Shown: positions 1 to 64,000 of the stretch, one piece after another
Position numbering within the stretch: position 1 is the stretch's first letter
Layout of the letters: every line of letters begins with the position of its first letter
DNA from: a bacterium
Lineage (GTDB): Bacteria; UBP14; UBA6098
Assembly: GCA_023145965.1 (NCBI GenBank)
Contig: JAGLDC010000035.1
Span: forward strand, 14,462 to 78,461
Reading direction: 5' to 3'
DNA length: 64,000 bases
Made by a program: the position numbers and the translations under genes
Notes under the pieces: model-generated
The model's input: only the letters and a program-made list of their open reading frames with translations
Database searches by the model: none
What the model was told of the DNA's origin: nothing

Positions 1-840
1 CTCAATCGAAGGGCACTTGAATCTCTAGTTTGCGCTGGAGCTTTCGACTCATTAATCGACAACCGCGCCGAGTTAATGGCTTCAATACCGGAGGCATTGT
101 CCTGGGCTGCTAAAGCCAAAAACAGCGACATAGCGGCATCGGCGGGAGACCTTTTTGCCTCCGATGACACGCTAAAAAAATTCCCCGAACCCATTCATGC
201 TGAGCCGTGGAATAAAAAAACAACCTTAGATAAAGAAAAGGATGCCCTGGGTTTCTTTTTCAGTGGACATCCTTTAAATCGTTTCGTCGATGAAATATCG
301 GCATTCACGAATATAACAACATCTGAGCTTCAATCAAAAGGCGTTGGAACAGGCGTAGTTCTTATTGGAACTCTAGCTTCTCTGGAAAAAACAATTACGA
401 AAAAGAAAGATGAAATGGCCTATGGCACCTTCGAAGACCTCACTGGTTCAGCCTCTGTTGTGTTTTTTCCAGATACATATAGAAAATGTTCCAACTCTTT
501 AGAAAAAGACGCGATGTTTCTTATTCGTGGAAAATATCAGGAGGATAACAGGGGCAGTAAAATATTAGTGGAAGATGTTATCCCCCTTCAAAACGTCAGG
601 AATGAACTTGTAAATTGCCTCCACATCCGGCTTGATGCCGGTATTGCAACGGAAGAAATTGAAGAACTAAAAACGCTACTTAATAAACATGTAGGCGATA
701 AACGCCTTAAATTGCATATTGTCGGTAACGACCACACTTGGCGTGCAACAAGTTCGGAATTGGACAACACCGCAAGCAGAGAATTAATATCGGAACTGAG
801 GGAAATAATTGGGGAGGACAATGTATGGATAAGCAGTTAA
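1..840 (+). CDS. dnaE: DNA polymerase III alpha subunit, C-terminal portion (5' end outside the window)
   Basis: Frame 1 is open from base 1 (LNRRALESLVCAGAFDSLIDNRAEL...). The FFFSGHPL motif and the OB-fold/tau-binding tail are typical of the DnaE C-terminus. Stop codon at 838-840. Confidence 0.7.
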   Translation, partial: LNRRALESLVCAGAFDSLIDNRAELMASIPEALSWAAKAKNSDIAASAGDLFASDDTLKKFPEPIHAEPWNKKTTLDKEKDALGFFFSGHPLNRFVDEISAFTNITTSELQSKGVGTGVVLIGTLASLEKTITKKKDEMAYGTFEDLTGSASVVFFPDTYRKCSNSLEKDAMFLIRGKYQEDNRGSKILVEDVIPLQNVRNELVNCLHIRLDAGIATEEIEELKTLLNKHVGDKRLKLHIVGNDHTWRATSSELDNTASRELISELREIIGEDNVWISS

Positions 841-3053
841 TAGCTATAATAAGCTTACTATCGATGCTATTATTTCAGTCCTGTGCCTTTATGGAAGGTA
901 ATAATCCGCTACCAACCAAAGAAAACCCATCTACTGGAATAAAAGCTGAGGAAACTCGCGTCCCTGTTATTGAATTATCCGCCGAATTTAAATGTGATAG
1001 CGTCGCTGCGCACCGCATCTCTCGATTGAGATGGCACGAGGCTGCTAGCATTATTGAAAGAAAAACGTCACACTCTATTTTTGATGTTTATCTTCTCGCA
1101 CTCGCAAAATCTAATTTGGGCAAAGATAAAGAGGCATGCGCTTTATTCGGTATGTCAATATCCGACACCGCTAATCCTATACGCGATTATTTCGTTTTTG
1201 ATTATGCTGAGGCCCTTTTCAAGACAGATTCGATAGATAAATCCATCGATCTATTGAAAAATATCGAAAATCCGGTGCTTCAAGAGAAAGCCCTCGTTAG
1301 AATTTTCGAATACACCCATGAAAAACGCGATTCACAGGCTACATTTAGCGCCCTAGACACCCTAAATTTAGAATTTCCTAAACATTTCTCCAAAAATGCA
1401 CTTAAACTCGTTAAGGCTCGATTGCACGCTGAATTTGGCGATACTGCGAAAGCAGTCGAATTTTATAATTCTGTAATCAAGGGAAATTCGAGCTCGAATA
1501 CTGTTAAAGCCGCACGAGCGTTGGAACTGCTCGGAAAACTCACTGGAGATAATCTTTTTCTTGCAGGTAAAGCAGCAGTTAATCGAAAATTTTATTCCTC
1601 CGGCGAGGAATGGCTCAAAAAATACATTTCAAATGGCGGAAAGGCAAACATTGGTGAAGCCAGTTATCTTCAAGCAAGGGCTATTTCTCGAAGAGGAAGA
1701 TACAGCGAAGCTGTGGCTTTGTATAAAAAGATCATAAAAGAAAAACTTTATAATACAGCCTGGTGTAATTTGGGTATCGGATATTGCTTTCGCAAACTGA
1801 GGAGATATGACGAGGCCAAGGCTCATATTGACCTAGCTATTAAAGAAGGCTCAGGATCCAATGCCGAGGCCGAGGCCCTTTGGGAAGGCTTGGAATTGAG
1901 CGAAGACAGGGACGATTATATTATGGCCGCCGATTATGCTACGAGACTGGTAAATAAATATTCTAAGCACGACTTAGGAGACAATGGCGCTATGTGGTCG
2001 GGGTTAGCTAACTTCATTGAAGGCGATTTCTCGGCAGCCGCAGATCGCTTCGCGGTGATTAATAAAAAATACAGCGACAAGACCTTCACCGAAACCGGTG
2101 AGTTTTGGCGTGCATTATCCATGATAGCAAACGGCGACACCACCGGCTTCGAGATACTTCGCGAAGTATCTAATTCTTCTGTAAGGCACTATTACAAATA
2201 TTATTCTAAGGAAATCCTTACAGATTTAGCCTTGCCAAATCCGGCATCGAGCCACTCGAGCGATTGGATAACCTACGGGGAAGCTATTAACATTGCGCAG
2301 GCTTCTCTCTCCGAGCTCGGATATAATCAAATAATCCTTTCATTGGACTCACCGTCCGCAACTCGGGCAAAGCTACTCGCTCGATGCGGTCAGATAGATA
2401 GAGCGCAGGTCGAATTCCGCATATGGTCACAAGAACTGAAAATAAATCCATCTATGCGTCTAGCTATGTTGTCACTTGCTTATGATTGGGACTTAACCGC
2501 TCTTGCCTATCAAATCGCTCTCGCCCTCGTTCGTGACATGGGCGGATATGCTTCGGCACCCATCGATGTTATTCGTCTTGCCTATCCTACATTTTATTGC
2601 GATTTGGTTTTCTCCTCGGCCGAAAGAGAATCCATAGATGCCGGATTATTATTTGCGGTCATGCGCAGGGAAAGCATGTTTAACCCACATATAGTCAGTT
2701 ATGCCGGTGCTATCGGCCTTTTTCAGATAATGCCCCAAACAGGTGAAAATCTGAGCGTTCGTCTAGAGGAAAGCAAATATTTTTCGACCACCGACCTATA
2801 CGACTACGAAACATCGATTAAATATGGCGCGCGATATTTGGCAGACCTTTTGCGAGAATATGGATTAGCGGAATATGCATTGGCGGAATATAATGCCGGT
2901 CCCACACCCCTGAAAAGGTGGAAGGAAACACCACATGAAGATTATCGATCCGTATTTGTCGAGAGCATAGATTTCCTTCAAACACGGCATTATGTTAAAA
3001 ATGTGCTCGGTGATTATTTCGCATATAAAGAACTATGGGATAATAGCCTTTAG
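825..3053 (+). CDS. Lipoprotein with TPR-like helical repeats and a C-terminal soluble lytic transglycosylase (SLT) domain
   Basis: Start moved to ATG 825, which has GGAGG 6 nt upstream. Signal peptide with lipobox (LLFQSC). The C-terminus has the SLT signature ESMFNPHIVSYAGAIGLFQIMPQTG. It overlaps dnaE by 16 nt. Confidence 0.7.
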   Translation: MDKQLIAIISLLSMLLFQSCAFMEGNNPLPTKENPSTGIKAEETRVPVIELSAEFKCDSVAAHRISRLRWHEAASIIERKTSHSIFDVYLLALAKSNLGKDKEACALFGMSISDTANPIRDYFVFDYAEALFKTDSIDKSIDLLKNIENPVLQEKALVRIFEYTHEKRDSQATFSALDTLNLEFPKHFSKNALKLVKARLHAEFGDTAKAVEFYNSVIKGNSSSNTVKAARALELLGKLTGDNLFLAGKAAVNRKFYSSGEEWLKKYISNGGKANIGEASYLQARAISRRGRYSEAVALYKKIIKEKLYNTAWCNLGIGYCFRKLRRYDEAKAHIDLAIKEGSGSNAEAEALWEGLELSEDRDDYIMAADYATRLVNKYSKHDLGDNGAMWSGLANFIEGDFSAAADRFAVINKKYSDKTFTETGEFWRALSMIANGDTTGFEILREVSNSSVRHYYKYYSKEILTDLALPNPASSHSSDWITYGEAINIAQASLSELGYNQIILSLDSPSATRAKLLARCGQIDRAQVEFRIWSQELKINPSMRLAMLSLAYDWDLTALAYQIALALVRDMGGYASAPIDVIRLAYPTFYCDLVFSSAERESIDAGLLFAVMRRESMFNPHIVSYAGAIGLFQIMPQTGENLSVRLEESKYFSTTDLYDYETSIKYGARYLADLLREYGLAEYALAEYNAGPTPLKRWKETPHEDYRSVFVESIDFLQTRHYVKNVLGDYFAYKELWDNSL

Positions 3054-3065
3054 CCCGAGGATCAA

Positions 3066-4373
3066 ATGTTAAAGTGGATATTAATTGTTTTTCTAGTAGC
3101 CTCTTCAGTAGTCTTCACCGCCGAAAAAGGTCTTCAGACACTTGTTTATCCACCTTTTAAACATAGCTGGGGAGTTCATAAAGGCACCGAGGCTAAGCTC
3201 GACATGCTTCTCGGAAATGCTACGGATTTCGACAATCCACAAGGCCTTGCTGTCGCTCGCTTGAGACGAACCGATAACCCTAAAGATGACCGAGACGATG
3301 ATGAGCTTTCTGCTTATGGTGTCAATGCTGGAAAAGATCAGATCATTTATAACATAAGCATGTATAACCTAGCGATTTACGGCTCCAGCGGCTCAGGGAA
3401 AGACCAATTCAACAGTCCCCGAGGGATTGCAGTTGATCCCTCGGGAGATGTCTTCGTTTGCGATACCGGCAATCGTCGAATTGTTCATCTGATCCACCAA
3501 AAAAAAGGGCTCTCATGGGTTTCCGCTTTTGGTGATGAGATTTTAATCGAACCACACGATGTCTCGATAACCGAGTCAGGCACCCTTTTTGTAACAGACC
3601 ATTCTCGAGGAACTATAGACCTCTTCACCTATGAAGGTAAGCATATTCGATCCATCGATGGTCTTGTCCAACCACGCGGAATCGATGTGGATAATCCAGC
3701 TATTGTAAAATCCCGCTATGCTGAAAAGGCTATTTTTGTCATCGACGGCGATGGCGCTCAGCTTCGCAAAATAAATTATCAAGGGCAGGTTATAGCCTCT
3801 TTCGAAGCGACAAAAATTGGCGATGGAACAGCCAGTCTCAATTTCATCGCTCTGGATTTTTACGACAACGCATGGATTACCGATTCCATTAATTGCCAAA
3901 TACACAAATTCGATAATAAACTTAATTATATCACTAGTATCGGGGAATGCGGCGATAAGGATTACCAGTTCGAAAATCCCACCGGAATAGCTATCTGGAG
4001 ACGCTTCGGACAGGTTGTTATAGCTGAAAGCCATTCGGCTCAATATTTTTGGATAGGTTGCGATATCGCAGGTTTTGATGTCAGTATGAGCGAAAACAGA
4101 GAGGGCAATATTGACGCCAAAATCGATGTGACACTCACTGACCGGGGTTACGTAAGTATCCTTGTTAAAAAAGATGGCGTTATCGTGCGCGATTTTCTCA
4201 CCCATAAGCGTTTTCGCCAGGGTCTTCGCTCGGTCAAATGGGATTTGAAAGATAATGCCGGTCAGCAAATCCCCAGCGGCGAATACGAATTCGAGTTGAA
4301 ACTCGAACCTACATATTCCAGCTACGGTTACTTCGAAAAAATTATCACAAAGAAGGTTAAAATCGATGCCTAA
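3066..4373 (+). CDS. Secreted NHL-repeat beta-propeller protein with a C-terminal Ig-like (FlgD/T9SS-like) domain
   Basis: Signal peptide present. Classic NHL repeat SPRGIAVDPSGDVFVCDTGNRRIVHL plus further repeats. RBS GAGGA upstream. Confidence 0.6.
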   Translation: MLKWILIVFLVASSVVFTAEKGLQTLVYPPFKHSWGVHKGTEAKLDMLLGNATDFDNPQGLAVARLRRTDNPKDDRDDDELSAYGVNAGKDQIIYNISMYNLAIYGSSGSGKDQFNSPRGIAVDPSGDVFVCDTGNRRIVHLIHQKKGLSWVSAFGDEILIEPHDVSITESGTLFVTDHSRGTIDLFTYEGKHIRSIDGLVQPRGIDVDNPAIVKSRYAEKAIFVIDGDGAQLRKINYQGQVIASFEATKIGDGTASLNFIALDFYDNAWITDSINCQIHKFDNKLNYITSIGECGDKDYQFENPTGIAIWRRFGQVVIAESHSAQYFWIGCDIAGFDVSMSENREGNIDAKIDVTLTDRGYVSILVKKDGVIVRDFLTHKRFRQGLRSVKWDLKDNAGQQIPSGEYEFELKLEPTYSSYGYFEKIITKKVKIDA

Positions 4374-5721
4374 ACCAAAACTTGGAGAGAAAATCGAGGT
4401 TAAAATAGAATCCCCTGCATTTGGTGGTTTCGGTGTAGCTCGTCATGATGGTATTGTTATTTTCGTGCGTTATGCCTACCCCGGTGAGGTCGTCATTGCG
4501 GAAATAACTAAACGCAAAAAGACTGCGCTTTTTGCGGATCAGGTCGATGTTATCGAAGCATCGCAATACAGAAAAAAACCACCATGCGAGGTTTTCGGTA
4601 TCTGCGGTGGATGCTCACTACAAGACCTCGATTTCGAAGCCCAATTTTCGCTCAAAGTCGAGGTTGTCGAGGATTGTTTAAGACATATAGGTAAATTGCA
4701 AGACCTCCCTGAAATCGAGGAAATAAAGGCCGATAGTGAATTCCGTTATCGTAATAAGATGGAGCTTTCATTCGGTGAAAGCAACGGTAACATCTTCTTA
4801 GGTCAACACATACGCGGGCGCTTCGATAGACTTGTGCCCGCAGAGAAATGCCTTCTCATGTTGCCCATAGGTAATCAAATTGCCACTCATATCTCTATGG
4901 AAGCTAACCGCCTCGGCCTAGAAGTATATAACTCCTATCAAAATACCGGACAACTTAGGCATCTTACTCTGAGGTTCTCCGAAACCGAGGGAAAAGTTTT
5001 GGCCGGCGTAACGGTTAAAAAACCAGAATTAAATGATATTAAATTACTCATGGATTCGGCGCACAAGGCTTTCCCCGAACTTGCCGGTTCATTTGCTGTT
5101 GTTAACTCAAGCACAGGCGACACGGCAAAAGGAGAAGTTATTCCACTATTCGGTATCGATCATATCGAGGAGGAAATGCTTGGCCTTAGGTTCAAAATCT
5201 CAATGGCGAGCTTCTTTCAGACCAATACTCGCATGGCTCGTATGTTTTATAATAAGATTCTTGAATTCGCAGAAACAACTCAAAATGGTATCGCTTTTGA
5301 CTTGTTCTCCGGCACAGGAACAATTACACAGTTACTTTCGAAGAAATTCGAAAAAGTTATTGCTATCGAGAACGTAGAACAAGCTGTTATCGATGCTCGA
5401 ATAAGCGCAATAAATAACGGCATTAATAATACCAGCTTCATTTTCGGCTCGGTGGAGAAACAACTTCCAAAAATAGTTTTGGAATTTTCTCCAGAGCTAG
5501 TGGTGCTCGATCCTCCACGGAGCGGTGTAGCAAAAAAAATCCTCAATAAAATAATCGAATGCCAGCCAAACACAATTGTTTATGCCTCCTGTAATCCCTC
5601 CACGCTCGCGCGCGATCTTTCGATCCTCTCCAAAGCTTATTCAATCTCGCGCTTGGCAATAGTTGACATGTTTCCTCAAACCTATCATATTGAATCTATT
5701 GTTCGCCTCGAATTAAGATGA
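4366..5721 (+). CDS. rlmD: 23S rRNA (uracil-5-)-methyltransferase, RumA/RlmD family (TRAM + 4Fe-4S + SAM MTase)
   Basis: N-terminal TRAM-like domain (EVKIESPAFGGFGVARHDG...GEVV). Cys cluster CEVFGICGGCSLQ. SAM motifs DLFSGTGTIT and the DPPRSG catalytic motif. Confidence 0.7.
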   Translation: MPKPKLGEKIEVKIESPAFGGFGVARHDGIVIFVRYAYPGEVVIAEITKRKKTALFADQVDVIEASQYRKKPPCEVFGICGGCSLQDLDFEAQFSLKVEVVEDCLRHIGKLQDLPEIEEIKADSEFRYRNKMELSFGESNGNIFLGQHIRGRFDRLVPAEKCLLMLPIGNQIATHISMEANRLGLEVYNSYQNTGQLRHLTLRFSETEGKVLAGVTVKKPELNDIKLLMDSAHKAFPELAGSFAVVNSSTGDTAKGEVIPLFGIDHIEEEMLGLRFKISMASFFQTNTRMARMFYNKILEFAETTQNGIAFDLFSGTGTITQLLSKKFEKVIAIENVEQAVIDARISAINNGINNTSFIFGSVEKQLPKIVLEFSPELVVLDPPRSGVAKKILNKIIECQPNTIVYASCNPSTLARDLSILSKAYSISRLAIVDMFPQTYHIESIVRLELR

Positions 5722-5793
5722 TAATTATGCGTATTATGATTTATTATGAATTAATACTTGATTATATATTCTTGATTAGATAATTTAAAACAT

Positions 5794-6603
5794 ATGTATC
5801 CAAGCAACGAAATATGCCCCTGGAGTAAATTCAATCCGGCTACTTTTTCTTTTTGGGAGGAGCGTCTTTGCGCGTGGGTATCCGAACCAGCTAACACCTG
5901 GTCGAATTTAGCTTACATTAGTGTCGGTATTTCACTTCTTCTTTATTATAGCAAGATTCGATGGTCTCCGGTTAAATTCTTTGCATGGATATGCATACTT
6001 GTAGGCATTACTTCTGGTTTATATCACGCCTCTTGCACCTTTATGTTCCAATGTGCGGACCTCGGCTCTATGTTCCTTGTTGTCACTTTAATGCTCACTT
6101 TAAACCTTAGGAGAATTGGTCTTATTAAGCCACGCGAGGTTTATTTCTTTTTTTGGGGCAGTTTCATAACTTCCTTAGCTGTATTACTTAAATATAACTT
6201 CGCAGGAAGAATAATATTCATAATACTTTTAACTCTCAGTCTTGCTATCGAGGGATACCAATATATAACCAAAAGTGATTACAAAATAAAACCTCTAATC
6301 ACTGCTATTGTGATTTTTGCCGTATCATTTGTATTCTGGCAGCTAGATTTAAAAGGCCTAATGGCAAGGCACGATAATCACGTTTTTCAAGGACATGCTC
6401 TTTGGCATATCGTTAATTCTTTATCTTTTATCTTTTTATACAAATTTTATGACCAATTTGCCATACTATCGCCAAGACGATTAAAACTTATTGAACAAGG
6501 TTCTTCGACCGCCCACGAGTGGCTCTATGGCCGTTTAATTAGGAAAAGAAAAACACTGGATAAATCCATTAATAACACTATTTGTAATAATAGTATTATC
6601 TGA
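5794..6603 (+). CDS. Seven-TM membrane hydrolase, alkaline-ceramidase-like (CREST superfamily)
   Basis: Multiple TM helices. The N-terminal motif CAWVSEPANTWSNLAY resembles the ceramidase C..E...EP.NT.SN signature. Conserved His residues (YHASC, HALWHIVNS). Confidence 0.4.
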   Translation: MYPSNEICPWSKFNPATFSFWEERLCAWVSEPANTWSNLAYISVGISLLLYYSKIRWSPVKFFAWICILVGITSGLYHASCTFMFQCADLGSMFLVVTLMLTLNLRRIGLIKPREVYFFFWGSFITSLAVLLKYNFAGRIIFIILLTLSLAIEGYQYITKSDYKIKPLITAIVIFAVSFVFWQLDLKGLMARHDNHVFQGHALWHIVNSLSFIFLYKFYDQFAILSPRRLKLIEQGSSTAHEWLYGRLIRKRKTLDKSINNTICNNSII

Positions 6604-6804
6604 AAAACCTAGCTCTATTATGCTTAAAGACCTTGTTATAAAAAGCCGAAGCACTCGCCGTTTCAAAGAAGATTGTAATATATCCAGAGATACTTTCTCA
6701 ATTTTGTCAATCTGGCTAGGCTTGGGCCTTCTGCCGCTAATCGCCAACCTTTAAAATTCTTTATTTCTTTCACAAAATCGAAGAACATTATCCTCGAGTA
6801 GAGC

Positions 6805-7614
6805 TTAATTCAAATCCCTGAAGATTTCAATAAAATGATCCGGTGATTCGTCTTTACGAATACCCAAGCGGGTTATCGCAAAGTCATATTTTGTGGGATC
6901 TTCTGGGTTAATTTCGGAAAAGGCTTGTGTTATCTCGAGCGCTGTCTTTAGATTTACATTTCTACGCAAAGTAAACCCGATAGCCTTGCATATCCGGTGC
7001 ATATGAGTGTCTATTGGAACAATTAATTTCGAGAATGAAACACCATCCCATCCTCCAGGATCGACTTCATCTTTTCTTATCATCCATTTTAAATACAGGT
7101 TCATACGCTTGCAGGCACTATTTTTGTTTGGCGAGGAAAGCAGGTATGTGCATCGGTTTTGAAATACACAGGATAATCTCTCAACAAATCTTGCTAATGC
7201 TGGGAAGATATTTCTCTCATTCAAAGAATGACCTTTTAAAAAGCACTCATTAAGCGACCCAAAATCCAATATAGCTCGCTTTATACCAATTAAAAGAACT
7301 CCTAGCTCTTCCCCAGTGGTAAACCTGTGTTTAAAACCTTTTAGAATATTACGTAAATCATCATCGTTAACACTCATGAGAAATTCTCTAGGATGAGGAC
7401 CTAGCGATTTCAATGCCCTCCGCACGCTTTGGACTATTTGGGTCACTCTTCCATAGGCTAGGCCTGCCGCGATTAGACCGACAATCTCTCTGTCACTTAT
7501 CAAAGGGTATTCGAGAACAACCTCTAGCGGATCAGGACTAATATATTTTGAATGGTTATATTTTGAGTAAAGCTGCTCGAGGATTTCGAGTTTTGTTATA
7601 TTTGTGATATCCAT
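6805..7614 (-). CDS. Conserved hypothetical protein (resembles the DUF2400/TIGR02757-type family; uncertain)
   Basis: 269-aa ORF with good coding appearance, in a divergent arrangement with the M1 peptidase gene. Family assignment is from memory of LAYGRV-type motifs only. Confidence 0.3.
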   Translation of the reverse strand: MDITNITKLEILEQLYSKYNHSKYISPDPLEVVLEYPLISDREIVGLIAAGLAYGRVTQIVQSVRRALKSLGPHPREFLMSVNDDDLRNILKGFKHRFTTGEELGVLLIGIKRAILDFGSLNECFLKGHSLNERNIFPALARFVERLSCVFQNRCTYLLSSPNKNSACKRMNLYLKWMIRKDEVDPGGWDGVSFSKLIVPIDTHMHRICKAIGFTLRRNVNLKTALEITQAFSEINPEDPTKYDFAITRLGIRKDESPDHFIEIFRDLN

Positions 7615-7689
7615 CTCGCTGTAATTCTAGAAAATTCTCAGAAATAATCAAGTTAATTCAATAAATTGACAAAAATGCATTTTTTAGTC

Positions 7690-7717
7690 TTGACCGGTTG
7701 GTCATAATTACTATATT
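7690..7717 (+). promoter_or_regulatory. Candidate sigma70-type promoter (TTGACC-16-TATATT) for the M1 peptidase gene
   Basis: TTGACC at 7690-7695, 16-nt spacer, TATATT at 7712-7717. A GGAG RBS and ATG 7747 lie downstream. Confidence 0.3.
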
Positions 7718-7746
7718 CTGCTATCACATAAAAAAAGGAGCTGACG

Positions 7747-10326
7747 ATGAGATTCCTATTTGCCCTGACTATCCTATTCGCATTGGCCTTTTCCGTTATC
7801 GCCATACCCTTTACATCGGCTCCTCCCGAAATCCGCCATTTCGCGGAAAACCCAGAAGAAGCGGAAAGACTTGCGCCACTCGAACCAACTTATGAAGGCG
7901 GTTTCGATGTGCTGCATTATGACCTCGCCATCTCGTTTCAATACCCGACAGATCTACTTTCTGGACGATCCGGCATTATTGTCGAAGCGACTTCCTCAGC
8001 CGAATCGATCTATAATTTCCATATCGGCAGTAATCTATCTGCCGATTCTGTCTCAGTGAACAGCGAACCTGTGGCATTCTCGGTTCATTCGGACAGCATT
8101 GCTGTTTCACTCATTTCTCCTTCGACCATTAGTGACACTCTGCGTATCGATATTTATTACCATAATTTAACTGGTGCCGGTTATCAATCTGATGCCAATC
8201 GCTATGGAGAAATCATCGGCTACAGCCATTCCCAACCCAATGATGCGCGCCTTTGGTGGCCCTGTCACGATGTTCCCTATGACAAGGCAACCTTGCGTTT
8301 CTCTATAACAGTTCCGGGAACACTCGATGTTCTATCCAATGGTGTTTGCGCTGATACACTTTTTTTTGGAGACTCAACAACATATATTTGGCAAACCGAT
8401 TACCATATACCGACCTATCTAGTCGTCGTTGATATCGGCGAATTCGATATAGTCGATTTTCCATACTATTTCCCGATGGGGACTTATTGCTACCCGGGAG
8501 ACCTTTCAATCGTTAATACCAAGTTTGGTTATGTAACAGATGCAATGGCTGTTTTCGAGGAGTTATTCGCTCCTTACCCTTTTGAAAAATATTACATGTC
8601 CGTTGTGCCTCTTGGCTATATGGCCATGGAAAACCAAACAGCGACCAGCATGGGCGAATCTTACCTGTATGACGATGAATATTTCGTCGTTGCGCACGAG
8701 CTTTCTCACCACTGGTGGGGTGATGCTCTAACCTGCGGCACATGGAAAGATATTTGGCTTAACGAAGGCTTCGCTAGTTACTGCGAGGCGCTATATATTG
8801 AGCAAGCATATACCTGGGATGATTTTCGTGAATATGTCTGGAATGACCAAATGGCCTATATCACCTCATGGGAATTTAATTCTTTCCCTATATACGATCC
8901 ATATTATATGTGGGGTAGAACGGTCTATCAAAAAGGCGCAAGTATTTTAGATATGCTTCGTTTTCAAACCGGCGATAGTCTATTCTTCGACATCATCAGA
9001 GACTACTTCTCGCGCTATATATACTCTAGCGCTGTTACTACGGATTTTATTGAAGTTTGCGAGGATAATTATGGCGATTCGCTCAGTTGGTTCTTTGATC
9101 AGTGGGTTTACAGCGCACACACTCCAACTTTACAATGGCGCTATTTCACAGATTTAATCAATCCTTTCCCCGATGATTCAATTTCGAGAATGGTATTAGT
9201 TCATCAAGACGAACCTGCCTATCGCATAAAGTTTGGGTTAAGTGTGGTCAACGATGCTGGAAGTATAATTGAACGGTTATCCGCCACTGTGACAGAAAAC
9301 GACCAACCTATTCATATCAAGCATGCCTCCAACAATAATATTATATTCGACAACGACCACCGCGCGCTTTACGCTTATGGGTTTGATATAACAGACCCAA
9401 TCGCCGAAGTCACAGGGCGGGATGTCAAACTCGATTGGGAACCTTTCGAGGATTGGATAGATATCACACATACAATTCTGATGAAGGTTAACGCGACGAC
9501 TTTGGAATTCGATACCATCGCGTGGCCCTTAGATACTTTTGCCACTGATTCAGATGTTGATCCGGGCGTTTACCAGTATTTCATCGCTGGAATATGGGAA
9601 CATGATTCGGCTTTTGCCACATTCCAGACACCAGAAGAGCTCGTCACAGTGCCCGAAGCAGGAGATGAATTCTCTATTCCGGTTAACACAATTGCTATGC
9701 TCGATGATTCGGCGGTCTATAAAATCTATTACTTTCCGTTAATTCAAGAGTGTGATGGTTTTAGAATTAGCATAAAAGCTATTGTTGCAACCGACTCTTT
9801 CCAAATATACTCTTGCCGCGATTCGTTGCCCGAAATCCTCAGCGGTGTTGTTTCAGAATACGATTTTGTTGATTACGGTGATAATATTGAACCGGCTCGG
9901 ATCAGTTATACCACTTCTTCATCTCCCTCGGCGGAGCTATATCATATTTACTATTTCGTTGTTAAAACAGGCCGTCCTTCGGCAATATTCAATTTCACAA
10001 CAGAGTATTTAACAATGGATATTGACGAAAATGCCACTGTTAGACCAGAGGAAATAGATGTTACTATTTATCCAAATCCCTTCAACTCCGCAATTACCCT
10101 TTCGATTCTTGAAACAAGCAATTTAAAAGCATATAATCAGATCGAAACCCAGATTTTCGACATTTCCGGAAGGTTAATCGCCGATCTTGACATGCTCTCG
10201 AATAAAACTGACAACTCAATATCAATTATCTGGGAACCTGACGCAACTGTCGAAAGCGGAGTATATTTTGCCCGAATAAAAATCGACAATATTGTCGTTA
10301 ATAAAAGAATAGTGTTCCTGAAATGA
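7747..10326 (+). CDS. Secreted M1-family zinc aminopeptidase with a type-A T9SS C-terminal sorting domain
   Basis: Signal peptide. GAMEN-like YMAMEN motif. HELSH-X18-E zinc-binding motif (HELSHHWWGDALTCGTWKDIWLNEGFASY). The C-terminus (YPNPFNSAITLSI...GVYFARIKI...VFLK) matches the T9SS sorting-domain pattern. Confidence 0.8.
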   Translation: MRFLFALTILFALAFSVIAIPFTSAPPEIRHFAENPEEAERLAPLEPTYEGGFDVLHYDLAISFQYPTDLLSGRSGIIVEATSSAESIYNFHIGSNLSADSVSVNSEPVAFSVHSDSIAVSLISPSTISDTLRIDIYYHNLTGAGYQSDANRYGEIIGYSHSQPNDARLWWPCHDVPYDKATLRFSITVPGTLDVLSNGVCADTLFFGDSTTYIWQTDYHIPTYLVVVDIGEFDIVDFPYYFPMGTYCYPGDLSIVNTKFGYVTDAMAVFEELFAPYPFEKYYMSVVPLGYMAMENQTATSMGESYLYDDEYFVVAHELSHHWWGDALTCGTWKDIWLNEGFASYCEALYIEQAYTWDDFREYVWNDQMAYITSWEFNSFPIYDPYYMWGRTVYQKGASILDMLRFQTGDSLFFDIIRDYFSRYIYSSAVTTDFIEVCEDNYGDSLSWFFDQWVYSAHTPTLQWRYFTDLINPFPDDSISRMVLVHQDEPAYRIKFGLSVVNDAGSIIERLSATVTENDQPIHIKHASNNNIIFDNDHRALYAYGFDITDPIAEVTGRDVKLDWEPFEDWIDITHTILMKVNATTLEFDTIAWPLDTFATDSDVDPGVYQYFIAGIWEHDSAFATFQTPEELVTVPEAGDEFSIPVNTIAMLDDSAVYKIYYFPLIQECDGFRISIKAIVATDSFQIYSCRDSLPEILSGVVSEYDFVDYGDNIEPARISYTTSSSPSAELYHIYYFVVKTGRPSAIFNFTTEYLTMDIDENATVRPEEIDVTIYPNPFNSAITLSILETSNLKAYNQIETQIFDISGRLIADLDMLSNKTDNSISIIWEPDATVESGVYFARIKIDNIVVNKRIVFLK

Positions 10327-10517
10327 ATATCGTATTTCGCAAATAGTGGTTTTTTATGTGTTCGGCGAAAAGCCCTTGCGTTCTATATTTCATGAGTATT
10401 GAGTTTAAGTCAACTATAAACAGAATATTAAATTGCGAAAAGCCCCGATAAGATCATTTCTTGATATTACAAGCTGTCTAAAGACTGATAAAAGCCGACA
10501 ATGCCAGTTAAAATTCT

Positions 10518-10546
10518 TTGACTAATACACTAAAAATTTCTATATT
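10518..10546 (+). promoter_or_regulatory. Candidate sigma70-type promoter (TTGACT-17-TATATT) upstream of the GAF/GGDEF sensor gene
   Basis: TTGACT at 10518-10523 and TATATT at 10541-10546, in a 280-bp AT-rich intergenic region. Confidence 0.3.
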
Positions 10547-10606
10547 CATAAGATTTAATTTAAAAAATTATCAAATAAAAGAAAGCTAAAGCGAGTCTGA
10601 AAAACT

Positions 10607-12895
10607 ATGGAAAGTGCAGTGAGGGAAAATACCATAAATAGGAGTAAGTCTATTATACTGTCATGGATAGCAATAATAGGATATTTCTTCATGTTTTTCT
10701 TCATCTCTGGGGTAATGGTAGTCTTTTTCAATTATAGTATCCAAAGGCGCGATTTTGCAAAAGGTCATAATGACCTTTTTGAAGAAAACACAGCGCGATT
10801 TTTCCAGAGAGAAGGCCTTTTGCAAGATATCGATAATATTATCGATAACGAAACTCTCAACAAAAACCTCGATATTGATGAAAATTATAAGTCTTTCGCC
10901 CTTTTTGAATGGAATAAAGACTGGGAACCTATCTTGGTTACCTCCCCTGCTTTGTCTGTTGTAGAATTTACCCCAACTCAAATTAATAAAGACTTTTACA
11001 GATACTATGGATCACTGTTTTGGAAAGACAACATAGATGCAATATTAACTAAAACACCTTTCCTTTATTCTGCGGTATGGAAAAAAGGTAGGCTTTTCCT
11101 TTTGGCAGTCGAACTACAACATTCTTGGCTCTACACTCATTTAATTTTCCCACGCCACGCAATTTCTTTGGGATTACTCGGGGTAATACCAAACAGCCTG
11201 TTTTTCGCATTCCTTTGCGCCTTCACCTTAAATCTTTTTGGACGGTTTTATCATTCTAAGCTTATGGAAACAATACAAGGCGGGAAATATCGAATGCCGA
11301 TTCCTGTCTTCCCTGGGTTCATTAAGTTGGTGGAATATGCTCTCTCCAACGCAACCGAAATCGAGCAACAGCGCCGGGAAAAACGCGTTGCGCTGATGGA
11401 AAAATATAACGAATTCGAAAAAGAAAGAGGAGATTTCGCCCTTATTAATGAAGTTTTCAGGGTAGCAGCTTTTGCTCCTGATCTGAAATCTTCGGTTAAT
11501 GCGGCACTCCAAGAGATAATCCGAAGACTGGGAGTGCGTTGCGGTTTCATCTTCACTTTAGATGCTACAGAACAACCCTTTTTTATTGGCGAATACAATC
11601 TTCCAGCCGATATTGCCCACGCCCTTCTGAAAGGAGAAAGCCTCCCAACGGCAACATTCTCGATTCAAGAAAAAAACAACGGCTATGCAATGCTACCCTT
11701 GAAGGCCTTGCCCGGAATAGAGATATCGCCAATACGTTCCCTTGCCGAAGAAGGCCTCACACACGCAATAATAATCCCACTTTACTATCGCGACAAAATA
11801 TGGGGTGGAATGCACCTCTATTCCCCGGGAAGACCAAGGATTCCAGATAGAGATAAAACCGTTCTTCTTACAATTTCAAATACCTTAGTTGTCATCTTGG
11901 AGAATAAGAGACTCCTCGGTGATCTTGACGAAAGAATCAAAGAGAACGTCCATTATTACGAACTCAGTAAAATGCTTATTTCCACATCGGAGTTCGACAT
12001 TTTACTTGAAAATATCCTCTGGATAATTCATGAGTCTATAGATATTGACCACTGTAGCATTATGCTAGCTGACGATGAGGGCGAAATTCTCTCTGTGAAG
12101 GCCGTGTGGGGTTACCCAAATGGTCACAAAAATCCAAGAGTCTCCTTCGGTTCAGGTGTTGTTGGATGGGTGGCCCAAAATGGACAATCTGCTCTGCTTC
12201 ACGATGTTTCCCTTGATACGAGATATATTGAAAACACTGAGGATGCCCGGTCTGAATTGACAGTGCCCCTTCTGGCTGACGGCAAAGTAATCGGTGTCAT
12301 CGACTGTGAATCTAACATCGAATATACATTCAACGAAGCCGACCTACGTTTTCTTACTCAACTCTCAGGGCCGGTAGGACTTGCTATTCAAAGGACTTTG
12401 GTTCAGACTGCTCTGGCAAAGCAATACATTATCGATTCCATTTCACAAACCTACAATAGAAATTACTTCGATGAATATATTTCAAAACACGGAAAAGAGA
12501 CTCTGCTGAGACACGGAAGGGTTTCGATAGCCATTGTCGGCGTTTCGAATCTGAAAGAAATCGAAAAAGAATACGGACAACCTGCATCCAATTTGATAAT
12601 AAAACAAACAGCCAATATGCTGGAGGAGCTTTTTCCAGAGGCAGTGATAGCTCGATATACTGATTCTGAGTTTTATATTCTTCTTCCCGGTTTAGGAGAG
12701 GAAGCTATGGAAAAACTCATCGATTCTATAAGAAAGCGTTCTCTTAAATGGTCACGCGAACACGCCGATACCCGTCCGCTTTCATTCACAGCCGGGTATG
12801 CCACTGCCACACGTTTTGACGAACTGGAGAGTCTTATCCAGAGAACAGACAAAGAAAGCGCTTGGATCAAAGATAAAAAACACCATGAAAACTAA
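10607..12895 (+). CDS. Membrane-anchored signalling protein: 2 TM + periplasmic region + two GAF domains + degenerate GGDEF domain
   Basis: Two hydrophobic helices flank an extracytoplasmic region of about 130 aa. Two GAF-like domains (VVGWVAQNGQSALLHDV...LTVPLLADGKVIGVIDCES). The C-terminal GGDEF-like fold has RYTDSEF in place of RYGGDEF and VGVS in place of the DID metal site, so it is probably catalytically inactive. Confidence 0.65.
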   Translation: MESAVRENTINRSKSIILSWIAIIGYFFMFFFISGVMVVFFNYSIQRRDFAKGHNDLFEENTARFFQREGLLQDIDNIIDNETLNKNLDIDENYKSFALFEWNKDWEPILVTSPALSVVEFTPTQINKDFYRYYGSLFWKDNIDAILTKTPFLYSAVWKKGRLFLLAVELQHSWLYTHLIFPRHAISLGLLGVIPNSLFFAFLCAFTLNLFGRFYHSKLMETIQGGKYRMPIPVFPGFIKLVEYALSNATEIEQQRREKRVALMEKYNEFEKERGDFALINEVFRVAAFAPDLKSSVNAALQEIIRRLGVRCGFIFTLDATEQPFFIGEYNLPADIAHALLKGESLPTATFSIQEKNNGYAMLPLKALPGIEISPIRSLAEEGLTHAIIIPLYYRDKIWGGMHLYSPGRPRIPDRDKTVLLTISNTLVVILENKRLLGDLDERIKENVHYYELSKMLISTSEFDILLENILWIIHESIDIDHCSIMLADDEGEILSVKAVWGYPNGHKNPRVSFGSGVVGWVAQNGQSALLHDVSLDTRYIENTEDARSELTVPLLADGKVIGVIDCESNIEYTFNEADLRFLTQLSGPVGLAIQRTLVQTALAKQYIIDSISQTYNRNYFDEYISKHGKETLLRHGRVSIAIVGVSNLKEIEKEYGQPASNLIIKQTANMLEELFPEAVIARYTDSEFYILLPGLGEEAMEKLIDSIRKRSLKWSREHADTRPLSFTAGYATATRFDELESLIQRTDKESAWIKDKKHHEN

Positions 12896-13907
12896 AATAC
12901 ACAGCTTTAATTTTTCCCTCCTTATTGCATTAATAATTTTCCTGGGCTACCTTGGAGGGTGTGCGCATATACAAGTCGAAAGCCCCGCTGCTGGTTTCGT
13001 TCGCGAAGGCACCAGTTTATTTAACGCGGATAAAATCGATGAATCGGCTATCCTTTTTCGTAAAGCCTATGCCGCCGATCCATTTTTTGCTCCAGCCTAT
13101 AAAATGCTCGGAAGAGTCTATCTTGCTAAAGGCGATAACTACCGCGCTGAAATGTTCTTTCGAAAATCGCTTGCTCTGGATAGCTCGAACTCCGAAATAT
13201 ATGGCTGGATAGGCGATATTTATTGGGCAGATGGTGATACTGCAGGTGCTTTTGAATACTACCAGAAATGTCCAAAAGAAGACCCTCATTATGCGATCTT
13301 GCACTATAGGCTAGGTGTGAGAGAATATCAGAATGGACATATCGATAAGGCTAGAAACGAGTTTGAAAAAGCTCTAGAATATCCAGAGTTTTGGGGCGGG
13401 CATTTCGGTCTTGGACTTATCTCATTCTCCAATGGCGAATACCAGAATGCAGCAACATATTTCCATGAGGCGGAAAGATCTTGTGCTGAGCCAGAGGTCT
13501 CCTTTTGGCTTGCCAAATCTTATAGGATGCAAGCACGCGATGCCGAAGCGTATTTTTATTTTAAACAGTTTACAAATTCCATTCAGGGCGAATGCTTGCT
13601 TTGCCCCGAGGCCGAGGAATCTGCAAAACAATTGAAGAGCGCTGTAGTTGATTCATCCCTTGAAATAGACACATCTCTTGTTATACCCTTTACAGTCCTC
13701 GAACACGATGTTCTCGAGGTCGGGATCTTCGATCTTGAGGGACGTCTTGTTAAATCTCTTTTTAATGGTTGGATAACAAAAGGAGATTATACTTTGGAGT
13801 GGAACGGCGAAAACTCAAATGGAGAGCTCATGGACAACGGTGTTTATCTTGGATGTGTTGAGCGCAAATTTGATCTCGAACTTAAACCTATTCTTCTCGA
13901 AAAATAA
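12885..13907 (+). CDS. TPR-repeat lipoprotein with a C-terminal Ig-like (FlgD/T9SS-like) beta-sandwich domain
   Basis: Start at internal ATG 12885 (MKTKIHSF...LGYLGGCAH lipobox). The original call overlaps the upstream stop. TPR-like repeats (AYKMLGRVYLAKGDNYRAEMFFRKSLALD). C-terminal GIFDLEGRLVKSLF...GVYLG. Confidence 0.55.
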   Translation: MKTKIHSFNFSLLIALIIFLGYLGGCAHIQVESPAAGFVREGTSLFNADKIDESAILFRKAYAADPFFAPAYKMLGRVYLAKGDNYRAEMFFRKSLALDSSNSEIYGWIGDIYWADGDTAGAFEYYQKCPKEDPHYAILHYRLGVREYQNGHIDKARNEFEKALEYPEFWGGHFGLGLISFSNGEYQNAATYFHEAERSCAEPEVSFWLAKSYRMQARDAEAYFYFKQFTNSIQGECLLCPEAEESAKQLKSAVVDSSLEIDTSLVIPFTVLEHDVLEVGIFDLEGRLVKSLFNGWITKGDYTLEWNGENSNGELMDNGVYLGCVERKFDLELKPILLEK

Positions 13908-13909
13908 AA

Positions 13910-16900
13910 GTGGAACGTTTCATTGATAAAAACCTTTTTAGAAGCGCAATTGCGCTTCTTTTTTTCCTGATAGGTTCAGTTTGCGCACTCGACTCTTATT
14001 ATTTGTCATTCGATCCTATCGACTTAGCCACGCTCAGAAAATATGAAAATCTATCTTTCGAAGAGAGAAAACATATAACAGTAGGTATTCTTCGAGCATA
14101 CTCGGAAAAAGCCCAAGCAGAAGCTCTCATTCTGTTAGATGAATTAACACGCAATGGTGAAATCTCCGATGTCCGTCCCCTTTGGATATGCAACTGCATT
14201 CGTTTTTCGGCTACAACATCAGCAATCGATCAAATCGAATCATCACAACTGGATGCTCGTCTTGTTAAGAGTATTCCAAAAGAAGCAATGCTGTTTAATC
14301 CCGCAAAAACCTCAGAATATGAGGCTTCGGTGGATAGCATAGCATGGGGATTGGAGCAAGTTGGGGTGCCAACCATATGGCGCAGTTTTGGGCTGGACGG
14401 AAAAGGCACACTCGTAGCAATTCTCGACAGTGGAACTGACTTCGGCAACCCAAACCTTATAGGCTCTTTTTGGGAAAACACCAGCGAGATACCTTTAAAC
14501 AACATCGATGACGATAGTAACGGTTACATAGATGACTGGCGCGGTTACGATTGGACAGAAGACGATCCATGGCCTTACGATGAGCGCGGCCATGGCACCC
14601 ATGTTTCAGGGATTGTTGCGGGACGAGGTATTATGGGCATGGCCACAGGAATGGCTCCGGCATGCAAGATAATGCCTCTTAAAGTGCTAAACTATTCCGG
14701 AACTGGAGAGGAAGCAGATGTTTGGGAGGCTATCCAATACGCTATTGAGAATGGTGCTCGAGTTATGAATCTCTCTATCGGTTGGCGCTACAGCAGCTCA
14801 CCAGACAGGTCGGCCTGGCGTGCTGCTGTCGAATCCGCATGTGAAATCGGCGTGGTAATGTGCATTGCAGGGGGCAATGAAGGCGGAACTGATGGCGCTC
14901 CGAATAACCTTCGCACACCCGGAGATGTCCCTCGAGCTCTCACTGTTGGGGCCACGGACATACTCGATGAACGCGCGAGTTTTAGTTCCCTCGGACCGGT
15001 TGCGTGGGGAGAAGTTGCTCCGTATTTCGATCATCCATACCCTCCGGGTCTCATTAAACCGGATATTGTAGCGCCGGGGGATTCGGTTCCAAGCTCAACT
15101 TTAGGCGGCGGTGTCGAATATTGGGATGGCACCAGCATGGCCTGTCCTCATCTAGCTGGCGCATCTGCTATTATTCTCCAGCTATGCCCCGACATCTCGC
15201 ACGATTCTGTTAAAGCACTTATTGAAACCTCGGCGTTTGACCTCGGTCCAACCGGCAAGGATAGTATTTACGGTTCTGGAAGACTCGACCTTATTAACCT
15301 ATTTAACCGGCTTGATAATATCGGCTGGCTGCGCGGCAATACCGAACCTTTGGCGCAGATATGCTCGACCCCTTCCCAAGCCAAAATCCAAGCCGATAGT
15401 CTTGGCCATTTCTTCATTGCGATGAAAGAGGGAACTTATACAATCACAGCCGATAAATTTGGATTTTCATCTACGACATCCCTCGTGAGTGTAGTCGCTG
15501 GAGACACTTCCTTCATCAATTTACCAATTTCCCCCGGAATTCCTAACAACCTTCAATTTGTAGTCAGGGATTTCGACAATGGTGCTCCAATAGGCGATGC
15601 CATCTTGACTTTCCCGCTGTGGCCATTAGATAGTTTTTACACCCTTTCCGACGGCAGAATTGCAATAAGCATCTCAGAATCGGACACTACAACCGTGCAA
15701 ATAAACAAATCTGGTTGGACAACCTATGAATTCACAGCTAACGAAATCTACCCAGATACTATGCTTCACACAATTTATTTACAACGCGCCCTTGACTTTG
15801 AATTGGATTCCGGTCTAACACATTGGGGCATAAGTGATTCCATATATAGCGACGATTGGGAGTGGGGAACACCTTCGACAGGGCCATCTCCTCGAAGCGG
15901 CGATAGACTTTGGGCTACACGATTGGACACCACCTATTCAAATTCAAGCGACAGTTGGCTTAGTCTTGGACAAGTTGATCTTTCTTCGGATGCGGAAGCT
16001 CCTCGCCTTGAATTTTTCCAATGGTTCGAGCTGGAGGCCAGCTCGCGTGCTTGCTGGGATGGAGGAAACATCAAGGCTCGAATTCCTGACAGTGAATGGA
16101 ATATTATCGAACCTCAGGGTGGGTATCCTATCTTCATCGATGACTATAATCCCATCACAGGTGGACAACCCGGATTTTCAGGTGAGTTCAGTGGCGCACA
16201 TTGGCACAGGGTTGTTTTTTCGCTCGATGCCTTCATTGGTGACACAGTCGAACTAGCAGCACACATGGGTTCCGATAACAATACAGTTTATTCTGGATGG
16301 TTTATCGACGATGTAGCGATTCTTCCAAAAACACTTCGAGAACCCATATTTCGAAGTGTTTCCACTGAATTTACAGCAGGTGAGGTTGTAATTTCAGGGA
16401 CATTATTCGCTGTAAACTCGGAAATTGTCGAGGACTCTCTCCTGGCACATTTTGGGGGCGCAGCCTCTGGAACAGCATCCATGATTTCGATTGGTGAGTA
16501 TTTCGAATGCTCAATAGAAGGTCCTTTTTCGAGTGAAAGCCTATTTATATGGCTTTCGGTAGTCGATAGCGAAGCCCGAAAAGCTATTTATCCACATAGC
16601 GCCCCAGATTCGATGATAACGGTCTTGATCGATTTTTCTGAAGATACAACCTCACCTATTATCGAACGATGGGCATACTGGCCTAATCGAATAATTGGAT
16701 TGGATTCCACCGTTTTCGTATTTATAATCGAGGACAGCTCGCCGACAACCTCAATATTTACCTTCGAGCAAGACTCCATAATCGACAGTATAATTATCCC
16801 CGGCTCTTTTTATGACACATTATTGATTACCATTCCGCTTACTTCGTCGAGTGCCCTCGAATGGCATATTACCTCCAGAGATAGCTTTGGTAATATCGCA

Positions 16901-17650
16901 TCAGATTCTTCGACTGTTACTTTTGCGACTGAAGTCTCTTTAGATTTTCATACAACATCCTCGCCCTTCGAAATATCCGACAGCACAAATTGGCGGTGGC
17001 TCCCCGATAGTGGATGGCTTTTTTCAAGCGAAGGCCCAATTCTAGAATTTCTCGATCTTCCACTTCTCGAGTGCCCTGGAACCTTAGCCATCGAGATAAT
17101 TGGTGAATACCATTTTGATGGCAACAGCGCGGGTGCGCTTATCTTCAAGGGTTTTCCGGGCGATAGTTTTGCATCTTTACCAGATACCATTCCTTCCGGA
17201 AATCCTTTCTTTCCTGGACTGCCCGGTGTTATCGGCACAGGGAATATTGTATCGACTATACTTCCATCAGTTTCTGGTGGAATCTTCACTTTTCAACTTG
17301 CCGCTGCCATTCCTGATAGCGATTTCGCATATTGGCTTATAGACTCCATCTGTTTCTTAACCGAATCGAAGATTACGCAAGCTTTAACACCAAAGGATTT
17401 ATCGATTTCTGTTTTTCCAAATCCCTTTAACGATGCATGTAAAATATGTATCGATAACCTCGATAAACCATCGGTGATAGATATTTTCGACATCTGCGGA
17501 AGACGTGTTTATTCACGAAATCTTACCTCCGAAACCTCATCTTTCGTCTGGGATGGCTGTTCTACAACTCGAAAGTGCCTGCCCTCCGGAGTTTATTTGA
17601 TTAAGTTGGCCGACTCGATTGAGATTGCTAAGATCACTTTACTTCATTAA
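13910..17650 (+). CDS. Large secreted subtilisin-like S8 serine peptidase (1246 aa) with a type-A T9SS sorting domain
   Basis: GTG start. Catalytic triad motifs AILDSGTD, HGTHVSGIVAG and GTSMACPHLAG. The C-terminal sorting domain (FPNPFNDACKICI...GVYLIKLA...ITLLH). Confidence 0.8.
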   Translation: MERFIDKNLFRSAIALLFFLIGSVCALDSYYLSFDPIDLATLRKYENLSFEERKHITVGILRAYSEKAQAEALILLDELTRNGEISDVRPLWICNCIRFSATTSAIDQIESSQLDARLVKSIPKEAMLFNPAKTSEYEASVDSIAWGLEQVGVPTIWRSFGLDGKGTLVAILDSGTDFGNPNLIGSFWENTSEIPLNNIDDDSNGYIDDWRGYDWTEDDPWPYDERGHGTHVSGIVAGRGIMGMATGMAPACKIMPLKVLNYSGTGEEADVWEAIQYAIENGARVMNLSIGWRYSSSPDRSAWRAAVESACEIGVVMCIAGGNEGGTDGAPNNLRTPGDVPRALTVGATDILDERASFSSLGPVAWGEVAPYFDHPYPPGLIKPDIVAPGDSVPSSTLGGGVEYWDGTSMACPHLAGASAIILQLCPDISHDSVKALIETSAFDLGPTGKDSIYGSGRLDLINLFNRLDNIGWLRGNTEPLAQICSTPSQAKIQADSLGHFFIAMKEGTYTITADKFGFSSTTSLVSVVAGDTSFINLPISPGIPNNLQFVVRDFDNGAPIGDAILTFPLWPLDSFYTLSDGRIAISISESDTTTVQINKSGWTTYEFTANEIYPDTMLHTIYLQRALDFELDSGLTHWGISDSIYSDDWEWGTPSTGPSPRSGDRLWATRLDTTYSNSSDSWLSLGQVDLSSDAEAPRLEFFQWFELEASSRACWDGGNIKARIPDSEWNIIEPQGGYPIFIDDYNPITGGQPGFSGEFSGAHWHRVVFSLDAFIGDTVELAAHMGSDNNTVYSGWFIDDVAILPKTLREPIFRSVSTEFTAGEVVISGTLFAVNSEIVEDSLLAHFGGAASGTASMISIGEYFECSIEGPFSSESLFIWLSVVDSEARKAIYPHSAPDSMITVLIDFSEDTTSPIIERWAYWPNRIIGLDSTVFVFIIEDSSPTTSIFTFEQDSIIDSIIIPGSFYDTLLITIPLTSSSALEWHITSRDSFGNIASDSSTVTFATEVSLDFHTTSSPFEISDSTNWRWLPDSGWLFSSEGPILEFLDLPLLECPGTLAIEIIGEYHFDGNSAGALIFKGFPGDSFASLPDTIPSGNPFFPGLPGVIGTGNIVSTILPSVSGGIFTFQLAAAIPDSDFAYWLIDSICFLTESKITQALTPKDLSISVFPNPFNDACKICIDNLDKPSVIDIFDICGRRVYSRNLTSETSSFVWDGCSTTRKCLPSGVYLIKLADSIEIAKITLLH

Positions 17651-17835
17651 TAAAATCTTTCTATTAGAATGACTTTTCTTACTTAGCAGGGAGATCGCCA
17701 ATTTTGCTTTTTCATACCGGGCCTTTCATTCCATAATTTCACAAATCCGAAAAGCTTCACTTAATCTTTTCTACAGTTTCCTTAATTTCCTTAAATAACG
17801 ACCTACCTATAAAAATGGGATAGGAAGCGAGGTGC

Positions 17836-17862
17836 TTCAGCGCACAATTTTTGTGCGCTGAA
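17836..17862. promoter_or_regulatory. Perfect 12-bp-arm palindrome TTCAGCGCACAA-TTT-TTGTGCGCTGAA (operator-like), with a third TGTGCGC half-site at 17871-17877
   Basis: The inverted repeat was read directly. There is no U-run on either strand, so it is unlikely to be an intrinsic terminator. It lies about 120 bp upstream of the FN3-lipoprotein operon. Confidence 0.35.
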
Positions 17863-17983
17863 ATAAAATATGTGCGCCAATATATATTATAAAATACCAT
17901 ACTATATTGATTAGCAATACCTTACAGTTTGGCACGGCCAATGCGTTAATTCTTTGTGTAACAGAAATAAAACGGAGGTAAAT

Positions 17984-18862
17984 ATGGATTCTACACTAAA
18001 GATATTCGGCTTTTTAATCTGGATGACATCATTGATGTTGTTTTCTGGAGGTTGCGATACTTATATAGTGAATAATGATCCCTACTATCGCGACTGCGAC
18101 GGTTGTTGGTGCGATAATACACCTCCCCAAATTCCTTATAGTGTCCATTCTATCACTGGAGATAATAGCGTATATCTCTACTGGAATCCAATAACTAGCT
18201 GGGATATGGCGGGTTATGCTATTTATCGCGGTTCTTCACCAACCGGTTATTACGATTATATTGGAACGAGCTATTGCGCGAGCTTCACGGATATCTCGGT
18301 GCTAAACGGAGAAACATATTATTATGCTATAGCCAGCTATGATAACTGTGGAAACGAGAGCGAGCTTTCCACCGATTTGATTTATGATACACCTCGCCCG
18401 GAAGGTCATTCCTGGTATTTGTGGGCATCGGAAAGTTATTATTATGACGGTGGATACGATTTTTCGGAAGGCAACATCATTGAATGGGACCATCCGACTT
18501 GCGATGTCTTTTTTGGCCACGATTCCCTGGGCTATTACCTTTGTGCCGCGAACGATTATACTGATATTTTAGACTATGGCCCCGCTTCTAGTCTTTCTGA
18601 TGTCGATATAGCGCCGGAAACCGGATGGAGCTCAATCGCAGACCTAACCGCAGTCGAAGGGCATATTTATGTGCTTTGGACCGCAGATAACCACTTTGCA
18701 GCACTTCTAATTCGAGACATTTCTGGTGAATGCATGACCTTCGATTGGTCATATCAAATTGATACCGGTAATCCCGAACTACGACCATCGAGAAGCGTAG
18801 TCGAAAGAAGAAAAAACCGTCAAATCAAAAGAGGTCTTCGTTTAACCTTGGAAGGAGAATAA
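17984..18862 (+). CDS. Lipoprotein with a fibronectin type III-like domain
   Basis: Start at ATG 17984 with GGAGG 5 nt upstream. Lipobox LFSGGC. FN3-like segment (VYLYWNPI...YAIYRGSSPTGYYDYIGTS...ETYYYAIASYDNCGNES). Confidence 0.5.
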   Translation: MDSTLKIFGFLIWMTSLMLFSGGCDTYIVNNDPYYRDCDGCWCDNTPPQIPYSVHSITGDNSVYLYWNPITSWDMAGYAIYRGSSPTGYYDYIGTSYCASFTDISVLNGETYYYAIASYDNCGNESELSTDLIYDTPRPEGHSWYLWASESYYYDGGYDFSEGNIIEWDHPTCDVFFGHDSLGYYLCAANDYTDILDYGPASSLSDVDIAPETGWSSIADLTAVEGHIYVLWTADNHFAALLIRDISGECMTFDWSYQIDTGNPELRPSRSVVERRKNRQIKRGLRLTLEGE

Positions 18863-18863
18863 A

Positions 18864-19838
18864 ATGAAAAAACTACTTTTAATCGTCATTGCTTCGACAG
18901 CTCTTTTAATGATGCTTCCAGAAACTGCCTCCGCCAGATGGCACTTTGGATTCGGCGCTTATTATGAAGATTGCGATTGCTACTGGGGAGAACCCGATCC
19001 GTGGGATGCTTGGTGGGAATGCCCCTGCTATTGGGATATTTGGGAATGGTGCAGCTGGCATCCCTATTGGATGTGGCCGCGTTGGTGCCGTCGCTGGGTG
19101 GAGGCTTATTATAGCCCTTGTGGTAGATATTACTATGTCTATTACGATTACTTTGTTCCGCGCAGCACCAGGATATATGTCGATGGGCGCTACCGCTATC
19201 GCTACGATGTGCCACTTGGATCATCTTATAATACTACAGAGAGAATACCCCGCAGAAGCGGCCTCGAACGCCCAAGTGGATCACCTCCAAGACCCGAAAC
19301 AGTCACCAGAACTCTGGAGAACCTCGGCCCAGAATATAGGATAAAAACTGTCGCATCTCACGCAACACAACCTACACAAAGCTTGAGAAATTCCGGTTCC
19401 AGTGTAACACCTATTTCGCCTTCGCGCGAAAGACCTATTACTACAGAATCGATTCTCCCAAAAAGCACAACCGCGCCGTATATCGAGGAAAGCCCTAAAA
19501 AAGCTGTTACACTTAAGACCGTTCCGACTTCGATTTCGAGTTCGGTTAGGAACCTTTCAGATGGTTCGTTAACAATAACAAATTCCAAGATTGATAAACC
19601 TCGCGAAAAAGATATTTCAACCGAGGATGTTATTGATATACCGGTGAAGACAACCGTTAAATCGGACAATACAGACAAAAAGTCCTATCGCGCTAAAAAA
19701 GACGTGATTGAAAAATCATCAAAACAAAAAAACATTAAGGGTATATCTTCGACATCTGAGAGTTCATCGAGTTCCAGCCCCAGAGCTGAGAAAAGTTCTC
19801 CTTCGAGAAGCTCTTCTAAATCGATTAGAACCAAGTGA
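18864..19838 (+). CDS. Secreted protein with an extremely Trp/Cys/Tyr-rich N-terminal domain and a long Ser/Thr/Pro/Lys-rich disordered tail
   Basis: Signal peptide. The 70-residue region GFGAYYEDCDCYWGEPDPWDAWWECPCYWDIWEWCSWHPYWMWPRWCRRW has about 14 Trp and 8 Cys. RBS GGAGAA. 1-bp spacing from the upstream gene. Confidence 0.5.
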   Translation: MKKLLLIVIASTALLMMLPETASARWHFGFGAYYEDCDCYWGEPDPWDAWWECPCYWDIWEWCSWHPYWMWPRWCRRWVEAYYSPCGRYYYVYYDYFVPRSTRIYVDGRYRYRYDVPLGSSYNTTERIPRRSGLERPSGSPPRPETVTRTLENLGPEYRIKTVASHATQPTQSLRNSGSSVTPISPSRERPITTESILPKSTTAPYIEESPKKAVTLKTVPTSISSSVRNLSDGSLTITNSKIDKPREKDISTEDVIDIPVKTTVKSDNTDKKSYRAKKDVIEKSSKQKNIKGISSTSESSSSSSPRAEKSSPSRSSSKSIRTK

Positions 19839-19871
19839 TTCTTGACAACTCATAGTTCGTCGAATATATTT

Positions 19872-20351
19872 ATGAAAATGAAAAAAATATGTGAAATATT
19901 AATTCTGACTTTAGTCGCTGTGGCTGCCTTCGCCCAGAAACCAGATTCATCGGACTCTATTAGTAAAAAGGCTGCGGTAGTTCGAGATCAGTCAACAGGC
20001 GCAATAACTGTCGGTGAACCAGAAACAAGCCTCAGAAGTGCTCCTTCTTCTGCCAAAAACTCCACCAAGGATTCAGATTTCGATCTCGGTGGATTTCTTA
20101 AGGAACTTTTCGAGGCAGGGGAATCGACGCCAAAAAAAAGCCAACGGAGCTATGATTGTTCGAGCGACGAGGCCGAAACAAGAACCGCTCCAGCGCCTTC
20201 GGCAAAATCTCGAATATCCTCCGAGAGTTCCTCTGCCATTCCTACATCGAAGGGCAAAAGCTACGATACTTTCGAGGACAATAACAATAATGGAATCGAT
20301 GATCGTCTCGAGGGTGTAAAAACAATCAAAGCGAGTCGGAGTAAGAATTAA
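19872..20351 (+). CDS. Small secreted low-complexity (Ser/Asp/Lys-rich) protein
   Basis: Signal peptide MKMKKICEILILTLVAVAAFAQ. The start is chosen at the internal ATG. No recognisable domain. Last gene before the terminator. Confidence 0.4.
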   Translation: MKMKKICEILILTLVAVAAFAQKPDSSDSISKKAAVVRDQSTGAITVGEPETSLRSAPSSAKNSTKDSDFDLGGFLKELFEAGESTPKKSQRSYDCSSDEAETRTAPAPSAKSRISSESSSAIPTSKGKSYDTFEDNNNNGIDDRLEGVKTIKASRSKN

Positions 20352-20368
20352 TCTGGTTAGGCAAAATA

Positions 20369-20398
20369 AACCCCGCTCAATTAGGCGGGGTCTTTTTC
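20369..20398 (+). terminator. Rho-independent terminator (CCCCGC-loop-GCGGGG followed by TCTTTTTCT)
   Basis: Stem 20371-20376 / 20385-20390, followed by a T-run. Confidence 0.7.
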
Positions 20399-20402
20399 TA
20401 TT

Positions 20403-21131
20403 ATGAAATTCGTTTCAACTAGTTTTTTTATCCCTTCAAATTGCATCTCCCGTGGGCAAGTTAAATTTCCTAAGGATGAAAGCACCCATGTCTATAAAGT
20501 CATGCGTGCTTCTGTTGGGGATACAGTGCGCGCTGTCGATGGCAAGGGACATATATATTGGGTAAAAATCACTCGTGTTGATATTATGCACAGCAGAGGC
20601 GAGATAATCGAAACGACAACTACGGAGTTAGAACCACACACCCTCTTCTCGTTAGCTATGGGAACCATTTTACCAAAACGCATGGAAGCAGCTTGGGATT
20701 CATGCGTTCAGTTGGGAATTTCAACCCTAATTCCGGTAAGAACAAAATTCTCTCTTTCGCGTATAAGAGAGGATGGAAAATTCATCGATAGGTTAAATGC
20801 AGTTGGAAAAAGAGCTATGCTTCAAAGCGGTAGAGCTGTTCATCCGACCGTAGAAATGCCCTGCGAGTTGAGCGAAATTGTTATACACGATTTTAACACC
20901 ATACTTTTTGGCGACGAGGAAGGTTTGCCTACGCCACCATCAGAAAAACCAAAACTCGGGGAAAAAGTGCTCTTATTAGTTGGACCCGAAGGGGGGTTTT
21001 CAGCGGAGGAAAAGAGGATTATCGAACAAGCCGGTGGCGTCGGAATATCACTTGGGCCGAGAAAGTTAAGAGCGGAAACAGCTGCAGTAACGCTTTCTGT
21101 TTTGGCCTTAAGGTGGTCGAGGGACATATAA
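20403..21131 (+). CDS. rsmE: 16S rRNA (uracil1498-N3)-methyltransferase RsmE
   Basis: Length 242 aa. PUA-like N-terminus and the LLVGPEGGFSAEE motif. Confidence 0.75.
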   Translation: MKFVSTSFFIPSNCISRGQVKFPKDESTHVYKVMRASVGDTVRAVDGKGHIYWVKITRVDIMHSRGEIIETTTTELEPHTLFSLAMGTILPKRMEAAWDSCVQLGISTLIPVRTKFSLSRIREDGKFIDRLNAVGKRAMLQSGRAVHPTVEMPCELSEIVIHDFNTILFGDEEGLPTPPSEKPKLGEKVLLLVGPEGGFSAEEKRIIEQAGGVGISLGPRKLRAETAAVTLSVLALRWSRDI

Positions 21132-21223
21132 TTTGGGTCTTAATAATTTTATAAAGCATCAAATTGTAGGAATATCGCGTTTGCTTAGAAACTTATATTT
21201 TAAATAATTAAATTCATGGAGTT

Positions 21224-22636
21224 TTGATGAGATTTTTTGTTCTGATACTTTGCCTTTTTTTATTCGTTATCTCCGCTTTTTCAGCAGGGATGAACCTACC
21301 ATGTGTCGGGGCAAAAGCACTTTCTATGGGTGGCGCTTTCCGCGCTATCGCCGACGATGGTTCTGCAGTGTTTTGGAATCCAGCTGGATTGTCTGCTAAT
21401 GATGCTTCACAAGTAAATCTGCTCGGGCAATTACTTCTGACTTTTTCAACATATGTCGCCGACGACACGCTTATCGCAATAAATCAGCTTTTTCGCGAGG
21501 GAACAAACGAAAAAATCGATAAAACCTTTTTCCTTGGGAACGGCTATTTTACTTATGCCCCAAAGAAACTCGAGAGATGGCGCTTCGGCTTAGGTATATA
21601 TTCCCCTGCCGGAGTCGGAAGCACTTGGGATGTGCTTAAAGAGAACGGCAGCGGTGGAGTAGGAAAGATTAATCCAAGCGAGATGAACTCGATGTTCCCT
21701 GATTCCGATTACATTATGAGCACCACTGAATCCTTACCCTATAAGGATTTTCGAGGAACATTGGGGTGTTATTCGATCAACCCTGGAACGAGCTACAATT
21801 TAACTAATAAGGTTTCTCTGGGTATATCCGCAATTTGGACCTTCGCAGTTCTAGATATTGGGATACCATCATCAGATTACGATAAAATGCAAACAGATAC
21901 CGGCGTAGTTTTTCAGGAAGGTGAATTTTCCGGAGAAAGCTACGGCTTTAATTTGGGTGTGCTTTATAAACCGAACAAAAGACTATCGTTTGGAGGAAAT
22001 CTCAAGTATCAGACAGATTTTTCATTCGAAGGCGATTTAACCGAGACTGTATATAAATTCTACAACGAGGATCTTCACAATCTTGGCTTGTTTATAGGGG
22101 ACACGATCCTTTCTGGTGGAAAGCTTATCAAACCCCCAGTGCGCGCGTATGCGGAACTCTCGCGTCCATTTGAATTGGGCGTGGGATCAGCTTATAAATT
22201 GGGAGAAAAATTAACAATTTCTCTCGATTTGTCATATACTTACTGGTCTTCTGTCGATTCGATAATCCTAAAATCCCGCGAAGGCGAACAACTGGTAACC
22301 ATGGCGATGCATTGGGTTGATACATATAGAATTTCTGTTGGTGGAGAATATCAATTTTCGGCGCTTTCAGCGCGATTGGGTGCTTTCTATGAACCCAATC
22401 CTTCCGTTTTGGATTTTCAGAATCTTTTCATACCAGAGATGAATGACAGAGTTGCCTTCACTGGAGGACTTGGACTACATCTCAAAGATTTTCTTTTGGA
22501 ATTTTCTGCGGAGACAGAATTCTTTGGAGAGATAATCGCAAGCCCAAATTTTGAGGGAGATTTTCCGGTCAACATCCCGGGAACATACACAGGTAAAGTT
22601 GGGGATTTAATCTTATCGGCAACATATATTTTTTAG
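21224..22636 (+). CDS. Outer-membrane beta-barrel transporter of the FadL/OmpP1/TodX family
   Basis: Signal peptide. N-terminal motif GAKALSMGGAFRAIADDGSAVFWNPAGL. C-terminal aromatic residue (…ATYIF). Confidence 0.6.
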   Translation: MMRFFVLILCLFLFVISAFSAGMNLPCVGAKALSMGGAFRAIADDGSAVFWNPAGLSANDASQVNLLGQLLLTFSTYVADDTLIAINQLFREGTNEKIDKTFFLGNGYFTYAPKKLERWRFGLGIYSPAGVGSTWDVLKENGSGGVGKINPSEMNSMFPDSDYIMSTTESLPYKDFRGTLGCYSINPGTSYNLTNKVSLGISAIWTFAVLDIGIPSSDYDKMQTDTGVVFQEGEFSGESYGFNLGVLYKPNKRLSFGGNLKYQTDFSFEGDLTETVYKFYNEDLHNLGLFIGDTILSGGKLIKPPVRAYAELSRPFELGVGSAYKLGEKLTISLDLSYTYWSSVDSIILKSREGEQLVTMAMHWVDTYRISVGGEYQFSALSARLGAFYEPNPSVLDFQNLFIPEMNDRVAFTGGLGLHLKDFLLEFSAETEFFGEIIASPNFEGDFPVNIPGTYTGKVGDLILSATYIF

Positions 22637-22645
22637 GTGTAATGA

Positions 22646-24199
22646 ATGTTTGTTGACACACACGCACATATAGATTTCGAGGATTTCACCGATGAGCTTG
22701 ATAACGTTATCTCGAGGGCATGGGATGTCGGCGTTAGGACAATAGTGATTCCGTCGATAGAGGCGAAAACAATGCAAAAAGCGGCCTCGATAGCTGAAAG
22801 TTTCCCCCACATATGGTTTGCCGCTGGATGGCATCCAAGTGATGCGGATTCCTTCGATGAAAGCTTGTTTAAGCATTATCTCGGCCATCCAAAATGCATT
22901 GCCATTGGAGAAATAGGCCTTGATTTTTACCGAGAACACACTGAGAAATCGCTACAAATAGAGGTTTTTAGAAAACAACTTGGGATAGCAGCGGATAGAT
23001 CGCTTCCTGTTATAATCCATATTCGTGAGGCTTGGGACGAGGCTCGAAAGATAATTGATGAATTCCCGGAAGTTGTTTGCGATTTTCATGCCTTTTCGGG
23101 CGGGGCCGAGGAGGTTGAGTGGATAGTGCAAAGAAGCGGATATATGGGGCTTGGAGGGCCATTAACCTTCAAGAATTTTAAAAGAAGCGAGACAATCGAA
23201 ACCATCCCTATGGGAAATATCCTCCTTGAAACGGATTGCCCTTTTCTCGCACCACACCCCCATAGAGGAAATCGAAATGAACCGTCATTCATTCCTTTAA
23301 TCGCCGATAAGGTGGCTGAATTCAAATCAGTCGAATTGGACAAGGTCGAAATGGTAACAACTGCAAATCTTAAGCGGTTTTTAGGTATTCCGATGCCGAT
23401 TTCCATTAGCAACAAGAATATTGCAAAAAGATCACTATCTCAGAATTTTTTATGCGATGATAATATTATCAAGAAATTTGTTAGCATCATCAATAAAACA
23501 GATTTAATCATCGAAATTGGAGCTGGCAATGGCGAGATTACTTCATATTTACCCGAGAAATCTCTCAATATCTGGGTAACAGAACCTGATTGGGGGCGCA
23601 TCCCGGCATTAAAAAAGGCTGCGCCGGAAACGATCATTCTTCCAATGAAAGTCCAGAACATCGACCTAAAAGGGCTTTGCTCTTTCGAGGGCAAAAAAGC
23701 GACAATAGTCGGCAACCTTCCATATGCTGATAGTTCTCAAATAATTTTTCAAATTATCGAGCATCGTGATATTATCGATAGGGCTATCATTATGATACAA
23801 AAGGAGTTTGCCGAAAGACTGTGTGCCTGTCCGGGTTCTAAAAAATATGGCATCCCGAGTGTGCTTCTGTCATTATTTTTTGATGTTAATTATCAATTCG
23901 ATGTCTCGCCGCATTGTTTTAAACCTGTGCCAAGGGTTGATTCCTCCGTTATATCAATGGTGCCAAGAAAAGAAACACCTGCCCAAAAAGTTGAATACCA
24001 TTTATTGAAAGACATCATTAAATCTGCATTCTCGCACAGGCGAAAAACCATAGCTAATTCGATGAAATGGGCTTTCGGGCAATATGATCTAATTCCAATC
24101 TTGAAGACCGTAGGAATAAATCCCTCGGACAGAGCGGAAAATATATCGCCAGAGAGTTTCGTAAACTTAGCGATAGCCCTCGGAAAGACAGTGCTCTGA
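22646..24199 (+). CDS. In-frame fusion of TatD-family metal-dependent DNase/hydrolase (N-terminal half) with 16S rRNA (adenine1518/1519-N6)-dimethyltransferase RsmA/KsgA (C-terminal half)
   Basis: N-terminus MFVDTHAHIDF...GEIGLDFY...ETDCPFLAP is TatD. From about residue 255 the sequence MPISISNKNIAKRSLSQNFL...IEIGAGNGEIT...VGNLPY is KsgA. There is no stop between them. The stop overlaps the pgsB start (TGATG). Confidence 0.65.
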   Translation: MFVDTHAHIDFEDFTDELDNVISRAWDVGVRTIVIPSIEAKTMQKAASIAESFPHIWFAAGWHPSDADSFDESLFKHYLGHPKCIAIGEIGLDFYREHTEKSLQIEVFRKQLGIAADRSLPVIIHIREAWDEARKIIDEFPEVVCDFHAFSGGAEEVEWIVQRSGYMGLGGPLTFKNFKRSETIETIPMGNILLETDCPFLAPHPHRGNRNEPSFIPLIADKVAEFKSVELDKVEMVTTANLKRFLGIPMPISISNKNIAKRSLSQNFLCDDNIIKKFVSIINKTDLIIEIGAGNGEITSYLPEKSLNIWVTEPDWGRIPALKKAAPETIILPMKVQNIDLKGLCSFEGKKATIVGNLPYADSSQIIFQIIEHRDIIDRAIIMIQKEFAERLCACPGSKKYGIPSVLLSLFFDVNYQFDVSPHCFKPVPRVDSSVISMVPRKETPAQKVEYHLLKDIIKSAFSHRRKTIANSMKWAFGQYDLIPILKTVGINPSDRAENISPESFVNLAIALGKTVL

Positions 24200-25407
24200 T
24201 GGAATTATTCCTCATTCTGCTTATAATTGCGCTAATCGTCTGGTGGGTTTTGGAATATCGCCGGCATTCTATGAATGTAGATAGAATAAAAATTCGAATC
24301 CATGTCAACGGCACTAGAGGAAAATCCTCTGTAACTAGGCTTATCGCTGGCGCGCTTCGCGAGGGTGGAATTCACACGGTTGCAAAAACTACCGGCACAA
24401 TTCCGAGGCTTATTCTTCCAGATGGCACCGAGGAACCCATAGTGCGTCTCGGCTCGCCAAATATTCACGAACAGGTTGCAATCGTTCGCCGGGCTGTCGA
24501 TCTCGATGCAGAGGCACTTGTTATTGAATGTATGGCGCTACTTCCAGAGTATCAAGAAATATCTGAGCGCAAAATCATTAAAAGCACCATCGATGTCATA
24601 ACCAACGCACGCCCCGATCATCTAGATGTGATGGGACCAACCGGACATGATGTAATCGATGCGCTTTGCGGCACAATCTCGAAGGGGAACATCTGTTTTA
24701 CTTCTGAAAAGGAGCATTTTGACCATATAGAGAAAAATGCCATCGATAACGGAGCGACAATTGTGCAAGCAGTTCCCTCCACTATTGAAAAAACCGATAT
24801 GGCTGGATTTTCATACATCGAACACGAGGAAAATGTTGCATTAGCGCTTAAAGTGGCTGAACATTTGGGGATTTCTCGCGAAACTGCCATTCGAGGAATG
24901 CAAAAAGCGACCCCTGATATCGGCGCATTGACCGTTTATAAAGTTGAATTCTTCGGGAAAGTAGCAATATTCTATAATGCTTTTGCCGCCAACGATCCCG
25001 AATCTACCGGTGCGCTCTGGGTCAAGCTTAAACTCGATACAGACCCAACCTTCCCAACAATTGTGCTAGCGAATAACCGTGCAGACCGTGCAAGCCGAAC
25101 TTCACAGCTTGCAGAAATGTTAGTGGATAAAGTCCATGCTAATTATTATATATTAACAGGAACGAATACTAAGCTTCTCGTCGAGAAGCTCGATCGGCAT
25201 GGTATGAATATGACCGCAGTTTACGATATGGGTGGAGTGGAGGTCGAAGATATATTCGAGCTTTGCATGGAATTGACGCCCACACACAGTTCCATAGTGG
25301 GTGTAGGGAATATTGGTGGTATAGGCAGGGAAATTTTGGCCTATTTCGAGGCAAGAGCTTTGCCTCGTAAAACACACCACCATGACGACAGCGCAAATGG
25401 GGTATAA
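24199..25407 (+). CDS. pgsB: Poly-gamma-glutamate synthase, amide ligase subunit PgsB/CapB
   Basis: N-terminal TM followed by IRIHVNGTRGKSSVTRLIAGAL (Mur-ligase-like P-loop), matching the B. subtilis PgsB N-terminus. Further collinear motifs ECMA, DHLDVMGPT and GVGNIGG. Confidence 0.85.
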   Translation: MELFLILLIIALIVWWVLEYRRHSMNVDRIKIRIHVNGTRGKSSVTRLIAGALREGGIHTVAKTTGTIPRLILPDGTEEPIVRLGSPNIHEQVAIVRRAVDLDAEALVIECMALLPEYQEISERKIIKSTIDVITNARPDHLDVMGPTGHDVIDALCGTISKGNICFTSEKEHFDHIEKNAIDNGATIVQAVPSTIEKTDMAGFSYIEHEENVALALKVAEHLGISRETAIRGMQKATPDIGALTVYKVEFFGKVAIFYNAFAANDPESTGALWVKLKLDTDPTFPTIVLANNRADRASRTSQLAEMLVDKVHANYYILTGTNTKLLVEKLDRHGMNMTAVYDMGGVEVEDIFELCMELTPTHSSIVGVGNIGGIGREILAYFEARALPRKTHHHDDSANGV

Positions 25408-25458
25408 AGAATAAGTTCGTAAGTATAATGCTGTTTTAACCAATTTTCGGAGTTTATT

Positions 25459-25926
25459 ATGCTCTGGTTGTCTGTAGGTCTTGGATTGGTATTATCGCTC
25501 GGCTTCGCCGAATGGTTTGGACTTGCCGCTGGTGGGCTTGTAGTCCCGGGCTATATCGCTCTTTTCTGGAGCGAACCACTTAAAGTGGTGGGAACGGTAA
25601 TTATTGCCATAGCCGCGTTCGGTTCGATAAAAGTAATAAGCCAATACACACTTATTTATGGAAGACGCAAACTGGTTCTAACTGTGCTTATTGCATTTGT
25701 TTATGCTTGGCTTTTCAGGGTTCTTTTACAAGGCGAATACGGATTGTTTCTTAATTCTTTCGACCCCATCGGTTTTATAATTCCCGGCCTTTTAGCCTAC
25801 TGGATGGATAAGCAGGGAGTTATCGATACACTCAGCACTATGGTAATTGCCAGTATTGTCGTCCGGCTAATGCTTATTATTTTTAGAGGAGGTGAGCTTC
25901 TTGAAGTGGCACTCCCGACGAGTTAA
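25459..25926 (+). CDS. pgsC: Poly-gamma-glutamate synthase membrane subunit PgsC/CapC
   Basis: 155-aa polytopic membrane protein. AGGLVVPGYIAL...YGRRK...IIPGLLA is collinear with B. subtilis PgsC. Confidence 0.8.
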   Translation: MLWLSVGLGLVLSLGFAEWFGLAAGGLVVPGYIALFWSEPLKVVGTVIIAIAAFGSIKVISQYTLIYGRRKLVLTVLIAFVYAWLFRVLLQGEYGLFLNSFDPIGFIIPGLLAYWMDKQGVIDTLSTMVIASIVVRLMLIIFRGGELLEVALPTS

Positions 25927-27001
25927 TCTAGGCGCTTTAGTTTTCCTTGCACTCATAGGTATAGCAATCATGGCTATTGTCGAGCTTTCCAAGGTACGTG
26001 TGAAGAAACCATATTTTGAAGAGAAAGTCGAAGCCTCTAATCTCACTCAAATAGCTTTTTTAACGATCAACAATACCGGCGGTGATTGTGTGGTAATTGA
26101 CTCGGTGGTCGATAGGAACGGAACCGGCCTTATCGGTGAGCAGTTCACATTAATTACCACCGATAGAGGAAATTTAACATCTAAATTAACCACAACAAAT
26201 CCCAACTGGGGCGCGGTAGTTGTCGATATGTTACGCGAAGTTGGTGTTGACGCCGGAGATTACGTCGCCGTGGCATACACTGGCTCGATGCCCGCATTAA
26301 ATATCGCTGTCATCACTGCGGTGCAAACTATCGGTGCGATTCCAGTTATTGTTTCCAGTGTTGGAGCCTCTATGTGGGGCGCGAACAACCCAAATTTCGC
26401 ATGGCTCGATATGGAAAATACTCTTTTTGATAAAGGGGTATTCAAGTATAAAAGCATAGCCGCATCTTTGGGTGGAAGAGGCGACATTGGCGGTAATGTC
26501 TCTCCTGAAGGAAGAAGAATTCTCCGCGAAATAATCGAGCGAAACTCGATTCCCTTCATAAACGCGGCGACGCTGGACGAGTCGATAGATAAACGGGTGC
26601 AAATCTATGAAGAGGCCTTGCCTCAAGAAAAAAGATATTCGGCTTATGTAAATGTCGGTGGTGGTTTAGGCTCTATCGGGAGTGGCCAAAACCTCGTTGC
26701 GCTGCGCTCTGGGATCAATATGCGTGTCCCGGTGGGCAATTACTCTCGAAAAGGCGCGATGATTAAATTCGGAGAAAAGGGAATACCGATGATAGTCCTT
26801 TCGGATATTAACAATATAGCCGCTCGATACGGCCTGCCGATTGCACCAGAACCTTTACCGGATATTCCTCATGGAGATGTTTATTCCGAACTAAAATATA
26901 GATTATGGCTTGTGATAGTTGGCTTAGTATTTTATTTGTCATTGGTTTTTGTTATTGTTAGAGTGGATCTGAAAGGTATAATTTTCAGAAGGAAGAGATA
27001 A
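25892..27001 (+). CDS. Membrane-anchored PGA-system protein (PgsAA-like, non-CapA third component as in Fusobacterium-type PGA loci)
   Basis: N-terminal TM. No metallophosphatase (CapA) motifs. Immediately follows pgsB-pgsC. Assignment to the 'poly-gamma-glutamate system protein' family rests on context and recalled family features. The start may be an internal GTG/ATG. Confidence 0.45.
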   Translation: MSFLKWHSRRVNLGALVFLALIGIAIMAIVELSKVRVKKPYFEEKVEASNLTQIAFLTINNTGGDCVVIDSVVDRNGTGLIGEQFTLITTDRGNLTSKLTTTNPNWGAVVVDMLREVGVDAGDYVAVAYTGSMPALNIAVITAVQTIGAIPVIVSSVGASMWGANNPNFAWLDMENTLFDKGVFKYKSIAASLGGRGDIGGNVSPEGRRILREIIERNSIPFINAATLDESIDKRVQIYEEALPQEKRYSAYVNVGGGLGSIGSGQNLVALRSGINMRVPVGNYSRKGAMIKFGEKGIPMIVLSDINNIAARYGLPIAPEPLPDIPHGDVYSELKYRLWLVIVGLVFYLSLVFVIVRVDLKGIIFRRKR

Positions 27002-27075
27002 ACACTCTGTCCGAGTTTTGTTTGACATTTTAGGGTATCGAATATACTTTTCCTTTAAATAAGGTTAAAGCAACT

Positions 27076-28320
27076 ATGAAAAAAATTATTATTCTTTCTG
27101 TTTTATTTGCATCGATAGCTTTCTGTTCGGGAAGTTATGTGCACGTGGGTCAAATTGACTTATTCTCTATCGAGCAGGCCGGAGGAGGTTTTTCTTCGAT
27201 TAAGCGAGCAAACCTGGCCACTCGCGCCATCGAAATGGTGATGGAAAACCCCAATTCCTCGACTGATTCTATTCTTATTGCAAATAATGGCAGCCTTGTT
27301 ACTGTCAATTTTAAACGAACTAGATTATTCACTGTTCATCCCGCTGATACGACCGGAACCGGGCTCACTCAGATGGAACTCGCCGAACGCTGGCGCAAAG
27401 CAACAATCGAGGGCATCGAAACCGAGAGGAAGAGATCCATCTCGGCTGGTAACCTCGCCAAATTTGCTCTCGGAGTGCTTTTCCCATTTCTCGTCATAGT
27501 AATATATATTTTAGTTCAAAAGCTCTATTCATCACTTTGTAAAAGCGCAATCAAGAAAGAAGGAACATTCTTTAAAGGAATTAGCTTCCGTAATGTAGAG
27601 GTTATTCCAGCCAAACTACAGGTCAATATTGTACTTAAGCTATTGGTATTTTTCAAATGGGCATTGCTCACTTTAATCTTCTATGTAATGATATTGGTTT
27701 TCTTCAATCTGTTTCCAGCTACCAAGATCTATACCGAGGCGATACTTGAAACAAGCCTACATTGGCTGAGGAATATCGGCAATCTAATGGCCGATGTCCT
27801 AAAATTTATCGTATTCAGTCTGGTGTTCTATCTAATCGCCCGAGTTCTATGGGGTTTGTCGGACATGACATTCAGACACTATGCCACTTCTCCCACAACA
27901 ATAAAGATACCTCAGGCAGCTTTAGAACCTCTTCGTCGCTTAACCAAGATAATTATTGTATTTATCTTCCTTTTACTGCTATTAGCAGCAATTCCTGGGC
28001 CGGGGAATTATTTCGCGCTTGTTCTTTTTGTGGCACTTTTAATAGTAACTTCCATAGCCGCAATGCCCTTCATTACGAGTGCTATCGCAGGCTTATCGAT
28101 ACTCCTAACCCGACAGATCAAAACCGAGGATAGAGTGGAAGTCGATGGTATAATTGGCCAAGTTAAATCTATCGGTTTACTCTGGACCACAATCGAGATC
28201 GATGAAAATAAAACAGCGATACTAATGAACCACAGTCTCCTTGCTGAAAAAACGATACGCTTTCGAAACGATAAGGTCGAACTATCTGATAATAAAACAC
28301 CCGGGGATTCCGATAAATGA
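27076..28320 (+). CDS. MscS-like mechanosensitive channel family membrane protein with an N-terminal periplasmic domain
   Basis: Signal peptide, about 140-aa periplasmic region, several TM helices. MscS beta-domain signature EDRVEVDGIIGQVKSIGLLWTTIEIDENKTAILMNHSLLAEKTIRFRN. The C-terminal alpha/beta cap appears truncated. Confidence 0.45.
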   Translation: MKKIIILSVLFASIAFCSGSYVHVGQIDLFSIEQAGGGFSSIKRANLATRAIEMVMENPNSSTDSILIANNGSLVTVNFKRTRLFTVHPADTTGTGLTQMELAERWRKATIEGIETERKRSISAGNLAKFALGVLFPFLVIVIYILVQKLYSSLCKSAIKKEGTFFKGISFRNVEVIPAKLQVNIVLKLLVFFKWALLTLIFYVMILVFFNLFPATKIYTEAILETSLHWLRNIGNLMADVLKFIVFSLVFYLIARVLWGLSDMTFRHYATSPTTIKIPQAALEPLRRLTKIIIVFIFLLLLLAAIPGPGNYFALVLFVALLIVTSIAAMPFITSAIAGLSILLTRQIKTEDRVEVDGIIGQVKSIGLLWTTIEIDENKTAILMNHSLLAEKTIRFRNDKVELSDNKTPGDSDK

Positions 28321-30101
28321 AAACAATCGTAATGTCACTCTGCCTTTTGTCTATTGCGGTAGCATTTGGAGCGCCAAATTGGGTTTTCTTTGAGGATAAG
28401 GGTTTTCAGCGCGGAGGTCGCGCTGAAAAGGAAGCAATATCATCGGTGGAAAATCGAGTATCTCAACGAAGTCTTCACCGAAGAGCACTCAGAGGAAATC
28501 CTTTAGATTATGAGGACATTCCGGTTTTTCCAAAATATATCGAACGAATAGAAAATTCAGGGGCTAAAATCCGAGTAATATCGAAATTTCTGAATGCGGT
28601 TAGTGTCGAGGCCGACGAAACTGCACTTTCCATGATTATTGAATTACCATTTGTGGAGCATACCAAACCGGTGGCAAGCTTTCGTAGGGATAGGCCTTTC
28701 GATCTCCATGAGTCTGTCCCATCCTACGGTGATTATGGCACCAGTTGGACACAAAACCGTATGATTGGCGCCGACAGAGCACACTCTTTGGGGCTAACAG
28801 GAGATGGAGTTCTTGTGTGCATCACCGATACGGGATTCAAACTCGATCACCTTGCTTTGGACTCTTCTGAGGTGCTTGGGGCATACGATTTTATTGATGA
28901 TGATAGTATAGTAAGCTTCGAACCGGGCGACCCAAGTCCCTCAGAATCCCATGGAACCATGACATGGTCGGTTATAGGAGGCTACTACCCCGGCGATCTA
29001 ATCGGCACAGCTTATGGTGTGTCTGTTCTCCTCGCGAGAACAGAACACTATACAATGGAATCGCCTGTCGAGGAGGATTATTGGATTGCAGCTGGAGAAT
29101 GGGCGGATAGCGCCGGCGCGGATGTTATCTCAGTGAGCCTCGGGTATTCTGACTGGTACACACCCGATTCCATGACTGGCGATATTGCACCAATCAGCAT
29201 AGTCGCCGATATTCTTGCCGAGCACGGTATTTGCTGCGTGATATGTTCAGGTAACCATGGGAGTGCTGGCGCGACTAGTGTTACTGTTCCGGGCGATGCT
29301 GATTCGGTTATTACCGTTGGAGCAGTTGATATGTATGGAAATCGCTTAAGTTTTTCAGGCCAAGGGCCGACAGCCGATGGTCGAATCAAACCCGAGTTAT
29401 CGGCTCTGGGAATCGGAGTTAAAGCCGCAAGTAGCAGTGGCATATCGGATTTCAGAACAAGCTCCGGCACCAGTGCCTCCACACCTTTAGTAGCCGGACT
29501 CACTGCTCTCATGTTGGAAGCGCGCCCGGAACTCGCGCCGATGGATATTAGGACAGCCCTTATATCCACTGCATCGAACAATGAAACACCGAATAACGAG
29601 ATAGGTTGGGGCATTCCTGATATCATGGCCGCTTTAAGCTATCCTGTTGGCGGTGAAGCCGCAATACCGATTTATACAGGATGGAATCTCGTTAGTATTC
29701 CATTAGCGGACACCATCACCTGTGATGCTGCTTTCCCTGGACACATCGGTGATATATGGCTTTGGGAACCCGATTCCGCCGCTTATATCGAGGCTACAGT
29801 TATCGAACCGGGTAAGGGGTATTTTGTGCTTTATGATTGCGACACGCTTCTTATTATAAACGGCGATACCCCCCTTAACTCTATCGATCTCGAACTCTCG
29901 TCTGGCTGGCACGCAATTGGCGCTGTGGCTAGCACTAACTCGTTGGGGACTATCGCAAGTCGTTCAACAGCGAGTATTCACAATGATTTCTATCTATTTA
30001 GCAAAGACACAGATCAATATAAACAAACAAAGCAATTTCCACCGGGGCATGGCGGATTCCTTCTTGTAACCGTTGGAGGTTCAGTCAGGTTGGCAGAATG
30101 A
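28317..30101 (+). CDS. Secreted subtilisin-like S8 serine peptidase with an N-terminal I9-like propeptide
   Basis: ATGA start/stop overlap with the upstream gene. Catalytic motifs VLVCITDTGF, SHGTMTW and SSGTSASTPLVAG. Signal peptide present. Confidence 0.75.
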   Translation: MKTIVMSLCLLSIAVAFGAPNWVFFEDKGFQRGGRAEKEAISSVENRVSQRSLHRRALRGNPLDYEDIPVFPKYIERIENSGAKIRVISKFLNAVSVEADETALSMIIELPFVEHTKPVASFRRDRPFDLHESVPSYGDYGTSWTQNRMIGADRAHSLGLTGDGVLVCITDTGFKLDHLALDSSEVLGAYDFIDDDSIVSFEPGDPSPSESHGTMTWSVIGGYYPGDLIGTAYGVSVLLARTEHYTMESPVEEDYWIAAGEWADSAGADVISVSLGYSDWYTPDSMTGDIAPISIVADILAEHGICCVICSGNHGSAGATSVTVPGDADSVITVGAVDMYGNRLSFSGQGPTADGRIKPELSALGIGVKAASSSGISDFRTSSGTSASTPLVAGLTALMLEARPELAPMDIRTALISTASNNETPNNEIGWGIPDIMAALSYPVGGEAAIPIYTGWNLVSIPLADTITCDAAFPGHIGDIWLWEPDSAAYIEATVIEPGKGYFVLYDCDTLLIINGDTPLNSIDLELSSGWHAIGAVASTNSLGTIASRSTASIHNDFYLFSKDTDQYKQTKQFPPGHGGFLLVTVGGSVRLAE

Positions 30102-31381
30102 AATTTAGAAGACCATTTATTATAATAGCTGGCGCACTTGCATTATCTTGTAGCGGTGAACCTAAATTATCTGTAGAAGAACCGATTTATACAGCTGGCC
30201 AACTTGCGCCTCGAGAGCGGAAGACCGTCTGGTTTAAACTATCTAACGAAGGCGACAAAGAGCTTGTCATAGAAAATATTCGTTCGCTTTGCGACTGCAT
30301 TGTTGTCGAGCAGGCACCCGAGACAATACAGCCACAGTCAAGCGACAGCCTGAAGGTGGTTTACACTGCGCCGGATAGCGCAGGCCCGGATGAAAGTTAC
30401 CTTATGCTCAGGACCAACTCAGACCCGAAAAACATGAAACTTGGCATCAAATCGACTGTTCTCGAAGTCAAGCTTACTCGCGAGGATAGCTCGATAGTCA
30501 TATTCCCGTTTCAGGTTAGTGGTCTTGCCGATGGGCAGAAGTTTTCGCTTGATATATTTCAATACCTTATCGAACATGTTCCGCCGGGTTACACCGCCAA
30601 AAACCCTAATGAAATGACCAATAAATTCCGTGACGATCCAGCTTTCGAAAAGGAACCGCTCAACGACGTCGCACGCAAATGGTCGAATCTATTGGGCATA
30701 CGCTTTGTTGTTCTCGGTGATGCAAGGCCTTCAGTAACCGGCGAGGGCCTAGACCTCAGCATTATGCTTGTCGATGGCACATTCCGTCTGCCTATTGGTA
30801 AACGAATTACCGGTATCGAGATGGAAAACGCCTTCAAAGCAACCTCGGATACTATCGCTTACATACTGTCAAATCTTGGTGAATTGGAAAAACAGGCGTT
30901 TATTGCAGACCTTCAGAGGAAATGGGCGGAGCAGCGTGCCGCAATGATTGGCAAACCAGCTCCACCGCTGGCCGCTGAAAATATTATTTCAGGAAAAACC
31001 ATAGGAATAGATAATTTTAAAGGAAGCCCGCTTATCATTCAGTTTTTCTCCTCAGATTGCGATCACTGCGAAGAGGAGATGGAATGGCTTAAAGGGCTTA
31101 TCCAGGAGCATTCAGATATCGCGGCACTTGGCGTCTCGGTGGATGTCGGCGAAATCGACTCCGTGAAGAATTTTATCAAGGGCAAAGAACTTAATTATCC
31201 AGTTATACTTCCGACCGAGGAAAACGAGAAACAACTCGACCCCTATTATGGTGGTGCTACGCCGCAAACGGTCATTATTTCGCCCGAGGGCATTGTTGTC
31301 GAGTATTTCATGGGCGCAAATTCCAGAACTTATGCCAAATTTGAGAAACTGCTTATAGGCATGCTTGCCGATAAGCAGTAA
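30098..31381 (+). CDS. Lipoprotein with an N-terminal DUF1573-like domain and a C-terminal TlpA/ResA-like thioredoxin-fold domain (CxxC)
   Basis: Lipobox ALSCS. DUF1573-like KLSNEGDKELVIENIRSLCDCIVVE. Thioredoxin-like GSPLIIQFFSSDCDHCEEEMEWLKGL. ATGA overlap with the upstream subtilase gene. Confidence 0.6.
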   Translation: MKFRRPFIIIAGALALSCSGEPKLSVEEPIYTAGQLAPRERKTVWFKLSNEGDKELVIENIRSLCDCIVVEQAPETIQPQSSDSLKVVYTAPDSAGPDESYLMLRTNSDPKNMKLGIKSTVLEVKLTREDSSIVIFPFQVSGLADGQKFSLDIFQYLIEHVPPGYTAKNPNEMTNKFRDDPAFEKEPLNDVARKWSNLLGIRFVVLGDARPSVTGEGLDLSIMLVDGTFRLPIGKRITGIEMENAFKATSDTIAYILSNLGELEKQAFIADLQRKWAEQRAAMIGKPAPPLAAENIISGKTIGIDNFKGSPLIIQFFSSDCDHCEEEMEWLKGLIQEHSDIAALGVSVDVGEIDSVKNFIKGKELNYPVILPTEENEKQLDPYYGGATPQTVIISPEGIVVEYFMGANSRTYAKFEKLLIGMLADKQ

Positions 31382-31505
31382 AATGATCTATATTAAACAC
31401 GGGTTTAAGCCAGCTTTTAGAATATATCATTTGAGCATCATAGAATGGAAAATCCCCGGTCTAATGGGATGATAAAATGTGCTAAAGTATTATCATTGGA
31501 GTTGA

Positions 31506-33818
31506 ATGGGTATTAGGAAAGCTGTTTTTTCTATTCTTGCATTAACGACTTTGCTTTTCGGGGCGGACAAATGCATTCTTTCGGGTTTCGTGCGTTCGGC
31601 GGCTTCGGGTGAGGCTATTGCAGGGGCGAATGTATATATTGAAGGGGAACCTTTTGGCGCGGCAGCAAATATATATGGTTATTATACTATAACCTCGGTG
31701 CCATCGGGTGGGCCACACAACCTTATAATTTCGGCGATTGGTTATGCACCTCAAAAAATCCAAATAATTTGTGAAGGCAAACCTTTACGTAATGATTTTG
31801 AGCTAATGTTGCAAGCTATTAAGGGTAAGGAGATTGTTGTCCAAGCACAGAGGGTTGGTGGGATGAAAGATCCTTATATTGGACATATGCTGATCAAAAG
31901 CGATCTTATTCGTCATGCACCGGTTCTTGCCGAACCTGATCTTTTCCGCACACTTCAGATGTTACCCGGTATAACTTCCATCTCGGATTTCTCAAGTGGG
32001 CTTTATATATGGGGTGGGACGCCGAGTGACAATCTAATACTTCTTGATAACATAGAGGTTTATAATCCGACTCACCTTATGGGCTTTTTCAGCACATTTA
32101 TTGTCGATGCTGTGCGCGAGGCCAACCTCGTCAAAGGTGGTTATCCTGCTAAATGGGGCGGGAGATTAGGTTCTGTTTTAGAGGTAACCAACAAGGATGG
32201 TAACCGAAAAGAATTCCACGGAAACGCGGAATTATCGCTTTTATCCGGCAAGGTATTCCTTGAAGGTCCTATAAAAAACGGAAGTTATGTTATCGCTGGG
32301 CGAAGGACTTGGATCGATGCTGCTACAGCCCTTCTCGAGCGCAACGACATTATGGATGAAAACTTGCCATATTATTTCTACGACCTTCAGGGAAGGTTCA
32401 ATCGTGATCTCGGCAATAGAGATAAACTCTCTTTTAGCTTTTATTGTGGCGATGATGTTTTTGCTATCGAGGATGATGAGGATGAAGCTCAATCTAGCGA
32501 TTCCATGATCTATAGCGAAAATGAAAATGACGATTTCGAGTATCGTTGGGGCAATTTGACATTGAGCACACAGTGGACACACATATTCAGTGAAAAGCTA
32601 TTCAGCCACATGGTTTTAGCAGGAAGCAAGTTTAGAACTAAACTCGATTCCGATGCCGATGATATGGAATTGAACGACCGAATTGGGGACCTAACACTTA
32701 AAGGCGATATGTCCTATGCTTATAATGAAGAGCATTTTTTAAACTTCGGTGGTATGGTTAAATGGCGCGAGGTGAAAAACTATTTTAATGTGCGCGAATT
32801 CGACGACGAGGGCATAGCTACCAGCACATTCGAGATGAACGATTACACTGGAGCTTCATTGCTCGCAGGCTATATTCAAGATGAATATAGCCCGAATATA
32901 CAATGGAAAGTTCAAGGTGGTTTTCGTTTAGAATATGCTACAAACGGTGGTTATTTTACAATTGGGCCAAGGCTTTCGGGGCAAAGGCTTTTAGATGATA
33001 AAACTACGCTAAGAGCAGCTTACGGCCATTATTACCAATATATTCACCTTATTAATCCGCTGGAGGAAATCGGCATAGCTACATTCGATAGTTGGGTGCC
33101 CTGCAATGATGATCTTAAACCAGCGGTTTCAGATCATTTCGTTTTGGGGATGGAAACAGATTATCTTCCGGTTCATATATCGATGAATGCATATTTCAAG
33201 CACATGAACAGACTCATAGAATCGCGCGACGAGGTTATTTTTAACAGCGATGGTGACATCGATGCTCGTTTCCATATCGGCACAGGATGGGCTTCGGGAT
33301 TTGATATTTCTATAGAGGGCAAAATAGGGCAATTCGCTGGTTGGGCGGGTTATGCCCTTGGATTTACCATGCGTAAGATGCCTGGAAAAAATGGCGGTGA
33401 GTTCTATCCGCCAAAATACGACCGACGCCACAGTTTCAAGTTGTATACTGCTTATAAACCATCGGATCGTGTCACACTGGCTGCGTCCTTTAATTATGGA
33501 ACTGGACAGCCTTCTACTGAACCTATCGATTTTGAAGAGGAGGTGTTGGGCGGTTACAAATATTATTGGCCGATTTGGGATGATAATGCTTACCATAATG
33601 GAAGATTACCGGATTATCATAGACTGGATTTGAGTTTAAACTGGGTAGCCTATACCGGCAACTGGAAGCTTATCCCGTATTTCCAGATATTAAATATCTA
33701 CAATAGGAGCAATGTTCTTTTTCGGGAGTGGGATGAGCCTATGTATGACAAGATTGAAGCAGACGATAGCTGTATGCTACCTTTCTTGCCAACCTTTGGT
33801 ATCAGGGCAGAATTTTAA
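31506..33818 (+). CDS. TonB-dependent receptor-like outer-membrane protein with an N-terminal carboxypeptidase-regulatory-like domain
   Basis: Signal peptide. CarbopepD_reg-like GFVRSAASGEAIAGANVYIEG...GYYTITSVPSG. Plug-domain-like segment (LIRHAPVLAEPDLFRTLQMLPGITS...LLDNIEVYNP). C-terminal beta-barrel signature ending in phenylalanine (…IRAEF). Confidence 0.6.
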   Translation: MGIRKAVFSILALTTLLFGADKCILSGFVRSAASGEAIAGANVYIEGEPFGAAANIYGYYTITSVPSGGPHNLIISAIGYAPQKIQIICEGKPLRNDFELMLQAIKGKEIVVQAQRVGGMKDPYIGHMLIKSDLIRHAPVLAEPDLFRTLQMLPGITSISDFSSGLYIWGGTPSDNLILLDNIEVYNPTHLMGFFSTFIVDAVREANLVKGGYPAKWGGRLGSVLEVTNKDGNRKEFHGNAELSLLSGKVFLEGPIKNGSYVIAGRRTWIDAATALLERNDIMDENLPYYFYDLQGRFNRDLGNRDKLSFSFYCGDDVFAIEDDEDEAQSSDSMIYSENENDDFEYRWGNLTLSTQWTHIFSEKLFSHMVLAGSKFRTKLDSDADDMELNDRIGDLTLKGDMSYAYNEEHFLNFGGMVKWREVKNYFNVREFDDEGIATSTFEMNDYTGASLLAGYIQDEYSPNIQWKVQGGFRLEYATNGGYFTIGPRLSGQRLLDDKTTLRAAYGHYYQYIHLINPLEEIGIATFDSWVPCNDDLKPAVSDHFVLGMETDYLPVHISMNAYFKHMNRLIESRDEVIFNSDGDIDARFHIGTGWASGFDISIEGKIGQFAGWAGYALGFTMRKMPGKNGGEFYPPKYDRRHSFKLYTAYKPSDRVTLAASFNYGTGQPSTEPIDFEEEVLGGYKYYWPIWDDNAYHNGRLPDYHRLDLSLNWVAYTGNWKLIPYFQILNIYNRSNVLFREWDEPMYDKIEADDSCMLPFLPTFGIRAEF

Positions 33819-34088
33819 CCTGCCTTCACATATTGACCTTGGCAAGACGATCTTTTCGCGTTATACACCAGCGCTGTCGTTGCTATTTTTTTTAGAGGAG
33901 ATCATTCTTTTAATATTTTAGGTTGTTATAAATTGCAATTTTTTATTAAATACTTATAGATTGGCGTTGACTTTTTTGTTAAAGGCCTTTAATTTATATT
34001 TGATTAGAGTTCTTCGATTGGGATAGTATCTATCTTGATTTTTGGAGAATTGTTTAGTTATGCTATTAAAACCATTTAAGGAGGAGAT

Positions 34089-37000
34089 ATGAGACGGAAT
34101 TTGTTTATTGGATTGTCTCTATTGTTGTGTATTATTGGGGTGTCGGTTGCCAATTCTCGGTCGCCGCTTTCGGCTGGGAATATGAATTTTGTTTGTCAAG
34201 GAAGAACATATGCTGGTCAAAACACTTTTGAGACCGGCGCTTATGCTTCCGAAGACTTTAATTTCTTCATCAGTTGTCATTTCGATACTGGTGGTGTCGA
34301 TGTTGGTTTTGTTATCGACTCTTCCGGTTCGATGTCTGGAACACTCACTGCGGTCAAAGCGACCATAGGCTCATTTGCTACGGGTTTAGACACTGCGGGT
34401 TATGATGCGCGTTATGGTGGATGTCCTTATGCTGACAGCACTCGTGGCATGTGGGATTTCAATGCGAGCACTCCACATCCTGATTATGAGATGACGAATA
34501 ACATATCCACTTTTCAGACTAGACTTGCGACCTGTGGTGCTTCTGGCGGTGGCGATACACCGGAAGAATACCTCGATGCTCTTGCTGCAGTGATGCGTCA
34601 CTACGACTGGCGGCTTCTTTCGATGAAGATTATCATAGGTTTCACCGATGCTGTTTTCTGCGAGCTTGGCAATTCTTGTTTTGACTGCCGCTCCAATGAG
34701 AACAAGGACGACATTCTCGATGAGCTTATCGATGGTGGTTTCATTTTATTTAACATCACAAAGATACCGCCATACTGGAGTTCTTGTGTTCCAGCCTCTC
34801 CGTATCACTCTGATTGGTATCAACTATCGGCTGACACAACAGGTGGACAATGGTATAATCTTACTACTACACCGTGGACTACTATTTTCTCTGATGTTAT
34901 CACCTTCATTCGCGACTATCAGAGTATCGGTGTTGCGGTTATCAACTCGGGAACAGACACTATTTATGATGTTACAGGCGAGCTTATTGCGAGCGACTGC
35001 TTCGAGGTTATCACCGCTCCGGCGGTCAACCCTGCTATCGCTCCTGGTGACACTGTGATTTTCAATTGGAGACTCGAGCCATTCGATCCTGTTACCTGTC
35101 CGATGGACAGTTCTGAAGAGTTCTGCTTCCTTACTGTTTTTCATGCTACCGATGGCGTCGCTCCAATATCTGACTTTGTTACCGGAGGATGTGTTTTCTT
35201 CGGAGCGGATTGCGGGTGCGATGGAACCAATGCAGAGAAGGAATTCCCTCCCAACCTAGCAATTACTTCCTGTCCTGACCAGCTCGTCCGCTATTCGATG
35301 TCCACGAAGTGCTATCTTGACACTACTTCGTTTATATTTAAAGTTAACTCCGGTTCTGGATGGATAATGATTCCCTGGAACGGCGATGGCATGACCATGC
35401 TTTCAGATACTGGTTTTGTGTGGGCACCAGCCGAGTCACTTTTGTTCTTCGAGCACGGCGACACCACCCTACACGAGCTTTATCAACTAAACGATGTTTC
35501 TGGCCTTGGGCTCCATAGCAGACCTTCCGGCAATTTCGTTGTCGATCTGTTGCCTCCGGTCTATGACACTCCTTATCCTGTCGATGGTGCTCTCATCGGC
35601 GGACCTCCAGCCTATGTTAGGATCAATGTCACCGATGATCTTTCCGGTGTGGATCCGGGCGAAGGCTGGTGGTTATCTGTCAATGATACAGAGGTTCCCA
35701 CAACTGACTCACACCTCACCTTCGATGGCATGATGATCAGCCTCGAGGTTGCGGGTTCGATTACATCGATGTTCCCTCCGGGTGATACCATCGAGATTTG
35801 CGTTGGTGCTCAGGATTCACCGGATCTTTGCGATCCGAATGTTAGCTCAATCTGTTGGAGCTTCATTATCGATTATCTAGACTTCGATTTACCAGAAATG
35901 ATCGTTGAACCGAACGATACATTCTTGGTGCCAATAATCGCTTACAATCCCAATAGATTTGTTCTCCACGATTTCTCGGTTTCCTTTGAGTATAATCCCG
36001 ATATACTTATTTTCACCGGCACAGATAGAACTGGCAGCGCCTTACCGACCTCCTGGATTACCAGCGTGGACACCGCCGCCGGTGTGGCAACAGTTTGGGG
36101 TAGCGGCACTGGAGCGCTAGCCGATGTTGACACACTTATATTCCTTTCTGCCATTGTTAAACCTGAGGCTCCAAGCGCTTCATTCACACCGCTTATTTAC
36201 ACAGAAGATGGCATTGTCCTCGACAGCGGATATATCGGTTACAGGATTATTGATAACGGTTGGGTGCTCGTTGGTTGGTCACCAGAAACTTGGGTTCATG
36301 ATCTAACCTTCGATTCTGATACAAGGCCATTGAATACTATTCTCACTTTTGGTATGCAAAACGCAGCTAGTGCAAGCTATGATCTTGGTATCGATATTCC
36401 TTTCTACCCACCACCTGCCAATAGAACAAATTCTTATTTCCCGATTTCGGACTCTGTTTATCCTCTGGTTACCAAACTCGAGCGAGACCTCAGAGCTCCT
36501 GCGCCACTTCCTGTAGAATGGAAGATAGCAACTGTTGGTGAAGCTGGCATCCTCACTTGGTCAACCGCCGGCCTCCCAGAAGGAGAACTCACGCTTAATG
36601 GCATGATCGAGATGCACCTTCACGATACCTATCATTATGCAGCCAACGAGACTATCACTATTGTCTATGACCGTCCCGAACCGATTATCAACGAGATCAG
36701 CATTGATGTTGGATGGAATCTTGTAGGCTTCCCGTGCATCCCCACTGTCGATGTTGTCCCGAATATTATCCCGGGCGGTTTGTATCATCTTTACGGATAT
36801 AACCCCTTTGACCTTGCCTATTTCTCAACCAATAGAGCCGAAGCCGGTCATGGTTATTGGGTTTATTCCATGGAAGAGGGCACATATAACATGGGCGGAA
36901 TTCCGGTTGCCAGCTATGAAGTTCCTTTGAACACCGGTTGGAACCTGGTTGGTTGCGCAAATGTCTCCAGTGCCACATACACAAGCACGCCAGCCATTTC

Positions 37001-37745
37001 CGGATTGCCCCAATTCTATAATACGACAACTGGTATGTATGAGACCTCCTCGTTTATCGAAGCAGGCATGGGCTACTGGATTCTTGTTACCTCACCGGGA
37101 ACCTTCCAAGTTCCGGGTGCCAGGTCCTTCAAAGCAAACAATCCCGATTGGAGTGCTAATTTCGAGTTTGATGAGAAAATATATACTATCGGCCAGGGCT
37201 CATCCGAGAATAGCCTCGGTATTCCACCGATAACACCCGATGGTGAAACCGTTATCCCTGGCGCATTGATGATGGATGGTTTCAAGATGTGGAGTCTTAT
37301 CTCACCCGATGCTGAGACTTGGACCTTCCACTCAGATGAATCGGGTTGGCTTCTCTGGAATGGCACAGATAATCCGCGTATTGCTGTTACAATACACGGC
37401 AAAAAAACCGTCCTCGAAAATGGTATGCAGTTATTCTTGAGTAAGGGTGATTTCGCAGTGTTCAACAAAGCAGGATCACTTCCAGAGGTTTACGGTGTTA
37501 TGGTCAAACCGAACCCCGCCAATGCGGCGTTTATGGTCACTGTGGATGTTCCTCAGCAGAGTGATGTAACTGTCGGTCTTTACGACATGCTCGGAAAACG
37601 CATCGACCGCATCGCTGACGAGAAACTCACCGCAGGAACACATAGCTTCAATTGGCATAGCAAATCCGAACCCAGTGGCGTGTATTTTGTTCGCGTCAAC
37701 TGGGATGGTGGCGAAGTTGTTCAGAAAGTCGTTTTACTCAAATAA
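34089..37745 (+). CDS. Large secreted von Willebrand factor type A (vWA) domain protein with a type-A T9SS sorting domain
   Basis: Strong RBS AAGGAGG. Signal peptide. MIDAS motif FVIDSSGSMSG. The C-terminal sorting domain (VKPNPANAAFMVTV...SGVYFVRVNW...VVLLK). Internal PDLCDPNVSSICWSFIIDYL motif is shared with the giant adhesin. Confidence 0.7.
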   Translation: MRRNLFIGLSLLLCIIGVSVANSRSPLSAGNMNFVCQGRTYAGQNTFETGAYASEDFNFFISCHFDTGGVDVGFVIDSSGSMSGTLTAVKATIGSFATGLDTAGYDARYGGCPYADSTRGMWDFNASTPHPDYEMTNNISTFQTRLATCGASGGGDTPEEYLDALAAVMRHYDWRLLSMKIIIGFTDAVFCELGNSCFDCRSNENKDDILDELIDGGFILFNITKIPPYWSSCVPASPYHSDWYQLSADTTGGQWYNLTTTPWTTIFSDVITFIRDYQSIGVAVINSGTDTIYDVTGELIASDCFEVITAPAVNPAIAPGDTVIFNWRLEPFDPVTCPMDSSEEFCFLTVFHATDGVAPISDFVTGGCVFFGADCGCDGTNAEKEFPPNLAITSCPDQLVRYSMSTKCYLDTTSFIFKVNSGSGWIMIPWNGDGMTMLSDTGFVWAPAESLLFFEHGDTTLHELYQLNDVSGLGLHSRPSGNFVVDLLPPVYDTPYPVDGALIGGPPAYVRINVTDDLSGVDPGEGWWLSVNDTEVPTTDSHLTFDGMMISLEVAGSITSMFPPGDTIEICVGAQDSPDLCDPNVSSICWSFIIDYLDFDLPEMIVEPNDTFLVPIIAYNPNRFVLHDFSVSFEYNPDILIFTGTDRTGSALPTSWITSVDTAAGVATVWGSGTGALADVDTLIFLSAIVKPEAPSASFTPLIYTEDGIVLDSGYIGYRIIDNGWVLVGWSPETWVHDLTFDSDTRPLNTILTFGMQNAASASYDLGIDIPFYPPPANRTNSYFPISDSVYPLVTKLERDLRAPAPLPVEWKIATVGEAGILTWSTAGLPEGELTLNGMIEMHLHDTYHYAANETITIVYDRPEPIINEISIDVGWNLVGFPCIPTVDVVPNIIPGGLYHLYGYNPFDLAYFSTNRAEAGHGYWVYSMEEGTYNMGGIPVASYEVPLNTGWNLVGCANVSSATYTSTPAISGLPQFYNTTTGMYETSSFIEAGMGYWILVTSPGTFQVPGARSFKANNPDWSANFEFDEKIYTIGQGSSENSLGIPPITPDGETVIPGALMMDGFKMWSLISPDAETWTFHSDESGWLLWNGTDNPRIAVTIHGKKTVLENGMQLFLSKGDFAVFNKAGSLPEVYGVMVKPNPANAAFMVTVDVPQQSDVTVGLYDMLGKRIDRIADEKLTAGTHSFNWHSKSEPSGVYFVRVNWDGGEVVQKVVLLK

Positions 37746-37760
37746 AACGAATTGCAGAAT

Positions 37761-37797
37761 AAAAAAAGCCCCGGCCAAATGGTTGGGGCTTTTTTTA
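37761..37797. terminator. Bidirectional rho-independent terminator (A7-GCCCCGGCC-AAAT-GGTTGGGGC-T7)
   Basis: A hairpin flanked by an A-run and a T-run, lying between convergent genes. Confidence 0.65.
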
Positions 37798-37813
37798 TAA
37801 TACGGGAAACGAA

Positions 37814-38038
37814 TTAAAGTCGATATTTACTTCTGGGTTTAGTTTTTTTCGGTTGTAATGCCTTCTTAATAAAAAAATATGCCACACATCCAATCACTCC
37901 AACAACCGCCCCTATACTCAAGCCCCACACAACCGAATCGGTGGCCATTCCAATGGAAAAGCCAAGGCCTATCCCTATTGCAAGTATCACTAAATAAACT
38001 GGATCGTGTCCCCATGCCTTTTTCTTCTTTTTTCCCAT
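37814..38038 (-). CDS. Small two-TM membrane protein (possibly YeaQ/YmgE 'transglycosylase-associated' type)
   Basis: 74 aa. Lys-rich N-terminus, two Gly-rich hydrophobic helices, basic C-terminus. Confidence 0.35.
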   Translation of the reverse strand: MGKKKKKAWGHDPVYLVILAIGIGLGFSIGMATDSVVWGLSIGAVVGVIGCVAYFFIKKALQPKKTKPRSKYRL

Positions 38039-38080
38039 AATCTCGCTTTGTTTATAATTATTTATCTATTGGGTTTTTTC

Positions 38081-39433
38081 TTATTTGGGCTCTTTATCAC
38101 TACCCATAACCTTTTCTATTTCCTTAAGCCTTTTATTAATTCGCTCTTCGAGGCCCTGATCCGATGGAATATAATATGTCGGTGGCACCATGCCCTCGGG
38201 GAAATGTTCGTTTTTTGCAAGATGATTTTCGTAATCATGAGCATATTTATACCCTTTTCCGTAGCCAATTTCTTTCATCAGGTTGGTCGTTGCGTTGCGA
38301 ATAACAAGCGGCACAGGGCCTGTCATGCCAGCGCGTATATCCTTTGTGGCGCGCTTTTGAGCTATATATACAGAATTCGATTTAGGCGCGATTGCAAGAT
38401 AAATAGCTAATTGAAAAAAGGCGATATCCCCCTCGGGCGAACCCAAAAAATTGTAAAACTCTTTTGCCGCGACAGCATGGCGCACAGCGTTGGGGTCAGC
38501 AAGACCGACATCCTCCACAGCCATACGCATCATTCTTCGTGCTATATATAGTCTATCCTCACCAGCTTCTAACATACGTGCGAGCCAATAAACGGCTGCA
38601 TCCGCGTCTGAATCCCGAATAGACTTATGGAGTGCGGAAATGAGATTGTAATGCTCCTCCCCGTTTTTATCATAAAGAAGCCTCCCGCGCTGAAGCACTT
38701 GTGCAACATGCTCTTCTGTAATATTCCGGTCTGGAGCAGTATTCGCAGCAACCTCGAGAGTCGAGAGAGCAAAGCGAGCATCACCGGCGGAAAGTTGCGC
38801 TATCTTTTCAAGAACATCGCTATCGGCAGAAATATCGTTAGCGCCTAAACCTCGCTCTTCATCCTCGATTGCCTTTTTTAAAAGGCTAACAATGCTTTCC
38901 GGCCTCAGCGGTTCAAGCATAAACACCGTGAGTCGTGATAAAAGTGGAGAGATTATTTCAAAGCTAGGGTTTTCCGTAGTCGCGCCGATAAAAATTATTG
39001 TCCCTCGCTCGACATAAGGTAAAAAAGCATCCTGTTGAGCTTTATTAAAGCGATGCACTTCATCGACAAACAGAATACTTCTCTTGCCTGTATTTGCGAG
39101 CCTCCTCTCGGCTACTTTAATAACCTCTTTAATCTCCTTTATGCCTGAAAGCACGGCTGAATAGCTCAAAAAACGCATTCCAGTCTCATTCGCGATCACA
39201 CGGGCGAGTGTAGTTTTACCACAGCCGGGAGGACCCCAAAAAACCATACTGGATATCTTCTTATTTTCGATAGCATATCTAAGAGGAGTTCCCAAGCCAA
39301 TAAGTTTCTCCTGACCTAAGACCTCATTGAGACTTCGCGGACGCATACGGTCGGCAAGCGTGAACGAATCGTTGAATTCGACAATATCTTTCCCAAATAA
39401 ATCCATGCATATATAGTAATGTATTGGAGGCAA
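38081..39433 (-). CDS. rarA: Replication-associated recombination protein A (AAA+ ATPase RarA/MgsA)
   Basis: Walker A GPPGCGKTTLARVIA. Walker B FVDEVHRFNKAQQD. Collinear over the full length with the RarA family. Confidence 0.85.
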   Translation of the reverse strand: MPPIHYYICMDLFGKDIVEFNDSFTLADRMRPRSLNEVLGQEKLIGLGTPLRYAIENKKISSMVFWGPPGCGKTTLARVIANETGMRFLSYSAVLSGIKEIKEVIKVAERRLANTGKRSILFVDEVHRFNKAQQDAFLPYVERGTIIFIGATTENPSFEIISPLLSRLTVFMLEPLRPESIVSLLKKAIEDEERGLGANDISADSDVLEKIAQLSAGDARFALSTLEVAANTAPDRNITEEHVAQVLQRGRLLYDKNGEEHYNLISALHKSIRDSDADAAVYWLARMLEAGEDRLYIARRMMRMAVEDVGLADPNAVRHAVAAKEFYNFLGSPEGDIAFFQLAIYLAIAPKSNSVYIAQKRATKDIRAGMTGPVPLVIRNATTNLMKEIGYGKGYKYAHDYENHLAKNEHFPEGMVPPTYYIPSDQGLEERINKRLKEIEKVMGSDKEPK

Positions 39434-39613
39434 AAATCAATAATAAAAGGTGTTTGATTTTATCTTCGACGCTTCGGGTTTGAAGGCTTCAAGAGAACTC
39501 CCGGCGCCTATTATTATTAATATAGGCTCCGAGCGGCTATCCACGGACAAAACATAAAAAGCACGAGCACAAACTCTTTTTTATGTAGCGGCTTTATATC
39601 GGCCCATCGAAGT

Positions 39614-40963
39614 TTATGAATTCGTGCGAGCCAGGCTTTTAAGGCTACGACTCACGAAAAAGTAGGTGATAATAGCTGAGCTGAAATCAGCTATAGGAAA
39701 TGACCAAAAAACCCCATCGATGCCAAGAAACTTTGGAAGAATCAATATAAGAGGAATAAGCACTATCGCCTGTCGAGAAAGGGTTAAAACAAAGGCCTTG
39801 AAGGCTTTTCCTATAGCTTGAAAATATGCTCCACCCATCATCTGAAGGCCAATCATAGGGAAAAGAAGAACCACTTTCCTAAACGCTGGAACTCCACTCT
39901 CGATAAGATTTGGGTCATTTGAAAAGAGATTTATTATCTGATTTGGAAAAAGCATCACGATAGTGAAAGTGAATAGGCTTATTACAACAGCCCTAATATA
40001 AGCTTTTTTCACAACCTCGGTCACTTTATCGAAACGCTTAGCACCAAAATTAAAACCTACAATCGGTTGCAAACCCTGCGAAACTCCCATTATGGGCGTA
40101 GAAAAGAGAAATATAACACGATTAATAATCCCATAAATAGCAATTCCAATTTGGAAATCGAGACCAGCAAAGACATTGTTCATTATAATGATCAATGCAC
40201 TAGAAGAGAGGTTACGGCCAAGCGAGGCCATACCTATCGATACTATTTCGCGAATGATTTTAAAATCTGGCTTTAATTTTATCCTCTTAAACTGAATAAT
40301 GCTCTTCTCAGAATTGAAAAATGCCAGCGCATAGATGGCAACAGCAAATTGAGATATTACCGTGGCGATAGCTGCACCCTTCACTCCCATATCTAACACA
40401 AAAATGAAAATTGGATCGAGAATAACATTGAGAATAGCGGCGATGATCATCAATGTCATAGATATCTTCGCTCGCCCTTCAGAACGAATGATATTATTCG
40501 ACGAAATCGCGAAGCACCTAAAAACAGTCCCAAGAAGTATAATACTTAAATAATCTATAGCGTAGGGCATGACATCGGGCGTTGCTCCGAGGAATTTAGC
40601 GAATGTATTTATAAAAATAAGGCCTGGAATAGCGACCATAAACGATAATATTGTGGTAGAAAAAACGACATTCCCAAAAGTTTTATTTACCTTAGCAAGA
40701 TCACCAGTGCCGATAGCTCTTGAAATAATCGATGCTCCCCCCATGCCGAAAAGCTGAGCTATTGCTAAAACTAGTATTTGCACAGGAAAACATATAGCCA
40801 CTCCAGCAATGCCTAGCATTCCAACTCCACGACCAACAAAGATCGTATCTACCACATTAAAGCTCGACATAACGAACATGCCAATAGTGGAAGGAATAGA
40901 GAGTTTTATTAGAAGTTTTCCGACATCATTCTCGGCCAATATATGCTTATCTGTTGATCTCAT
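39614..40963 (-). CDS. MATE family multidrug/sodium efflux transporter
   Basis: 12-TM protein of 449 aa. The N-terminus LLIKLSIPSTIGMFVMSSFNVVDTIFVGR is typical of NorM/MATE. Confidence 0.8.
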   Translation of the reverse strand: MRSTDKHILAENDVGKLLIKLSIPSTIGMFVMSSFNVVDTIFVGRGVGMLGIAGVAICFPVQILVLAIAQLFGMGGASIISRAIGTGDLAKVNKTFGNVVFSTTILSFMVAIPGLIFINTFAKFLGATPDVMPYAIDYLSIILLGTVFRCFAISSNNIIRSEGRAKISMTLMIIAAILNVILDPIFIFVLDMGVKGAAIATVISQFAVAIYALAFFNSEKSIIQFKRIKLKPDFKIIREIVSIGMASLGRNLSSSALIIIMNNVFAGLDFQIGIAIYGIINRVIFLFSTPIMGVSQGLQPIVGFNFGAKRFDKVTEVVKKAYIRAVVISLFTFTIVMLFPNQIINLFSNDPNLIESGVPAFRKVVLLFPMIGLQMMGGAYFQAIGKAFKAFVLTLSRQAIVLIPLILILPKFLGIDGVFWSFPIADFSSAIITYFFVSRSLKSLARTNS

Positions 40964-41055
40964 AAGGCTTATTAATGTAAGATAATTTGTTATGAATTCA
41001 ATAATAATAATTATATATCAGGGAAACATCGGTTCCGGCAACATGGCAGAATTCT

Positions 41056-41442
41056 ATGCTTTCACTGTCTTCTTTTGCCGGATCGAATATCTATATCGCT
41101 TTCCATAATGTATCTGTGGATGAGTTTATACTTAAAGTCGATGACATTAAAATTGGGAATCAACCGACACACGATATTGGAATTTCGGGGGTTGAAGGTG
41201 TAGAGATTTTTGACATCTCTGGAAGACTTGCGTTACGATTGCTCGAAGACGAAAACACAGTGGAGAGTCCCTATACCTTCCCTCCCTCTGACTACCAAAA
41301 CCATAGCACATGTAGCTACTCCCCCGCAACCCACGAATTTACATGGATACCCTCGACATCTATCACATCCGGTGTTTATCTTGTTCGCGCACAAACCACC
41401 AATGGACAAACCGTATCAAAGTGCATTATATATTTGAAATAA
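41056..41442 (+). pseudogene. Orphan fragment encoding only a T9SS type-A sorting domain (no signal peptide, no catalytic or adhesin domain). Probable 5'-truncated remnant of a T9SS cargo gene
   Basis: The C-terminal about 80 aa (VEIFDISGRLALRLL...SGVYLVRAQTTNGQTVSKCIIYLK) match the sorting-domain pattern. The upstream 48 aa are not signal-like. Only 92 bp separate it from the divergent MATE gene start. Confidence 0.4.
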
Positions 41443-41463
41443 CTTCTTATCGGGAAAAATATC

Positions 41464-41492
41464 GAGGGCGGTCAGATACCGCCCTTTTTTTA
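41464..41492 (+). terminator. Rho-independent terminator (GAGGGCGGT-CAGAT-ACCGCCC-TTTTTTT)
   Basis: Hairpin followed by a T7 run, directly after the orphan fragment. Confidence 0.65.
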
Positions 41493-41515
41493 TTAAAGAC
41501 TTTTTTATTTGCACT

Positions 41516-41674
41516 CCGGGGGGCGTCGGAATTTCTAGTTTAGCGGAAAACCAGTTTTCCGCTAAACTAGAAATCGGCATCCGGCCGGAGCAAAATTCTT
41601 ATTTTTTTCGAAATAGTATCGACCGGCCGGACGCCCACGTTGCGCTTTTTGGCGCAACGCCCGACGCCCCCCTG
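41516..41674. repeat. 159-bp GC-rich nested-palindrome element (MITE-like or structured RNA) bounded by a 14-bp imperfect inverted repeat CCGGGGGGCGTCGG / CCGACGCCCCCC
   Basis: Internal perfect 21-bp-arm hairpin at 41531-41551 / 41554-41574. Two self-complementary TCCGGCCGGA boxes. A CGTTGCGC-TTTTT-GCGCAACG hairpin at 41638-41659. Local GC is far above the surrounding level. Confidence 0.5.
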
Positions 41675-41707
41675 CGATGGTTGTCGATACATCTTCTTAA
41701 CGCATGA

Positions 41708-42676
41708 TTATTTTATATGATTGAATGCCATAGCCGCAGCACCAATAACACCGCAGTTTTGGCCTTTTTCTGAGATGTCTATAGTACAGGAATTATACAA
41801 CGATTTCAGTGCCCTACAATGCGCTTCATTGCGAATAGTTTTTAGGAGAATATCTTTGCCCCAACCGGTTACACCTCCGGCGAATATTATACACTCCGGG
41901 TTGAGGATATTTATCATATTAGCTGTAGCAACACCAAGTGCGCGTGAAACCTCGCGTGTCACCTTAAGAGCAGTTTTATCTCCTTCTCGTGCTGTATCCC
42001 CGATCATTTCAGGGTCTAGGGAACCATAATCCCCACCCATTAAATCCCATAAGAGAGAGCCTTTATCCTTCTTAAGATATTCCCAGGCCAATGTTACAAT
42101 TCCTTTTGCCCCTGCATATGCCTCGATACAACCCCGATTACCGCAGGTGCATTGTCGTCCGTTCATTTCAATGACATGGTGCCCAATCTCCCCAGCACCA
42201 CCCCATTTACCACGGAATATTTGCCCATCGATTATTATTCCACCACCCACTCCTGTCCCAAGAGTAAAAATAACAAGTGGATCGGCACCTTTATGCTTAC
42301 CCCATAGATATTCGCCATATGCTGCTGCATTGGCATCATTATCGATGATTATCTTAGGGCCAAATACATCTTCAAAAATGCTCTTAACTCCAAGCCCGCG
42401 CCAGCTTTTAAGATTAGGAGAGGCTTCAATAATACCCTCTTCGATAGTAACTGCACCCGGGAAACCCACGCCCACACCGGCTATATCTTCGAGATTAGTC
42501 TCACAGTCTTCGAGAAACTCACAAATATCATCGATAATTATCGACAAGGCCACATCCGGAGGACTCTGCGGAGTCGGGAATATATCCATGTCAAGAATCT
42601 CGCCCGATCCATCCACGGTAGCTACCTTTACAAATGTCCCGCCGATATCTACTCCGAGTGTAATTTTATTCTCCAC
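41708..42676 (-). CDS. glcK: ROK-family glucokinase
   Basis: N-terminal LGVDIGGTFVKVATVD ATP-binding motif. ROK zinc motif CTCGNRGCIEAYAGA. Confidence 0.75.
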   Translation of the reverse strand: MENKITLGVDIGGTFVKVATVDGSGEILDMDIFPTPQSPPDVALSIIIDDICEFLEDCETNLEDIAGVGVGFPGAVTIEEGIIEASPNLKSWRGLGVKSIFEDVFGPKIIIDNDANAAAYGEYLWGKHKGADPLVIFTLGTGVGGGIIIDGQIFRGKWGGAGEIGHHVIEMNGRQCTCGNRGCIEAYAGAKGIVTLAWEYLKKDKGSLLWDLMGGDYGSLDPEMIGDTAREGDKTALKVTREVSRALGVATANMINILNPECIIFAGGVTGWGKDILLKTIRNEAHCRALKSLYNSCTIDISEKGQNCGVIGAAAMAFNHIK

Positions 42677-44273
42677 TGTGAAACTCCCATTTTAATATAG
42701 CGATTGTGGAATATGGTATAAGCCTTTCAGTTGAAAGATCGAGCATTGCCCCATTCGCCCAAGGTGTTATATCCTTTTGGTTCTCGCTAGAATGAATCTG
42801 GCTTTCGATCTCGATAATAACCGACTTATTTTCAAAGAACTTCGCTAACTCGTCAAGATTCTCCATGTCGAATACCGCCATCAGGGCCGAGCTTAACCTA
42901 AACCATAGGAAATCGGCTCTGGCTATAGCAAGAGAATCCGCATTAAATTCGCGCTCGTTGCTATGTCCGTTTATCCGGATAGTCAATTCGCCATCCTGCT
43001 TACATAAATATTGTATTCTCGATATTACCTCAGGAAAGCTGCTTTCCCAATGACAACATGGCTTAACACTATTGAAAACAAAAGGGATTATCGGCAAAAT
43101 AGCCATTTCCGAATAATTTTTCCCTAAATCGATCTTGACTGATTTCCATTCTGAACGCTCGACCTCGCCACCATTTCCCCAGCAAAGCATCGAGAAATCG
43201 CATCGAGGTGGAATAACCAATATCTTGCCCTCAGATAACTTGATCATCGACATTTTATTTGGCTGCCGCATTCCCCAATCAACTGGAATGCGGCTCCGGT
43301 GTAAATCTCTGTCTATCCTATAGGCCAGCACCTCGGAGGAAGTATCTACACTCACATCGAGCCTTATAGGCTCTACATCATTTGATGGCGACTCACACCA
43401 CAGATATCTGCCATTGAGTGGCTCAGGCGCAAAAAACGAAGGTCTTAAATCAATTCGCATCTCTCCCGGCTCAGAATTCCCTCCATCAACTGCGATTATT
43501 TGTCTTGCATCCTTTTTCTTCATATCCTTTTTGAATCTTGAAACAACAATATCTATACGCTCCGCTCTCTCCACCGCTGAAGCATTCAATTCCCCTGAAG
43601 AAAAGACCAACAATAAATCTGGGTTTCGAGCAAGGATACTATCTAGAAACCCTCCCTGAGATTTGGATATAATCCTAAATCCTCTGCGCCAATAGGGCAT
43701 CGTCTCGGTAGCCACTAATACGCGAGATGTCCAATTTGGAACGGAAGGAATCAATTCTACTCTTAAATCATAAATCGAAGCGACATCGCCGTATGTTTCC
43801 GTAAACTCGTATCCCGATTCAGGGATTTCTAGACTCAATACCAACTGGGGTTCGGCCAAAAGCAAGGCCTCCCTCACCGCTTTCGCCCTATTAGAAGCCA
43901 ATTCTTCACCGGCAAATGGAGACACTATACCATCGAATTCATGGGAATAGAACCCTCTAACAACACAATCTATATCGGGATTTTGCACCATTCGAGTAGC
44001 CAACTCCGCTAAAAGCGGTTTATATGCTTCATCGAGCTTAGCCTTCCCAGGGTCAAAAAATATAACATTTGGAAGATACCCCCCTACCCACGCAATATCC
44101 CAACCCGAAAAATCGATTTCCTTCACACGTGGTTCAATATAGGGTGATATCGGGGGCTTCTCAAGCGAATCGATTGGTAATTCCTGCGTAAAACAAACAA
44201 CACAAACTATACATATCAACAAAATCAGACTATAAACCCTCATAAAACTCCGGCCTCCTATCCAAAATAACAT
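42666..44273 (-). CDS. Secreted/membrane protein with two OmpA-like peptidoglycan-binding domains
   Basis: N-terminal hydrophobic signal. OmpA-like segments (...ASNRAKAVREALL... and ...NADSLAIARADFLWFRL...). Confidence 0.45.
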   Translation of the reverse strand: MLFWIGGRSFMRVYSLILLICIVCVVCFTQELPIDSLEKPPISPYIEPRVKEIDFSGWDIAWVGGYLPNVIFFDPGKAKLDEAYKPLLAELATRMVQNPDIDCVVRGFYSHEFDGIVSPFAGEELASNRAKAVREALLLAEPQLVLSLEIPESGYEFTETYGDVASIYDLRVELIPSVPNWTSRVLVATETMPYWRRGFRIISKSQGGFLDSILARNPDLLLVFSSGELNASAVERAERIDIVVSRFKKDMKKKDARQIIAVDGGNSEPGEMRIDLRPSFFAPEPLNGRYLWCESPSNDVEPIRLDVSVDTSSEVLAYRIDRDLHRSRIPVDWGMRQPNKMSMIKLSEGKILVIPPRCDFSMLCWGNGGEVERSEWKSVKIDLGKNYSEMAILPIIPFVFNSVKPCCHWESSFPEVISRIQYLCKQDGELTIRINGHSNEREFNADSLAIARADFLWFRLSSALMAVFDMENLDELAKFFENKSVIIEIESQIHSSENQKDITPWANGAMLDLSTERLIPYSTIAILKWEFHSGE

Positions 44274-45021
44274 CGTTGAACGGAGTTACCATCTTATCGA
44301 GCGCTTTCGAGGGATCTATCTCTATCACAAGCACACCCTCTTCATCCATACCCAACTCACCTAATACAGACCCATCCGGACCATACATAATACTTTTCCC
44401 AGTAAAATCTACTTTCCCGCCTCCGTTAACATCCGAACCTGTCCTGTTAGAAAGAGCAATAAAAATTCTGTTAGATACAGCATGAGCATATGAAGCCTTC
44501 TGGCAATGAGGCAAAACAAGGTTCGCACTATGGCAAACAAGCTGCGCGCCTTTTAATGCAAGGCTGCGATAAACTTCAGGGAAAAACCAGTCGAAACAGA
44601 TAATGAAAGCTATCTTTGTATCTCTGTATTCGACTAGAGGAAAGGGCAAATTCCCCGGTTCAAAAATCAGCTTCTCATTATTGAAAAGATGAACTTTCCT
44701 ATATAAAACCTTTTTCCCCCTAGGATAAATAAATGCCGACGAATTAAATATCTTCTCACCTGACAACTCAGGGAAACATCCGATAATTGCACAATCCTTT
44801 TCATATGCTATATCCGCTAAAAAAGTTAGTGTTTTGCTTTTTTGGAATTTTTCAGCAAAAGGCCTAATTTCATCCTTATCCTTAAAAAAATAACCTGTTG
44901 CAAACAACTCTGGTAAAACAAATAAATCTGCGTCATTGGCGCGAATAAGCCTTTCCGCAAGCCTTAAATTTCGTTCTACTTCGCGTAGTTTCGGCGCAAA
45001 TTGAACTATACCGATTCTCAT
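44230..45021 (-). CDS. Carbon-nitrogen hydrolase (nitrilase superfamily) protein
   Basis: MRIGIVQFAPKL...FVLPELFATGYFF and the overall 263-aa architecture typical of CN hydrolases. Confidence 0.7.
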   Translation of the reverse strand: MRIGIVQFAPKLREVERNLRLAERLIRANDADLFVLPELFATGYFFKDKDEIRPFAEKFQKSKTLTFLADIAYEKDCAIIGCFPELSGEKIFNSSAFIYPRGKKVLYRKVHLFNNEKLIFEPGNLPFPLVEYRDTKIAFIICFDWFFPEVYRSLALKGAQLVCHSANLVLPHCQKASYAHAVSNRIFIALSNRTGSDVNGGGKVDFTGKSIMYGPDGSVLGELGMDEEGVLVIEIDPSKALDKMVTPFNDVILDRRPEFYEGL

Positions 45022-45189
45022 AATTCACCATAAACCTTAATGTCCAATAGAATATAGATCCCTCGGGAAACAACTATTAATAAACCAGTTTTCTATAGAT
45101 ATAATAATATCCTATTTTAAATCGTCAAATTAAAATAAATAAAAACATATGAATATCAAGAGCTTTAGCCGCAATTTAAACCACACTGA

Positions 45190-45222
45190 ATAAAAAAGGC
45201 GCCTAAAAAGACGCCATTTTTA
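45190..45222. terminator. Weak bidirectional hairpin (GGCGCC-TAAAAA-GACGCC) with flanking A/T runs, downstream of the sigma factor gene
   Basis: Imperfect 6-bp stem with U-runs on both strands. Confidence 0.3.
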
Positions 45223-45242
45223 TGGGGAAAAGAAAATAAAAA

Positions 45243-46100
45243 TCAGCTTACGAATGCCCTGAGATTCTTCGATCTGGTGGCATGCCTAAGACGCTTAATC
45301 GCTTTTTCTTTGATCTGCCTAACACGCTCACGTGTGAGACTAAATCTATTGCCTATCTCTTCGAGTGTGAGAGCCCTTTCTCGGTTAAGGCCAAAATAAA
45401 GAGATATAACCTCGGCCTCTCGTTCCGTAAGTGTAGAAAGAACCTTCTCGATTTCACTGGAAAGAGCTGTCTTAAGAAGTTCCCTATCTGGCGATGGTGA
45501 GTGATTGTCCTTCAGAATGTCCTTTAGGGAATTCGTATCGCCCTCTGTGAAAGGCGCATCGAGAGAAAGATGGCTATTAGAAATCTGTAAGGTATCGGAA
45601 ACCTCTTCCGCAGCCATATTGAGCTTATCAGCTATCTCTTTAGTGCTGGGAGAACGACCATACTTCTGCTCCAACTTAGAGTGTGCTTTGCCGATTTTAT
45701 GTAAAGCACCTACTCTATTGAGCGGAAGCCTCACTATCCTCGATTGCTCGGCTAGCGCCTGAAGTATAGACTGGCGAATCCACCAAACAGCATACGAAAT
45801 AAACTTAAAACCCCTCTTTTCATCAAATCTCTTGGCAGCTTTAATCAAACCAATATTCCCCTCATTGATGAGGTCGGCGAGAGATAATCCTTGATTTTGA
45901 TACTGTTTGGCGACGCTAACTACAAACCTGAGATTTGCCTTAATAAGCTTTGGCATGGCTTCTTTGTCGCCATTACGGATTCCGACTGCGAGCTTAAATT
46001 CGTCTTCTGCGGTAATGAGTGGAGTTTTGCCTATCTCCTTGAGGTAAATGTCCAATGAACGATCAACATCTCGTCCGCTGATCTTTCGCTTTTTGTTCAT
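45243..46100 (-). CDS. rpoD: Primary-type sigma-70 family RNA polymerase sigma factor (short, 285 aa, Bacteroidota SigA-like; regions 2-4 present, no region 1.1)
   Basis: Region 2 ([10 protein letters not shown]), region 3 and region 4.2 HTH ([28 protein letters not shown]). Confidence 0.75.
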
Positions 46101-46232
46101 ACTCCTCCTTTGAAAGAGAAAAAAAGAGCTACACTGTTTGGATCATTGATCCTAAGATGGTCCCCCAAGACCGCTATGGAATATAGGAATTTTCCATCTA
46201 AAGTCAAGCCACCACAAACACCCAATAAAAAG

Positions 46233-49200
46233 CTATCTGCCAATCGTTAGAGTTCCATTGCATACTGTTTCGCCACTTTTCTGAATTAGATAAAGATACA
46301 ATCCCTCTTTTGCGATTTGCCCCCCACCCTCACGACAATTCCATACACGATTTGCAACATCGCCTAAATCTATGACCGGCCCTATCGTGGCCTGATAAAC
46401 AAGAATGTTTCTCTTATTAAAGATCAATAATTCAGCCGAACCGGAATACATCTCAGGATAGTCGAAAACAGCAACATCATTAATACCATCCCCGTTAGGT
46501 GTAATGGGATTTGGATAGTTATTACATGAGATCTTTGGCTCCATCAGGAACCACCAAGTAAACTGATTGGCGTTAGGCGAGCAATAATCCGGGGTATCCT
46601 GTGCATAAACCGTGATCATTACGGTATCTCCCGTAACAAACTCGATTCCTGCAATAGATGGATCGAAAGTGAGTCTTCCGCTAGAATAGGTCAATGCCGG
46701 TGAAGACAAATCATACGTTGACCGGTAAATATCCATCCTTAATTCATTGGGATCAACACCTGCGATATTATCTGCAACATCGATCCAAGCCTGAGTCTGG
46801 ACATTCCGAATAAGATCGGTTTGAAGCGGGAAATTATTTGCAAACGTCGGAGGAGTCAGGTCCATATAATAATTCCATTCGATAGGCGCATCGGTCAAAG
46901 GATTGCCCAGCATATCGTCTGCTGTTATAAGTCTAACATTGACCAAACCATCAGCCCAAACCGAGGGTGGTGTCCATGTCAAAACCGGGAAACTCCAATC
47001 AAGCTCCGTAGAAGATGTTGTATAAAGCACACCGTCAACCTCCAGCCCAATAGTCGCTTCATCGATACCGTTGCTATCATCGAGCGTAATAATTATTTGT
47101 TGAAGACTACACGCGCTAACAGTTCCATCGCCCGGCTCGATTATCTCGCCGACAGGCCCGCCGCGGCTTATTATTAGCATCCAACAATAGGTGGTATCGT
47201 TGGCATCGCAATAAGGCGCGGCAGTGTCTGGAAGATCGGCGATTTCGAGACAAAGCTCTATGCTATCGCCGCCAGTCCATAAAATCCCTAGGCTATCGGG
47301 GTCGAACGCCAATGTGTCACCGAGCCAATAAAGCCCAGTGCTCGTAGGATCGATGACGCCATAGCCCTCGACATCGAGCGAAACCGCATCGTAATCGATG
47401 CCCGCAGGCAAATCATCGAGAACCACACGAACAATAGGGCTTCTATCGTCAACTGGAACGGCCGAAATCGGAGTCACCGATACAAGCTCGGGAGGTTCAT
47501 AATCGACCGTGAAAATCCATCCAAGAGGCGCTTCAAGCTCGTTGCCGAGAATATCCGAGGCCGAAAGAAGCGAACAAACTACTGTCGAACCATGCGCGAA
47601 AAATCCCGCGCCACCATCGAAGGTAAGTGTGGGTTCGTCCCAGTCGATCTCGAGCTCACCGATGCCATATCTAACTCCATTTACCGAGAACACAACAGTC
47701 GAGTCATCCACGCCGTTGGAATCCTCGATACTAACCACTATTTCCTGAGGGTCGCAGCTTGTAATCACTCCATCGGTTGGATGTATAATAGAGCCGACAG
47801 GCCCGCCTGATTCTATGGAAAAGCTCCAGCACGAATCCAGTGTATTAGGCCCACAATAATCTGGTGAATCGTTGGCAATAACACAAATGTCTATCAAATC
47901 CCCTCCGGTCACGGAGATAACATCGCAAAGGTCGAAGCTAATGTTGCCGCCAATCCAGGTTACACGGCCATCTGAAACACCCAGATGCTCTGTGCCTTCT
48001 ATCGTAACATCAATAGAAAGCTCATCGAGACCGGAGCCGATATCAGCTAAATCGAATGTAACATTTGGACAAATTTCAGAAATAACTGATCCCGGTGAAG
48101 GACTTATGGCTCCGATAATCGGGGGTGAATAATCTAATATGAAGCTCCAAACAAGCGTATCCTCATTTGGATTAGCATATATGTCCTCGGCGTATAGAAG
48201 CGAACAAACTACCACCTCGCCATCGGTGAAAAAGCCCATGGGCGAGAAGAAAGTGAGCGTATCACTGGAATAAGACAACTCTGGACTCGCAGGAATGCCA
48301 TAACGAGTGCCATTCACAGAAAATAGTATCGATGTCTCTATGACGCCGTTGATATCTGATATGGTTAAAGATATCTCTTGCGGATCGCAGGCCGAATATG
48401 TCGAAGGTAAAGGTTCTATAACCGTGCCGATAGGCCCGCCTGTCGGAACCCAAAATAGCCAACAGGTATCCAGCACATTGGGCGGGCAAAGATCGGGTGT
48501 GTCCTCTGAATGGACACACACTCTAACAGTGTCTCCGCCGACAATCGTAAATGGAATTGCTGAAACATCGACCTGATAATTACCCCCTCCTGTATGAATA
48601 AATACAGAATGTGATATATCATACCAGGTGGTCCCAGCAGATGGGAAATAATCTATTGCGAAAAACGCGCTGTCATAATCGATACCCGCGCCTATATCTG
48701 CAAGTCTCCAGCTTATTGTTGGCACAAGAGTTCCAGTTGCGCCTACGGGCGAGGCCATCGAAAGCAATGGAGGCAAAAGGTCTATTGAATATATCCAACT
48801 GAGGCCTGTCGTTGCGAGCGGGTTTCCAACGCCATCTTCAGCCGAAACAAGCTCGACCGATATTGGTGCACCATCGGCCCAAAGCACTCCCGGAGAGAAA
48901 CAGAGTAAATCGGTGGAATAGCTCAATTCCGGAGAATCAGTGCCGTAATCCACACCGTTTACTCGAAGAACAATAGTCGATTCCTCGACGCCGTGTGAGA
49001 TAGGTGGGTCAATAAGAGGAATGCAGATTCCCTGATCATCGCAGGCCGAAATAAGACCATCAATGGGAACTTCCGATACCGGGTCTATTCCATCATCGGC
49101 CTCCGGTCCCTCTAAATCGACAAAAACCGTCCAGCAAACCTCTAATGTGTTAGGTTCACAATAATCCGGGCTATCAAAACCACCTACACAAATATTAAGT

Positions 49201-52106
49201 GTATCGTTATGCGCAGCAATTACTTCGTGAAGTGTGCTATCTACCCAAAGCGACATCCCTAGGCCTTCCCAAGTGTGAGAAAGCACGCCGAGACCATAAA
49301 AATATCTCGTGCCATTGACCGATATGTAGATACTCGAACTATCGAGACCAGACAGAGAATCGGCTATCCATGCTGAAATGAATGGGAATTCGTCACCAAT
49401 AACACTACTATCCGGCGGCTCGAATCCCCATGCCACCGGCGAACTGAGATCGACATAGAAAGTGCCGTGCGGGAGCAAGAATGTTGCTATCCCCAAATCG
49501 TCGGAAAGAGAATCCAGGCTCCATTCGATAGTGTCACCATCGGACCAAAGGGGTGATGGTGAATATACAAGTGTCGAATCATCCTCGATATATAAATTAG
49601 TGTGCAAAATCGAATATGTGATACCATCGACCGATAACCTTATCGACATAGTGTCGATCTCGACATCATCATTAACAATAAGCCTTATCTCCTGATCATT
49701 ACAGGATGTCCAAGCATAGTCGAAGGGATCCAACAGACTACTCCACGGCGGATCACAATCTACTACCGAATATTCCCATATCTCTGATGTATCGTAACCG
49801 CAAATATTCTGCGCGATAACCATCCAATGAATATTCTCGCTACAACTTGCAGCAGTATCGAAATAGGTTTCCGAGAGGTCCTCGCCAACGAGATCACCAT
49901 TCATATATACATCGTAGGTAATCGGCTCTTCACCGAGAGCAGGCTCCCAGAGTAAACTCAAATAACCTGGGATCATATCCGTTGTATCATCCGGAGGATA
50001 GGCCAAACTGAAATCAGAAGGCTTTTGAGCTATCAAAATCACAACCGTATCGCTTGCTGAACAACCGACACCATCCACTACATTCAAAACATATGTCGTT
50101 GTCGAATCGGGAGCGGCGTTTGGATTACCCATATAAGGATCATCAAGCCCATCTACTGGTGACCAATTGTAGTAATATAACCCATCACCGCCATCAGCCG
50201 TCGGAAATCCCCCAATCACAACGGTATCTCCATAACACACAGCCTGATCGGGTCCGGCATCTGCCACAAGAATTGGATCGATAGCCACCCGAGCTTCATC
50301 GTATCCGATACAACCCCCCGGCGAAATTACCGCAAGACCGTAAACAGTCATGGATGTGGGCGAAGCCGTTATTTCGCGTGTCGTTTGTCCATCGGGTGAC
50401 CATTGGTATGTATATCCCGGGAAATCCGGAGTAATCGTTGGGGTTAGAGTAACTGACTCTCCATCGCAAATAACCGTATCGCGTATATCCACTATTGGAT
50501 TAGGCTCAACGGTAATAGTAACAAACTGAGAATCTATACAATCGATTCTATCTGTAACGACAAGCCAATACGTCATGGTGCTTTCGGGGCAAGCAATTGG
50601 ATGAGGGTCGGTCGGATCAGAAAGAAAGTCCGCTGGGTGCCAGTTATAATACCAGTTATGGCCGGACACTTCGGTTGTATCTAGAACTGCATGAAGGATT
50701 GTGCAATCGTCTGTACAAAGAAGAGTTTCCTCTGCGTAGACGCCAACTCCGAAGTCCGCTGGCGCGGGAATATCGAAGCAGAAATTCTCTGTTACCGGAC
50801 CACCTCCAGTCCAGGTTACATTTACATCGTAACAAACGCGCGTTCCAACAACTGAAGGGCCTATAGCAATCGACCAATTCGCGAGACTGCTACCTCCGTA
50901 GCCCGCTAGCGTGCCAAGATTTTGAGGATTCGCACCAGATACTATACTAAGCCCCGGCGGTAAGGTAATCGCAACCTGAACATTGCTTGCTGAAGTAGAA
51001 CCTGGATTAGTAATAAGCGCATTAAGGGTAAAAGGATTCGGTAAAACCGTTACACATCCGGCATTGAAAGCTGGCGTGCTCGAAGTTATCGTTAAATCGG
51101 TTCCAGCAGAGATTTCTCCGATACCGTAGTAAGTAACGAATACAGCCGAATCGCCTTCACAAACTGAGCGGGGATACCATTTTACCATAGTTGCAGAATC
51201 CCCAAATGTTGATCCAGTGTCTATAATCCAATCGCCATCTGCCCAACCGTTACCAGCACTCGAACCCCAACTCCCATACCAGAAAACATCAGGCATTTCC
51301 GCTTCGAAACCAATCAAAATACCCAGAGCTGTCAGCGCTCCTGGGGCTGGAGGAAAACCTCCTTCATAAGCTCGCCAAATCGAAGGAATATCCGGTGCGA
51401 AAAATATCTCTGCGATACCTGTGTATCCATAGGCCGTGGAGATATCAGCAGCATCATCAGTGTCGAGCTTTGTATCGTAATAAACGATACAACCCACTTC
51501 ATGACAACTGCCATCGGCTGGTTTCATAACTGTTTTAAATTTTACTTGCTCGTTCTCACCGGGCACCCCCCCTAAGCTAACCGCCGATATTTCTTGCCTA
51601 ATATAAACTCCATGCCAGTTATCCCAAATCGAATAGGCAACGCTACCAGATATATAATTCGAGCTTGTATTCGGCATTGTTGCGGAGGTTTTAGCACTGT
51701 AACCATCGACATAATACATTATCCATTCTGTTCCGGGTGAATCAGGGAAAGAGAAGGTGAGTTTCTGGTAACTTCCTACACCAGCGGGATCGCCGCCCTC
51801 ATCGAACTCACCACTGGTCTCATCAACATCGGCACGCACATAACCATTAGCAGGACGCCAGTCCATAGGAGACGATGGGCGTTCCACTCTAGGACTTCTA
51901 TCCATGGAGGTTACCTCGGCAAATTCAAGCTTCCAATCTAAGTATGCCTCAGGGTCGGCATCGACATTTGGCATCAGAGAAAGAAGCGAATCGAGTGTAA
52001 TTCGCGCGGGATTATCGAGATCCGCAAAATCCGATTGTATCATCATTTCTGCAGCCATTGCCGCACAAATAAAGAATATTAAATAAAATATTATTAAAGC
52101 TTTCAT
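46233..52106 (-). CDS. Giant (1957 aa) secreted repeat adhesin-like protein with a type-B T9SS ('gliding motility-associated C-terminal') sorting domain
   Basis: Signal peptide. At least five tandem repeats of about 150 aa (…CDPQEI..., ...SVNG.RYG..., ...PDYC.PNTL..CW.F...). The C-terminus NNYPNPITPNGDGINDVAVFDYPE matches the type-B sorting-domain pattern (PN.FTPNGDG.ND). Confidence 0.8.
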   Translation of the reverse strand: MKALIIFYLIFFICAAMAAEMMIQSDFADLDNPARITLDSLLSLMPNVDADPEAYLDWKLEFAEVTSMDRSPRVERPSSPMDWRPANGYVRADVDETSGEFDEGGDPAGVGSYQKLTFSFPDSPGTEWIMYYVDGYSAKTSATMPNTSSNYISGSVAYSIWDNWHGVYIRQEISAVSLGGVPGENEQVKFKTVMKPADGSCHEVGCIVYYDTKLDTDDAADISTAYGYTGIAEIFFAPDIPSIWRAYEGGFPPAPGALTALGILIGFEAEMPDVFWYGSWGSSAGNGWADGDWIIDTGSTFGDSATMVKWYPRSVCEGDSAVFVTYYGIGEISAGTDLTITSSTPAFNAGCVTVLPNPFTLNALITNPGSTSASNVQVAITLPPGLSIVSGANPQNLGTLAGYGGSSLANWSIAIGPSVVGTRVCYDVNVTWTGGGPVTENFCFDIPAPADFGVGVYAEETLLCTDDCTILHAVLDTTEVSGHNWYYNWHPADFLSDPTDPHPIACPESTMTYWLVVTDRIDCIDSQFVTITVEPNPIVDIRDTVICDGESVTLTPTITPDFPGYTYQWSPDGQTTREITASPTSMTVYGLAVISPGGCIGYDEARVAIDPILVADAGPDQAVCYGDTVVIGGFPTADGGDGLYYYNWSPVDGLDDPYMGNPNAAPDSTTTYVLNVVDGVGCSASDTVVILIAQKPSDFSLAYPPDDTTDMIPGYLSLLWEPALGEEPITYDVYMNGDLVGEDLSETYFDTAASCSENIHWMVIAQNICGYDTSEIWEYSVVDCDPPWSSLLDPFDYAWTSCNDQEIRLIVNDDVEIDTMSIRLSVDGITYSILHTNLYIEDDSTLVYSPSPLWSDGDTIEWSLDSLSDDLGIATFLLPHGTFYVDLSSPVAWGFEPPDSSVIGDEFPFISAWIADSLSGLDSSSIYISVNGTRYFYGLGVLSHTWEGLGMSLWVDSTLHEVIAAHNDTLNICVGGFDSPDYCEPNTLEVCWTVFVDLEGPEADDGIDPVSEVPIDGLISACDDQGICIPLIDPPISHGVEESTIVLRVNGVDYGTDSPELSYSTDLLCFSPGVLWADGAPISVELVSAEDGVGNPLATTGLSWIYSIDLLPPLLSMASPVGATGTLVPTISWRLADIGAGIDYDSAFFAIDYFPSAGTTWYDISHSVFIHTGGGNYQVDVSAIPFTIVGGDTVRVCVHSEDTPDLCPPNVLDTCWLFWVPTGGPIGTVIEPLPSTYSACDPQEISLTISDINGVIETSILFSVNGTRYGIPASPELSYSSDTLTFFSPMGFFTDGEVVVCSLLYAEDIYANPNEDTLVWSFILDYSPPIIGAISPSPGSVISEICPNVTFDLADIGSGLDELSIDVTIEGTEHLGVSDGRVTWIGGNISFDLCDVISVTGGDLIDICVIANDSPDYCGPNTLDSCWSFSIESGGPVGSIIHPTDGVITSCDPQEIVVSIEDSNGVDDSTVVFSVNGVRYGIGELEIDWDEPTLTFDGGAGFFAHGSTVVCSLLSASDILGNELEAPLGWIFTVDYEPPELVSVTPISAVPVDDRSPIVRVVLDDLPAGIDYDAVSLDVEGYGVIDPTSTGLYWLGDTLAFDPDSLGILWTGGDSIELCLEIADLPDTAAPYCDANDTTYCWMLIISRGGPVGEIIEPGDGTVSACSLQQIIITLDDSNGIDEATIGLEVDGVLYTTSSTELDWSFPVLTWTPPSVWADGLVNVRLITADDMLGNPLTDAPIEWNYYMDLTPPTFANNFPLQTDLIRNVQTQAWIDVADNIAGVDPNELRMDIYRSTYDLSSPALTYSSGRLTFDPSIAGIEFVTGDTVMITVYAQDTPDYCSPNANQFTWWFLMEPKISCNNYPNPITPNGDGINDVAVFDYPEMYSGSAELLIFNKRNILVYQATIGPVIDLGDVANRVWNCREGGGQIAKEGLYLYLIQKSGETVCNGTLTIGR

Positions 52107-52275
52107 AAAAAATACTCCTGATCATTAATATACTATTCAATCAAATATATTTATTACATTCGCTAAATCAACAATTCTAATTCTCGGGAAAAAATCGATT
52201 GCTGTTAAATTTAACTTACCTAATGTTTTAGACTCCATTTTTTCTTTTTTATTAATATGCTCATCAATTTTTCCA

Positions 52276-52392
52276 TGCCGCTGTCACGATTTTTGCTATT
52301 CAAATCACTTTGTTTTATAAGCCACATTTTCTTATGCAAAAATCTCCACCAAGCCACCCCCTCGCTCGCGCCAGCGGCTCTATTTTTTTAGT
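52276..52392 (+). promoter_or_regulatory. Intergenic element copy 1: sigma54-like -24/-12 motif TGTCACG-ATTT-TTGC, conserved C-rich tract CCACCCCCTC, GC clamp and T8 run (candidate sRNA or regulatory cassette)
   Basis: A 22-bp identical core (CGCTGTCACGATTTTTGCTATT) and further conserved blocks are shared with 62370-62530. It lies in the divergent region between the giant adhesin gene and the PQQ-repeat lipoprotein gene. Confidence 0.4.
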
Positions 52393-52514
52393 GGGGAAAT
52401 ATAGACTTTGGTTTTTTAATTTACACCGAGAGCGAATAGTATTTAATTCCCGAACAATGACAACCACGATAGATGTTGCAAAGACATTCCTTTTGGATTA
52501 ACTTATAGCGATTT

Positions 52515-53672
52515 ATGAGGATTTGGACTTTGACATATTCGGTTTTGGTTGTTGCGCTATTGACATTATCATGCGCCGCGAGGTTCTCCATTCCAAGGGA
52601 ATTGCCTTCTGAGGAAAATCAATGGAGAGCGGTTCGTGGTGATAATTCAGGTTGGGCTTATGCTGGTGAGGGCACCGGCAAAGCGGCTATCCTTTGGCGG
52701 GTTAAAACCAAGATACCAATTATTTCGGCTCCGGTAGCTGGAGATGGCGCCATATTTGTGCCCTCGCCAAACCGGAGAGTATTGGTTTATGGTGCTGAAA
52801 CAGGCAAACGTATCGGACGCCTTTGGGTTGATGCTATGCCCGACAATGGTCTCGCGCTGGGAGGGGGACTTTTAGCTATTGCCGGTCGTGGTGAGTTTAA
52901 TCGCATTAGGGTATATGATTACCATGAAGGCACATTTCTCTGGGACAGGGATTCCGAACGCTCTTTCGCCGCGCCTATTCTTGTTGACAGCATCCTATAT
53001 TTCGCTATATCTACCGGTGCGATATTCTCTCTCGATGCTCGCACTGGAGAGAAGAATTGGCGCTATAAGATAGACGGGGCAGTTATCGACCATGAGCCAG
53101 CTTTCCGAGACAGCCTACTTTTCCTTGTGGACTCAAACAAGCGACTCTTAGCTCTCTCCGCTGATTCGGGCACAGTTCGTTGGTCGCTCGATTTACCATC
53201 CCCACCCTCTGGACAAGCTGTAGTCATCCCAGACCATGTTATTGTTTCAACAATGTCCGGCAAAATTCTTGCGGTTTTACTCGATGGTTCGGTGCGTGTT
53301 TCCATCGATGCTCCCGGCGAGCTTGGTTCCCCTGTTGCTTGTTCGGGTCCGACAATATATGGTGTAACCAAAAAAGGAATTGTTTTCGCTGGAGACCTTG
53401 GTCATGGAGGCATTCTATGGCAAACAAACCTCAGCGCACCAGTTATTGCGCCACCCGTCATTTGGGGTAAACAAATTGTTATCGTTACAGCCGAGGGCAA
53501 AATTTATCTGCTCTATTTTTCCGACGGTGCGATCGAACATACAATTGATCTTGAAGAGCCTGTTACAGCCCCACCGATTATCTATAATTCCAATTTATAT
53601 ATTGCAACAGAAACCGGCGAACTTATAGCCATTACTAGAAATATACAATCTTTGGAGCACAACAATGAATGA
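52515..53672 (+). CDS. PQQ-like beta-propeller repeat lipoprotein (BamB-like)
   Basis: Lipobox LTLSCAA. Repeated PQQ/BamB-type motifs (ILYFAISTGAIFSLDARTGEKNWRYKIDG, KIYLLYFSDGAIEHTIDL). Confidence 0.5.
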   Translation: MRIWTLTYSVLVVALLTLSCAARFSIPRELPSEENQWRAVRGDNSGWAYAGEGTGKAAILWRVKTKIPIISAPVAGDGAIFVPSPNRRVLVYGAETGKRIGRLWVDAMPDNGLALGGGLLAIAGRGEFNRIRVYDYHEGTFLWDRDSERSFAAPILVDSILYFAISTGAIFSLDARTGEKNWRYKIDGAVIDHEPAFRDSLLFLVDSNKRLLALSADSGTVRWSLDLPSPPSGQAVVIPDHVIVSTMSGKILAVLLDGSVRVSIDAPGELGSPVACSGPTIYGVTKKGIVFAGDLGHGGILWQTNLSAPVIAPPVIWGKQIVIVTAEGKIYLLYFSDGAIEHTIDLEEPVTAPPIIYNSNLYIATETGELIAITRNIQSLEHNNE

Positions 53673-55248
53673 AATAGACCCGAGAGACCAAAGACAGATA
53701 AGAATTGCCAAACTTGAAAAACTCCGCGAGACCGGGATAGATCCCTATCCATCGAGGATTGCTGAAGGCCGAGTGACAATCGAATTTGTTCTTCACGAAT
53801 GGGAACAACTAAAGCAAATAACCGACGAATCCGGCCAAGTAATCCGTGCTGGTTCTGTCGTGCATTTAGCTGGAAGGATAACCGCGCTTCGTATCCACGG
53901 TAAATCCATGTTTATCGGTATTGCCGATGGAACGGGCTCGTTTCAGCTATACCTTCGCATGAACACCCTTCTCGAACATAACCCGGAAGATACCGACAAT
54001 TATATACGCGCAAAAGACCTCGATCTTGGGGACTTTATTTCTGCAACGGGTGAGCTATTTACTACAAGAACTGGTGAACCAACCCTCGCGGCCCAAAAAT
54101 GGGAACTCGCGGCTAAGACACTTCTCCAACTCCCTGAAAAATACCATGGTCTCACCGACCCCGACCTTCGTCTTCGACAAAGATATTTGGATCTTCTCTC
54201 GAATCCTGAGGTTAAATATAATTTACAAAAGCGTGCGCTTATTATAAAAACTATCCGCACATATCTCGAGGAAGAAGGCTATATCGAGCTTGAAACTCCT
54301 ACACTGACTTCTCTTTATGGGGGCGCGGCAGCACGCCCATTTACTACTCATCACAACGCTCTCGATATCGACCTTTACCTTCGGATAGCCACAGAGCTTT
54401 ACCTAAAACGACTTATCGTGGGTGGCTTCGAGCGGATTTTTGAGATGGGTAAGGTTTTTCGCAACGAAGGAATAGATCGTAATCACAACCCGGAGTTCAC
54501 ACTTCTGGAGCTCTATGAGGCCTTCGCCGATTATAACCGCATGATGCAAATCGCCGAAGGACTCGTGGTAGCATCTGCTGTTGAAGTAGCCAAGTTTGGC
54601 GAGAAAAATAAAGAAAATTACATAAGAACTCTCGCCGATGGAACCGTCGTTATCGAGAGGGAGAACGCAATAATCACCTTCAATCGTCCATTCGAGCGCA
54701 TCAGCTTTGTGGATTCGATTATCGAGCTTACCAGCATTGATGTCCTTAACGCGGAAAAAACTGAACTAATTGAATTTTTCAAATCTCATGATATAGATTT
54801 CGATCCTAAGACTCCATTTTGGCCTTTGGTTGACAAGCTTTTTTCGGAAACTGTCGAGCCAAAGCTTATAAAACCTACTTTCGTCCTCGACTATCCCGTA
54901 GGCCTTTCGCCTCTGGCCAAACGCAAGGCCGATGCGCCAGAACTTACTGAACGCTTCGAACTTTTCATTGGCGGAGTAGAGATTGCCAATGCATTCAGCG
55001 AGCTTAACGATCCCCTCGACCAACGCGGGCGTATGGAAGCACAGCTTCTTCAGCGTGCCGAGGGCGATGAAGAAGCACCAAACCAAATCGACGAGGATTT
55101 CCTCACAGCCCTCGAACATGGAATGCCACCGACAGGTGGCATGGGTATCGGTATTGGAAGGCTTGTTACCTTACTCTCTGGTGCTCATAGTCTCAAAGAA
55201 GTTATACCATTTCCACTTCTCAAGCCAAAATCGATTGAACACGCGTGA
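53665..55248 (+). CDS. lysS: Lysine--tRNA ligase (class II)
   Basis: N-terminal anticodon-binding OB fold. Class II motifs (FRNEG, ELYEAF, GGMGIGIGRLVTLL). Full-length collinearity. Confidence 0.9.
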   Translation: MNEIDPRDQRQIRIAKLEKLRETGIDPYPSRIAEGRVTIEFVLHEWEQLKQITDESGQVIRAGSVVHLAGRITALRIHGKSMFIGIADGTGSFQLYLRMNTLLEHNPEDTDNYIRAKDLDLGDFISATGELFTTRTGEPTLAAQKWELAAKTLLQLPEKYHGLTDPDLRLRQRYLDLLSNPEVKYNLQKRALIIKTIRTYLEEEGYIELETPTLTSLYGGAAARPFTTHHNALDIDLYLRIATELYLKRLIVGGFERIFEMGKVFRNEGIDRNHNPEFTLLELYEAFADYNRMMQIAEGLVVASAVEVAKFGEKNKENYIRTLADGTVVIERENAIITFNRPFERISFVDSIIELTSIDVLNAEKTELIEFFKSHDIDFDPKTPFWPLVDKLFSETVEPKLIKPTFVLDYPVGLSPLAKRKADAPELTERFELFIGGVEIANAFSELNDPLDQRGRMEAQLLQRAEGDEEAPNQIDEDFLTALEHGMPPTGGMGIGIGRLVTLLSGAHSLKEVIPFPLLKPKSIEHA

Positions 55249-56471
55249 AGGTGCAGCTTTACATAGCGCTTAAGTTTTTGAGAGCACGTCACAGAAACCG
55301 CTTTGTCTCTCTGGTGGCAGTATTTGCCATAATCGGTATAGCCATTGGAGTTTCCGCCCTTATCGTTAGCCTATCCGTGATGAACGGTTTTGAAGGAGAG
55401 GTTCGAAGTCGAATCATTGGAACAGTATCTCATGTTAATGTATATTCCCTTCGAGCGGAGAGTATCGGTGACTGGGAACCTCTTCTCGAAACTCTTTCCC
55501 AAAGAGAAGATGTCGTTGCTGCTGCACCATTCGTTTATGGGAAAGTCCCCATTGCAAACGATGGTCTCTTCGACGGTATAATGCTTCGGGGGATTATACC
55601 CTCGCGCGAGGTATTTATAGGCAATCCCGAGAGCACCCTAGTCGATGGCGACTGGCTCCCCGAAATACCAGACTCTAACATCCCGCCAATAGCCTTAGGA
55701 TTATATCTTGCCCAAAACCTTTCCGCTAAACCCGGAGATACTGTCGTGATCTATGGTCTCGATGGTGCACGCGGAACACGCATCACCCCTAAGCTACACC
55801 GTTTTATCGTATGCGGCATCTTTGAAACAGGTATGTTCGACTTCGATGCCGCCCTCGGTTATATTAATCTTGAATCCGCACAGAGGATTTTCGATTTGGG
55901 TGAATCAGTTACCGGGATTGAACTTCGCATAAAGAATTTCTATGAAGCCGATAAAATCGCCTCCCATATTGAAGACGATCTCGCTTTCCCTTACTATGCT
56001 ATGTCCTGGGCCGAGATGAACAAGAACCTTTTCTCGTGGATGACTCTCGAAAAGTGGGGGCTTTTCTTGCTTTTGAGTCTTATAATCGCAGTTGCAGCAT
56101 TCAACATCGCCAGCACCTTGATTATGGTAGTTATGGAGAAAACTACCCAAATCGGCATACTGCGAGCTATGGGCGCAACATCGAAACTTATAGGTAAGGT
56201 TTTCTTCATTCAAGGCCTCATGCTTGGAGTTATAGGCACTTTCATCGGCGCTGTTATCGGCGTGGTTTTAGCATTTATTCAAAACCGCTGGGAAATTATC
56301 TCTCTCCCGGCAGATATATATTCAATTTCATCTCTACCGGTCAATATGCATCTCCTAGATGTCACTATTATCTGCATAATTTCTGTTTTGATAACCCTTC
56401 TCTCGAGTATCTACCCCGCGCTCAGAGCTGCAAAGTCCAACCCAATAGAGGCTATCCGTATGAACACCTAA
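55245..56471 (+). CDS. lolE: Lipoprotein-releasing system transmembrane permease (LolC/LolE, FtsX family)
   Basis: MKVQLYIALKFLRARHRNRFVS N-terminus. Four-TM FtsX architecture with a large periplasmic loop. Overlaps the lysS stop. Confidence 0.8.
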   Translation: MKVQLYIALKFLRARHRNRFVSLVAVFAIIGIAIGVSALIVSLSVMNGFEGEVRSRIIGTVSHVNVYSLRAESIGDWEPLLETLSQREDVVAAAPFVYGKVPIANDGLFDGIMLRGIIPSREVFIGNPESTLVDGDWLPEIPDSNIPPIALGLYLAQNLSAKPGDTVVIYGLDGARGTRITPKLHRFIVCGIFETGMFDFDAALGYINLESAQRIFDLGESVTGIELRIKNFYEADKIASHIEDDLAFPYYAMSWAEMNKNLFSWMTLEKWGLFLLLSLIIAVAAFNIASTLIMVVMEKTTQIGILRAMGATSKLIGKVFFIQGLMLGVIGTFIGAVIGVVLAFIQNRWEIISLPADIYSISSLPVNMHLLDVTIICIISVLITLLSSIYPALRAAKSNPIEAIRMNT

Positions 56472-56494
56472 CAATATCCAATAAAGGGGGATTT

Positions 56495-58462
56495 ATGTTT
56501 ATCATTGTGGTGGTTTTGAGTTTATCTCTTTCTACTTTTGCTCTCGATACGCTATGGACTCCTATCGATATTCCAACACGAACCGGCGATTCACTTGCCG
56601 CAGATATCTACACCCTAGACTCGACCGCCGCAAAGCCGGTTATCCTAATTCAAACGCCATATAATAAGGCCGATTATAGATTCGCTTCATTTATGCTCGA
56701 CACCTCGGACACCAGCGGATTCTGGGATATTCAGCACTACAATTTTGTAATCCTGGATTGGCGAGGTTTTTACGCCTCGACTTCTGCGGGAAGCACCGGC
56801 TATGATCGCGGCCTCGACGGCTACGATGCGGTCGAGTGGATAGCCTCGCAAAGCTGGTGCAACGGCAAAATCGGCACCTACGGCGGTTCGGCACTCGGCG
56901 ATATTCAGTTCAAAACCGCGCACCACCAACCTTCGAATCTCCTTTGCGCCGCCCCATGGATAAAGACCTATAAAACCCGCTATACGAATTACTATTATGG
57001 CGGTGTTTACAAGAAAGAATATGTGGAAGCGCTTGATTTTCTGGGCTTTATAGCGACCAGTGTTATTCTTTCGCGACCCTTATATTCTTTTGTCTGGCAG
57101 TATATCGAAAATAATTCCGACTATCCCGAGGATTTCAAAGTGCCGATGCTCATGCTTAGCGGATGGTTCGATCATTATCCCGCAGATATTATCGAGGATT
57201 TTCACGAAATACGTTCGCGAAGCGATATTTCTGTGAGGGATAAACACAAGCTAATCATGGGGCCATGGACGCACAGCGGAGTCGGGCAGTCGATGCAGGG
57301 AGAACTTGAATATCCCGCAGCGGCTGATTTCGAGAAACCAATAACAAAAAAATTCTTCGATCACTACCTTCGCGGCGCGGATAATGATTATGAATCCGAA
57401 CCGGTAGGGCAATATTTTTTGATGGGCAGCAACATATGGATAGAAACGGATAATTGGTATTCGCTTATCGACGATACCGATACGCTTTACATTCATCAAG
57501 ACGGCCATCTATTTCCATTGGTTGCACCGATATGGGGCACACCTCCGGATTCGTTCGTTTACGATCCGCGTGATCCCTCACCAGCTTATGGGTTCAACAG
57601 ATTCAATCCAGCGGAACCGGGGCTTATATCCGGTCCGCGCGATATGCGCGATTCTGTGGAAAACCGGGATGACAATCTAATCTACTCGACCGATATACTA
57701 ACCGAACCTTTGACTATTATCGGAAGGATCAAAGCGAAATTATTCGTCGAGTCGAATTGCCTCGATACGGATTTCGCGATCCGCATCTCAGATGTCTATC
57801 CAGACGGACGCTCGATGATTTTAACTCAAGGCATTCTTAGAGGCCGTCTTCGCGATACGCTTGGAGTCGAACACCTTATGGTTCTCGATAGCATTTATGA
57901 AATCGATATTGAAACCGAGGTTATTGCGCAGACTTTTCTTCCGGGACACAAGCTTCGTTTAGTAATTACATCGTCAATATATCCTCATTTTCATGCGAAT
58001 ATCAACGATGGCGGTTCTATGTATGATGAAGGCGACACAACTGTTGCAACGAATTTCATTCATCATAACGAGGCACTGCCCTCCGCGCTGATCTTGCCAT
58101 TGAGTAGCGAGCTTCGCATTTCAGAGCGTTCAATAGCAACTAAACCGAACGATTTCTCCCTCCGTGCCTACCCGAATCCGTTCAATTCGGCGGTGCGGAT
58201 AAGCCTCGACTTCGGAAGCAAATCGGCGAAGGCGTTGAGCACGTCGCCCCCCAGCGCGTGCCGGGTCGAGATTTACGATATAAACGGACGGCGCGTCGCG
58301 GAAATTTCTGTTAACGGGAGCGAATCGGCGAAGGCGTTGAGCACGAACGCCTCCGGCGCGTGCCGGTGGCAACCCGACGCCGCAATCGGCTCTGGGGTCT
58401 ATTTCGTGAGAGCGCATTTTAATGATGCGACTGCATCACGCAGAATCTTGTATATAAGATAA
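56495..58462 (+). CDS. Secreted CocE/NonD (S15 X-Pro dipeptidyl-peptidase) family hydrolase with a type-A T9SS sorting domain carrying two in-frame GC-rich insertions
   Basis: Signal peptide. NFVILDWRGFYAS...GKIGTYGGSALG nucleophile elbow. The sorting domain YPNPFNSAVRISLDFG...VEIYDINGRRVAEISVNG...WQPDAAIGSGVYFVRAHF is interrupted twice by S(K/E)SAKALST....ACR. Confidence 0.65.
   Translation: MFIIVVVLSLSLSTFALDTLWTPIDIPTRTGDSLAADIYTLDSTAAKPVILIQTPYNKADYRFASFMLDTSDTSGFWDIQHYNFVILDWRGFYASTSAGSTGYDRGLDGYDAVEWIASQSWCNGKIGTYGGSALGDIQFKTAHHQPSNLLCAAPWIKTYKTRYTNYYYGGVYKKEYVEALDFLGFIATSVILSRPLYSFVWQYIENNSDYPEDFKVPMLMLSGWFDHYPADIIEDFHEIRSRSDISVRDKHKLIMGPWTHSGVGQSMQGELEYPAAADFEKPITKKFFDHYLRGADNDYESEPVGQYFLMGSNIWIETDNWYSLIDDTDTLYIHQDGHLFPLVAPIWGTPPDSFVYDPRDPSPAYGFNRFNPAEPGLISGPRDMRDSVENRDDNLIYSTDILTEPLTIIGRIKAKLFVESNCLDTDFAIRISDVYPDGRSMILTQGILRGRLRDTLGVEHLMVLDSIYEIDIETEVIAQTFLPGHKLRLVITSSIYPHFHANINDGGSMYDEGDTTVATNFIHHNEALPSALILPLSSELRISERSIATKPNDFSLRAYPNPFNSAVRISLDFGSKSAKALSTSPPSACRVEIYDINGRRVAEISVNGSESAKALSTNASGACRWQPDAAIGSGVYFVRAHFNDATASRRILYIR
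58221..58366 (+). repeat. Two direct copies (58221-58265 and 58323-58366) of a GC-rich hairpin-containing element AATCGGCGAAGGCGTTGAGCACG..GCGCGTGCCGG embedded in-frame in the sorting-domain coding region. A third degenerate copy lies at 60287-60349
   Basis: Direct sequence comparison. Each copy contains a GGCG(G)TT...AACGCC stem. Local GC content is much higher than in the flanking coding sequence. Confidence 0.5.
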
Positions 58463-58622
58463 TATCAGGAGAGTCCGGCAGTGCGTCACCAGTGTAATTA
58501 GAGGATTATTAACAGATAACCACCCTTCTCCTCACTTACAATTAAATTCCGTTGCAATAATTGCCTGAATCCTTTATTGTATAATTAGAGATTAAAATAA
58601 AAAACCTGTTAGGAGAATTCGA

Positions 58623-60275
58623 ATGAGTCGAAAAACATTTATTGCAGCAGTTGTTTGCTGTTGCGCCTTTTCTGTCATTGCGGAAGTTAAACAAATTGGA
58701 TTCATGACACAGGGAATATCGCATTCGACATATGATAATATGACGTCTGTGCTCGAAAGCGCAGATTTTCATTGCGAAATCCACGAGTTTTGGGATTTCA
58801 CTACTGCAACAGCCGATACCTTCGATTCGCTGGATATTTTTATCGTCCCTAATGCTTCGTATCTAACCACTCCGGACGCCATACGCGATCATTTCGGGCC
58901 GATCATACGCCCATGGGTCGAGTCCGGTGGTTTGTTGATTGTTTTTTACAGGGTTGGCATCTGCTTCATCAACGATGTCAGCCTTTCGCGAATCGGCGAC
59001 TATTCCTCCTTCGACAGCACGCTCTATATTGCAGATGCTGGCCATCCGGTTGCCTCCGGGGTTGATCCCTCTTTCCTTGGAACCGGTAATTGTTGCATTA
59101 CAGACGATTGCCCCGATTACACTCCAATTCTAACAAATCATGCCGAAATACGCGTTAACTCGGGATTCGAAGAACTTGTCTCCGGTTGCGTTGTCTTTCT
59201 CGGATGGGATTATACATTCCGTTCGGAAAATCAAGATTCAATTTTCACGAATGCAATTCGCTATTGGTCGATGGTTTCCGAAGGCCCGATTTGCAGGAGT
59301 GTTTTCCCTCACGATGGCTCCTGGGTTTCATCGGACACGGCAATTGTGCTGGATTTCTTCGACTCCGATGGTCTCGACGCCGCGACAGCCTCGGTAATCG
59401 TAAACGGTGTTACCTATAGCGTTCTCGATCCTGAGTTGACCATATCCGGTGATAGCCTTATTTTCGAACCTACAACATCCTGGGTCGATGGCGATACGAT
59501 CACATTCGAACTTGTGGGTATCGAAGACGCACTCGGTCACGAATCCCCAGACAGCGGCCTCAGTGTAACATATTATATCGATAAAGCAACGCCGTTTATT
59601 ACATATCGCGAACCCGACTCTGCAGTCGTTTTCACCGAGACGCCGACCGGCGCACTCATTCGTTTTGCGGATGCTGGTTGCGGTATTGACAGCATTGGCT
59701 GGAGCCTTAATATCGAGGGCGTCGATGTCGATCCTTCCGGTGCTGGGGTCTATCTCGAAGGCGATTCTACGGTGATCTTGGATTTTGCTAGCGCGGGGAT
59801 ATCCATTACTTCGGGCGATACTGCGTTTATTTCGCTTTCATTATGGGATGCACCGGATGTCGGCGCGGCGAATACTGTGGAACTATCCTGGTGGTTCCTC
59901 GTAGCCACCGGTATCGCGGATGTAGCCACGCCGGATAATTTTGCAATCTCGGCGTATCCGAACCCCTTCAATTCGGCGGTTACAATTTCTTTCGACGGCA
60001 TAGGGGCAATTCATGAATTGCCCCTATGCGTGGAAATCTTCGACCTCGCCGGTCGGCGCGTAGCGCGTTTGCCCTCACCCTCGGTCCCTCTCCCAGGGGG
60101 AGAGGGAGGGAATTCCTTCTCCCTTTGGGAGAAGGTGGCCGAAGGCCGGATGAGGGCCGAATATATCTGGCAACCCGACGCCGCAATCGGTTCCGGCGTC
60201 TATCTCGTCCGCGCAACATTTCCGCAACAGACGACTTCAGCCGCCTGCACGAAGCGGGTGGTGTATTTGAAATGA
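58623..60275 (+). CDS. Secreted hypothetical protein with a type-A T9SS sorting domain that carries a palindromic GC-rich insertion
   Basis: Signal peptide. No recognisable catalytic domain. The sorting domain YPNPFNSAVTISFDG...VEIFDLAGRRVA[RLPSPSVPLPGGEGGNSFSLWEKVAEGRMRAEY]IWQPDAAIGSGVYLVRATF. The 3' end is about 80% identical at the DNA level to the 3' end of the preceding gene. Confidence 0.55.
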   Translation: MSRKTFIAAVVCCCAFSVIAEVKQIGFMTQGISHSTYDNMTSVLESADFHCEIHEFWDFTTATADTFDSLDIFIVPNASYLTTPDAIRDHFGPIIRPWVESGGLLIVFYRVGICFINDVSLSRIGDYSSFDSTLYIADAGHPVASGVDPSFLGTGNCCITDDCPDYTPILTNHAEIRVNSGFEELVSGCVVFLGWDYTFRSENQDSIFTNAIRYWSMVSEGPICRSVFPHDGSWVSSDTAIVLDFFDSDGLDAATASVIVNGVTYSVLDPELTISGDSLIFEPTTSWVDGDTITFELVGIEDALGHESPDSGLSVTYYIDKATPFITYREPDSAVVFTETPTGALIRFADAGCGIDSIGWSLNIEGVDVDPSGAGVYLEGDSTVILDFASAGISITSGDTAFISLSLWDAPDVGAANTVELSWWFLVATGIADVATPDNFAISAYPNPFNSAVTISFDGIGAIHELPLCVEIFDLAGRRVARLPSPSVPLPGGEGGNSFSLWEKVAEGRMRAEYIWQPDAAIGSGVYLVRATFPQQTTSAACTKRVVYLK

Positions 60276-60497
60276 CGCCGACTCCGCCAAAGGCGGTTGA
60301 GGCCAAACGCCCGTCGGCGCGTGCCGACCGAAACGGGTGGTGTATCTAAAGTAGTATTATGTCATTAGATTACAGATTTAGTTGAGACCTTAGGTTAAGG
60401 CCGCAGTTGTGGTAATCAGGTATCAAAATTGCTTCCTCATTGGAAGGACATCGATTATTTCTAATACCCACTACCTTTTAACTTTTTAAATTATAAC

Positions 60498-60524
60498 TTG
60501 ACAATTCAAAAACCTGTGTATAGT
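60498..60524 (+). promoter_or_regulatory. Candidate sigma70-type promoter TTGACA-15-TATAGT upstream of rpmE
   Basis: TTGACA at 60498-60503, TG-extended TATAGT at 60519-60524, about 40 nt before the rpmE start. Confidence 0.35.
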
Positions 60525-60562
60525 ATTTCGTTTCTAGAATCAACCGATATGGAGGTAACGAT

Positions 60563-60796
60563 ATGAGAAAAAAAATACATCCTAAATACTACCAGGCGAA
60601 GGTCACCTGCGCTTGTGGAAGTAGTTGGACTGTTGGAAGCACCAAAAAAGAGATACAGCTTGATCTATGTTCCGCATGCCATCCTTTCTTCACAGGAAAA
60701 CAGAAAATGGTTGACACCGCCGGTCGTGTGGAAAAATTCCGCAGAAAGTATGGCATCGTCGATAAAACGGCTGAAGCCATACAGAAAAAGAAATAA
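60563..60796 (+). CDS. rpmE: 50S ribosomal protein L31
   Basis: MRKKIHPKYYQAKVTCACGSSW...CSACHPFFTGKQK, full L31 zinc-ribbon signature. Confidence 0.9.
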   Translation: MRKKIHPKYYQAKVTCACGSSWTVGSTKKEIQLDLCSACHPFFTGKQKMVDTAGRVEKFRRKYGIVDKTAEAIQKKK

Positions 60797-60819
60797 CTCG
60801 ATTTCGAGCTTGGTTTCAA

Positions 60820-60848
60820 AAAAACCGCCATCATTGGCGGTTTTTTGT
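60820..60848 (+). terminator. Rho-independent terminator (AAAAACCGCCA-TCAT-TGGCGGTTTTTTG)
   Basis: A 7-bp GC-rich stem at 60824-60830 / 60834-60840 followed by a T6 run, just after the rpmE stop. Confidence 0.75.
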
Positions 60849-60905
60849 TGTTTTATATTTCTAAAGCTATATTTTAAAAAGTTAATTCTTTGCAAGGAGA
60901 AAAAT

Positions 60906-61724
60906 ATGAATGATTTCTTTAGAAAAATTGAAACCAATTTCAAAAGCAGGGGAACATGCCTTTGTGTCGGACTCGACCCTGATCCTCTTAGAATCCCCGA
61001 GCGATATAAATCAAGCACAACCCCGATTTACGATTTTCTCGCGGACATTGTAAATGCAACCTCCGACTTGGTTTGTTCATATAAACCTAACATGGCCTTT
61101 TTCGAGTCTGCCGGCCCCGAAGGCCTTATTCAGCTTGCTAAGCTAATCGAACACATTCGCAATGTCGATCCGGAGATACCGATTATACTCGATGCCAAAC
61201 GCGGCGACATCGGTAACACAGCAAAACATTATGCCACGACTATTTTCGATACCTATTCCGCCGATGGCACCACAGTCAATCCATACATGGGTGCAGATAC
61301 ACTAGAATCCTTTACTGATCGGCAAGAAAAAGGTGTCTTCGTCCTTTGCCTCACTAGCAATCCCGGCTACATCGATTTCGAAAACCTATCCGTTAAGGGC
61401 GATCCATTGTTCATCCATGTTGCGCGGAAGATGGCCGAGATAAACAGGAATGAGAATATCGCGCTGGTTGTAGGTGCAACACATCCGGCTGAGGCCGAAA
61501 AAATCCGCAATATCGCACCCGATCTACCTTTCTTGATGCCCGGCATAGGAGCTCAAGGCGGCGATCCCGCAATGATTATGAAGATTGGTAAAACCGCGAG
61601 CGGGCTTCCACCGATAGTTAACAGCTCCCGGAGCATCCTTTATCCAAAGGATGCTACTACTGCCTCCACGCGTGAAGCTGCACTCAAAACAAGAGACTTA
61701 TTAAACAAATATATTAATTCCTAA
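60906..61724 (+). CDS. pyrF: Orotidine 5'-phosphate decarboxylase
   Basis: Start at ATG 60906 with AAGGAGA RBS. The upstream part of the 60615 ORF overlaps rpmE and its terminator and is rejected. Motifs CVGLDPD and LDAKRGDIGNT. Confidence 0.85.
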   Translation: MNDFFRKIETNFKSRGTCLCVGLDPDPLRIPERYKSSTTPIYDFLADIVNATSDLVCSYKPNMAFFESAGPEGLIQLAKLIEHIRNVDPEIPIILDAKRGDIGNTAKHYATTIFDTYSADGTTVNPYMGADTLESFTDRQEKGVFVLCLTSNPGYIDFENLSVKGDPLFIHVARKMAEINRNENIALVVGATHPAEAEKIRNIAPDLPFLMPGIGAQGGDPAMIMKIGKTASGLPPIVNSSRSILYPKDATTASTREAALKTRDLLNKYINS

Positions 61725-61733
61725 GGAGATAAA

Positions 61734-62309
61734 ATGCCGGAAAAAGATATTCTACAACGCCTTACAGAAACCGAAGCCATGCTCGAAGGGCACTTCCTTC
61801 TCAGCTCGGGTTTGCACTCGAATAAGTATATCCAATGTGCCAAGCTCCTTCAATATCCCGATAATGCCACCTGGGTTGGCGAAAAACTCGCTGAAAAGGT
61901 TTCAGTCGATGGTATAGAATTGGTCGTCAGCCCTGCAATTGGGGGGATAGTTATTGGCCAGGAGGTTGCCAAGGCGCTAGGAGTGCCTCATATATTCGTT
62001 GAAAAGGTTAACGGCACACCAACGCTTAGACGCGGTTTTTCAGTCAAGCCGGGGGCTAAGATTCTTGTTGTGGAGGATGTTATCACCACTGGTAAATCGA
62101 CTAAAGAGGTTATCGATGTCATCGATGGCACAGGTGGCAAAGTCGTTGCTTTTAGCGCCATGGTTGACCGTGGTGGTTCAGCAAATATAAAGCTTCCTTT
62201 TGCGGCGCTATTGAAACTCGATATCGAGGTTTTTCAGCCTAACGACTGCCCTCTATGTAAATCCGGTATCCCGGTGGTTAAACCCGGCAGCAGAATACAA
62301 AAGAAATAG
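61734..62309 (+). CDS. pyrE: Orotate phosphoribosyltransferase
   Basis: PRPP-binding motif ILVVEDVITTGKST. Full-length OPRTase architecture. Adjacent to pyrF. Confidence 0.85.
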   Translation: MPEKDILQRLTETEAMLEGHFLLSSGLHSNKYIQCAKLLQYPDNATWVGEKLAEKVSVDGIELVVSPAIGGIVIGQEVAKALGVPHIFVEKVNGTPTLRRGFSVKPGAKILVVEDVITTGKSTKEVIDVIDGTGGKVVAFSAMVDRGGSANIKLPFAALLKLDIEVFQPNDCPLCKSGIPVVKPGSRIQKK

Positions 62310-62369
62310 GCCAATTTTTTCACTTCTTACAACTATTTGATTGCTTAAAGAAGGCGCTTTTCTCAGCTA

Positions 62370-62530
62370 CATCTCGCTGTCACGATTTTTGCTATTTTTA
62401 AGTTTTTGGTAGTAATATACATTTTCCCGCGCAAAAATCCCCATCGACCACCCCTCTGTCACGAAATTTGCATAGCGGGCAAATTTCGTGACATCGTCCT
62501 TCCCCGCGCCAGCGAGGGTTTTTTCTGGCG
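62370..62530 (+). promoter_or_regulatory. Intergenic element copy 2: same TGTCACG-ATTT-TTGC core as copy 1 plus a 37-bp perfect palindrome TGTCACGAAATTTGC-ATAGCGG-GCAAATTTCGTGACA, C-rich tract and T-run
   Basis: Shared blocks with 52276-52392. The palindrome repeats the same half-site in inverted orientation. It sits between pyrE and moxR. Confidence 0.4.
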
Positions 62531-62732
62531 AAATAACAGCTTTTTTTATATTTGGGATTGCCTCTTATATATATTCTTTTACATATTGCTGAAATAATAA
62601 ACTGCAATTAAATATACTGTTTTGGTTAGGGCTGGCATTTGAATCGCTTGTGTAAAAGATGTTTAGCGATTGACACACGATGTCGATAATCATATAATTT
62701 ATCGAATTTTAAATCGATATGTGGAGGCAAAT

Positions 62733-63734
62733 ATGACTGAAATGAAAACTGATGTTCTTGCGATAAAAGAACTTGCAAACTCTGCTGATAAAATAAAAAA
62801 AGAAATTGCAAAAGTCATTGTCGGGCAAGAGAAGGTTATCGATGAGATGATGGTTGCACTTCTCTCGGGTGGCCATGTTCTTTTAATCGGTGTGCCTGGG
62901 CTTGCTAAAACACTCATGATCTCGACTTTGGCGCAGGCTTTAGATCTCAAGTTTAACCGTATTCAGTTCACGCCAGATTTAATGCCATCGGATATTACTG
63001 GCACAGAGATTCTCGAAGAGGATAGAACTAGCGGGACCCGGGTTTTCCGTTTCTTGAGCGGTCCAGTTTTCTGTAATATTCTTTTAACTGATGAAATAAA
63101 CCGCACACCTCCAAAAACGCAAGCTGCGCTTCTTCAAGCGATGCAAGAACATGAGGTTTCTGCCGGGGATAAGACATTCAAGCTTGATATGCCGTTTTTT
63201 GTTCTTTCGACACAGAATCCCATTGAACAAGAAGGCACATACCCTCTCCCCGAGGCTCAACTCGACCGTTTCATGTTGAATATTTACATAGATTATCCCA
63301 CAGAGAAAGAGGAGATGGAGATAGTCCGCTATACAACCGGTGCACGAATTCCTGTTGTTGAGAGTGTTTTAGATGCTACAAAGATAATCGAACTTCAGAA
63401 CCTTGTTCGGCGTATCCCTGCAGCAGATTACGTAATTCAGTATGCAATCGATCTTGTGCGCAATAGCAGACCGGAGACAACGACACTCGACTATATCAAG
63501 AAGTGGGTTCGCTGGGGTGCTGGCCCTCGTGCAGGACAATTCTTAACACTTGGAGCAAAAACCGTTGCGGCTCTCGATGGTAGGGTTACACCGGGGATCG
63601 AAGATATTCAACAAATAATACTTCCGGTTTTAAGACACAGGATTATAACTAGCTTCACAGCCGATGCCGAGGGCATAACAACCGACGATATCATCAAAAA
63701 ACTGGTGAAGGATATAGTTCCTCCAAAAAAATAA
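62733..63734 (+). CDS. MoxR-family AAA+ ATPase
   Basis: Start at ATG 62733 with GGAGG 8 nt upstream. Walker A GVPGLAKT, Walker B LLTDEINR, and the MoxR-typical length and motifs. Confidence 0.85.
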   Translation: MTEMKTDVLAIKELANSADKIKKEIAKVIVGQEKVIDEMMVALLSGGHVLLIGVPGLAKTLMISTLAQALDLKFNRIQFTPDLMPSDITGTEILEEDRTSGTRVFRFLSGPVFCNILLTDEINRTPPKTQAALLQAMQEHEVSAGDKTFKLDMPFFVLSTQNPIEQEGTYPLPEAQLDRFMLNIYIDYPTEKEEMEIVRYTTGARIPVVESVLDATKIIELQNLVRRIPAADYVIQYAIDLVRNSRPETTTLDYIKKWVRWGAGPRAGQFLTLGAKTVAALDGRVTPGIEDIQQIILPVLRHRIITSFTADAEGITTDDIIKKLVKDIVPPKK

Positions 63735-63868
63735 ATAATCGAAATCGGTTAATAAAAATATTTCAAATTATTTGTTTTCTCGTAGAAGCACGAATTCGAG
63801 GTATGTGTTTAGTTCCCTAAATATAATGCGTTAATAAAAAAAGTGAATTTTCAGGGCCAATTCTTTAA

Positions 63869-64000
63869 ATGCGCGAGATCGAAAACAACATAAAACAGTT
63901 TATCGATGAAAGCCAGTTCTTCGAGCTTAAATCGATACTCAACGAACTCGAGCCGATAGAGGTCGAGGAGCTTCTCAACGATCTGCCTCAAACGGATTGG
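63869..64000 (+). CDS. Partial ORF (3' end outside window), possibly an MgtE-type magnesium transporter N-terminal domain
   Basis: MREIENNIKQFIDESQFFELKSILNELEPIEVEELLNDLP resembles the MgtE_N helix bundle. Only 44 codons are visible. Confidence 0.3.
   Translation, partial: MREIENNIKQFIDESQFFELKSILNELEPIEVEELLNDLPQTDW

Follow-up and report, generated by a model that had tools for sequence, protein, structure and literature searches.

A conserved, envelope-targeted three-gene cluster behind a predicted sigma-54 promoter in a UBP14-like bacterium

Layout of the cluster and its three products

The window (the whole 64 kb stretch of DNA that was analysed) carries three co-directional genes on the + strand, g1 (17984-18862), g2 (18864-19838) and g3 (ending at 20351), whose open reading frames match those listed in the initial annotation. 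The genes and the signals around them are the following.

17836..17862, +, perfect palindrome with 12-nt arms, core GCACAA-TTT-TTGTGC at 17842-17856; putative activator site
17871..17877, +, third TGTGCGC half-site, 19 nt past the right arm; TGTGC invariant in a 7-way alignment
17930..17945, +, predicted sigma-54 (RpoN) promoter TGGCACGGCCAATGCG; -24 GG at 17931-17932, -12 GC at 17943-17944
17974..17978, +, Shine-Dalgarno sequence GGAGG of g1, found in every ortholog aligned
17984..18862, +, g1, lipoprotein of 292 aa, from homologs, lipobox, AF2 model and FN3 matches
18864..19838, +, g2, Sec-exported protein of 324 aa, from the ORF, conservation and codon-position differences
18864-18935, +, g2 signal peptide, residues 1-24, ending ASA
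18936-19358, +, g2 conserved Trp/Cys/Tyr/Arg-rich domain, residues 25-165
19359-19835, +, g2 variable basic Ser/Thr/Pro/Lys-rich disordered tail, residues 166-324, with a conserved basic C-terminus
19842..19870, +, predicted internal sigma-70-type promoter, TTGACA at 19842-19847, 17 nt, TATATT at 19865-19870; 11/12 consensus positions
19878..20351, +, g3, small Sec-exported, mostly disordered protein, 157 aa from the conserved ATG
20370..20399, +, predicted intrinsic terminator, GC-rich hairpin at 20370-20391 then a T-run; equivalent hairpin 3' of g3 in 7/8 orthologous loci

The gene order g1-g2-g3-rsmE is constant across all UBP14-like loci, and the three-gene layout is also retained in a sister clade. 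The single, tightly coupled operon with spacings of 1-3 bp that was proposed initially holds for g1 and g2, which are 1 bp apart, but not for g3: the 3 bp spacing hangs on a TTG start at 19842, and a conserved sigma-70-type promoter lies between g2 and g3. The TTG was rejected as a start because it forms part of the -35 hexamer of this promoter; judged from the alignments, the conserved start of g3 is the ATG at 19878. The promoter lies directly past the g2 stop codon and 7 nt before this ATG, and eight orthologs share the CTTGACA, the 17-nt spacing, the TATAWT and the ATG but differ in the letters of the spacer. So short a distance predicts a leaderless or nearly leaderless g3 mRNA, and suggests that g3 also has a transcript of its own. 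The clean terminator noted initially at the end of the cluster was indeed found, and is conserved in orthologs.

All three products are predicted to be targeted to the envelope, g1 by an invariant lipobox Cys and g2 and g3 by signal peptides. The description of the cluster as secreted is thus borne out as far as Sec or lipoprotein signals go, but a T9SS C-terminal sorting domain (Por_Secre_tail, CHU_C) was not found in g1, g2 or g3, whereas at least six other proteins of the same window carry one. With that much T9SS cargo encoded alongside, export of the three proteins past the outer membrane is therefore not indicated.

The g1 protein consists of a signal peptide with its lipobox (LFSGG-C24, Cys24 being invariant in 79 homologs), a Cys-rich linker, an FN3 domain at approximately residues 50-125, a beta-sandwich of ~130 aa and a basic C-terminal tail. 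Pfam PF00041 gave no match to g1 at E 0.1 or better; the g1 profile matches PDB FN3 chains (E 4.7e-9), the AF2 model has a pLDDT of 88, and in Foldseek its FN3 part fits PDB 3mpc with a TM of 0.80 and an rmsd of 1.8 Å, all in agreement with the original designation as an FN3 lipoprotein. The ~130-aa beta-sandwich is conserved and was assigned to no family. The g1 family is large (463 homolog clusters), extending over WOR-3, Zixibacteria, Gemmatimonadota, KSB1 and Ignavibacteria, and lipoboxes are present across its loci.

In the g2 protein, 13 Trp and 6 Cys fall within residues 25-80, the Cys count reaches 7 by residue 86, and residues 25-165 include 19 Tyr; the rich Trp/Cys/Tyr content reported initially is real, but the counts of ~14 Trp and 8 Cys were slightly high. 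Over residues 25-90, Trp amounts to 19.7% and Cys to 10.6%, versus 1.7% and 1.3% in the window's other ORFs. The tail (residues 166-324) contains 37 Ser, 18 Thr, 12 Pro and 20 Lys, with a net charge of +12 and a pI of 10, and across the family its net charge ranges from +3 to +22. Neither a Pfam nor an NCBIfam family matched g2 at E 0.1 or better, and the best match to PDB sequences reached only E 0.82; the domain has no characterised match in these three collections, so the initial view that it falls in no known family stands. A g2 profile search of 1.84 billion representatives returned 12 proteins, all of the g2 family, and among 5.8 billion proteins its relatives form ~25 clusters, 15 close and ~10 distant, all from UBP14-like MAGs and the sister clade. 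The AlphaFold (AF2) model of g2 is unusable (pLDDT 48.9).

Long ORFs are open in two other frames over the Trp-rich stretch (18946-19344 on the + strand, 18886-19224 on the - strand) and the upstream palindrome is able to form a 12-bp hairpin, which raises the question as to whether the g2 ORF is an artefact of composition and frame, or the palindrome the terminator of the upstream gene. We regard this reading as refuted, its probability being close to nil. The shifted frames stay open since codons such as TGG, TGC and TAT yield no stops there. The relatives of g2 keep the signal peptide and invariant W, C, Y and R columns while their DNA differs mostly at codon position 3 (447/350/1042 differences at the three positions), and by this measure g2 is coding and under purifying selection in the annotated frame. 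The palindrome, for its part, is followed by no T-run on either strand, and its position relative to the promoter is constant even where a different, opposite-strand gene lies upstream.

The g3 protein has an amphipathic FDLGGFLKELF segment and, ahead of its basic C-terminus, one DxDxDG-type loop (D-T-F-E-D-N-N-N-N-G-I-D-D-R). Relatives are detectable by sequence in 20 loci, and in 17 sequences from several phyla the sole invariant residues are those of D-x-F-x-D-x-[ND]-x-[ND]-G-[IV]-x-D. With its D-x-[DN]-x-[DN]-G and a downstream acidic ligand, the loop is a candidate calcium loop. It resembles thrombospondin type-3 and EF-hand-like loops in its D-x-[ND]-x-[ND]-G-[IV]-x-D preceded by D-x-F; unlike these, g3 has just one loop, the remainder of the protein being disordered, and Pfam TSP_3 and EF-hand were not matched.

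Promoter and palindrome upstream of g1

The sequence TGGCACGGCCAATGC at 17930-17944, overlooked in the initial annotation, fits a sigma-54 core, with GG at -24 and GC at -12 at the fixed spacing (TGGCAC-N5-TTGC); the published RpoN consensus is TGGCACnnTTnTTGC (PMC8743547). The one match to TGGCAY-N6-TGCR in the 64 kb window is that before g1, and TTTGGCA and TGC of the promoter are invariant in seven orthologs. Transcription is predicted to start near 17956, giving a 5' UTR of ~28 nt. Upstream of g1 homologs, the strict -24/-12 motif occurs in 40 of 70 metagenome loci, where ~0.4 would be expected (background rate 0.0055 per 290 nt), and is absent within the scanned 290 nt in the other 30; -24/-12 motifs are also found in Gemmatimonadota, WOR-3 and Ignavibacteria loci. 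From the motif and its conservation, g1 is predicted to be preceded by a sigma-54 promoter. The 64 kb window contains no rpoN and no activator gene.

The two arms of the palindrome (17836-17847 and 17851-17862, 12 nt each) are 100% complementary, and TGTGCGC occurs again at 17871, as had been described. By itself such a palindrome is unremarkable, because ~5 perfect inverted repeats of at least 12 nt occur in the window; it becomes significant because its fixed position is kept in seven UBP14-like upstream regions and in further loci. In the alignment of these seven regions the GCACAA..TT.TGC columns are invariant. Of 42 related loci, 11 have GCAC-N7-GTGC somewhere in the 220 nt upstream, against a background of 0.024 per 220 nt, and eight have it at -76 to -89 relative to the -24 element. 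A WOR-3 locus has the identical TGCACAATTTTTGTGCA palindrome, and in several WOR-3-type loci the full palindrome is doubled, the copies lying at -76 and -56, 20 nt from each other.

The core of the palindrome begins 88 nt before the -24 element and its centre lies ~107 bp upstream of the predicted start, within the ~70-150 bp upstream of a promoter at which an enhancer dyad GCAnnA-N3-TnnTGC was sought. It agrees with the conserved positions of the NtrC box, GCAnnA-N3-TnnTGC (PMC8743547). Given this fit and this distance, the palindrome is most likely an enhancer to which an NtrC-type sigma-54 activator would bind, and the third half-site probably represents the half that is still conserved in a degenerate second activator site, approximately two helical turns away.

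The arrangement resembles NtrC-activated sigma-54 promoters of the E. coli glnAp2 type in its -24/-12 element (TGGCAC-N5-(A/T)TGC), in the 17-bp dyad GCAnnA-N3-TnnTGC ~100 bp upstream with a second site about two helical turns off, and in the Response_reg-Sigma54_activat-HTH_8 regulator and sensor kinases that are adjacent in relatives. It differs from that type in the dyad itself, GCACAA/TTGTGC here versus GCACCA/TGGTGC, in its targets, which are envelope proteins rather than nitrogen-assimilation enzymes, and in belonging to an uncultured lineage.

The palindrome had initially been called operator-like; a model along these lines has the locus as a tightly coupled secreted operon, controlled by a repressor on that operator, with the g2 domain as an extracellular polysaccharide-binding, redox-active or adhesive module. 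A perfect palindrome with a repeated half-site and the 1 bp gap between g1 and g2 suit this model; small aromatic, Cys-rich modules are typical of carbohydrate-binding domains, and Tyr plus Lys/Arg chemistry of adhesive proteins. However, the palindrome does not lie over the promoter, and its distance from the sigma-54 promoter is kept in orthologs and in WOR-3; moreover, sigma-54 promoters require activators, which relatives encode beside the operon. The missing T9SS sorting domains speak against export past the outer membrane and the conserved promoter of g3 against a single unit, while no CBM or redox family match was obtained for a polysaccharide or redox role. We therefore give this model little credence and retain the reading of the palindrome as a likely enhancer; the expectation of dedicated regulation is upheld.

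Related operons in other phyla

The cluster is the local version of an undescribed operon present in at least six bacterial phyla and widespread in FCB-type phyla. A protein with the GAFTGA motif, the sigma-54 activator signature, is encoded directly upstream of g1 in 11 fetched loci, and all five of these proteins that were searched with Pfam combine Response_reg or TPR/GAF with Sigma54_activat and HTH_8. A giant HAMP-HisKA kinase adjoins the operon in 15 loci. The usual order in relatives is g1, then a highly aromatic, basic-tailed protein, then a g3-like protein with a DxDxDG calcium loop.

At the g2 position, the proteins of other phyla reach up to 60% W/Y/F/C over 60 residues and have a basic polar tail; those of WOR-3 and other phyla are Trp/Tyr rich with few Cys. 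Since the aromatics are kept where Cys are few, the property conserved operon-wide is aromaticity together with a basic tail, and not thiols. Members of this group in WOR-3, Gemmatimonadota, Ignavibacteria and others are DUF4384, PEGA or aromatic-rich proteins, DUF4384 being a family without known function. Like g2, they follow the FN3 lipoprotein and a sigma-54 promoter, contain an extreme aromatic stretch (e.g. WWYPWWWDWYW) and Tyr/Arg-rich strands, carry a long polar, basic tail whose last residue is basic, and are followed by a g3-type gene. Unlike them, g2 has no DUF4384, PEGA or FecR domain, and no significant similarity links its CxC-containing Trp-rich domain to them (hhalign probability of at most 2.7% against the WOR-3 or Gemmatimonadota position equivalents). 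The equivalence of g2 and the aromatic proteins elsewhere rests on gene position and composition.

Possible function in the cell envelope

Two features of the g2 domain may bear on its mode of action. Its WxxW-spaced tryptophans and invariant Y-R-Y-R-Y strand, together with the conserved Cys residues, recall the sequence ingredients of a cation-pi ladder, as in thrombospondin type-1 repeats and the cytokine-receptor WSXWS motif; g2 has no sequence match to such Trp-Arg ladder folds, however, and its Trp density of ~20% is far above theirs. On the Wimley-White interfacial scale, residues 50-79 score -12.5 kcal/mol, the true transmembrane segments of the window giving -11.8 to -13.6, and the Trp-rich stretch recalls Trp-rich interfacial segments of the gp41 MPER-like kind.

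The conserved pattern of cysteines would fit metal binding equally well and invites another explanation, namely that g2 binds metal in the periplasm and is controlled by sigma-54 and a two-component system comparable to ZraP-ZraSR, in which a CxC...CxC...C thiolate site or cluster buffers or senses Zn, Cu or Fe and the operon is induced by metal stress. C37, C39, C53 and C63 are invariant in the UBP14-type family, three of them across both clades, and the seven Cys of the window's mature domain make an odd number. At the corresponding place the sister clade shows runs such as DCDCWDCDCWDCCCC and CCCCC, and it has one additional CxGC; Cys residues in unbroken runs point to metal-thiolate sites more than to disulfide knots. 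Relatives combine the operon with sigma-54, an activator and a sensor kinase, as the ZraPSR system likewise does, and the source samples include Guaymas and hydrothermal MAGs, metal stress being plausible in hydrothermal or sulfidic sediments. Against this, g2 resembles neither ZraP nor metallothioneins nor any metal-binding family in sequence, C55, C75 and C86 are replaceable, the position-equivalent aromatic proteins of WOR-3 and other phyla have few Cys, and no metal transporter or resistance gene is linked. We consider a metal-binding role rather unlikely.

A further candidate partner is encoded 4 kb downstream, where a complete poly-gamma-glutamate system (PgsB, PgsC and a TIGR04332 protein; 24199-27001) is found, PgsB scoring 418 bits against a cutoff of 223. 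The cluster could then anchor or organise the poly-gamma-glutamate of the same genome, the basic tails borne by all three proteins tying the capsule polymer to the envelope. The neighbourhood recurs in UBA6098 and a Guaymas MAG, but it is broken in other UBP14-like loci (L003, L005) and was not seen in WOR-3, Gemmatimonadota or Ignavibacteria loci. In addition, rsmE, an outer-membrane protein gene and a TatD-KsgA gene separate the two clusters, g1-g3 ends at a terminator, and charge complementarity is unspecific, so that a dedicated link appears very unlikely.

On balance, we lean towards a genuine envelope-targeted cluster under sigma-54/NtrC-type control, whose products would form an envelope-associated complex. 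Transcription of g1-g2 would start at the sigma-54 promoter (17930-17945) and would be silent until an NtrC-type enhancer-binding protein, seated on GCACAA-N3-TTGTGC and the neighbouring half-site, remodels the closed complex using ATP. The activator gene, which adjoins the operon in related lineages (sometimes with a sensor kinase), would here lie outside the window. Expression of g3 would come from its own sigma-70-type promoter and perhaps also by read-through from the sigma-54 promoter. All three products would exit the cytoplasm via Sec: g1 as a lipid-anchored scaffold of FN3 and beta-sandwich; g2 as a compact domain in which four Cys are invariant, a segment is lined with Trp and the beta-strands alternate Tyr and Arg, continued by a long disordered tail that is polycationic; and g3 as a disordered chain that bears a single loop of the calcium type.

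When the activator relays a signal, the cell would deposit an envelope-associated complex, in which the aromatic domain of g2 may dock on the membrane interface or on g1 and the basic tails of g1, g2 and g3 may bind an anionic envelope polymer, so that the envelope is remodelled or reinforced. Because g2 has no usable model, the membrane-interface and polyanion-binding roles are read from its composition. The analysis establishes the genes with their conservation, their export signals, the conserved motifs of promoter and enhancer, and the linkage to activators in relatives; from these we infer activator binding, product localisation and these roles, with an inducible envelope-associated module as the function of the cluster. 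Functions at the cell exterior are reportedly enriched in sigma-54 regulons. In ZraP-ZraSR and PspF-pspABCDE, a sigma-54 promoter and a dedicated activator, often with a sensor kinase, likewise control small envelope proteins; the regulatory logic is the same, by analogy and not homology. A sequence relationship to ZraP or the Psp proteins is absent, and the present cluster instead encodes a lipoprotein, a protein rich in aromatics and one with a calcium-type loop.

A broader proposal is possible but tentative: the cluster and its relatives might be the output, perhaps a sensory accessory, of an unrecognised sigma-54/two-component envelope-signalling system shared by WOR-3, Zixibacteria, Gemmatimonadota, KSB1, Ignavibacteria and UBP14-like bacteria. 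As effector, such a system would use a protein of a new class, an ultra-aromatic, Trp/Tyr/Arg-stacked fold (in UBP14 Cys- or metal-stabilised) with a polycationic disordered tail, which would bind through cation-pi and electrostatic contacts where it meets the membrane interface, a structural principle for which there is no described bacterial precedent.

For annotation, these results would have the palindrome entered as a probable enhancer and not an operator, and the g3 start placed at 19878, downstream of its own promoter. If the interpretation is correct, an activator-dependent, conserved envelope operon, currently lacking annotation or literature, exists in hundreds of uncultured lineages of at least six phyla, and the sigma-54 promoter and GCACA-N5-TGTGC enhancer form a motif pair by which its regulon and signal could be traced in metagenomes and metatranscriptomes. 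A domain with ~20% tryptophan that current structure prediction cannot fold would be a target for experimental structure work, of interest for aromatic and cation-pi packing, metal-thiolate sites or membrane-interface binding. It would also provide a testable function for the uncharacterised DUF4384, PEGA and DUF4783 proteins and for the giant sensor kinase that accompany the operon.

Layout of the cluster and its encoded proteins

The cluster comprises three co-directional ORFs, encoding an FN3 lipoprotein (g1), a Trp/Cys/Tyr-rich protein (g2) and a small disordered protein (g3), and the three-gene observation of the initial annotation is, as a whole, confirmed.

Elements of the g1-g2-g3 cluster
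17836-17847 and 17851-17862: palindrome with perfect 12-nt arms
17871: third TGTGCGC half-site, a sequence repeat
17930-17945: predicted sigma-54 promoter TGGCACGGCCAATGCG, the TTTGGCA…TGC block, invariant in seven orthologs
17984-18862, + strand: g1, ORF with GGAGG at 17974-17978, a signal peptide and a lipobox cysteine (…LFSGG-C24)
18864-19838, + strand: g2, ORF with AAGGAG ahead of its start and a signal peptide ending in ASA
19878-20351, + strand: g3, starting at an ATG conserved among orthologs
20370-20391: GC-rich terminator hairpin and T-run after g3

The AlphaFold2 model of g1, obtained with 79 homologs (pLDDT 88), displays an N-terminal helix, corresponding to the signal peptide, followed by the FN3 domain and a second β-sandwich at residues 133-257. 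The FN3 assignment was confirmed by fold comparison, in which this part matches 3mpc with a TM of 0.80 and an rmsd of 1.8 Å, and by a profile match (E 4.7e-9). The second β-sandwich, for which no solved relative was found by sequence, harbours the motifs most strongly conserved among g1 homologs: DTPRPEG, GYDFS, WTxDNHFA and FDWAYQxxxGNPEL.

The unusual composition first reported for g2 is real: 13 Trp and 6 Cys are found within residues 25-80, 19 Tyr and 17 Arg within residues 25-165, and the Trp share of residues 25-90 is 19.7%, vs 1.7% for the remaining ORFs in the window. The tail (residues 166-324) contains 37 Ser, 18 Thr, 12 Pro and 20 Lys, with a net charge of +12, and in the UBP14-like clade its extreme C-terminus (19809-19835) conforms to S-x-R-x-[KR]-COOH, R322 being invariant. 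C-terminal basic residues also occur in the g2 proteins of a more distant sister clade and in the WOR-3 proteins that occupy the g2 position, and the end of g3 is similar; such a basic C-terminus could serve as a signal for recognition or sorting.

When 5.8 billion proteins were searched, g2 matched its identical NCBI entry (hypothetical protein KAH81_03695, 'bacterium') and 14 further clusters at 40-66% identity. In the family alignment, the N-terminal domain is almost invariant (C37, C39, C53, C63, eleven Trp and Y-R-Y-R-Y at 110-114, among others), the tail is variable, and the basic C-terminus is conserved. Exhaustive profile searching across 1.84 billion representatives yielded 12 proteins in all, six of which belong to the sister clade; these are shorter (209-230 aa) and have a Cys content that is higher still (DCDCWDCDCWDCCCC, CCCCC and an extra CxGC). 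The core common to both groups is …CRRxVxxYYSPCGxYxYVYYDY…RVYV…RxxYR…RRxGL, and a wider profile retrieved just four more proteins from the 5.8 billion, all of the sister clade. No match for g2 was obtained in Pfam, NCBIfam or the PDB, which bears out the original statement that it resembles no known domain family; by sequence comparison, the Trp/Cys/Tyr domain is novel. AlphaFold2 modelling of residues 25-170 with a 15-sequence family alignment reached a pLDDT of 48.9, and therefore no fold could be assigned to this domain.

Nucleotide differences within the g2 domain of eight orthologous loci are distributed over codon positions 1, 2 and 3 as 447, 350 and 1042, a bias indicating that the annotated frame is under purifying selection. 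The same test rules out as true genes the alternative-frame ORFs over the Trp-rich stretch (18946-19344, + strand, 132 aa; 18886-19224, - strand, 112 aa; similar ones exist in orthologs). Such ORFs are long because a TGG/TGC/TAT-rich composition is poor in stops, and their overlap with g2 could mislead gene callers. The possibility that g2 is a RiPP or cross-linked cofactor precursor (CTQ/QhpC-like or triceptide-like) was also rejected, since no radical-SAM or other maturase is linked to it; a weak QhpE match of the upstream S8 protease represents generic subtilase similarity, and this protease is not conserved beside the operon.

T9SS C-terminal sorting domains are present on six large proteins of the window (7747-10326, 13910-17650, 34089-37745, 46233-52106, 56495-58462 and 58623-60275), which include M1, S8 and S15 peptidases and a protein of 1957 aa, from which we conclude that the organism has a type IX secretion system. 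This signal is absent from g1, g2 and g3.

Promoters, palindromes and regulators

Alignment of the region upstream of g1 in seven orthologs revealed four invariant blocks in an otherwise diverged spacer: the palindrome (GCACAA..TT.TGC), the third half-site (TGTGC), TTTGGCA…TGC, and the ribosome-binding site. The predicted sigma-54 promoter is the sole TGGCAY-N6-TGCR match within the 64 kb window and fits the published RpoN consensus, TGGCACnnTTnTTGC (PMC8743547). The GCACAA-N3-TTGTGC of the palindrome, in turn, agrees with the most conserved positions of the NtrC box, (T)GCA(CC)AnnnT(GG)TGC(A) (PMC8743547). Judged by these motifs, the upstream region very probably consists of a sigma-54 promoter and an enhancer palindrome. 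Dedicated regulation, as initially proposed, is thus supported by the conserved promoter and palindrome, while the operator reading of the palindrome gives way to that of an enhancer, its centre lying ~107 bp upstream of the predicted transcription start near 17956. A terminator was rejected for this palindrome, as no T-run follows it and its position is fixed relative to the promoter, whatever the upstream gene.

Two further inverted repeats were observed in the window. The longest, a perfect 21-nt-arm palindrome with a 2-nt loop (ATTTCTAGTTTAGCGGAAAAC / GTTTTCCGCTAAACTAGAAAT; 41531-41574), is located between MatE and ROK-family genes. The other, with perfect 15-nt arms (TGTCACGAAATTTGC / GCAAATTTCGTGACA; 62457-62493), precedes a MoxR-type AAA+ gene (62670-63734) by ~180 nt and may be a regulatory site.

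The first two genes are separated by 1 bp, from g1 stop to g2 start. The initial view of a single tight three-gene unit was not borne out, a conserved predicted promoter being present between g2 and g3. This junction reads CTTGACA, 17 nt, TATAWT, 7 nt, ATG, and in eight orthologs the elements and their spacing are kept and the spacer sequence is variable. The TTG at 19842 therefore belongs to a -35 hexamer and is not a start codon. The start of g3 is placed at 19878, and an mRNA made from this internal promoter would have little or no leader. Orthologs keep the terminator that follows g3, and no more than about 12 nt separate its hairpin from the ATG of rsmE, a 16S rRNA methyltransferase gene. 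The gap at 20351-20403 and its orthologous counterparts in the compared loci L007-L011 and L021 are too short for a promoter; transcripts begun at the strong internal sigma-70 promoter ahead of g3 could, as one possibility, read through into rsmE.

Neither an activator nor rpoN was found in the window when all ORFs of at least 150 aa were scanned against Pfam; the window holds no tRNA genes, and no hit rose above noise when 17400-20600 was scanned with Rfam. Among the loci fetched for comparison, 11 encode a GAFTGA-motif protein immediately ahead of g1 and in the same orientation. Pfam analysis of five such activators identified Response_reg, Sigma54_activat and HTH_8, or TPR/GAF, Sigma54_activat and HTH_8, and Pfam also confirmed a PAS-HisKA-HATPase kinase in locus L076. 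After g1, a HAMP-HisKA kinase of 1100-1500 aa is encoded in 15 loci and a DUF4783 protein in 23. A second g1 context, in which g1 is followed by the DUF4783 protein and then by this kinase, without the aromatic protein, was observed in L027, L031, L048, L054, L062, L065, L070, L072, L079 and others, and L018 and L020 combine both context types. It may be that g1 is an accessory lipoprotein of the HAMP-HisKA kinase.

Conservation and positional equivalents across phyla

The nearest named relative is 'bacterium UBP14_UBA6098'. All UBP14-like loci share the order g1-g2-g3-rsmE, with an upstream gene that differs in identity and strand, and the sister clade also keeps the three-gene layout. Homologs of g1 form at least 463 clusters, all annotated as hypothetical or 'FN3 domain-containing', and their named sources include Zixibacteria, Gemmatimonadota, KSB1, Ignavibacteria, WOR-3 and Hydrothermia. 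A -24/-12 motif precedes the g1 homolog in complete genomes of Gemmatimonadota, WOR-3 and Ignavibacteria (one each), and the WOR-3 locus carries an identical TGCACAATTTTTGTGCA dyad together with a third half-site. Of 80 further metagenome loci surveyed, 70 had enough upstream sequence, and 40 of these carry a strict TGGCA[CT]-N6-TGC in the 290 nt that precede g1 (background 0.0055 per 290 nt). Of 42 loci, 11 have GCAC-N7-GTGC within the 220 nt preceding the -24 element (background 0.024 per 220 nt), 8 of them at -76 to -89, and the dyad is sometimes present as two copies with a spacing of 20 nt.

Just downstream of g1, 44 loci encode a DUF4384 protein that is fused to an extremely aromatic segment or, in WOR-3-type loci, preceded by one (for example, YVWWYPWWWDWYWYRCHW). 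In these segments W/Y/F/C make up as much as 60% of a 60-residue stretch, and a long basic polar tail follows. Next in order is a small protein in which, across phyla, nothing is invariant except D-x-F-x-D-x-[ND]-x-[ND]-G-[IV]-x-D; g3 carries the same motif, a DxDxDG-type calcium loop. Although g2 shares operon position and composition with the DUF4384/PEGA proteins, it has no DUF4384 or PEGA domain, and hhalign found no significant similarity between g2 profiles and the proteins encoded at this position in WOR-3 and Gemmatimonadota. We therefore treat g2 as a positional and compositional equivalent and not as a family member; possibly, it is a remote homolog of these proteins.

In the Gemmatimonadota locus L018, a FadL-like barrel is followed by another basic-tailed, aromatic-rich protein (8480-9136; 218 aa, W/Y/F/C at 48% of one 60-residue stretch, tail net charge +20, no Pfam match), and thus more than one copy per locus can occur. 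A FadL/PorV-like outer-membrane barrel is also encoded just downstream of our operon, after rsmE (21224-22636), and directly after the g2-position gene in Gemmatimonadota (L018 7225-8466) and in metagenome loci L097, L100, L059 and L066; this barrel is perhaps a fourth component with loose linkage.

A possible role in the cell envelope

For the function of the cluster, we infer a scheme in which an NtrC-type activator would bind the dyad and the adjacent half-site, turning on g1-g2 upon a signal that, in relatives, probably reaches the activator via the adjacent sensor kinase. The products of g1, g2 and g3 would assemble in the envelope, where g2 may dock at the membrane interface or on a g1 scaffold and may also bind an anionic envelope polymer. 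Sigma-54 regulons are reportedly centred on the cell exterior (PMC3162934). Such docking and polymer binding are suggested by the Wimley-White interfacial energy of g2 residues 50-79 (-12.5 kcal/mol, the same as that of real transmembrane segments in the window) and by the basic tails that end all three proteins; we consider this membrane- and polyanion-binding role a tentative and rather doubtful proposal. Its main rival would be a metal-thiolate role for the conserved CxC…CxC…C set of g2, by analogy with the ZraP-ZraSR system.

As regards the polyanion of the membrane-binding scheme, one candidate is offered by the poly-gamma-glutamate system 4 kb downstream. This synthesis cluster (24199-27001) is complete, with PgsB (TIGR04012, 418 bits vs a cutoff of 223), PgsC (TIGR04011) and a TIGR04332 'poly-gamma-glutamate system protein', and is unexpected for an uncultured FCB-like lineage. 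The same genes follow likewise in UBA6098 (L001) and a Guaymas MAG (L009); however, their linkage to g1-g2-g3 is not conserved, and poly-gamma-glutamate is a possible partner of the basic tails. A separate observation in this region is a 517-aa ORF (22646-24199) fusing a TatD-type DNase to a 16S rRNA adenine dimethyltransferase (RrnaAD/KsgA), a fusion conserved in the related MAGs (L001 9777-11327; L009 4530-6083).

The literature on DUF4384, UBP14 and Trp/Cys-rich bacterial secreted proteins contained nothing on the g1-g2-g3 operon. As a whole, the operon is undescribed despite its breadth: its regulatory design is of a known kind, and its effector proteins stand outside any described family.

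Follow-up and report, generated by a model that had tools for sequence, protein, structure and literature searches.

The stretch of bacterial DNA analysed here, called the window, is 64,000 nucleotides long. A run of genes on its forward strand begins with a tatD-ksgA fusion (22646..24199), which encodes a TatD nuclease joined to an RsmA 16S rRNA dimethyltransferase. It is followed by pgsB (24199..25407, 402 aa), the ATP-dependent amide ligase subunit of poly-gamma-glutamate (PGA) synthase, by pgsC (25459..25926, 155 aa), a small integral-membrane subunit of the same synthase, and by the gene for a "poly-gamma-glutamate system protein" (25892..27001, 369 aa). The last gene, which stands in for PgsA/CapA, is called pgsX below. 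A spacer of 74 nt (27002..27075) marks the border between these genes and a second module on the same strand, here called the quartet. This consists of a truncated MscS-like inner-membrane protein (27076..28320, 414 aa), a secreted S8 subtilase (28317..30101, 594 aa), a DUF1573-thioredoxin lipoprotein (30098..31381, 427 aa), and an outer-membrane barrel resembling TonB-dependent receptors and carrying a CarboxypepD_reg domain (31506..33818). The original prediction gave coordinates, domains and TGATG/ATGA overlaps for six open reading frames, all of which are confirmed from the sequence. It described the downstream genes as a trio; the three genes are real, but the group was incomplete, the barrel gene having been overlooked.

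The synthase proteins were judged by the curated cut-offs of NCBI, and all three pass. PgsB scores 418.6 bits against the equivalog model TIGR04012 (cut-off 222.7), with residues 5-383 covering model positions 3-380 of 380, and also matches Mur_ligase_M (PF08245; 28.5 bits, cut-off 24). PgsC reaches 122.5 bits against TIGR04011 (cut-off 96.45) and 111.6 bits against PF14102 (cut-off 27). PgsX matches TIGR04332 over model positions 3-307 of 307 with 302.5 bits (cut-off 100), and profile searches gave neither a Pfam domain nor a CapA match for it. It is bitopic, with a transmembrane helix at each terminus and a two-lobed alpha/beta domain in between. Its identification as PgsA/CapA was considered and rejected, the PGA_cap/metallophosphatase signal being absent both by sequence and by fold. 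The earlier view of pgsB and pgsC as unambiguous, and of the third gene as an alternative PGA-system protein and not CapA, is thus borne out. The name "pgsAA" given to that gene is not appropriate: it is a Bacillus synonym of PgsA/CapA (e.g. pgsBCAA), not the name of a TIGR04332 protein.

The triad pgsB-pgsC-pgsX is kept in all 80 of the pgsX-anchored metagenome loci, and pgsX adjoins pgsC in every one. The TIGR04332 family comprises at least 2,973 clusters at 90% identity, mostly environmental. Judged by these homologies, the window holds a genuine Gram-negative-type PGA synthase operon, of a kind that is already catalogued and very widespread. Production of PGA by this uncultured organism is predicted from its genes. 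PGA production had been called rarely documented outside Firmicutes and Fusobacteria; this is true of production that has been demonstrated, whereas the genes themselves are not rare, given the size of the TIGR04332 family and a Francisella capBCA gene with the product name of pgsX. Among window open reading frames of at least 200 aa, no GGT/CapD, NlpC/P60 or CapA domains were found, in agreement with the earlier statement that CapD and PgdS are missing.

The first gene of the quartet encodes a signal peptide, a periplasmic N-domain of about 100 aa, transmembrane helices and an MscS beta-domain (PF00924; 38.4 bits, cut-off 20.2, residues 334-391). The protein ends about 20 residues past the beta-domain and does not have the C-terminal alpha/beta vestibule domain PF21082. 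Its Foldseek matches are exclusively MscS, YnaI and MscK (E~4e-6 over ~155 residues). By its pore-lining helix and beta-domain it belongs to the MscS family and is a putative channel. The S8 protease matches Peptidase_S8 (PF00082) with 147.5 bits (cut-off 21.8). Residues D171, H212, N313 and S386 are invariant across 11 orthologues. A propeptide-like N-terminal region precedes the catalytic domain, and a C-terminal "GWNLV" domain of ~150 aa is homologous to repeats of a type IX secretion (T9SS) cargo protein at 34089-37745 (E 5e-11). The T9SS context noted earlier is real, with Por_Secre_tail or CHU_C tails on 7747-10326, 34089-37745, 46233-52106 and 56495-58462. Secreted peptidases abound in this genome; besides the quartet protease, the window encodes another S8 peptidase, one M1 and one S15.

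The lipoprotein consists of a DUF1573 Ig-like domain (PF07610, 59.7 bits), a middle domain, and a ResA/TlpA-like thioredoxin domain (AhpC-TSA, PF00578, 53 bits; Redoxin, 31.6 bits). Its lipobox LSCSG, a CDC motif (C65/C67) and the CxxC motif (C321/C324) are invariant in 15 sequences. The barrel matches CarboxypepD_reg (PF13715) with 54.9 bits and PF00593 with 54.3 bits (cut-off 27), and its Plug domain scores 22.1 bits, slightly under the cut-off of 23.9. By these domains the barrel resembles the TonB-receptor, or importer, type. The quartet does supply an outer-membrane barrel.

The genes of the two modules lie close together. The stop codon of tatD-ksgA overlaps the pgsB start in a TGATG at 24197-24201; pgsB and pgsC are 51 nt apart; and pgsC and pgsX overlap by 35 nt when the longest open reading frames are taken. 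ATGA overlaps at 28317-28320 and 30098-30101 join the MscS-like gene to the S8 gene and the S8 gene to the lipoprotein gene. In the 74-nt spacer no terminator-like hairpin and no stable RNA fold were found (z = 0.56). Across subclade I the spacer after pgsX is 26 to 80 nt long and poorly conserved in sequence. A TTGACA hexamer in it is common to the window and L006, so an internal promoter between pgsX and the MscS-like gene may exist. The short gaps, the overlaps and the lack of a terminator make the proposed co-transcription of the downstream genes plausible in the window, and in the window's subclade the quartet is probably read through from the pgs operon.

Throughout this clade, pgsBCX is invariably preceded by the tatD-ksgA fusion, with which the pgs transcription unit starts. 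The fusion scores 227.8 bits for PF01026 and 151 bits for PF00398, and passes the cut-offs of TIGR00010 and TIGR00755. Its overlap with the pgsB start is present in every clade locus having upstream sequence (L001, L009/L012, L011, L015/L020, L019, L021, L023 and L030).

The quartet is likewise a unit of its own. Its four genes stand together in 9 of the 10 lineages with a visible end, with gaps of 3-16 nt or overlaps. The barrel gene directly follows the DUF1573-thioredoxin gene in L001, L003, L004, L005, L006, L009/L012 and L101/102; a DUF3800 gene is inserted between the two in L097, and the barrel gene is missing in L099 only. The MscS-like and DUF1573-thioredoxin families are tiny and co-extensive, the former having only 4 representatives with an identity of at least 39% in a set of 1.84e9 proteins and the latter only 16 clusters. 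The quartet occurs solely in one uncultured clade, which carries the label UBP14 or Zixibacteria.

The two modules are joined in some members of this clade and separate in others. The quartet directly follows pgsX in four lineages, all in the window's subclade. In a sister subclade (one lineage; L012/L013/L009) the quartet and the pgs module lie head-to-head on opposite strands; if the modules were adjacent ancestrally, a single inversion of the tatD-pgsBCX block would account for their adjacency in both orientations. In the genome GCA_964606695.1 the quartet is on contig 1 (L003), after Fur-peroxiredoxin-desulfoferrodoxin-ferritin-rubrerythrin genes, and the pgs module is on contig 8 (L011), followed by an aminotransferase gene. 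Four further pgs loci of the clade have no quartet nearby. In L015/L020 and L030 the 10 kb flanking pgs on each side contain no quartet, and in L017, from the window's own subclade (pgsX 69% identical), a RecD2 helicase gene follows pgsX. Upstream of the quartet, no pgs genes were found within 10 kb in L007 or 6.9 kb in L097, nor in the visible ~1.5 kb of L004 or ~1.2 kb of L101. The rearranged loci come from close relatives: within the sister subclade, pgsX proteins share 77-86% identity.

A conserved operon partnership of the quartet with pgsBC(X) was thus not found across related genomes. The original prediction had named the unlinking of the trio from pgsBC in relatives as evidence against itself, and this is largely what the close relatives display, the trio being on another contig, divergent or more than 10 kb away. 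The "unprecedented accessory trio" is instead part of a self-contained four-gene block that is separable from pgs in close relatives.

The arrangement is therefore best explained, with good though not complete confidence, as two independent gene modules placed end to end, whose adjacency reflects local genome order and not a dedicated PGA function. The data show no special link of the quartet to the polymer and give no evidence for PGA-specific chemistry. The first module, tatD/ksgA-pgsB-pgsC-pgsX, would be a diderm-type (TIGR04332-type) PGA synthase operon. By homology, PgsB is expected to act as a Mur-ligase-like ATP-dependent amide ligase at the cytoplasmic face, and together with the membrane protein PgsC it would add glutamate via gamma-amide bonds. 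PgsX, in the place of PgsA/CapA, would be a periplasm-facing partner of the synthase, with its alpha/beta domain predicted to be periplasmic. The second module would be a clade-specific envelope cassette spanning the inner membrane, the periplasm and the outer membrane. Its domain content suggests extracytoplasmic processing of proteins or peptides combined with TonB-type uptake as the most likely role, with proteolysis, disulfide reduction and import as the putative steps. By sequence, the S8 catalytic triad and the CxxC of the lipoprotein are intact.

Another possibility concerns the product of the first module. It is conceivable, though unlikely, that pgsBCX makes no classical PGA capsule or slime, but some other gamma-glutamyl product, or a short one, or modifies an envelope component, as suspected for Francisella. 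The Francisella capBCA gene listed as "capA" has the product name of pgsX. That locus is required for virulence, yet capB and capC proved dispensable for the capsule, and the locus is listed as having an unknown function (PMC4688374). The operon of the window also lies in a housekeeping rRNA-methyltransferase neighbourhood. On the other hand, the matches of PgsB and PgsC reach equivalog level for models based on true PGA synthases, and the Gram-negative F. nucleatum makes PGA, a comparison by production alone. If this alternative were true, the question of PGA anchoring and processing would be moot.

A rather less probable alternative is that the quartet serves as an oxidative or envelope-stress module, in which the thioredoxin lipoprotein gives the periplasm reducing power and the protease clears damaged proteins. 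In favour are the ResA/TlpA-like thioredoxin domain, whose CxxC is invariant, and the position of the quartet after the Fur-to-rubrerythrin genes in both L003 and L004. However, the S8 proteins of these two loci are 78% identical, and their shared stress-gene context therefore counts as one event. The rubrerythrin gene and the quartet are also 135-342 nt apart, and contexts differ elsewhere, with a Peptidase_S15 gene in L097 and pgs in subclade I.

Distant pgs loci bear on whether the quartet could instead be a true PGA accessory system. In 28 of 35 of them, pgsX is followed by an uncharacterised periplasmic repeat protein ("+1") and an outer-membrane beta-barrel ("+2"). The window's clade does not have this pair, which leaves it without an evident route for a polymer across the outer membrane. 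The quartet might replace the pair as a periplasmic and outer-membrane arm, with the barrel as polymer exit, the S8 protease trimming or releasing the polymer or maturing a carrier protein, and the MscS-like protein as a valve for glutamate or counter-ions. Linkage is tight and co-directional in four lineages, and adjacency survives inversion in a fifth. Adjacency in 5 of ~10 assessable quartet lineages, in two orientations, exceeds random placement, and GCA_964606695.1, the sole genome in which both modules can be placed, has both. In the unrelated lineage of L034/L036 (pgsX 48% identical to that of the window), an S8 gene of the same subfamily independently starts 8 nt after pgsX, its product being 37% identical to the window's S8 and collinear from residue 1. 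A CarboxypepD_reg domain is also present on 2 of 23 "+2" barrels. Against this, at least four close relatives of linked lineages have the modules unlinked or separated by more than 10 kb, the pgsX family is far broader than that of the quartet, and the quartet barrel resembles TonB-dependent importers and has no homology to the "+2" barrels. Furthermore, S8 enzymes cleave alpha-peptide bonds, and subtilases are not known to attack gamma-glutamyl links. The suggestion that subtilase cleavage or a redox step acts on PGA is not supported. Some residual link between the quartet and PGA is possible, although a full accessory system is the least probable of the readings considered.

The closest known systems can be compared with both modules. 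Bacillus PgsBCA(E)/CapBCA(E), in which pgsBC alone suffices for PGA synthesis (PMC6029982), has PgsB and PgsC in common with the window at equivalog level, as well as the order B, C and a third membrane protein. The third gene is PgsA/CapA in Bacillus, whereas in the window it encodes a TIGR04332 protein without the PGA_cap/metallophosphatase signal. The window also differs in its diderm host, in having no CapD/GGT or PgdS nearby, and in an operon that opens with the tatD-ksgA fusion. Gram-negative TIGR04332-type loci, such as Francisella capBCA, have the same three-gene core and the same NCBIfam family for the third gene; most of the distant ones add the repeat protein and barrel. In the second module, the MscS-like protein resembles E. 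coli MscS, YnaI, MscK and the minimal T. cruzi MscS in the region of the pore helix and beta-domain, and shares a periplasmic N-terminal extension with the larger family members. It differs from canonical MscS and from the distant matches P0008-P0011 in missing PF21082, and it scores far below the NCBIfam MscS cut-off (26.7 versus 400). The lipoprotein has the thioredoxin fold and CxxC in common with ResA/TlpA reductases, its best PDB sequence match being B. subtilis ResA (2.6e-13). It differs from them by the added DUF1573 Ig-like and middle domains and by a context without cytochrome-c maturation genes, and its ResA subfamily score (58 against a cut-off of 170) makes it a relative of ResA and not an equivalog.

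The poly-gamma-glutamate (PGA) synthesis genes of the window are followed by a block of envelope genes that proves separable from them in related genomes. An ORF check recovers all six genes where the original prediction had placed them: pgsB (24199-25407), pgsC (25459-25926) and a third gene, here called pgsX (25892-27001), and then genes for an MscS-like protein (27076-28320), an S8 subtilase (28317-30101) and a DUF1573-thioredoxin lipoprotein (30098-31381), all on the forward strand. Stop and start codons overlap as TGATG at 24197-24201, as ATGA at 28317 and again as ATGA at 30098. A gap of 51 nt separates pgsB from pgsC, and the ORFs of pgsC and pgsX overlap.

The core genes match curated family models well above their cut-offs. 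PgsB scores 418.6 bits against TIGR04012 (cut-off 222.7), PgsC 122.5 bits against TIGR04011 (cut-off 96.45) and PgsX 302.5 bits against TIGR04332, the "poly-gamma-glutamate system protein" (cut-off 100). PgsX has no Pfam match and no CapA match in the curated libraries. That it might be CapA is ruled out both by sequence and by fold, and the prediction of pgsB, pgsC and a third gene other than capA was right. Among window ORFs of at least 200 aa, none carries a GGT, NlpC/P60 or PGA_cap domain.

A homology search with PgsX, in which 8,000 candidates were scored, returned at least 2,973 clusters at E < 1e-3, a number to be read as a lower bound. Many of these matches already bear the name "poly-gamma-glutamate system protein". 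With the same gene as anchor, a metagenome scan gave 80 loci at 37-71% identity (numbered L001 onwards, with the loci of relatives), and the order pgsB-pgsC-pgsX holds in every one of them with enough sequence. The pgs locus is a typical case of the Gram-negative pgsB-pgsC-TIGR04332 family, which is large and has been modelled before. Genes of the TIGR04332 type are common; the host here is an uncultured candidate-phylum bacterium, where polymer production is undocumented. The literature search found no paper on pgs genes in Zixibacteria or related candidate phyla, and none that mentions TIGR04332.

In every locus of the window's clade with upstream sequence, the stop codon of a tatD-ksgA fusion overlaps the pgsB start. 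The fusion encodes a TatD nuclease joined to KsgA (RsmA); it lies at 22646-24199 in the window and has equivalents in L001, L011, L012, L015, L019, L021, L023 and L030. Across the clade, no gene on the downstream side of pgsX is kept as faithfully as this association with pgsB. Just upstream of pgsB, three distant loci (L054, L056, L069) have rsmE. Foreign genes also occur inside these otherwise tight operons: a DUF3800 gene (L001:7472-8287) and a Fic/DDE-like gene (L011:8055-9530) occupy the same pgsB/pgsC junction, and another DUF3800 gene (L097:11517-12404) sits further downstream, between the thioredoxin and barrel genes described below. Such insertions suggest mobile DUF3800 genes and a hot spot for insertion between pgsB and pgsC.

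The three genes after pgsX belong to a larger unit. In nearly every context examined, these being the contexts of the few homologues of the MscS-like and DUF1573-thioredoxin proteins, the gene next to them on the downstream side encodes a CarboxypepD_reg/TonB-receptor-like barrel of about 770 aa; L099 is the sole exception. In the window this fourth ORF, at 31506-33818, matches CarboxypepD_reg (54.9 bits), the TonB barrel (54.3) and Plug (22.1). The quartet is narrowly distributed. The DUF1573-thioredoxin fusion family comprises 16 clusters, and an exhaustive HMMER scan of 1.84 billion representatives found only 4 relatives of the MscS-like protein at 39% identity or more, along with about 8 further short ones at 24-29% (P0152-P0159). 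The only relative with a name is "bacterium UBP14_UBA6098", an unclassified candidate-phylum bacterium; another bears a Zixibacteria label. No paper on the quartet was found in the literature search.

The quartet proteins look functional. The MscS-like protein matches the MscS beta-domain alone (38.4 bits); its structural matches are all to the MscS family, and the cytoplasmic alpha/beta domain is absent. The subtilase scores 147.5 bits against Peptidase_S8, and its catalytic Asp, His, Asn and Ser residues are invariant across orthologues. The third protein combines DUF1573 with a ResA-like thioredoxin domain of the AhpC-TSA/Redoxin type, and its lipobox (LSCSG), CDC motif and CxxC are all invariant. 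The C-D-C motif (C65/C67) lies within DUF1573, distinct from the CxxC, and a conserved middle domain without a family match (residues ~130-270) bears the motif DSSxVxxPFQxxG. The S8 protein ends in an extension of about 150 aa (29637-30098). The neighbouring VWA/T9SS-tail protein (34089-37745; 1,218 aa) contains tandem repeats, at residues ~870-1008, to which this extension is homologous (E 5e-11). Extension and repeats have in common a "GWNLV...GxGYW/F" motif for which there is no Pfam model.

Evidence for the relationship between quartet and pgs genes comes from two subclades defined from identity matrices. Subclade I consists of the window, L001 (UBA6098), L005, L006, L017 and L099, with pgsX 68-80% identical among its five pgs-bearing members. 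The window, L001, L005 and L006 have the quartet downstream of pgsX in the same orientation, 26-80 nt away; in L017 a RecD2 helicase gene follows pgsX instead. Subclade II, with pgsX 77-86% identical, shows three arrangements. In L009, L012 and L013 the quartet and tatD/ksgA-pgsBCX stand head to head on opposite strands, with the quartet on the upstream side. In GCA_964606695.1 the quartet is on contig 1, behind a Fur-peroxiredoxin-desulfoferrodoxin-ferritin-rubrerythrin cluster (L003), and the pgs operon lies apart from it on contig 8, ahead of a class-III aminotransferase gene (L011). Finally, in L015/L020 and L030 the 10 kb to each side of pgs contain no quartet, and a non-exhaustive search of the 770-kb L015 contig gave no DUF1573-thioredoxin match. 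The converse also occurs: L007 and L097 carry the quartet without pgs in 10 and 6.9 kb upstream, respectively, as do L004 and L101 over the shorter stretches visible there (~1.5 and ~1.2 kb).

In the head-to-head loci the quartet keeps its 5' end towards the pgs block, and both linked forms can be derived from an ancestral adjacency by inverting tatD-pgsBCX once. That the two came apart several times later, in close relatives, speaks against strong selection to keep them linked. The original prediction had described the MscS-like, S8 and lipoprotein genes as an unprecedented accessory trio for PGA. While its observation and the pgs core hold, that description does not: the trio is part of a quartet, and in close relatives (L003/L011, L015/L020, L030 and L017) the quartet is unlinked from pgsBC or absent from its neighbourhood, an outcome that the prediction itself had named as refuting it.

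The subclade II pgs operon has a conserved downstream neighbourhood of its own, which differs from that of the window. After a gap of 277-521 nt comes the class-III aminotransferase gene (L011:11378-12718, L012:11514-12851, L015:11533-12873, L020, L030), and beyond it genes for a 132-aa protein, an adenylate-cyclase/AAA/TPR protein of ~985 aa and a Sortilin-like protein.

Within the window itself, co-transcription of the quartet with pgs is likely, judging from the sequence. The 74-nt spacer between pgsX and the MscS-like gene contains no terminator-like hairpin and no unusual RNA fold. Aligned, it shows little conservation except for a TTGACA hexamer common to the window and L006, which leaves room for an internal promoter.

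Distant loci (L041-L096) show what more commonly follows pgsX. Two co-directional genes are present in 28 of the 35 such loci whose sequence extends 2.3 kb or more past pgsX. The product of the first ("+1") is 276-340 aa long, has what looks like an internal two-fold repeat (alignment A3) and matches no Pfam or NCBIfam family; the second ("+2") encodes a small outer membrane beta-barrel of 320-510 aa (alignment A4). Examples are L066:7000-7830 with 7827-8822, and L081:11136-12038 with 12035-13168. These pairs look like a candidate dedicated periplasm and outer membrane export arm for diderm PGA systems. An hmmsearch detected no homologue of either protein in the window or in the loci of its clade, which leaves passage across the outer membrane unexplained there.

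By homology, PgsB and PgsC would work at the inner membrane, linking glutamate into a polymer by gamma-amide bonds, and PgsX would replace PgsA as their periplasm-facing partner. The domain content of the quartet suggests an envelope cassette made of an inner membrane MscS-like protein, a secreted protease, a disulfide-reducing periplasmic lipoprotein and a TonB-type outer membrane barrel. Its role is most likely the extracytoplasmic processing and uptake of proteins or peptides; a role in envelope or oxidative stress is the alternative.

That the quartet is instead a PGA envelope arm, in a clade without the usual export pair, is unlikely. The barrel, the lipoprotein and the subtilase would then move, tether or size the polymer, the truncated MscS-like protein would act as a valve for glutamate or counter-ions, and the clade would have lost, or never had, the repeat protein and its barrel. 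Three findings keep such a role from being dismissed outright. The clade lacks the pair that 28 of 35 distant loci have. Quartet and pgs genes are neighbours in roughly half of the lineages that can be assessed, which exceeds what chance placement predicts. An S8 gene also follows pgsX in an unrelated lineage. In L034 and L036, whose pgsX is 48% identical to the window's, 8 nt separate pgsX from the gene for a protease of the same subfamily (L034:11083-12981, L036:2648-4546). This protease shares 37% identity with the S8 of the window and is collinear with it from the first residue to the end of the catalytic domain; its T9SS tail is weak. Genes for a CxxCxxCC protein and a Na+/H+ exchanger come next, with no MscS-like, thioredoxin or barrel gene alongside.

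Against a PGA role, the quartet barrel is of the TonB-dependent importer type and not homologous to the "+2" barrels, and subtilases act on alpha-peptide bonds. The genome is also rich in secreted peptidases. Several T9SS cargo tails occur in the window, as do a second, very large S8 protease (1,246 aa, 13910-17650) and, within the same 64 kb, M1 (7747-10326) and S15 (56495-58462) peptidases. The T9SS tail of the M1 scores 37.8 bits; the weaker S15 match, at 26.3, is just below the Pfam cut-off of 27. This apparent heavy investment in secreted peptidases makes an S8 gene close to pgs less telling. The quartet itself is uncharacterised and restricted to its lineage, an envelope cluster with no demonstrated tie to PGA.

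Taken at face value, the locus held out a novel mode of PGA anchoring or processing, and a PGA arm, if real, would mean new protease- and redox-dependent handling of a gamma-glutamyl polymer in a diderm envelope. The evidence reduces this to a locus of known type abutting a lineage-specific envelope cassette. In Francisella, a capBCA gene listed as "capA" has the same product name as pgsX (PMC5362203), and the locus is needed for virulence and dispensable for the capsule, its product not being known (PMC4688374). In Bacillus, pgsBC alone suffice for PGA (PMC6029982). Diderm PGA loci have at least two architectures, and the common one carries a periplasmic repeat protein and a small outer membrane barrel, both good candidates for the outer membrane export step.

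Follow-up and report, generated by a model that had tools for sequence, protein, structure and literature searches.

The stretch of DNA analysed here, referred to as the window, comprises 64 kb of a MAG from a South China Sea cold seep, and its approximately 30 ORFs are housekeeping or secreted-protein genes. Between two convergent reading frames of the window lies a palindromic element, at positions 41518-41672, which is bordered by the following features.

41056-41442, plus strand: orphan ORF of 128 aa, containing little beyond a T9SS C-terminal sorting domain and convergent with the ROK gene
41464-41492, both strands: bidirectional intrinsic terminator, terminator-like on either strand, located between the orphan sorting-domain ORF and the element and outside the latter
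41708-42676, minus strand: ROK-family sugar kinase gene (PF00480, E value of 2e-65)

The conventional terminator that the initial annotation reported upstream of the element proved to be real and to be bidirectional; a gap of about 24-25 bp separates it from the element. On the opposite side, the ROK stop codon is found 36 nt from the closing stem of the element. Reading frames across the element are short or contain stop codons, and the element has no coding capacity. The initial annotation allowed for a reverse transcriptase or integrase that might have been missed nearby; among the approximately 30 ORFs of the window there is no transposase, RAYT, integrase, invertase or reverse transcriptase. 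A retron ncRNA was considered as well and rejected because no reverse transcriptase is adjacent, the neighbouring genes being, apart from ROK and the sorting-domain ORF, those for MatE, an OmpA-like protein, a CN hydrolase and sigma-70.

The orphan ORF matched Por_Secre_tail only weakly, but it matched a purpose-built HMM of the CTD with an E value of 3.5e-24 and is 34% identical over 83 aa to the sorting domain of a peptidase encoded at locus L009. It contains a complete sorting-domain core, without the YPNPF start of the domain and without a passenger domain, and in a relative its place convergent with ROK is taken by a 942-aa C10 peptidase. The order of the CN-hydrolase, OmpA-like and ROK genes is kept in relatives whose ROK proteins are 61-71% identical to that of the window. 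The 3′ side of ROK represents a synteny breakpoint in every relative examined, with a different gene after ROK in each. The sigma-70 gene (45243-46100) is located upstream of the CN hydrolase gene in the window, and its counterpart in the P0002 organism (L003 5010-5867) converges on ROK. Among the relatives of the LysRS of the window organism, about a dozen are 59-80% identical and none of the others exceeds 52%; its ROK protein has no relative in a one-genome-per-species collection. Together, these findings point to a deep, poorly sampled lineage. An exact 44-mer of the long hairpin of the element likewise had no match in the one-genome-per-species contigs.

The element itself constitutes a near-perfect four-way junction, in which a closing stem and three hairpins are joined with 0-1 unpaired junction bases. 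Its parts are given below, together with a candidate extension on its outer side.

41498..41517: GACTTTTTTATTTGCACTCC, probable outer extension according to a hand alignment to the main-family flank
41518-41529 / 41661-41672: closing stem P1, 12 bp, perfect (100% complementary), GGGGGGCGTCGG / CCGACGCCCCCC
41518..41529: 5′ arm of P1, GGGGGGCGTCGG, with the core GGCGTCGG that is the invariant signature of the family
41661..41672: 3′ arm of P1, CCGACGCCCCCC
41531-41551 / 41554-41574: long hairpin L, 21-bp arms (100% complementary) with 2 nt between them
41576-41588 / 41623-41635: middle hairpin M, 13-nt arms (92% complementary, one mismatch)
41638-41645 / 41652-41659: short hairpin S, 8-bp perfect arms (9 bp in folds) with a T-rich loop

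The two P1 arms are the sole two pattern matches in the window, and the stem becomes 14 bp long with one mismatch once positions 41516 and 41674 are counted in. The 21-bp perfect hairpin, the 8-bp hairpin and the outer inverted repeats noted in the initial annotation are thus all present. The two CCGGCCGGA boxes, which it had called TCCGGCCGGA boxes and taken for independent palindromes, are instead the two arms of hairpin M, whose loop of 34 nt (41589-41622) is AT-rich. The composition of the element had been described as very different from that of its surroundings; a contrast does exist, but it is modest (GC of 0.47-0.54 versus about 0.35-0.44 in the flanks).

Folded with RNA parameters, the element reached -98 kcal/mol on the plus strand (z of -11.5) and -104.5 kcal/mol on the minus strand (z of -12.8), and none of 200 shuffles folded as well; with DNA parameters, the value was -68.2 kcal/mol (z of -12.8). 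A 160-nt sliding fold scan of the 64-kb window yielded only two extreme regions, namely the element and positions 60001-60240. The structure of the element is far beyond chance. The identical sequence was recovered in a second assembly of the same organism (Logan SRR13892591), and this, together with the existence of family members in other organisms, makes an assembly artefact unlikely.

In a sister organism, whose ROK protein is 69% identical (locus L006), an element starts 12 nt after the ROK stop codon and has the same sense, that of ROK. It carries the same closing stem as the window element around three hairpins of unrelated sequence. A scan of metagenomes with the closing-stem pattern GGGGGCGTCGG-N(103-133)-CCGACGCCCCC produced 66 loci. 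About 40 of these, plus six one-mismatch copies within the same loci, form a main family of elements of about 130 nt, and extraction and folding gave about 45 distinct copies with a common architecture and common termini. The main family comes mostly from one organism (assemblies OMKS01 and Ga0129302), which is that of L006, and dozens of copies are present per genome in the sister organism. The remaining matches of the scan were excluded, either as chance matches in GC-rich coding DNA (L017, L030 and L070 among them) or as simple long palindromes (such as L020, L022, L023 and L053). Two loci (L018 1779-1928 and L050 3848-3997) contain a 150-nt AT-rich element (41% GC), in which the same closing stem is lengthened to 15 bp and a long irregular hairpin takes the place of the three inner hairpins (28.7 bits with the covariance model R1 described below); it may be a distant relative of the family in another AT-rich organism. 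Six loci from soil metagenomes (L013, L025, L027, L042, L045 and L058) represent one recurring 135-nt GC-rich element with near-identical flanks, in which the same 11-nt ends are extended to GGGGGCGTCGGGAC around a single long irregular hairpin, and it was kept outside the family.

In their common orientation, main-family copies consist of P1 (12 bp), S, M (14 bp, loop of about 33-36 nt) and L (14 bp), with no unpaired junction bases. The P1 core is invariant in 39 main-family copies and conserved across all subfamilies. One subfamily copy, which resides in the same genome as the main family, has a compensatory change in P1 (GGCGGCGTCGG / CCGACGCCGCC) and three wholly different hairpins; in the Ga0272443 lineage, the hairpin with the large loop stands in third place and the long hairpins differ among copies.

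A covariance model, R1, was built from 40 main-family copies and run against the window with filters off. It matched the window element over its full length (1-131) with 55.2 bits on the minus strand and 54.2 bits on the plus strand (E value of about 2e-9), the next-best match in the window scoring 11 bits. Hairpins L, M and S of the window element align to helices L, M and S of the model, L on the minus strand. In addition, the element has the closing-stem core of the family (GGCGTCGG / CCGACGCC) and its layout, i.e., three hairpins, 0-2 linker bases and a middle hairpin with a loop of about 33 nt. The window element is one diverged member of the cloverleaf family, and its membership is secure. 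Neither the pattern search nor R1 with filters off revealed a second copy in the 64-kb window. The two bit scores leave the sense strand of the window copy ambiguous. The minus strand, i.e., the direction of ROK, is mildly favoured as sense because the short-middle-long order is found there and because the minus-strand 3′ flank resembles that of the family: the reverse complement of GACTTTTTTATTTGCACTCC is identical to the main-family flank CGAGCGTGCTATTAAGAAAATC at 16 of 22 positions by hand alignment. That 41498..41517 belongs to the element as an outer extension is suggestive only.

Covariation statistics were calculated on 39-40 distinct aligned main-family copies; the mixed-strand alignment A4, which contains antisense rows, was left out. 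Standard pairs occupied 98.6% of the pair cells, and two-sided changes occurred in 20 of the 45 pairs (105 cells). Not one of 500 shuffles reached the observed pairing and covariation, and sliding the 3′ partner by 1-3 columns left only 36-48% of the cells paired. Folding (z of about -12) and covariation on homologs, which the initial annotation had proposed as checks, both spoke for a maintained structure. The loops of main-family copies are quite diverged and the stems are perfect. The pair census gave 1724 Watson-Crick pairs, 5 G.T, 7 A.C and 17 others, and wobble pairs were no commoner than other mismatches on either strand. Since wobble pairs show no excess, the pattern is as expected if the constraint acts on DNA or if the arms serve as templates for one another, and not as expected for RNA.

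The non-coding copies are intergenic and occur in both orientations, including at sites between divergent genes. The four possible arrangements relative to the neighbouring genes were represented by 9, 9, 7 and 7 copies, which is random, and the orientation bias expected of a 3′ UTR element was absent among main-family copies. This occupation of all four arrangements disfavours a strand-specific untranslated-region element. In the sister organism, six copies were counted in 305 kb, or about one per 50 kb, leaving out those for which the loci had been fetched; against such a background, a single copy in 64 kb is uninformative on the copy number in the genome. We found no transposase or repeated mobilising ORF in 33 family loci, the sole repeated ORF family being sigma-54 response regulators. 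Flanks of up to 7 kb around the family copies were covered, and no lone P1 arms bracket a gene in these loci; the copies come without a promoter or terminator of their own. Alignment of the flanks of 35 copies revealed a degenerate extension to about 21 nt outside P1, with GATTTTC on one side and GAAAATC on the other. The same 35 flanks contain no consistent target-site direct repeat, and empty sites were absent from the material compared. The suggestion of a MITE-like element made in the initial annotation is thus supported in part, at the level of the family, with its about 45 intergenic copies sharing termini in either orientation; no target-site duplication, empty site or mobilising enzyme was found, and the window holds a single copy. 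A BLAST search of the element against plasmids and phages returned nothing or a 23-nt chance match, and the closing-stem pattern had no match in viral contigs. A viral-contig match to a 19-mer of the hairpin was dismissed as chance, as it falls inside a 1699-aa ORF. No description of such a family was found in Rfam or in the literature searched, an absence that is no proof of novelty. As far as these sources go, it is a previously undescribed family of cloverleaf palindromic DNA repeats, roughly 130-175 bp long, in one deep T9SS-bearing bacterial lineage.

The model R1 also matched loci L009/L010 with 69.7 bits. The cloverleaf found there has the closing stem CCGGCGTCGGC / GCCGACGCCGG and three perfect hairpins (-87 kcal/mol), and it lies in frame within the gene of the ROK-convergent C10 peptidase (942 aa), in the part that encodes the sorting domain. 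The length of this domain is normal, and it shows no insertion when aligned to ordinary sorting domains. The conserved VQIFDVTGRLV is encoded by the M loop, and variable loops of the protein are encoded by the arms and the remaining hairpins. With this domain as the query, a protein search identified five more proteins or orphan ORFs (77-221 aa), all of which carry the cloverleaf in the coding sense (64-75 bits versus 25-47 bits on the other strand). The coding copies share the peptide GVGASDAR.GQVG.EI.D.SGRLVADL.VTNCG.PQFVPTP, and their M-equivalent loop encodes IFD..GRLV. Across the six coding copies, pairing amounts to 100% in M and L, 97% in S and 93% in P1. Compensatory changes, seen in four pairs, replace amino acids encoded by both arms, and a few G-U pairs occur. 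The adjoining orphan sorting-domain ORF, to which the initial annotation drew attention, is therefore relevant, as the family has in-frame members inside sorting-domain coding sequences. The idea that all sorting-domain coding regions are structured was rejected, five of the six in the window having ordinary folding energies. Some fragments appear to be on their own: at L077/L078 4001-4246 and L081 354-587, orphan ORFs of 77-81 aa extend from the cloverleaf, or from just before it, to the end of the sorting domain. One of them is located between a DUF2089 operon and prfA, and upstream of the L081 ORF there is a frameshifted YPNPFN; such cloverleaf-bearing fragments of sorting domains apparently persist in isolation.

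When a profile of the coding copies, based on sequence only, was used as the query, main-family copies were matched in the same sense, with E values down to 3e-7. Moreover, codons for (A)VTI(S/F) and PEKS occupy, in the coding copies, the places of the main-family flank motifs GATTTTC and GAAAATC. Given the same-sense matches and the corresponding flank motifs, homology between coding and non-coding copies extends over about 175 nt. As the loop motif is an ancient and widely conserved part of the sorting domain, protein conservation suggests that the repeat descends from a sorting-domain segment rather than the reverse.

Collectively, these results make it probable, in our judgement, that the window element is a non-coding member of a dispersed cloverleaf family, which spread in the manner of MITEs or REPINs, shares ancestry with a sorting-domain coding segment and is situated here in the 3′ UTR of ROK. 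The family would descend from, or share ancestry with, a T9SS sorting-domain segment and would have spread as a non-autonomous MITE/REPIN-like element. As has been proposed for REP/RAYT, a trans-acting protein may recognise the fixed closing stem together with the junction in its folded state, be it in single-stranded DNA or in a cruciform, and the perfect arms may be restored by mutual templating and repair or by selection on the fold. Because the window copy sits between the ROK stop codon and the bidirectional terminator, it would be co-transcribed with ROK as a very stable 3′ UTR structure. By analogy with REP elements, the most likely local effect would be protection of the 3′ end of the ROK mRNA or damping of read-through. 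Counting against a mobile repeat, no target-site duplication or empty site has been established and the 64 kb contain one copy, and perfect stems in the face of diverged loops would be no less expected under selection for a host function than under selfish spread. A more specific version can be offered tentatively: a sorting-domain segment with a fixed closing stem and self-templating hairpins may have become the substrate of a structure-specific DNA enzyme, and would now exist in two states, one in frame and one non-coding and freely spreading.

The element might alternatively act as a structured RNA, either as a cis element in the ROK 3′ UTR (stabiliser, terminator or insulator) or as a member of a small RNA gene family. 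The ROK transcript must cross it before the terminator, its fold is very stable on either strand, the copy in the sister organism has the same position and sense after ROK, covariation is strong, and the coding copies, with their few G-U pairs, are necessarily transcribed in sense. However, there is no Rfam match at the gathering threshold in the window or in 14 family loci, and a permissive threshold gave only sub-threshold chance hairpin matches in 41300-41900. The random orientation to neighbouring genes with its divergent-gene sites, the lack of wobble enrichment (5 G.T and 7 A.C versus 1724 Watson-Crick pairs), a closing stem fixed in sequence instead of covarying, and the lack of attached promoters or terminators point away from RNA too. 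A structured ncRNA, one of the readings proposed in the initial annotation, with no Rfam match, no orientation bias and no G-U excess on either strand, therefore appears unlikely.

Quite unlikely, in our view, is that the element is an immobile relic, i.e., the decayed middle of a sorting-domain coding sequence left by a rearranged secreted-protein gene that was once convergent on ROK. Such a gene does exist in the P0005 organism, whose ROK-convergent 942-aa C10 peptidase has the cloverleaf in frame in its sorting domain; in the window this place is taken by nothing but the orphan sorting-domain ORF, gene order is disrupted immediately behind ROK in all relatives examined, and other sorting-domain 3′ ends in the window bear duplications and palindromes. 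Yet the orphan ORF possesses its own complete sorting-domain core without a cloverleaf and is separated from the element by the terminator. The preferred sense of the element is opposite to that of the ORF, its flank resembles the non-coding family flank in the hand alignment, and it is not followed by the remainder of a sorting domain (IWQP...SGVY...YLK). Dozens of non-coding copies at unrelated sites in the sister organism argue further against a local remnant. A site-specific recombination site, be it an attC-like folded site, as the initial annotation had suggested, or a segment invertible between the 12-bp inverted repeats, would account for invariant, sequence-specific terminal inverted repeats around a variable structured interior and for the one lineage with a changed hairpin order and a long hairpin that differs among copies. 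The attC sites are indeed similar in being imperfect inverted repeats of 60-140 bp with conserved ends and an interior conserved in structure. Nevertheless, this reading is very improbable: the ends are GGGGGGCGTCGG / CCGACGCCCCCC and there are no RYYYAAC/GTTRRRY core sites (R/L core boxes), no extrahelical bases and no cassette array, the copies being solitary and dispersed; the stems are perfect and not bulged, and neither the window nor the surroundings of family copies encode an integrase or invertase.

With regard to known systems, REP/REPIN elements and bacterial MITEs appear to be the closest parallels to the family, and the Rickettsia palindromic elements (RPEs) are reminiscent of its coding relatives. 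REP/REPIN elements are likewise short, GC-rich, intergenic palindromes with no coding capacity, often located in 3′ UTRs; their copies number from tens to hundreds, and RAYT (TnpA-REP) transposases mobilise them. Their hairpins are maintained through compensatory changes (PMC3116915), and they are thought to be recognised as folded single-stranded DNA (PMC8266576). In contrast to the single hairpin or doublet of REPs, the cloverleaf family forms a four-way junction of three hairpins and a fixed 12-bp closing stem; it has no GTAG-type motif, no RAYT gene was seen in its flanks, and it has in-frame coding relatives. Bacterial MITEs (Correia, ERIC, RUP and QMITE; PMC10969869) resemble it in their length of 100-200 bp, terminal inverted repeats, multiple copies and intergenic location, and their transcripts fold stably and can affect the expression of neighbouring genes (PMC10969869). 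However, neither a target-site duplication nor a parent insertion sequence has been identified for the cloverleaf family, the element is GC-rich and not AT-rich, and its interior covaries so as to keep three nested perfect hairpins, which goes beyond conservation by descent. The RPEs, of about 150 bp, are found between genes and also in frame in genes without destroying them (PMC10969869), and share with the cloverleaf family this presence of palindromic repeats both in intergenic and in coding sequence. RPEs add an extra peptide to unrelated proteins, whereas the coding cloverleaf copies are the normal core of one domain. Since these copies encode a normal sorting-domain core together with the loop motif, an origin from the domain is suggested rather than an insertion into it.

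Parvovirus (AAV) terminal repeats consist of small palindromes nested in a larger one, with a branched fold, and the GC clusters of yeast mitochondria are GC-rich mobile palindromes in AT-rich DNA that are sometimes in frame in a gene. Both (PMC4478555) are alike in form only, their hosts and replication mechanisms being unrelated.

Palindromic repeats such as REPs, MITEs and RPEs are common in bacteria, and their origins and mode of recognition are mostly unknown. In the cloverleaf family, the combination of an invariant closing stem of 12 bp with freely covarying helices beside it suggests a specific protein partner that recognises the sequence as well as the fold, the near-pure Watson-Crick compensation points to a constraint on DNA and not on RNA, and the homologous in-frame copies in a defined protein domain point to the source of the repeat. 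If the link to the sorting domain is true, it would represent a rare traceable birth of a repeat family from coding sequence; alternatively, a nucleic-acid structure may be selected inside a secretion signal. Were a mobile element indeed derived from a secretion signal, sorting-domain cassettes could possibly be moved or exchanged between genes. For annotation, the family accounts for spurious small ORFs in these genomes and for their orphan genes that consist of a sorting domain only.

Palindromes and repeats also accompany other sorting domains of the window. The gene at 58623-60275 encodes a second sorting domain that contains GC-rich perfect palindromes in frame, at 59998-60029 and 60072-60160. 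The former makes up a hairpin (arms of 16 bp) and closely precedes the VEIFDLAGRRV motif. The latter, just after the motif, comprises two or three hairpins enclosed by a closing stem (GCCCTCA / TGAGGGC) and encodes an extra loop of roughly 30 aa. Positions 59960-60200 fold at -124.4 kcal/mol (z of -6.9), and their layout matches that of the coding cloverleaf but without P1, R1 scoring only 11 bits. Just past the stop codon of this gene, at 60277-60352, there is a compressed second copy of its sorting-domain pieces, in which 60308-60322 repeats 60047-60061 and 60329-60350 repeats 60250-60271; the copy ends with RVVYLK and a stop codon and looks like the remnant of a duplicated 3′ end. In the gene at 56495-58462, a 52-nt direct repeat (58213-58264 and 58315-58366, 85% identical) flanks the VEIYDINGRRV motif of a third sorting domain, giving the peptide repeat SKSAKALSTSPPSAC / SESAKALSTNASGAC. 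Further perfect inverted repeats of the window are located at 62457-62493 (15-bp arms, 7-nt spacer) and at 17836-17862 (12-bp arms, 3-nt spacer).

Follow-up and report, generated by a model that had tools for sequence, protein, structure and literature searches.

A candidate hairpin repeat family with a sigma-54-like half stem in a bacterial metagenome scaffold

Comparison with described hairpin, repeat and promoter systems

Several described systems come close to the element reported here. The attC sites of integrons are imperfect hairpins with a built-in strand asymmetry, and the bottom strand of an attC site is known to fold better. REP/BIME repeats are short imperfect palindromes in intergenic DNA, found in tens per genome, in either orientation and often at gene 3' ends, in mosaics with other repeat modules; their stems carry conserved mismatches, and individual REPs are confined to a species or a genus. 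The MITEs Correia/NEMIS, ERIC and RUP measure 70-150 nt, have inverted-repeat ends, lie in intergenic DNA, show nested insertion, may carry promoter- or terminator-like signals and vary in presence among relatives. RsaE/RoxS, LhrC and csRNA combine an unpaired C-rich stretch with multi-copy siblings and a hairpin followed by a U-run. In sigma-54 promoters, recognition centres on GG and TGC (PMC3844500).

The element has features of each of these systems. With attC it shares the imperfect hairpin, the strand asymmetry and a stem identical to that in the apices of a Firmicutes-type array. The two copies in the window (the whole 64,000-nt stretch of DNA analysed here), however, have no R or L boxes, no array and no nearby integrase. 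In addition, the conserved part of the element corresponds to the apical region of attC, a region normally called variable (PMC4889954). The likeness to REP/BIME repeats extends to copy number, orientation, position at gene 3' ends, stem mismatches and the mosaics seen in CAYNTG01 and in UBP14 flanks, although palindromes of this kind in such numbers were found in relatives and the window itself holds only two. The element differs from REPs in having no GTAG-type 5' tetranucleotide and no RAYT (Y1) transposase among 76 ORFs near its copies, in a stem that is common across phyla, and in its long apex and C-rich bulge. As in MITEs, we observed inverted arms, nested insertion and empty orthologous sites in several relatives. 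In contrast to MITEs, the bases flanking the arms covary rather than being fixed, and we found no parent or autonomous insertion sequence, no enzyme and no clear target-site duplication, only a possible TC around a nested palindrome. The TG(G/T)CACG-N4-TTGC register and the invariant positions of the family, which fall on GG and TGC, are those of sigma-54 promoters, whereas the GT at -24, the palindromic partner arm, the orientation independent of genes and the copies between convergent genes are not. The resemblance to RsaE/RoxS, LhrC and csRNA is limited in a similar way: the C-rich stretch, the sibling copies and the hairpin with T-run are present in the window, but the element has no conserved promoter, terminator or seed, no G·U pairs to speak of and no Rfam match. 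Taken together, the family differs from known repeats in its cross-phylum stem, in its C-rich bulge and in conserving what is the variable region of attC.

A CRISPR repeat was considered as well. Copy 2 contains TTCCCCGCGCCAGCGAGGG, similar to the type I-E-like repeat CCCCGCGCCAGCGGGG, but the window has neither an array nor cas genes and the assignment was rejected.

Structure and setting of the two window copies

The window comes from an 84.8-kb metagenome scaffold, the genes of which are housekeeping genes and genes for type IX secretion substrates. The 22-mer CGCTGTCACGATTTTTGCTATT lies at 52279-52300 and 62375-62396, and these were its only matches in the window at up to three mismatches; none of 100 shuffles contained a match and the expected number of occurrences was 0. 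A preliminary description of this DNA had reported the two-copy 22-bp core together with other shared blocks, all of which we recovered at the positions it gave. The blocks, read directly from the sequence, are:

ACATTTT: copy 1 52324-52330; copy 2 62419-62425; + strand
GCAAAAATC(T/C)CCA: copy 1 from 52336; copy 2 from 62431; + strand
CCACCCC(C)TC: copy 1 52354-52363; copy 2 62448-62456; + strand
CGCGCCAGCG, the "GC clamp" of the preliminary description: copy 1 52367-52376; copy 2 62505-62514; + strand

The shared blocks are mutually reverse-complementary, GATTTTTGC with GCAAAAATC and (G/C)(C/T)CGCTG with CAGCG(G/A)(G/C). From 5' to 3', the element consists of the outer stem, the inner stem, an apex of 38-39 nt, the inner 3' side, a C/A-rich tract, the outer 3' side and a T-run. 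In the outer stem GCTGTCACG is paired with CGCGCCAGC, always with a T·C mismatch and usually with an A·C mismatch; in the inner stem ATTTTTGC is paired with GCAAAAAT. The C-rich tract forms an unpaired bulge on the 3' side, which is 22-26 nt long in the lineage of the window. The predicted outer arms are GCCGCTGTCACG and CGCGCCAGCGGC in copy 1 and CTCGCTGTCACG and CGCGCCAGCGAG in copy 2. Folding yielded the two predicted stems in each copy and on either strand (z-scores -2.5 to -4.6). When the 64 kb were scanned with a covariance model derived from relatives, copies 1 and 2 were the only matches, with filters on or off. The parts of copy 1 are:

52277..52378, +: whole element, both outer arms included, 102 nt (covariance model 56.1 bits, E = 2.6e-12; stems predicted on both strands)
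52277..52296, +: 5' arm, GCCGCTGTCACG (outer) and ATTTTTGC (inner), including TGTCACG-N4-TTGC; pairs with 52336-52344 and 52367-52378
52297..52335, +: apical region of 39 nt, beginning with TA and containing TATAAG and ACATTTT (from the sequence; in relatives the apex is 38-40 nt with a similar ATTTYC end)
52336..52344, +: inner 3' arm GCAAAAATC, the reverse complement of 52288-52296
52345..52366, +: C/A-rich, G-poor tract of 22 nt, unpaired in the predicted fold
52367..52378, +: outer 3' arm CGCGCCAGCGGC, pairing with 52277-52288; the T·C and A·C mismatches remain
52383..52389, +: T-run 3' of the hairpin (from the sequence); missing from relatives and not a family feature

The apex of copy 1 includes TTGCTA-N17-TATAAG, a weak sigma-70-like arrangement that the promoter scan did not call, and the terminator scan gave a weak terminator-like call at 52362-52377. 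The C-rich tract recurs at 23-28 nt, with variable sequence, in CAYNTG01, UBP14, B46_G16 and DAOWNU01, and the preliminary description was right to regard it as characteristic. Copy 2 is longer:

62373..62516, +: whole element of 144 nt including a nested palindrome (covariance model 27.8 bits, E = 7e-5; predicted fold)
62373..62392, +: 5' arm, CTCGCTGTCACG and ATTTTTGC (sequence and predicted fold)
62393..62430, +: apical region of 38 nt with TTGCTA-N18-TAATAT and ACATTTT (from the sequence, compared with relatives)
62431..62439, +: inner 3' arm GCAAAAATC (sequence and predicted fold)
62440..62456, +: C-rich tract, part 1 (sequence)
62457..62493, no strand assigned: nested perfect palindrome of 37 nt, TGTCACGAAATTTGC-ATAGCGG-GCAAATTTCGTGACA (sequence and predicted fold)
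62494..62504, +: C-rich tract, part 2 (sequence)
62505..62516, +: outer 3' arm CGCGCCAGCGAG (sequence and predicted fold)
62519..62524, +: T-run, 210 nt past the pyrE stop codon (sequence; not called by the terminator scan)

TGTCACG-N4-TTGC occurs four times in the window, as compared with 0.69 matches expected at up to one mismatch. The extra pair, at 62457-62471 (+) and 62479-62493 (-), is formed by the arms of the perfect palindrome within copy 2. By its sequence, this palindrome repeats the motif as a second module, inserted between two TC dinucleotides within the C-rich tract of copy 2. Without the palindrome and one TC, the tract of copy 2 is 26 nt long, inside the family range. The inner stem of the palindrome, AAATTTGC/GCAAATTT, recurs in CAYNTG01.

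The two copies overlap the 63-codon ORFs 52310-52501 and 62406-62597. Compared as proteins these ORFs shared 8 of 23 positions (E = 0.03), which is not a meaningful similarity, so that they are spurious, as the preliminary description had held; the candidate of small protein genes at both copies was therefore ruled out. The 5' flanks of the two copies were compared and no homology was found. The 3' flanks have in common only the T-run and perhaps TGG(G/C)GAAATA.

The copies are 10 kb apart among asnS/aspS-like, ftsX-like, pepX-like, rpmE, pyrF and pyrE genes. Copy 1 is flanked by divergent genes. The minus-strand gene encodes a CHU_C protein of 1957 residues, and the plus-strand gene starts a PQQ-like/asnS-like operon; among named homologues of the PQQ-like protein the closest, at 60% identity, comes from Zixibacteria. 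Copy 2 lies 63 nt 3' of the pyrE stop codon and 217 nt 5' of a MoxR-like gene, which has its own perfect sigma-70 promoter, TTGACA-17-TATAAT, at 62670-62698. Both copies point toward plus-strand genes, at distances of 234 and 341 nt. Ribosome-binding sites of the GGAGG/GAGGA type are found at 62723-62727, before the MoxR-like gene, and at 52517-52521. The hairpin and T-run of copy 2 could serve as the end of the rpmE-pyrF-pyrE transcript. Among the 39 ORFs of at least 150 residues accepted as genes in the window, neither a Pfam scan nor the contig gene table gave an rpoN, an enhancer-binding protein, an integrase or a transposase.

Covariation and distribution of the family

The bases that flank the arms differ between copies yet remain complementary, GCC/GGC in copy 1, CTC/GAG in copy 2 and AAC/GTT at the related locus L134. 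In an alignment of 31 solo-type copies to the covariance model, 94% of cells were paired as compared with 34-49% when the partners were slid. Double-sided changes were observed at eight pairs, and the observed covariation score was reached by none of 500 shuffles. Because the covariance model shaped the alignment and the search itself required the 17-mer, it is the pairs in the stem extension and the apex that are informative. Support independent of this alignment came from copies that do not depend on the exact 17-mer. Locus L141 carries two tandem compact copies with the inner stems AGTTCTTGC/GCAAGAACT and TACATGC/GCATGTA, and L134 has the inner stem CCTCTCGC/GCGAGAG. All three keep the outer stem, the L141 copies with both mismatches and the L134 copy with the A·C mismatch only. 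In attC arrays, T-A to C-G double changes occurred at two stem positions while the T·C mismatch was invariant.

Only one G·U pair was present in 601 cells, although 30 cells had changed on both sides. In 38 of 38 copies it was the strand complementary to the TGTCACG arm that gave the more stable fold, whether DNA or RNA parameters were used, and on that strand the T·C and A·C mismatches read G·A and G·T. From the near absence of G·U pairs, the folding of the complementary strand, the lack of orientation bias, the convergent contexts and the missing T-run in relatives, we infer that a DNA-level hairpin or cruciform is to be favoured over a transcript.

The exact 17-mer GCTGTCACGATTTTTGC was searched in one genome per species and found in at least 120 stretches. 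The 135 matches listed, among them four viral contigs and the scaffold of the window in two copies, included 53 with the full architecture of complementary arms in the expected order. The family occurs in three settings. Solo dispersed copies with the C-rich tract are found at least 21 times in the MAG CAYNTG01 and at least 8 times in UBP14 UBA6098, with further copies in B46_G16 and one other MAG. CAYNTG01 is a relative of the window organism, with 59% identity over the PQQ-like/asnS-like gene pair and 55% in a MatE protein. In HGW-Firmicutes-14, HGW-Firmicutes-8 and Thermincola-like MAGs, the hairpin forms the apex of canonical attC units. One such locus, L058, has ten attC-like units in 8 kb, each with GCCTAAC...GTTAGGC and the hairpin at its apex, and the cassettes between them encode GNAT, DUF2971, DUF3788 and uncharacterised proteins. 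In the third setting the stem is part of a longer, solitary element. In Gammaproteobacteria this is a hairpin of some 95 nt that ends in TAAC...GTTA, and in Betaproteobacteria an element of some 270 nt with the terminal inverted repeats AGAGCGCCTAAC...GTTAGGCGCTCT.

The 76 ORFs beside solo copies included no transposase, integrase or Y1 transposase; the neighbours are unrelated, ordinary housekeeping genes. The copies of relatives had no orientation bias toward either neighbouring gene, and several lie between convergent 3' ends. Searches of Rfam with the window and 23 related loci, at the gathering threshold and at E up to 10, returned nothing relevant in any lineage. A plasmid collection gave no relevant match to the window copy or to the betaproteobacterial element. 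Among viral contigs the 17-mer alone had four matches, all without the partner arm, and the hairpin pattern had none. A full-text literature search for the motif returned nothing, and attC combined with sigma-54 or promoter returned nothing relevant. The 17-mer matches in Bacteroidetes (Aequorivita, Tannerella and others) belong to another conserved element beside a DDE transposase; they do not have the partner outer arm and were therefore left out of the family. The preliminary claim of a genuine non-coding sequence family holds: this is a real family, with multiple copies and covarying stems in relatives, a sigma-54-like half stem and no Rfam match.

We also compared orthologous sites. The element is missing 3' of pyrE in three of the four relatives that could be checked and missing before the PQQ-like gene in four of five. 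The exceptions are a diverged copy 57 nt upstream of the PQQ-like gene in CAYNTG01 (locus L140), where a further GCTGGCACG points at the gene before an N gap, and a diverged copy 75 nt 3' of pyrE at L134, in the opposite orientation. By a rough estimate from the observed density of about 1 copy per 40 kb, the probability that both same-neighbourhood coincidences arose by chance is about 1%. The shared neighbourhoods suggest that the element either prefers certain sites or has long been retained under selection for a host function. The length of the apex is constant and its end is conserved in part (ACATTTTYC in the window and UBP14); the C-rich tract keeps its length and composition across copies, but not its sequence. 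Such constant lengths, together with the apex end, indicate constraints that selfish spread alone would not impose. When metagenomes were scanned with the asnS/aspS-like protein, a single close relative was recovered, and its sequence did not include the upstream region.

Interpretation and competing explanations

Our preferred explanation, to which we assign a probability of about 0.5, is that the two window copies represent a non-coding interspersed repeat that forms a hairpin and is of the REP/BIME or miniature-inverted-repeat type, probably working or propagated as folded single-stranded DNA or as a cruciform rather than as a gene. The structure, its covariation, the dispersed multi-copy spread in relatives, the lack of orientation preference and the same stem in attC apices and in other small, mobile-looking elements of other phyla are all shown by the sequences. 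The stem with its strand-marking mismatches would be recognised in the folded state by a trans-acting factor, such as a recombinase or transposase or possibly the sigma-54 holoenzyme. The window copies may then be long-lived passengers of intergenic DNA, with local effects that would be incidental at most, such as those of the hairpin and T-run after pyrE or of the weak sigma-70-like hexamer pair in the apex. What argues against a plain repeat, besides the shared neighbourhoods, the constant lengths and the failure to find an enzyme, a parent element or a clear target-site duplication, is that the invariant positions of the stem match the positions recognised by sigma-54, which is not predicted for a structural repeat.

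The preliminary description had offered a different mechanism, a promoter core followed by an RNA of 85-120 nt ending at the T-run. The core turned out to be the 5' half of the hairpin and the "GC clamp" its 3' half. Since the supposed promoter is half of a hairpin stem, a simple small-RNA gene is unlikely: an RNA starting 12 nt past TTGC would not include both stem halves, short-apex copies are too short to hold the proposed RNA body, and the T-run and any terminator are missing from related copies. The absence of an orientation bias, with several copies between convergent 3' ends, is likewise at odds with a promoter facing the downstream gene. A conserved promoter and terminator at fixed positions, as expected of an sRNA gene, were not found, the upstream flanks being unrelated and the T-run missing in relatives. 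On balance, the small-RNA and sigma-54 mechanism of that reading is mostly not supported. A broader version, in which a structured RNA is made from a flanking or internal promoter and acts either as an sRNA whose C-rich tract pairs with GGAGG-type ribosome-binding sites or as a cis hairpin (terminator or stabiliser), we consider unlikely. It draws on the use of GGAGG/GAGGA sites by the window organism, on the CUCC/CCUC within the tract, unpaired in the predicted fold, on the T-run 3' of both window copies, on long-apex copies with TTGCTA-N17/18-TATAAG, TAATAT or GAATAT, and on retention at two gene neighbourhoods in relatives, which suggests a function. The sigma-70 hexamers, however, are present in some long-apex copies only, with inconsistent spacing and -10 quality, fall under the scan threshold, and have no promoter-like counterpart in short-apex copies. 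The tract, as noted, is not kept in sequence, and G·U pairs are almost absent. Relatives have neither T-run nor terminator, and Rfam gave no match. At least 21 copies in one genome, the mosaics and the stem inside attC fit DNA repeats better.

A role of the arms as a sigma-54 DNA site, whether as promoter of the plus-strand genes, as a decoy or roadblock, or as a folded duplex ending in the -12 fork junction, is in our judgement quite improbable, although the resemblance goes beyond the superficial. The register claimed in the preliminary description was borne out, with 10 of 11 consensus positions matched by the top arm. The RpoN consensus is matched in register and TGC but not at -24, the exception that the description had itself named: GT stands in place of GG in all four window occurrences, and so on the intact arm of both copies. 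Among 49 distinct attC-type arm pairs, TG(G/T) and TGC were invariant in the exact -24/-12 register while the spacer was variable and compensated. The bottom arm of compact copies reads TGGCGCG-N4-(T/A)TGC. The CAYNTG01 copy before the PQQ-like gene begins with GCTGGCACG and points to the gene. In Salmonella, TGTCACGTATTTTGCATG and TGGCGCGCTTTTTGCCTT are tabulated among the predicted sigma-54 sites within regions enriched by ChIP-chip (PMC3844500). A canonical-looking site, TGGCACGGCCAATGC (TGGCACG-N4-ATGC), lies elsewhere in the window at 17930-17944, 41 nt before a GGAGG-ATG at 17985, and by this site sigma-54 is probably present. As the sigma-54 consensus is universal, such a reading would also account for the conservation across phyla. 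Because the invariant positions coincide with GG and TGC, and in view of the other sites named, we keep sigma-54 as a minority explanation. Against it, a promoter with GG at -24 and TGC at -12 in fixed register was not found at the window copies, only register and TGC. In the copies of the window, CAYNTG01 and UBP14 the 22-26-nt tract splits the GG arm, the interruption amounting to 22 nt in copy 1 and 65 nt in copy 2; in the cassette array the GG arm is antisense to the cassettes. An extra T shifts the register in Betaproteobacteria. The covarying flanks with a partner arm are not needed by a promoter, and copies lie between convergent gene ends with unbiased orientation. In addition, the MoxR-like gene has a sigma-70 promoter of its own and the window holds no rpoN or enhancer-binding protein.

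The sigma-54 likeness is also the basis of a more novel reading. The conserved 17-bp stem might be a docking site that exists only in folded DNA, where the arms rebuild the -24/-12 duplex of sigma-54 and the hairpin could recruit RNA polymerase-sigma-54; we regard this proposal as very improbable. The rebuilt duplex would stop at the GC of -12, where sigma-54 holds the fork junction, and in most lineages the stem does end at GC. Which strand is read would be marked by the mismatches, T·C and A·C on one strand and G·A and G·T on the other. The single-stranded intermediates of integron cassettes and of small mobile elements could in this way attract RNA polymerase-sigma-54, for example to prime second-strand synthesis or to gate recombination, and in Zixibacteria-like lineages the hairpin could later have been kept as a repeat dispersed through the chromosome. 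A weaker version would hold only that the solo hairpins and the attC apex are of common ancestry, which, if true, bears on the origin of attC sites. The most improbable explanation is that the window copies are solitary or decayed attC sites themselves, left as cassette remnants or secondary-site insertions by an integrase encoded elsewhere. Canonical attC units in L058, L071 and L026 have the same 17-bp stem at their apex, with the same T·C mismatch and orientation to the R boxes, the stem also lies within the long TAAC...GTTA-ended hairpins of Gammaproteobacteria, and bottom-strand folding is favoured as in attC. The R''/R' and L boxes, present in L058-type units, are nevertheless absent from both window copies, which have no RYYYAAC/GTTRRRY and in which the stem ends 3 bp past GCTG/CAGC. 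Housekeeping genes surround the two copies, which are separated by 10 kb, there is no array, cassette-like ORF or intI in the window, and a C-rich bulge is not an attC feature.

The same 17-bp stem and mismatch in Zixibacteria-like bacteria, UBP14, Thermincola-like Firmicutes and Beta- and Gammaproteobacteria go beyond an ordinary repeat, as does the coincidence of the invariant stem bases with exactly those read by sigma-54. In one lineage the stem serves as the apex of attC, the part usually described as unconserved, which again touches on how attC arose. Should the element be no more than a repeat, there is little practical gain: two spurious ORFs are explained, annotators are cautioned that what looks like a near-perfect sigma-54 motif can be one half of a palindrome, and a searchable element that breaks assemblies in these MAGs is defined. 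Many of the solo copies lie at contig ends or beside N gaps, and the copies form mosaic clusters with other repeat modules.

Promoter-like sites in the window

Promoter-like sequences of both the sigma-54 and the sigma-70 type were located on the forward strand:

17930-17944, + strand: canonical-looking sigma-54 -24/-12 site TGGCACGGCCAATGC, intergenic
62670-62698, + strand: perfect sigma-70 promoter TTGACA-17-TATAAT, 35 nt 5' of the MoxR-like gene

The start codon of the MoxR-like gene is the ATG at 62733, which is preceded by GGAGG. With a perfect sigma-70 promoter at this distance, the gene does not need the repeat, the interspersed hairpin element of about 100 nt that lies upstream of it, as a promoter. 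The sigma-54-like site is followed, 41 nt to its 3' side, by GGAGG-N5-ATG at 17985 and heads three ORFs that extend to 20351, none of which had a match in Pfam. The sequence of TGGCACGGCCAATGC suggests that sigma-54 is in use in the window organism and that it reads the normal GG.

The conserved stem in other genomes

The conserved 17-bp stem of the repeat (the 17-mer) is also part of a distinct conserved element, CGAGCCTGCGGGTCGCTGCGGGCTAATCGG-GCTGTCACGATTTTTGCA, in Bacteroidetes (L104, L008, L014, L018, L024, L085 and other loci). At L104 this element occurs at 2465 and 4268, as a direct repeat on either side of a DDE transposase gene (502 residues). The partner outer arm, the complementary half of the outer stem, is absent from the Bacteroidetes element and likewise from the GCTGTCACGATTTTTGCAGAGTAAAAGGGAAG sites of two related phage contigs, L003 (8430-8446) and L006 (2793-2809). 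There, GCTGTCACGATTTTTGCAGAGTAAAAGGGAAG-N9-ATG immediately follows a stop codon, which puts the GT variant of the sigma-54 motif in a promoter-like position.

MAGs of Betaproteobacteria (L017, L021, L055, L076, L093, L122 and others) carry an element of about 270 nt with 30-nt inverted ends, AGAGCGCCTAACAGAATGAAAC...GTTTCATTCTGTTAGGCGCTCT, which holds the hairpin of the window repeat internally. It is present once per locus, is often adjoined by TA/TTA and is split in some copies by larger insertions; it looks like an undescribed MITE.

Assembly gaps and cassette arrays

In scaffolds of CAYNTG01, a MAG related to the window organism, N gaps directly adjoin repeat copies at L140 (3078-3176), in L010 after 1460 and at the start of L084, consistent with assembly breakage by the repeat. 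The gap in L140 conceals the greater part of the copy that precedes the PQQ-like gene.

Dense attC-type cassette arrays were observed in MAGs labelled Firmicutes:

HGW-Firmicutes-14: L058 (ten attC-type units in 8 kb), L071, L026, L028, L054
HGW-Firmicutes-8: L009
Thermincola MAG: L094

Complete integrons have been reported absent from Firmicutes genomes, where CALIN alone were found (PMC4889954).

Other repeats in the window

Further inverted and direct repeats are as follows:

41531-41574: perfect 21-bp inverted repeat, 2-nt centre, ATTTCTAGTTTAGCGGAAAAC/GTTTTCCGCTAAACTAGAAAT, intergenic between the MatE and ROK-family genes
60478-60513 and 60850-60885: AT-rich inverted repeats, 36 nt each, 81% complementary, on either side of rpmE (L31)
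58145-58407 and 59931-60208: DNA repeats common to the 3' parts of two adjacent secreted-protein genes

The 21-bp inverted repeat may act as an operator or as a bidirectional terminator. The neighbouring secreted proteins whose C-terminal ends have these DNA repeats in common are an S15-type peptidase and a 550-residue protein, and the repeats match the type IX secretion sorting domains of both.
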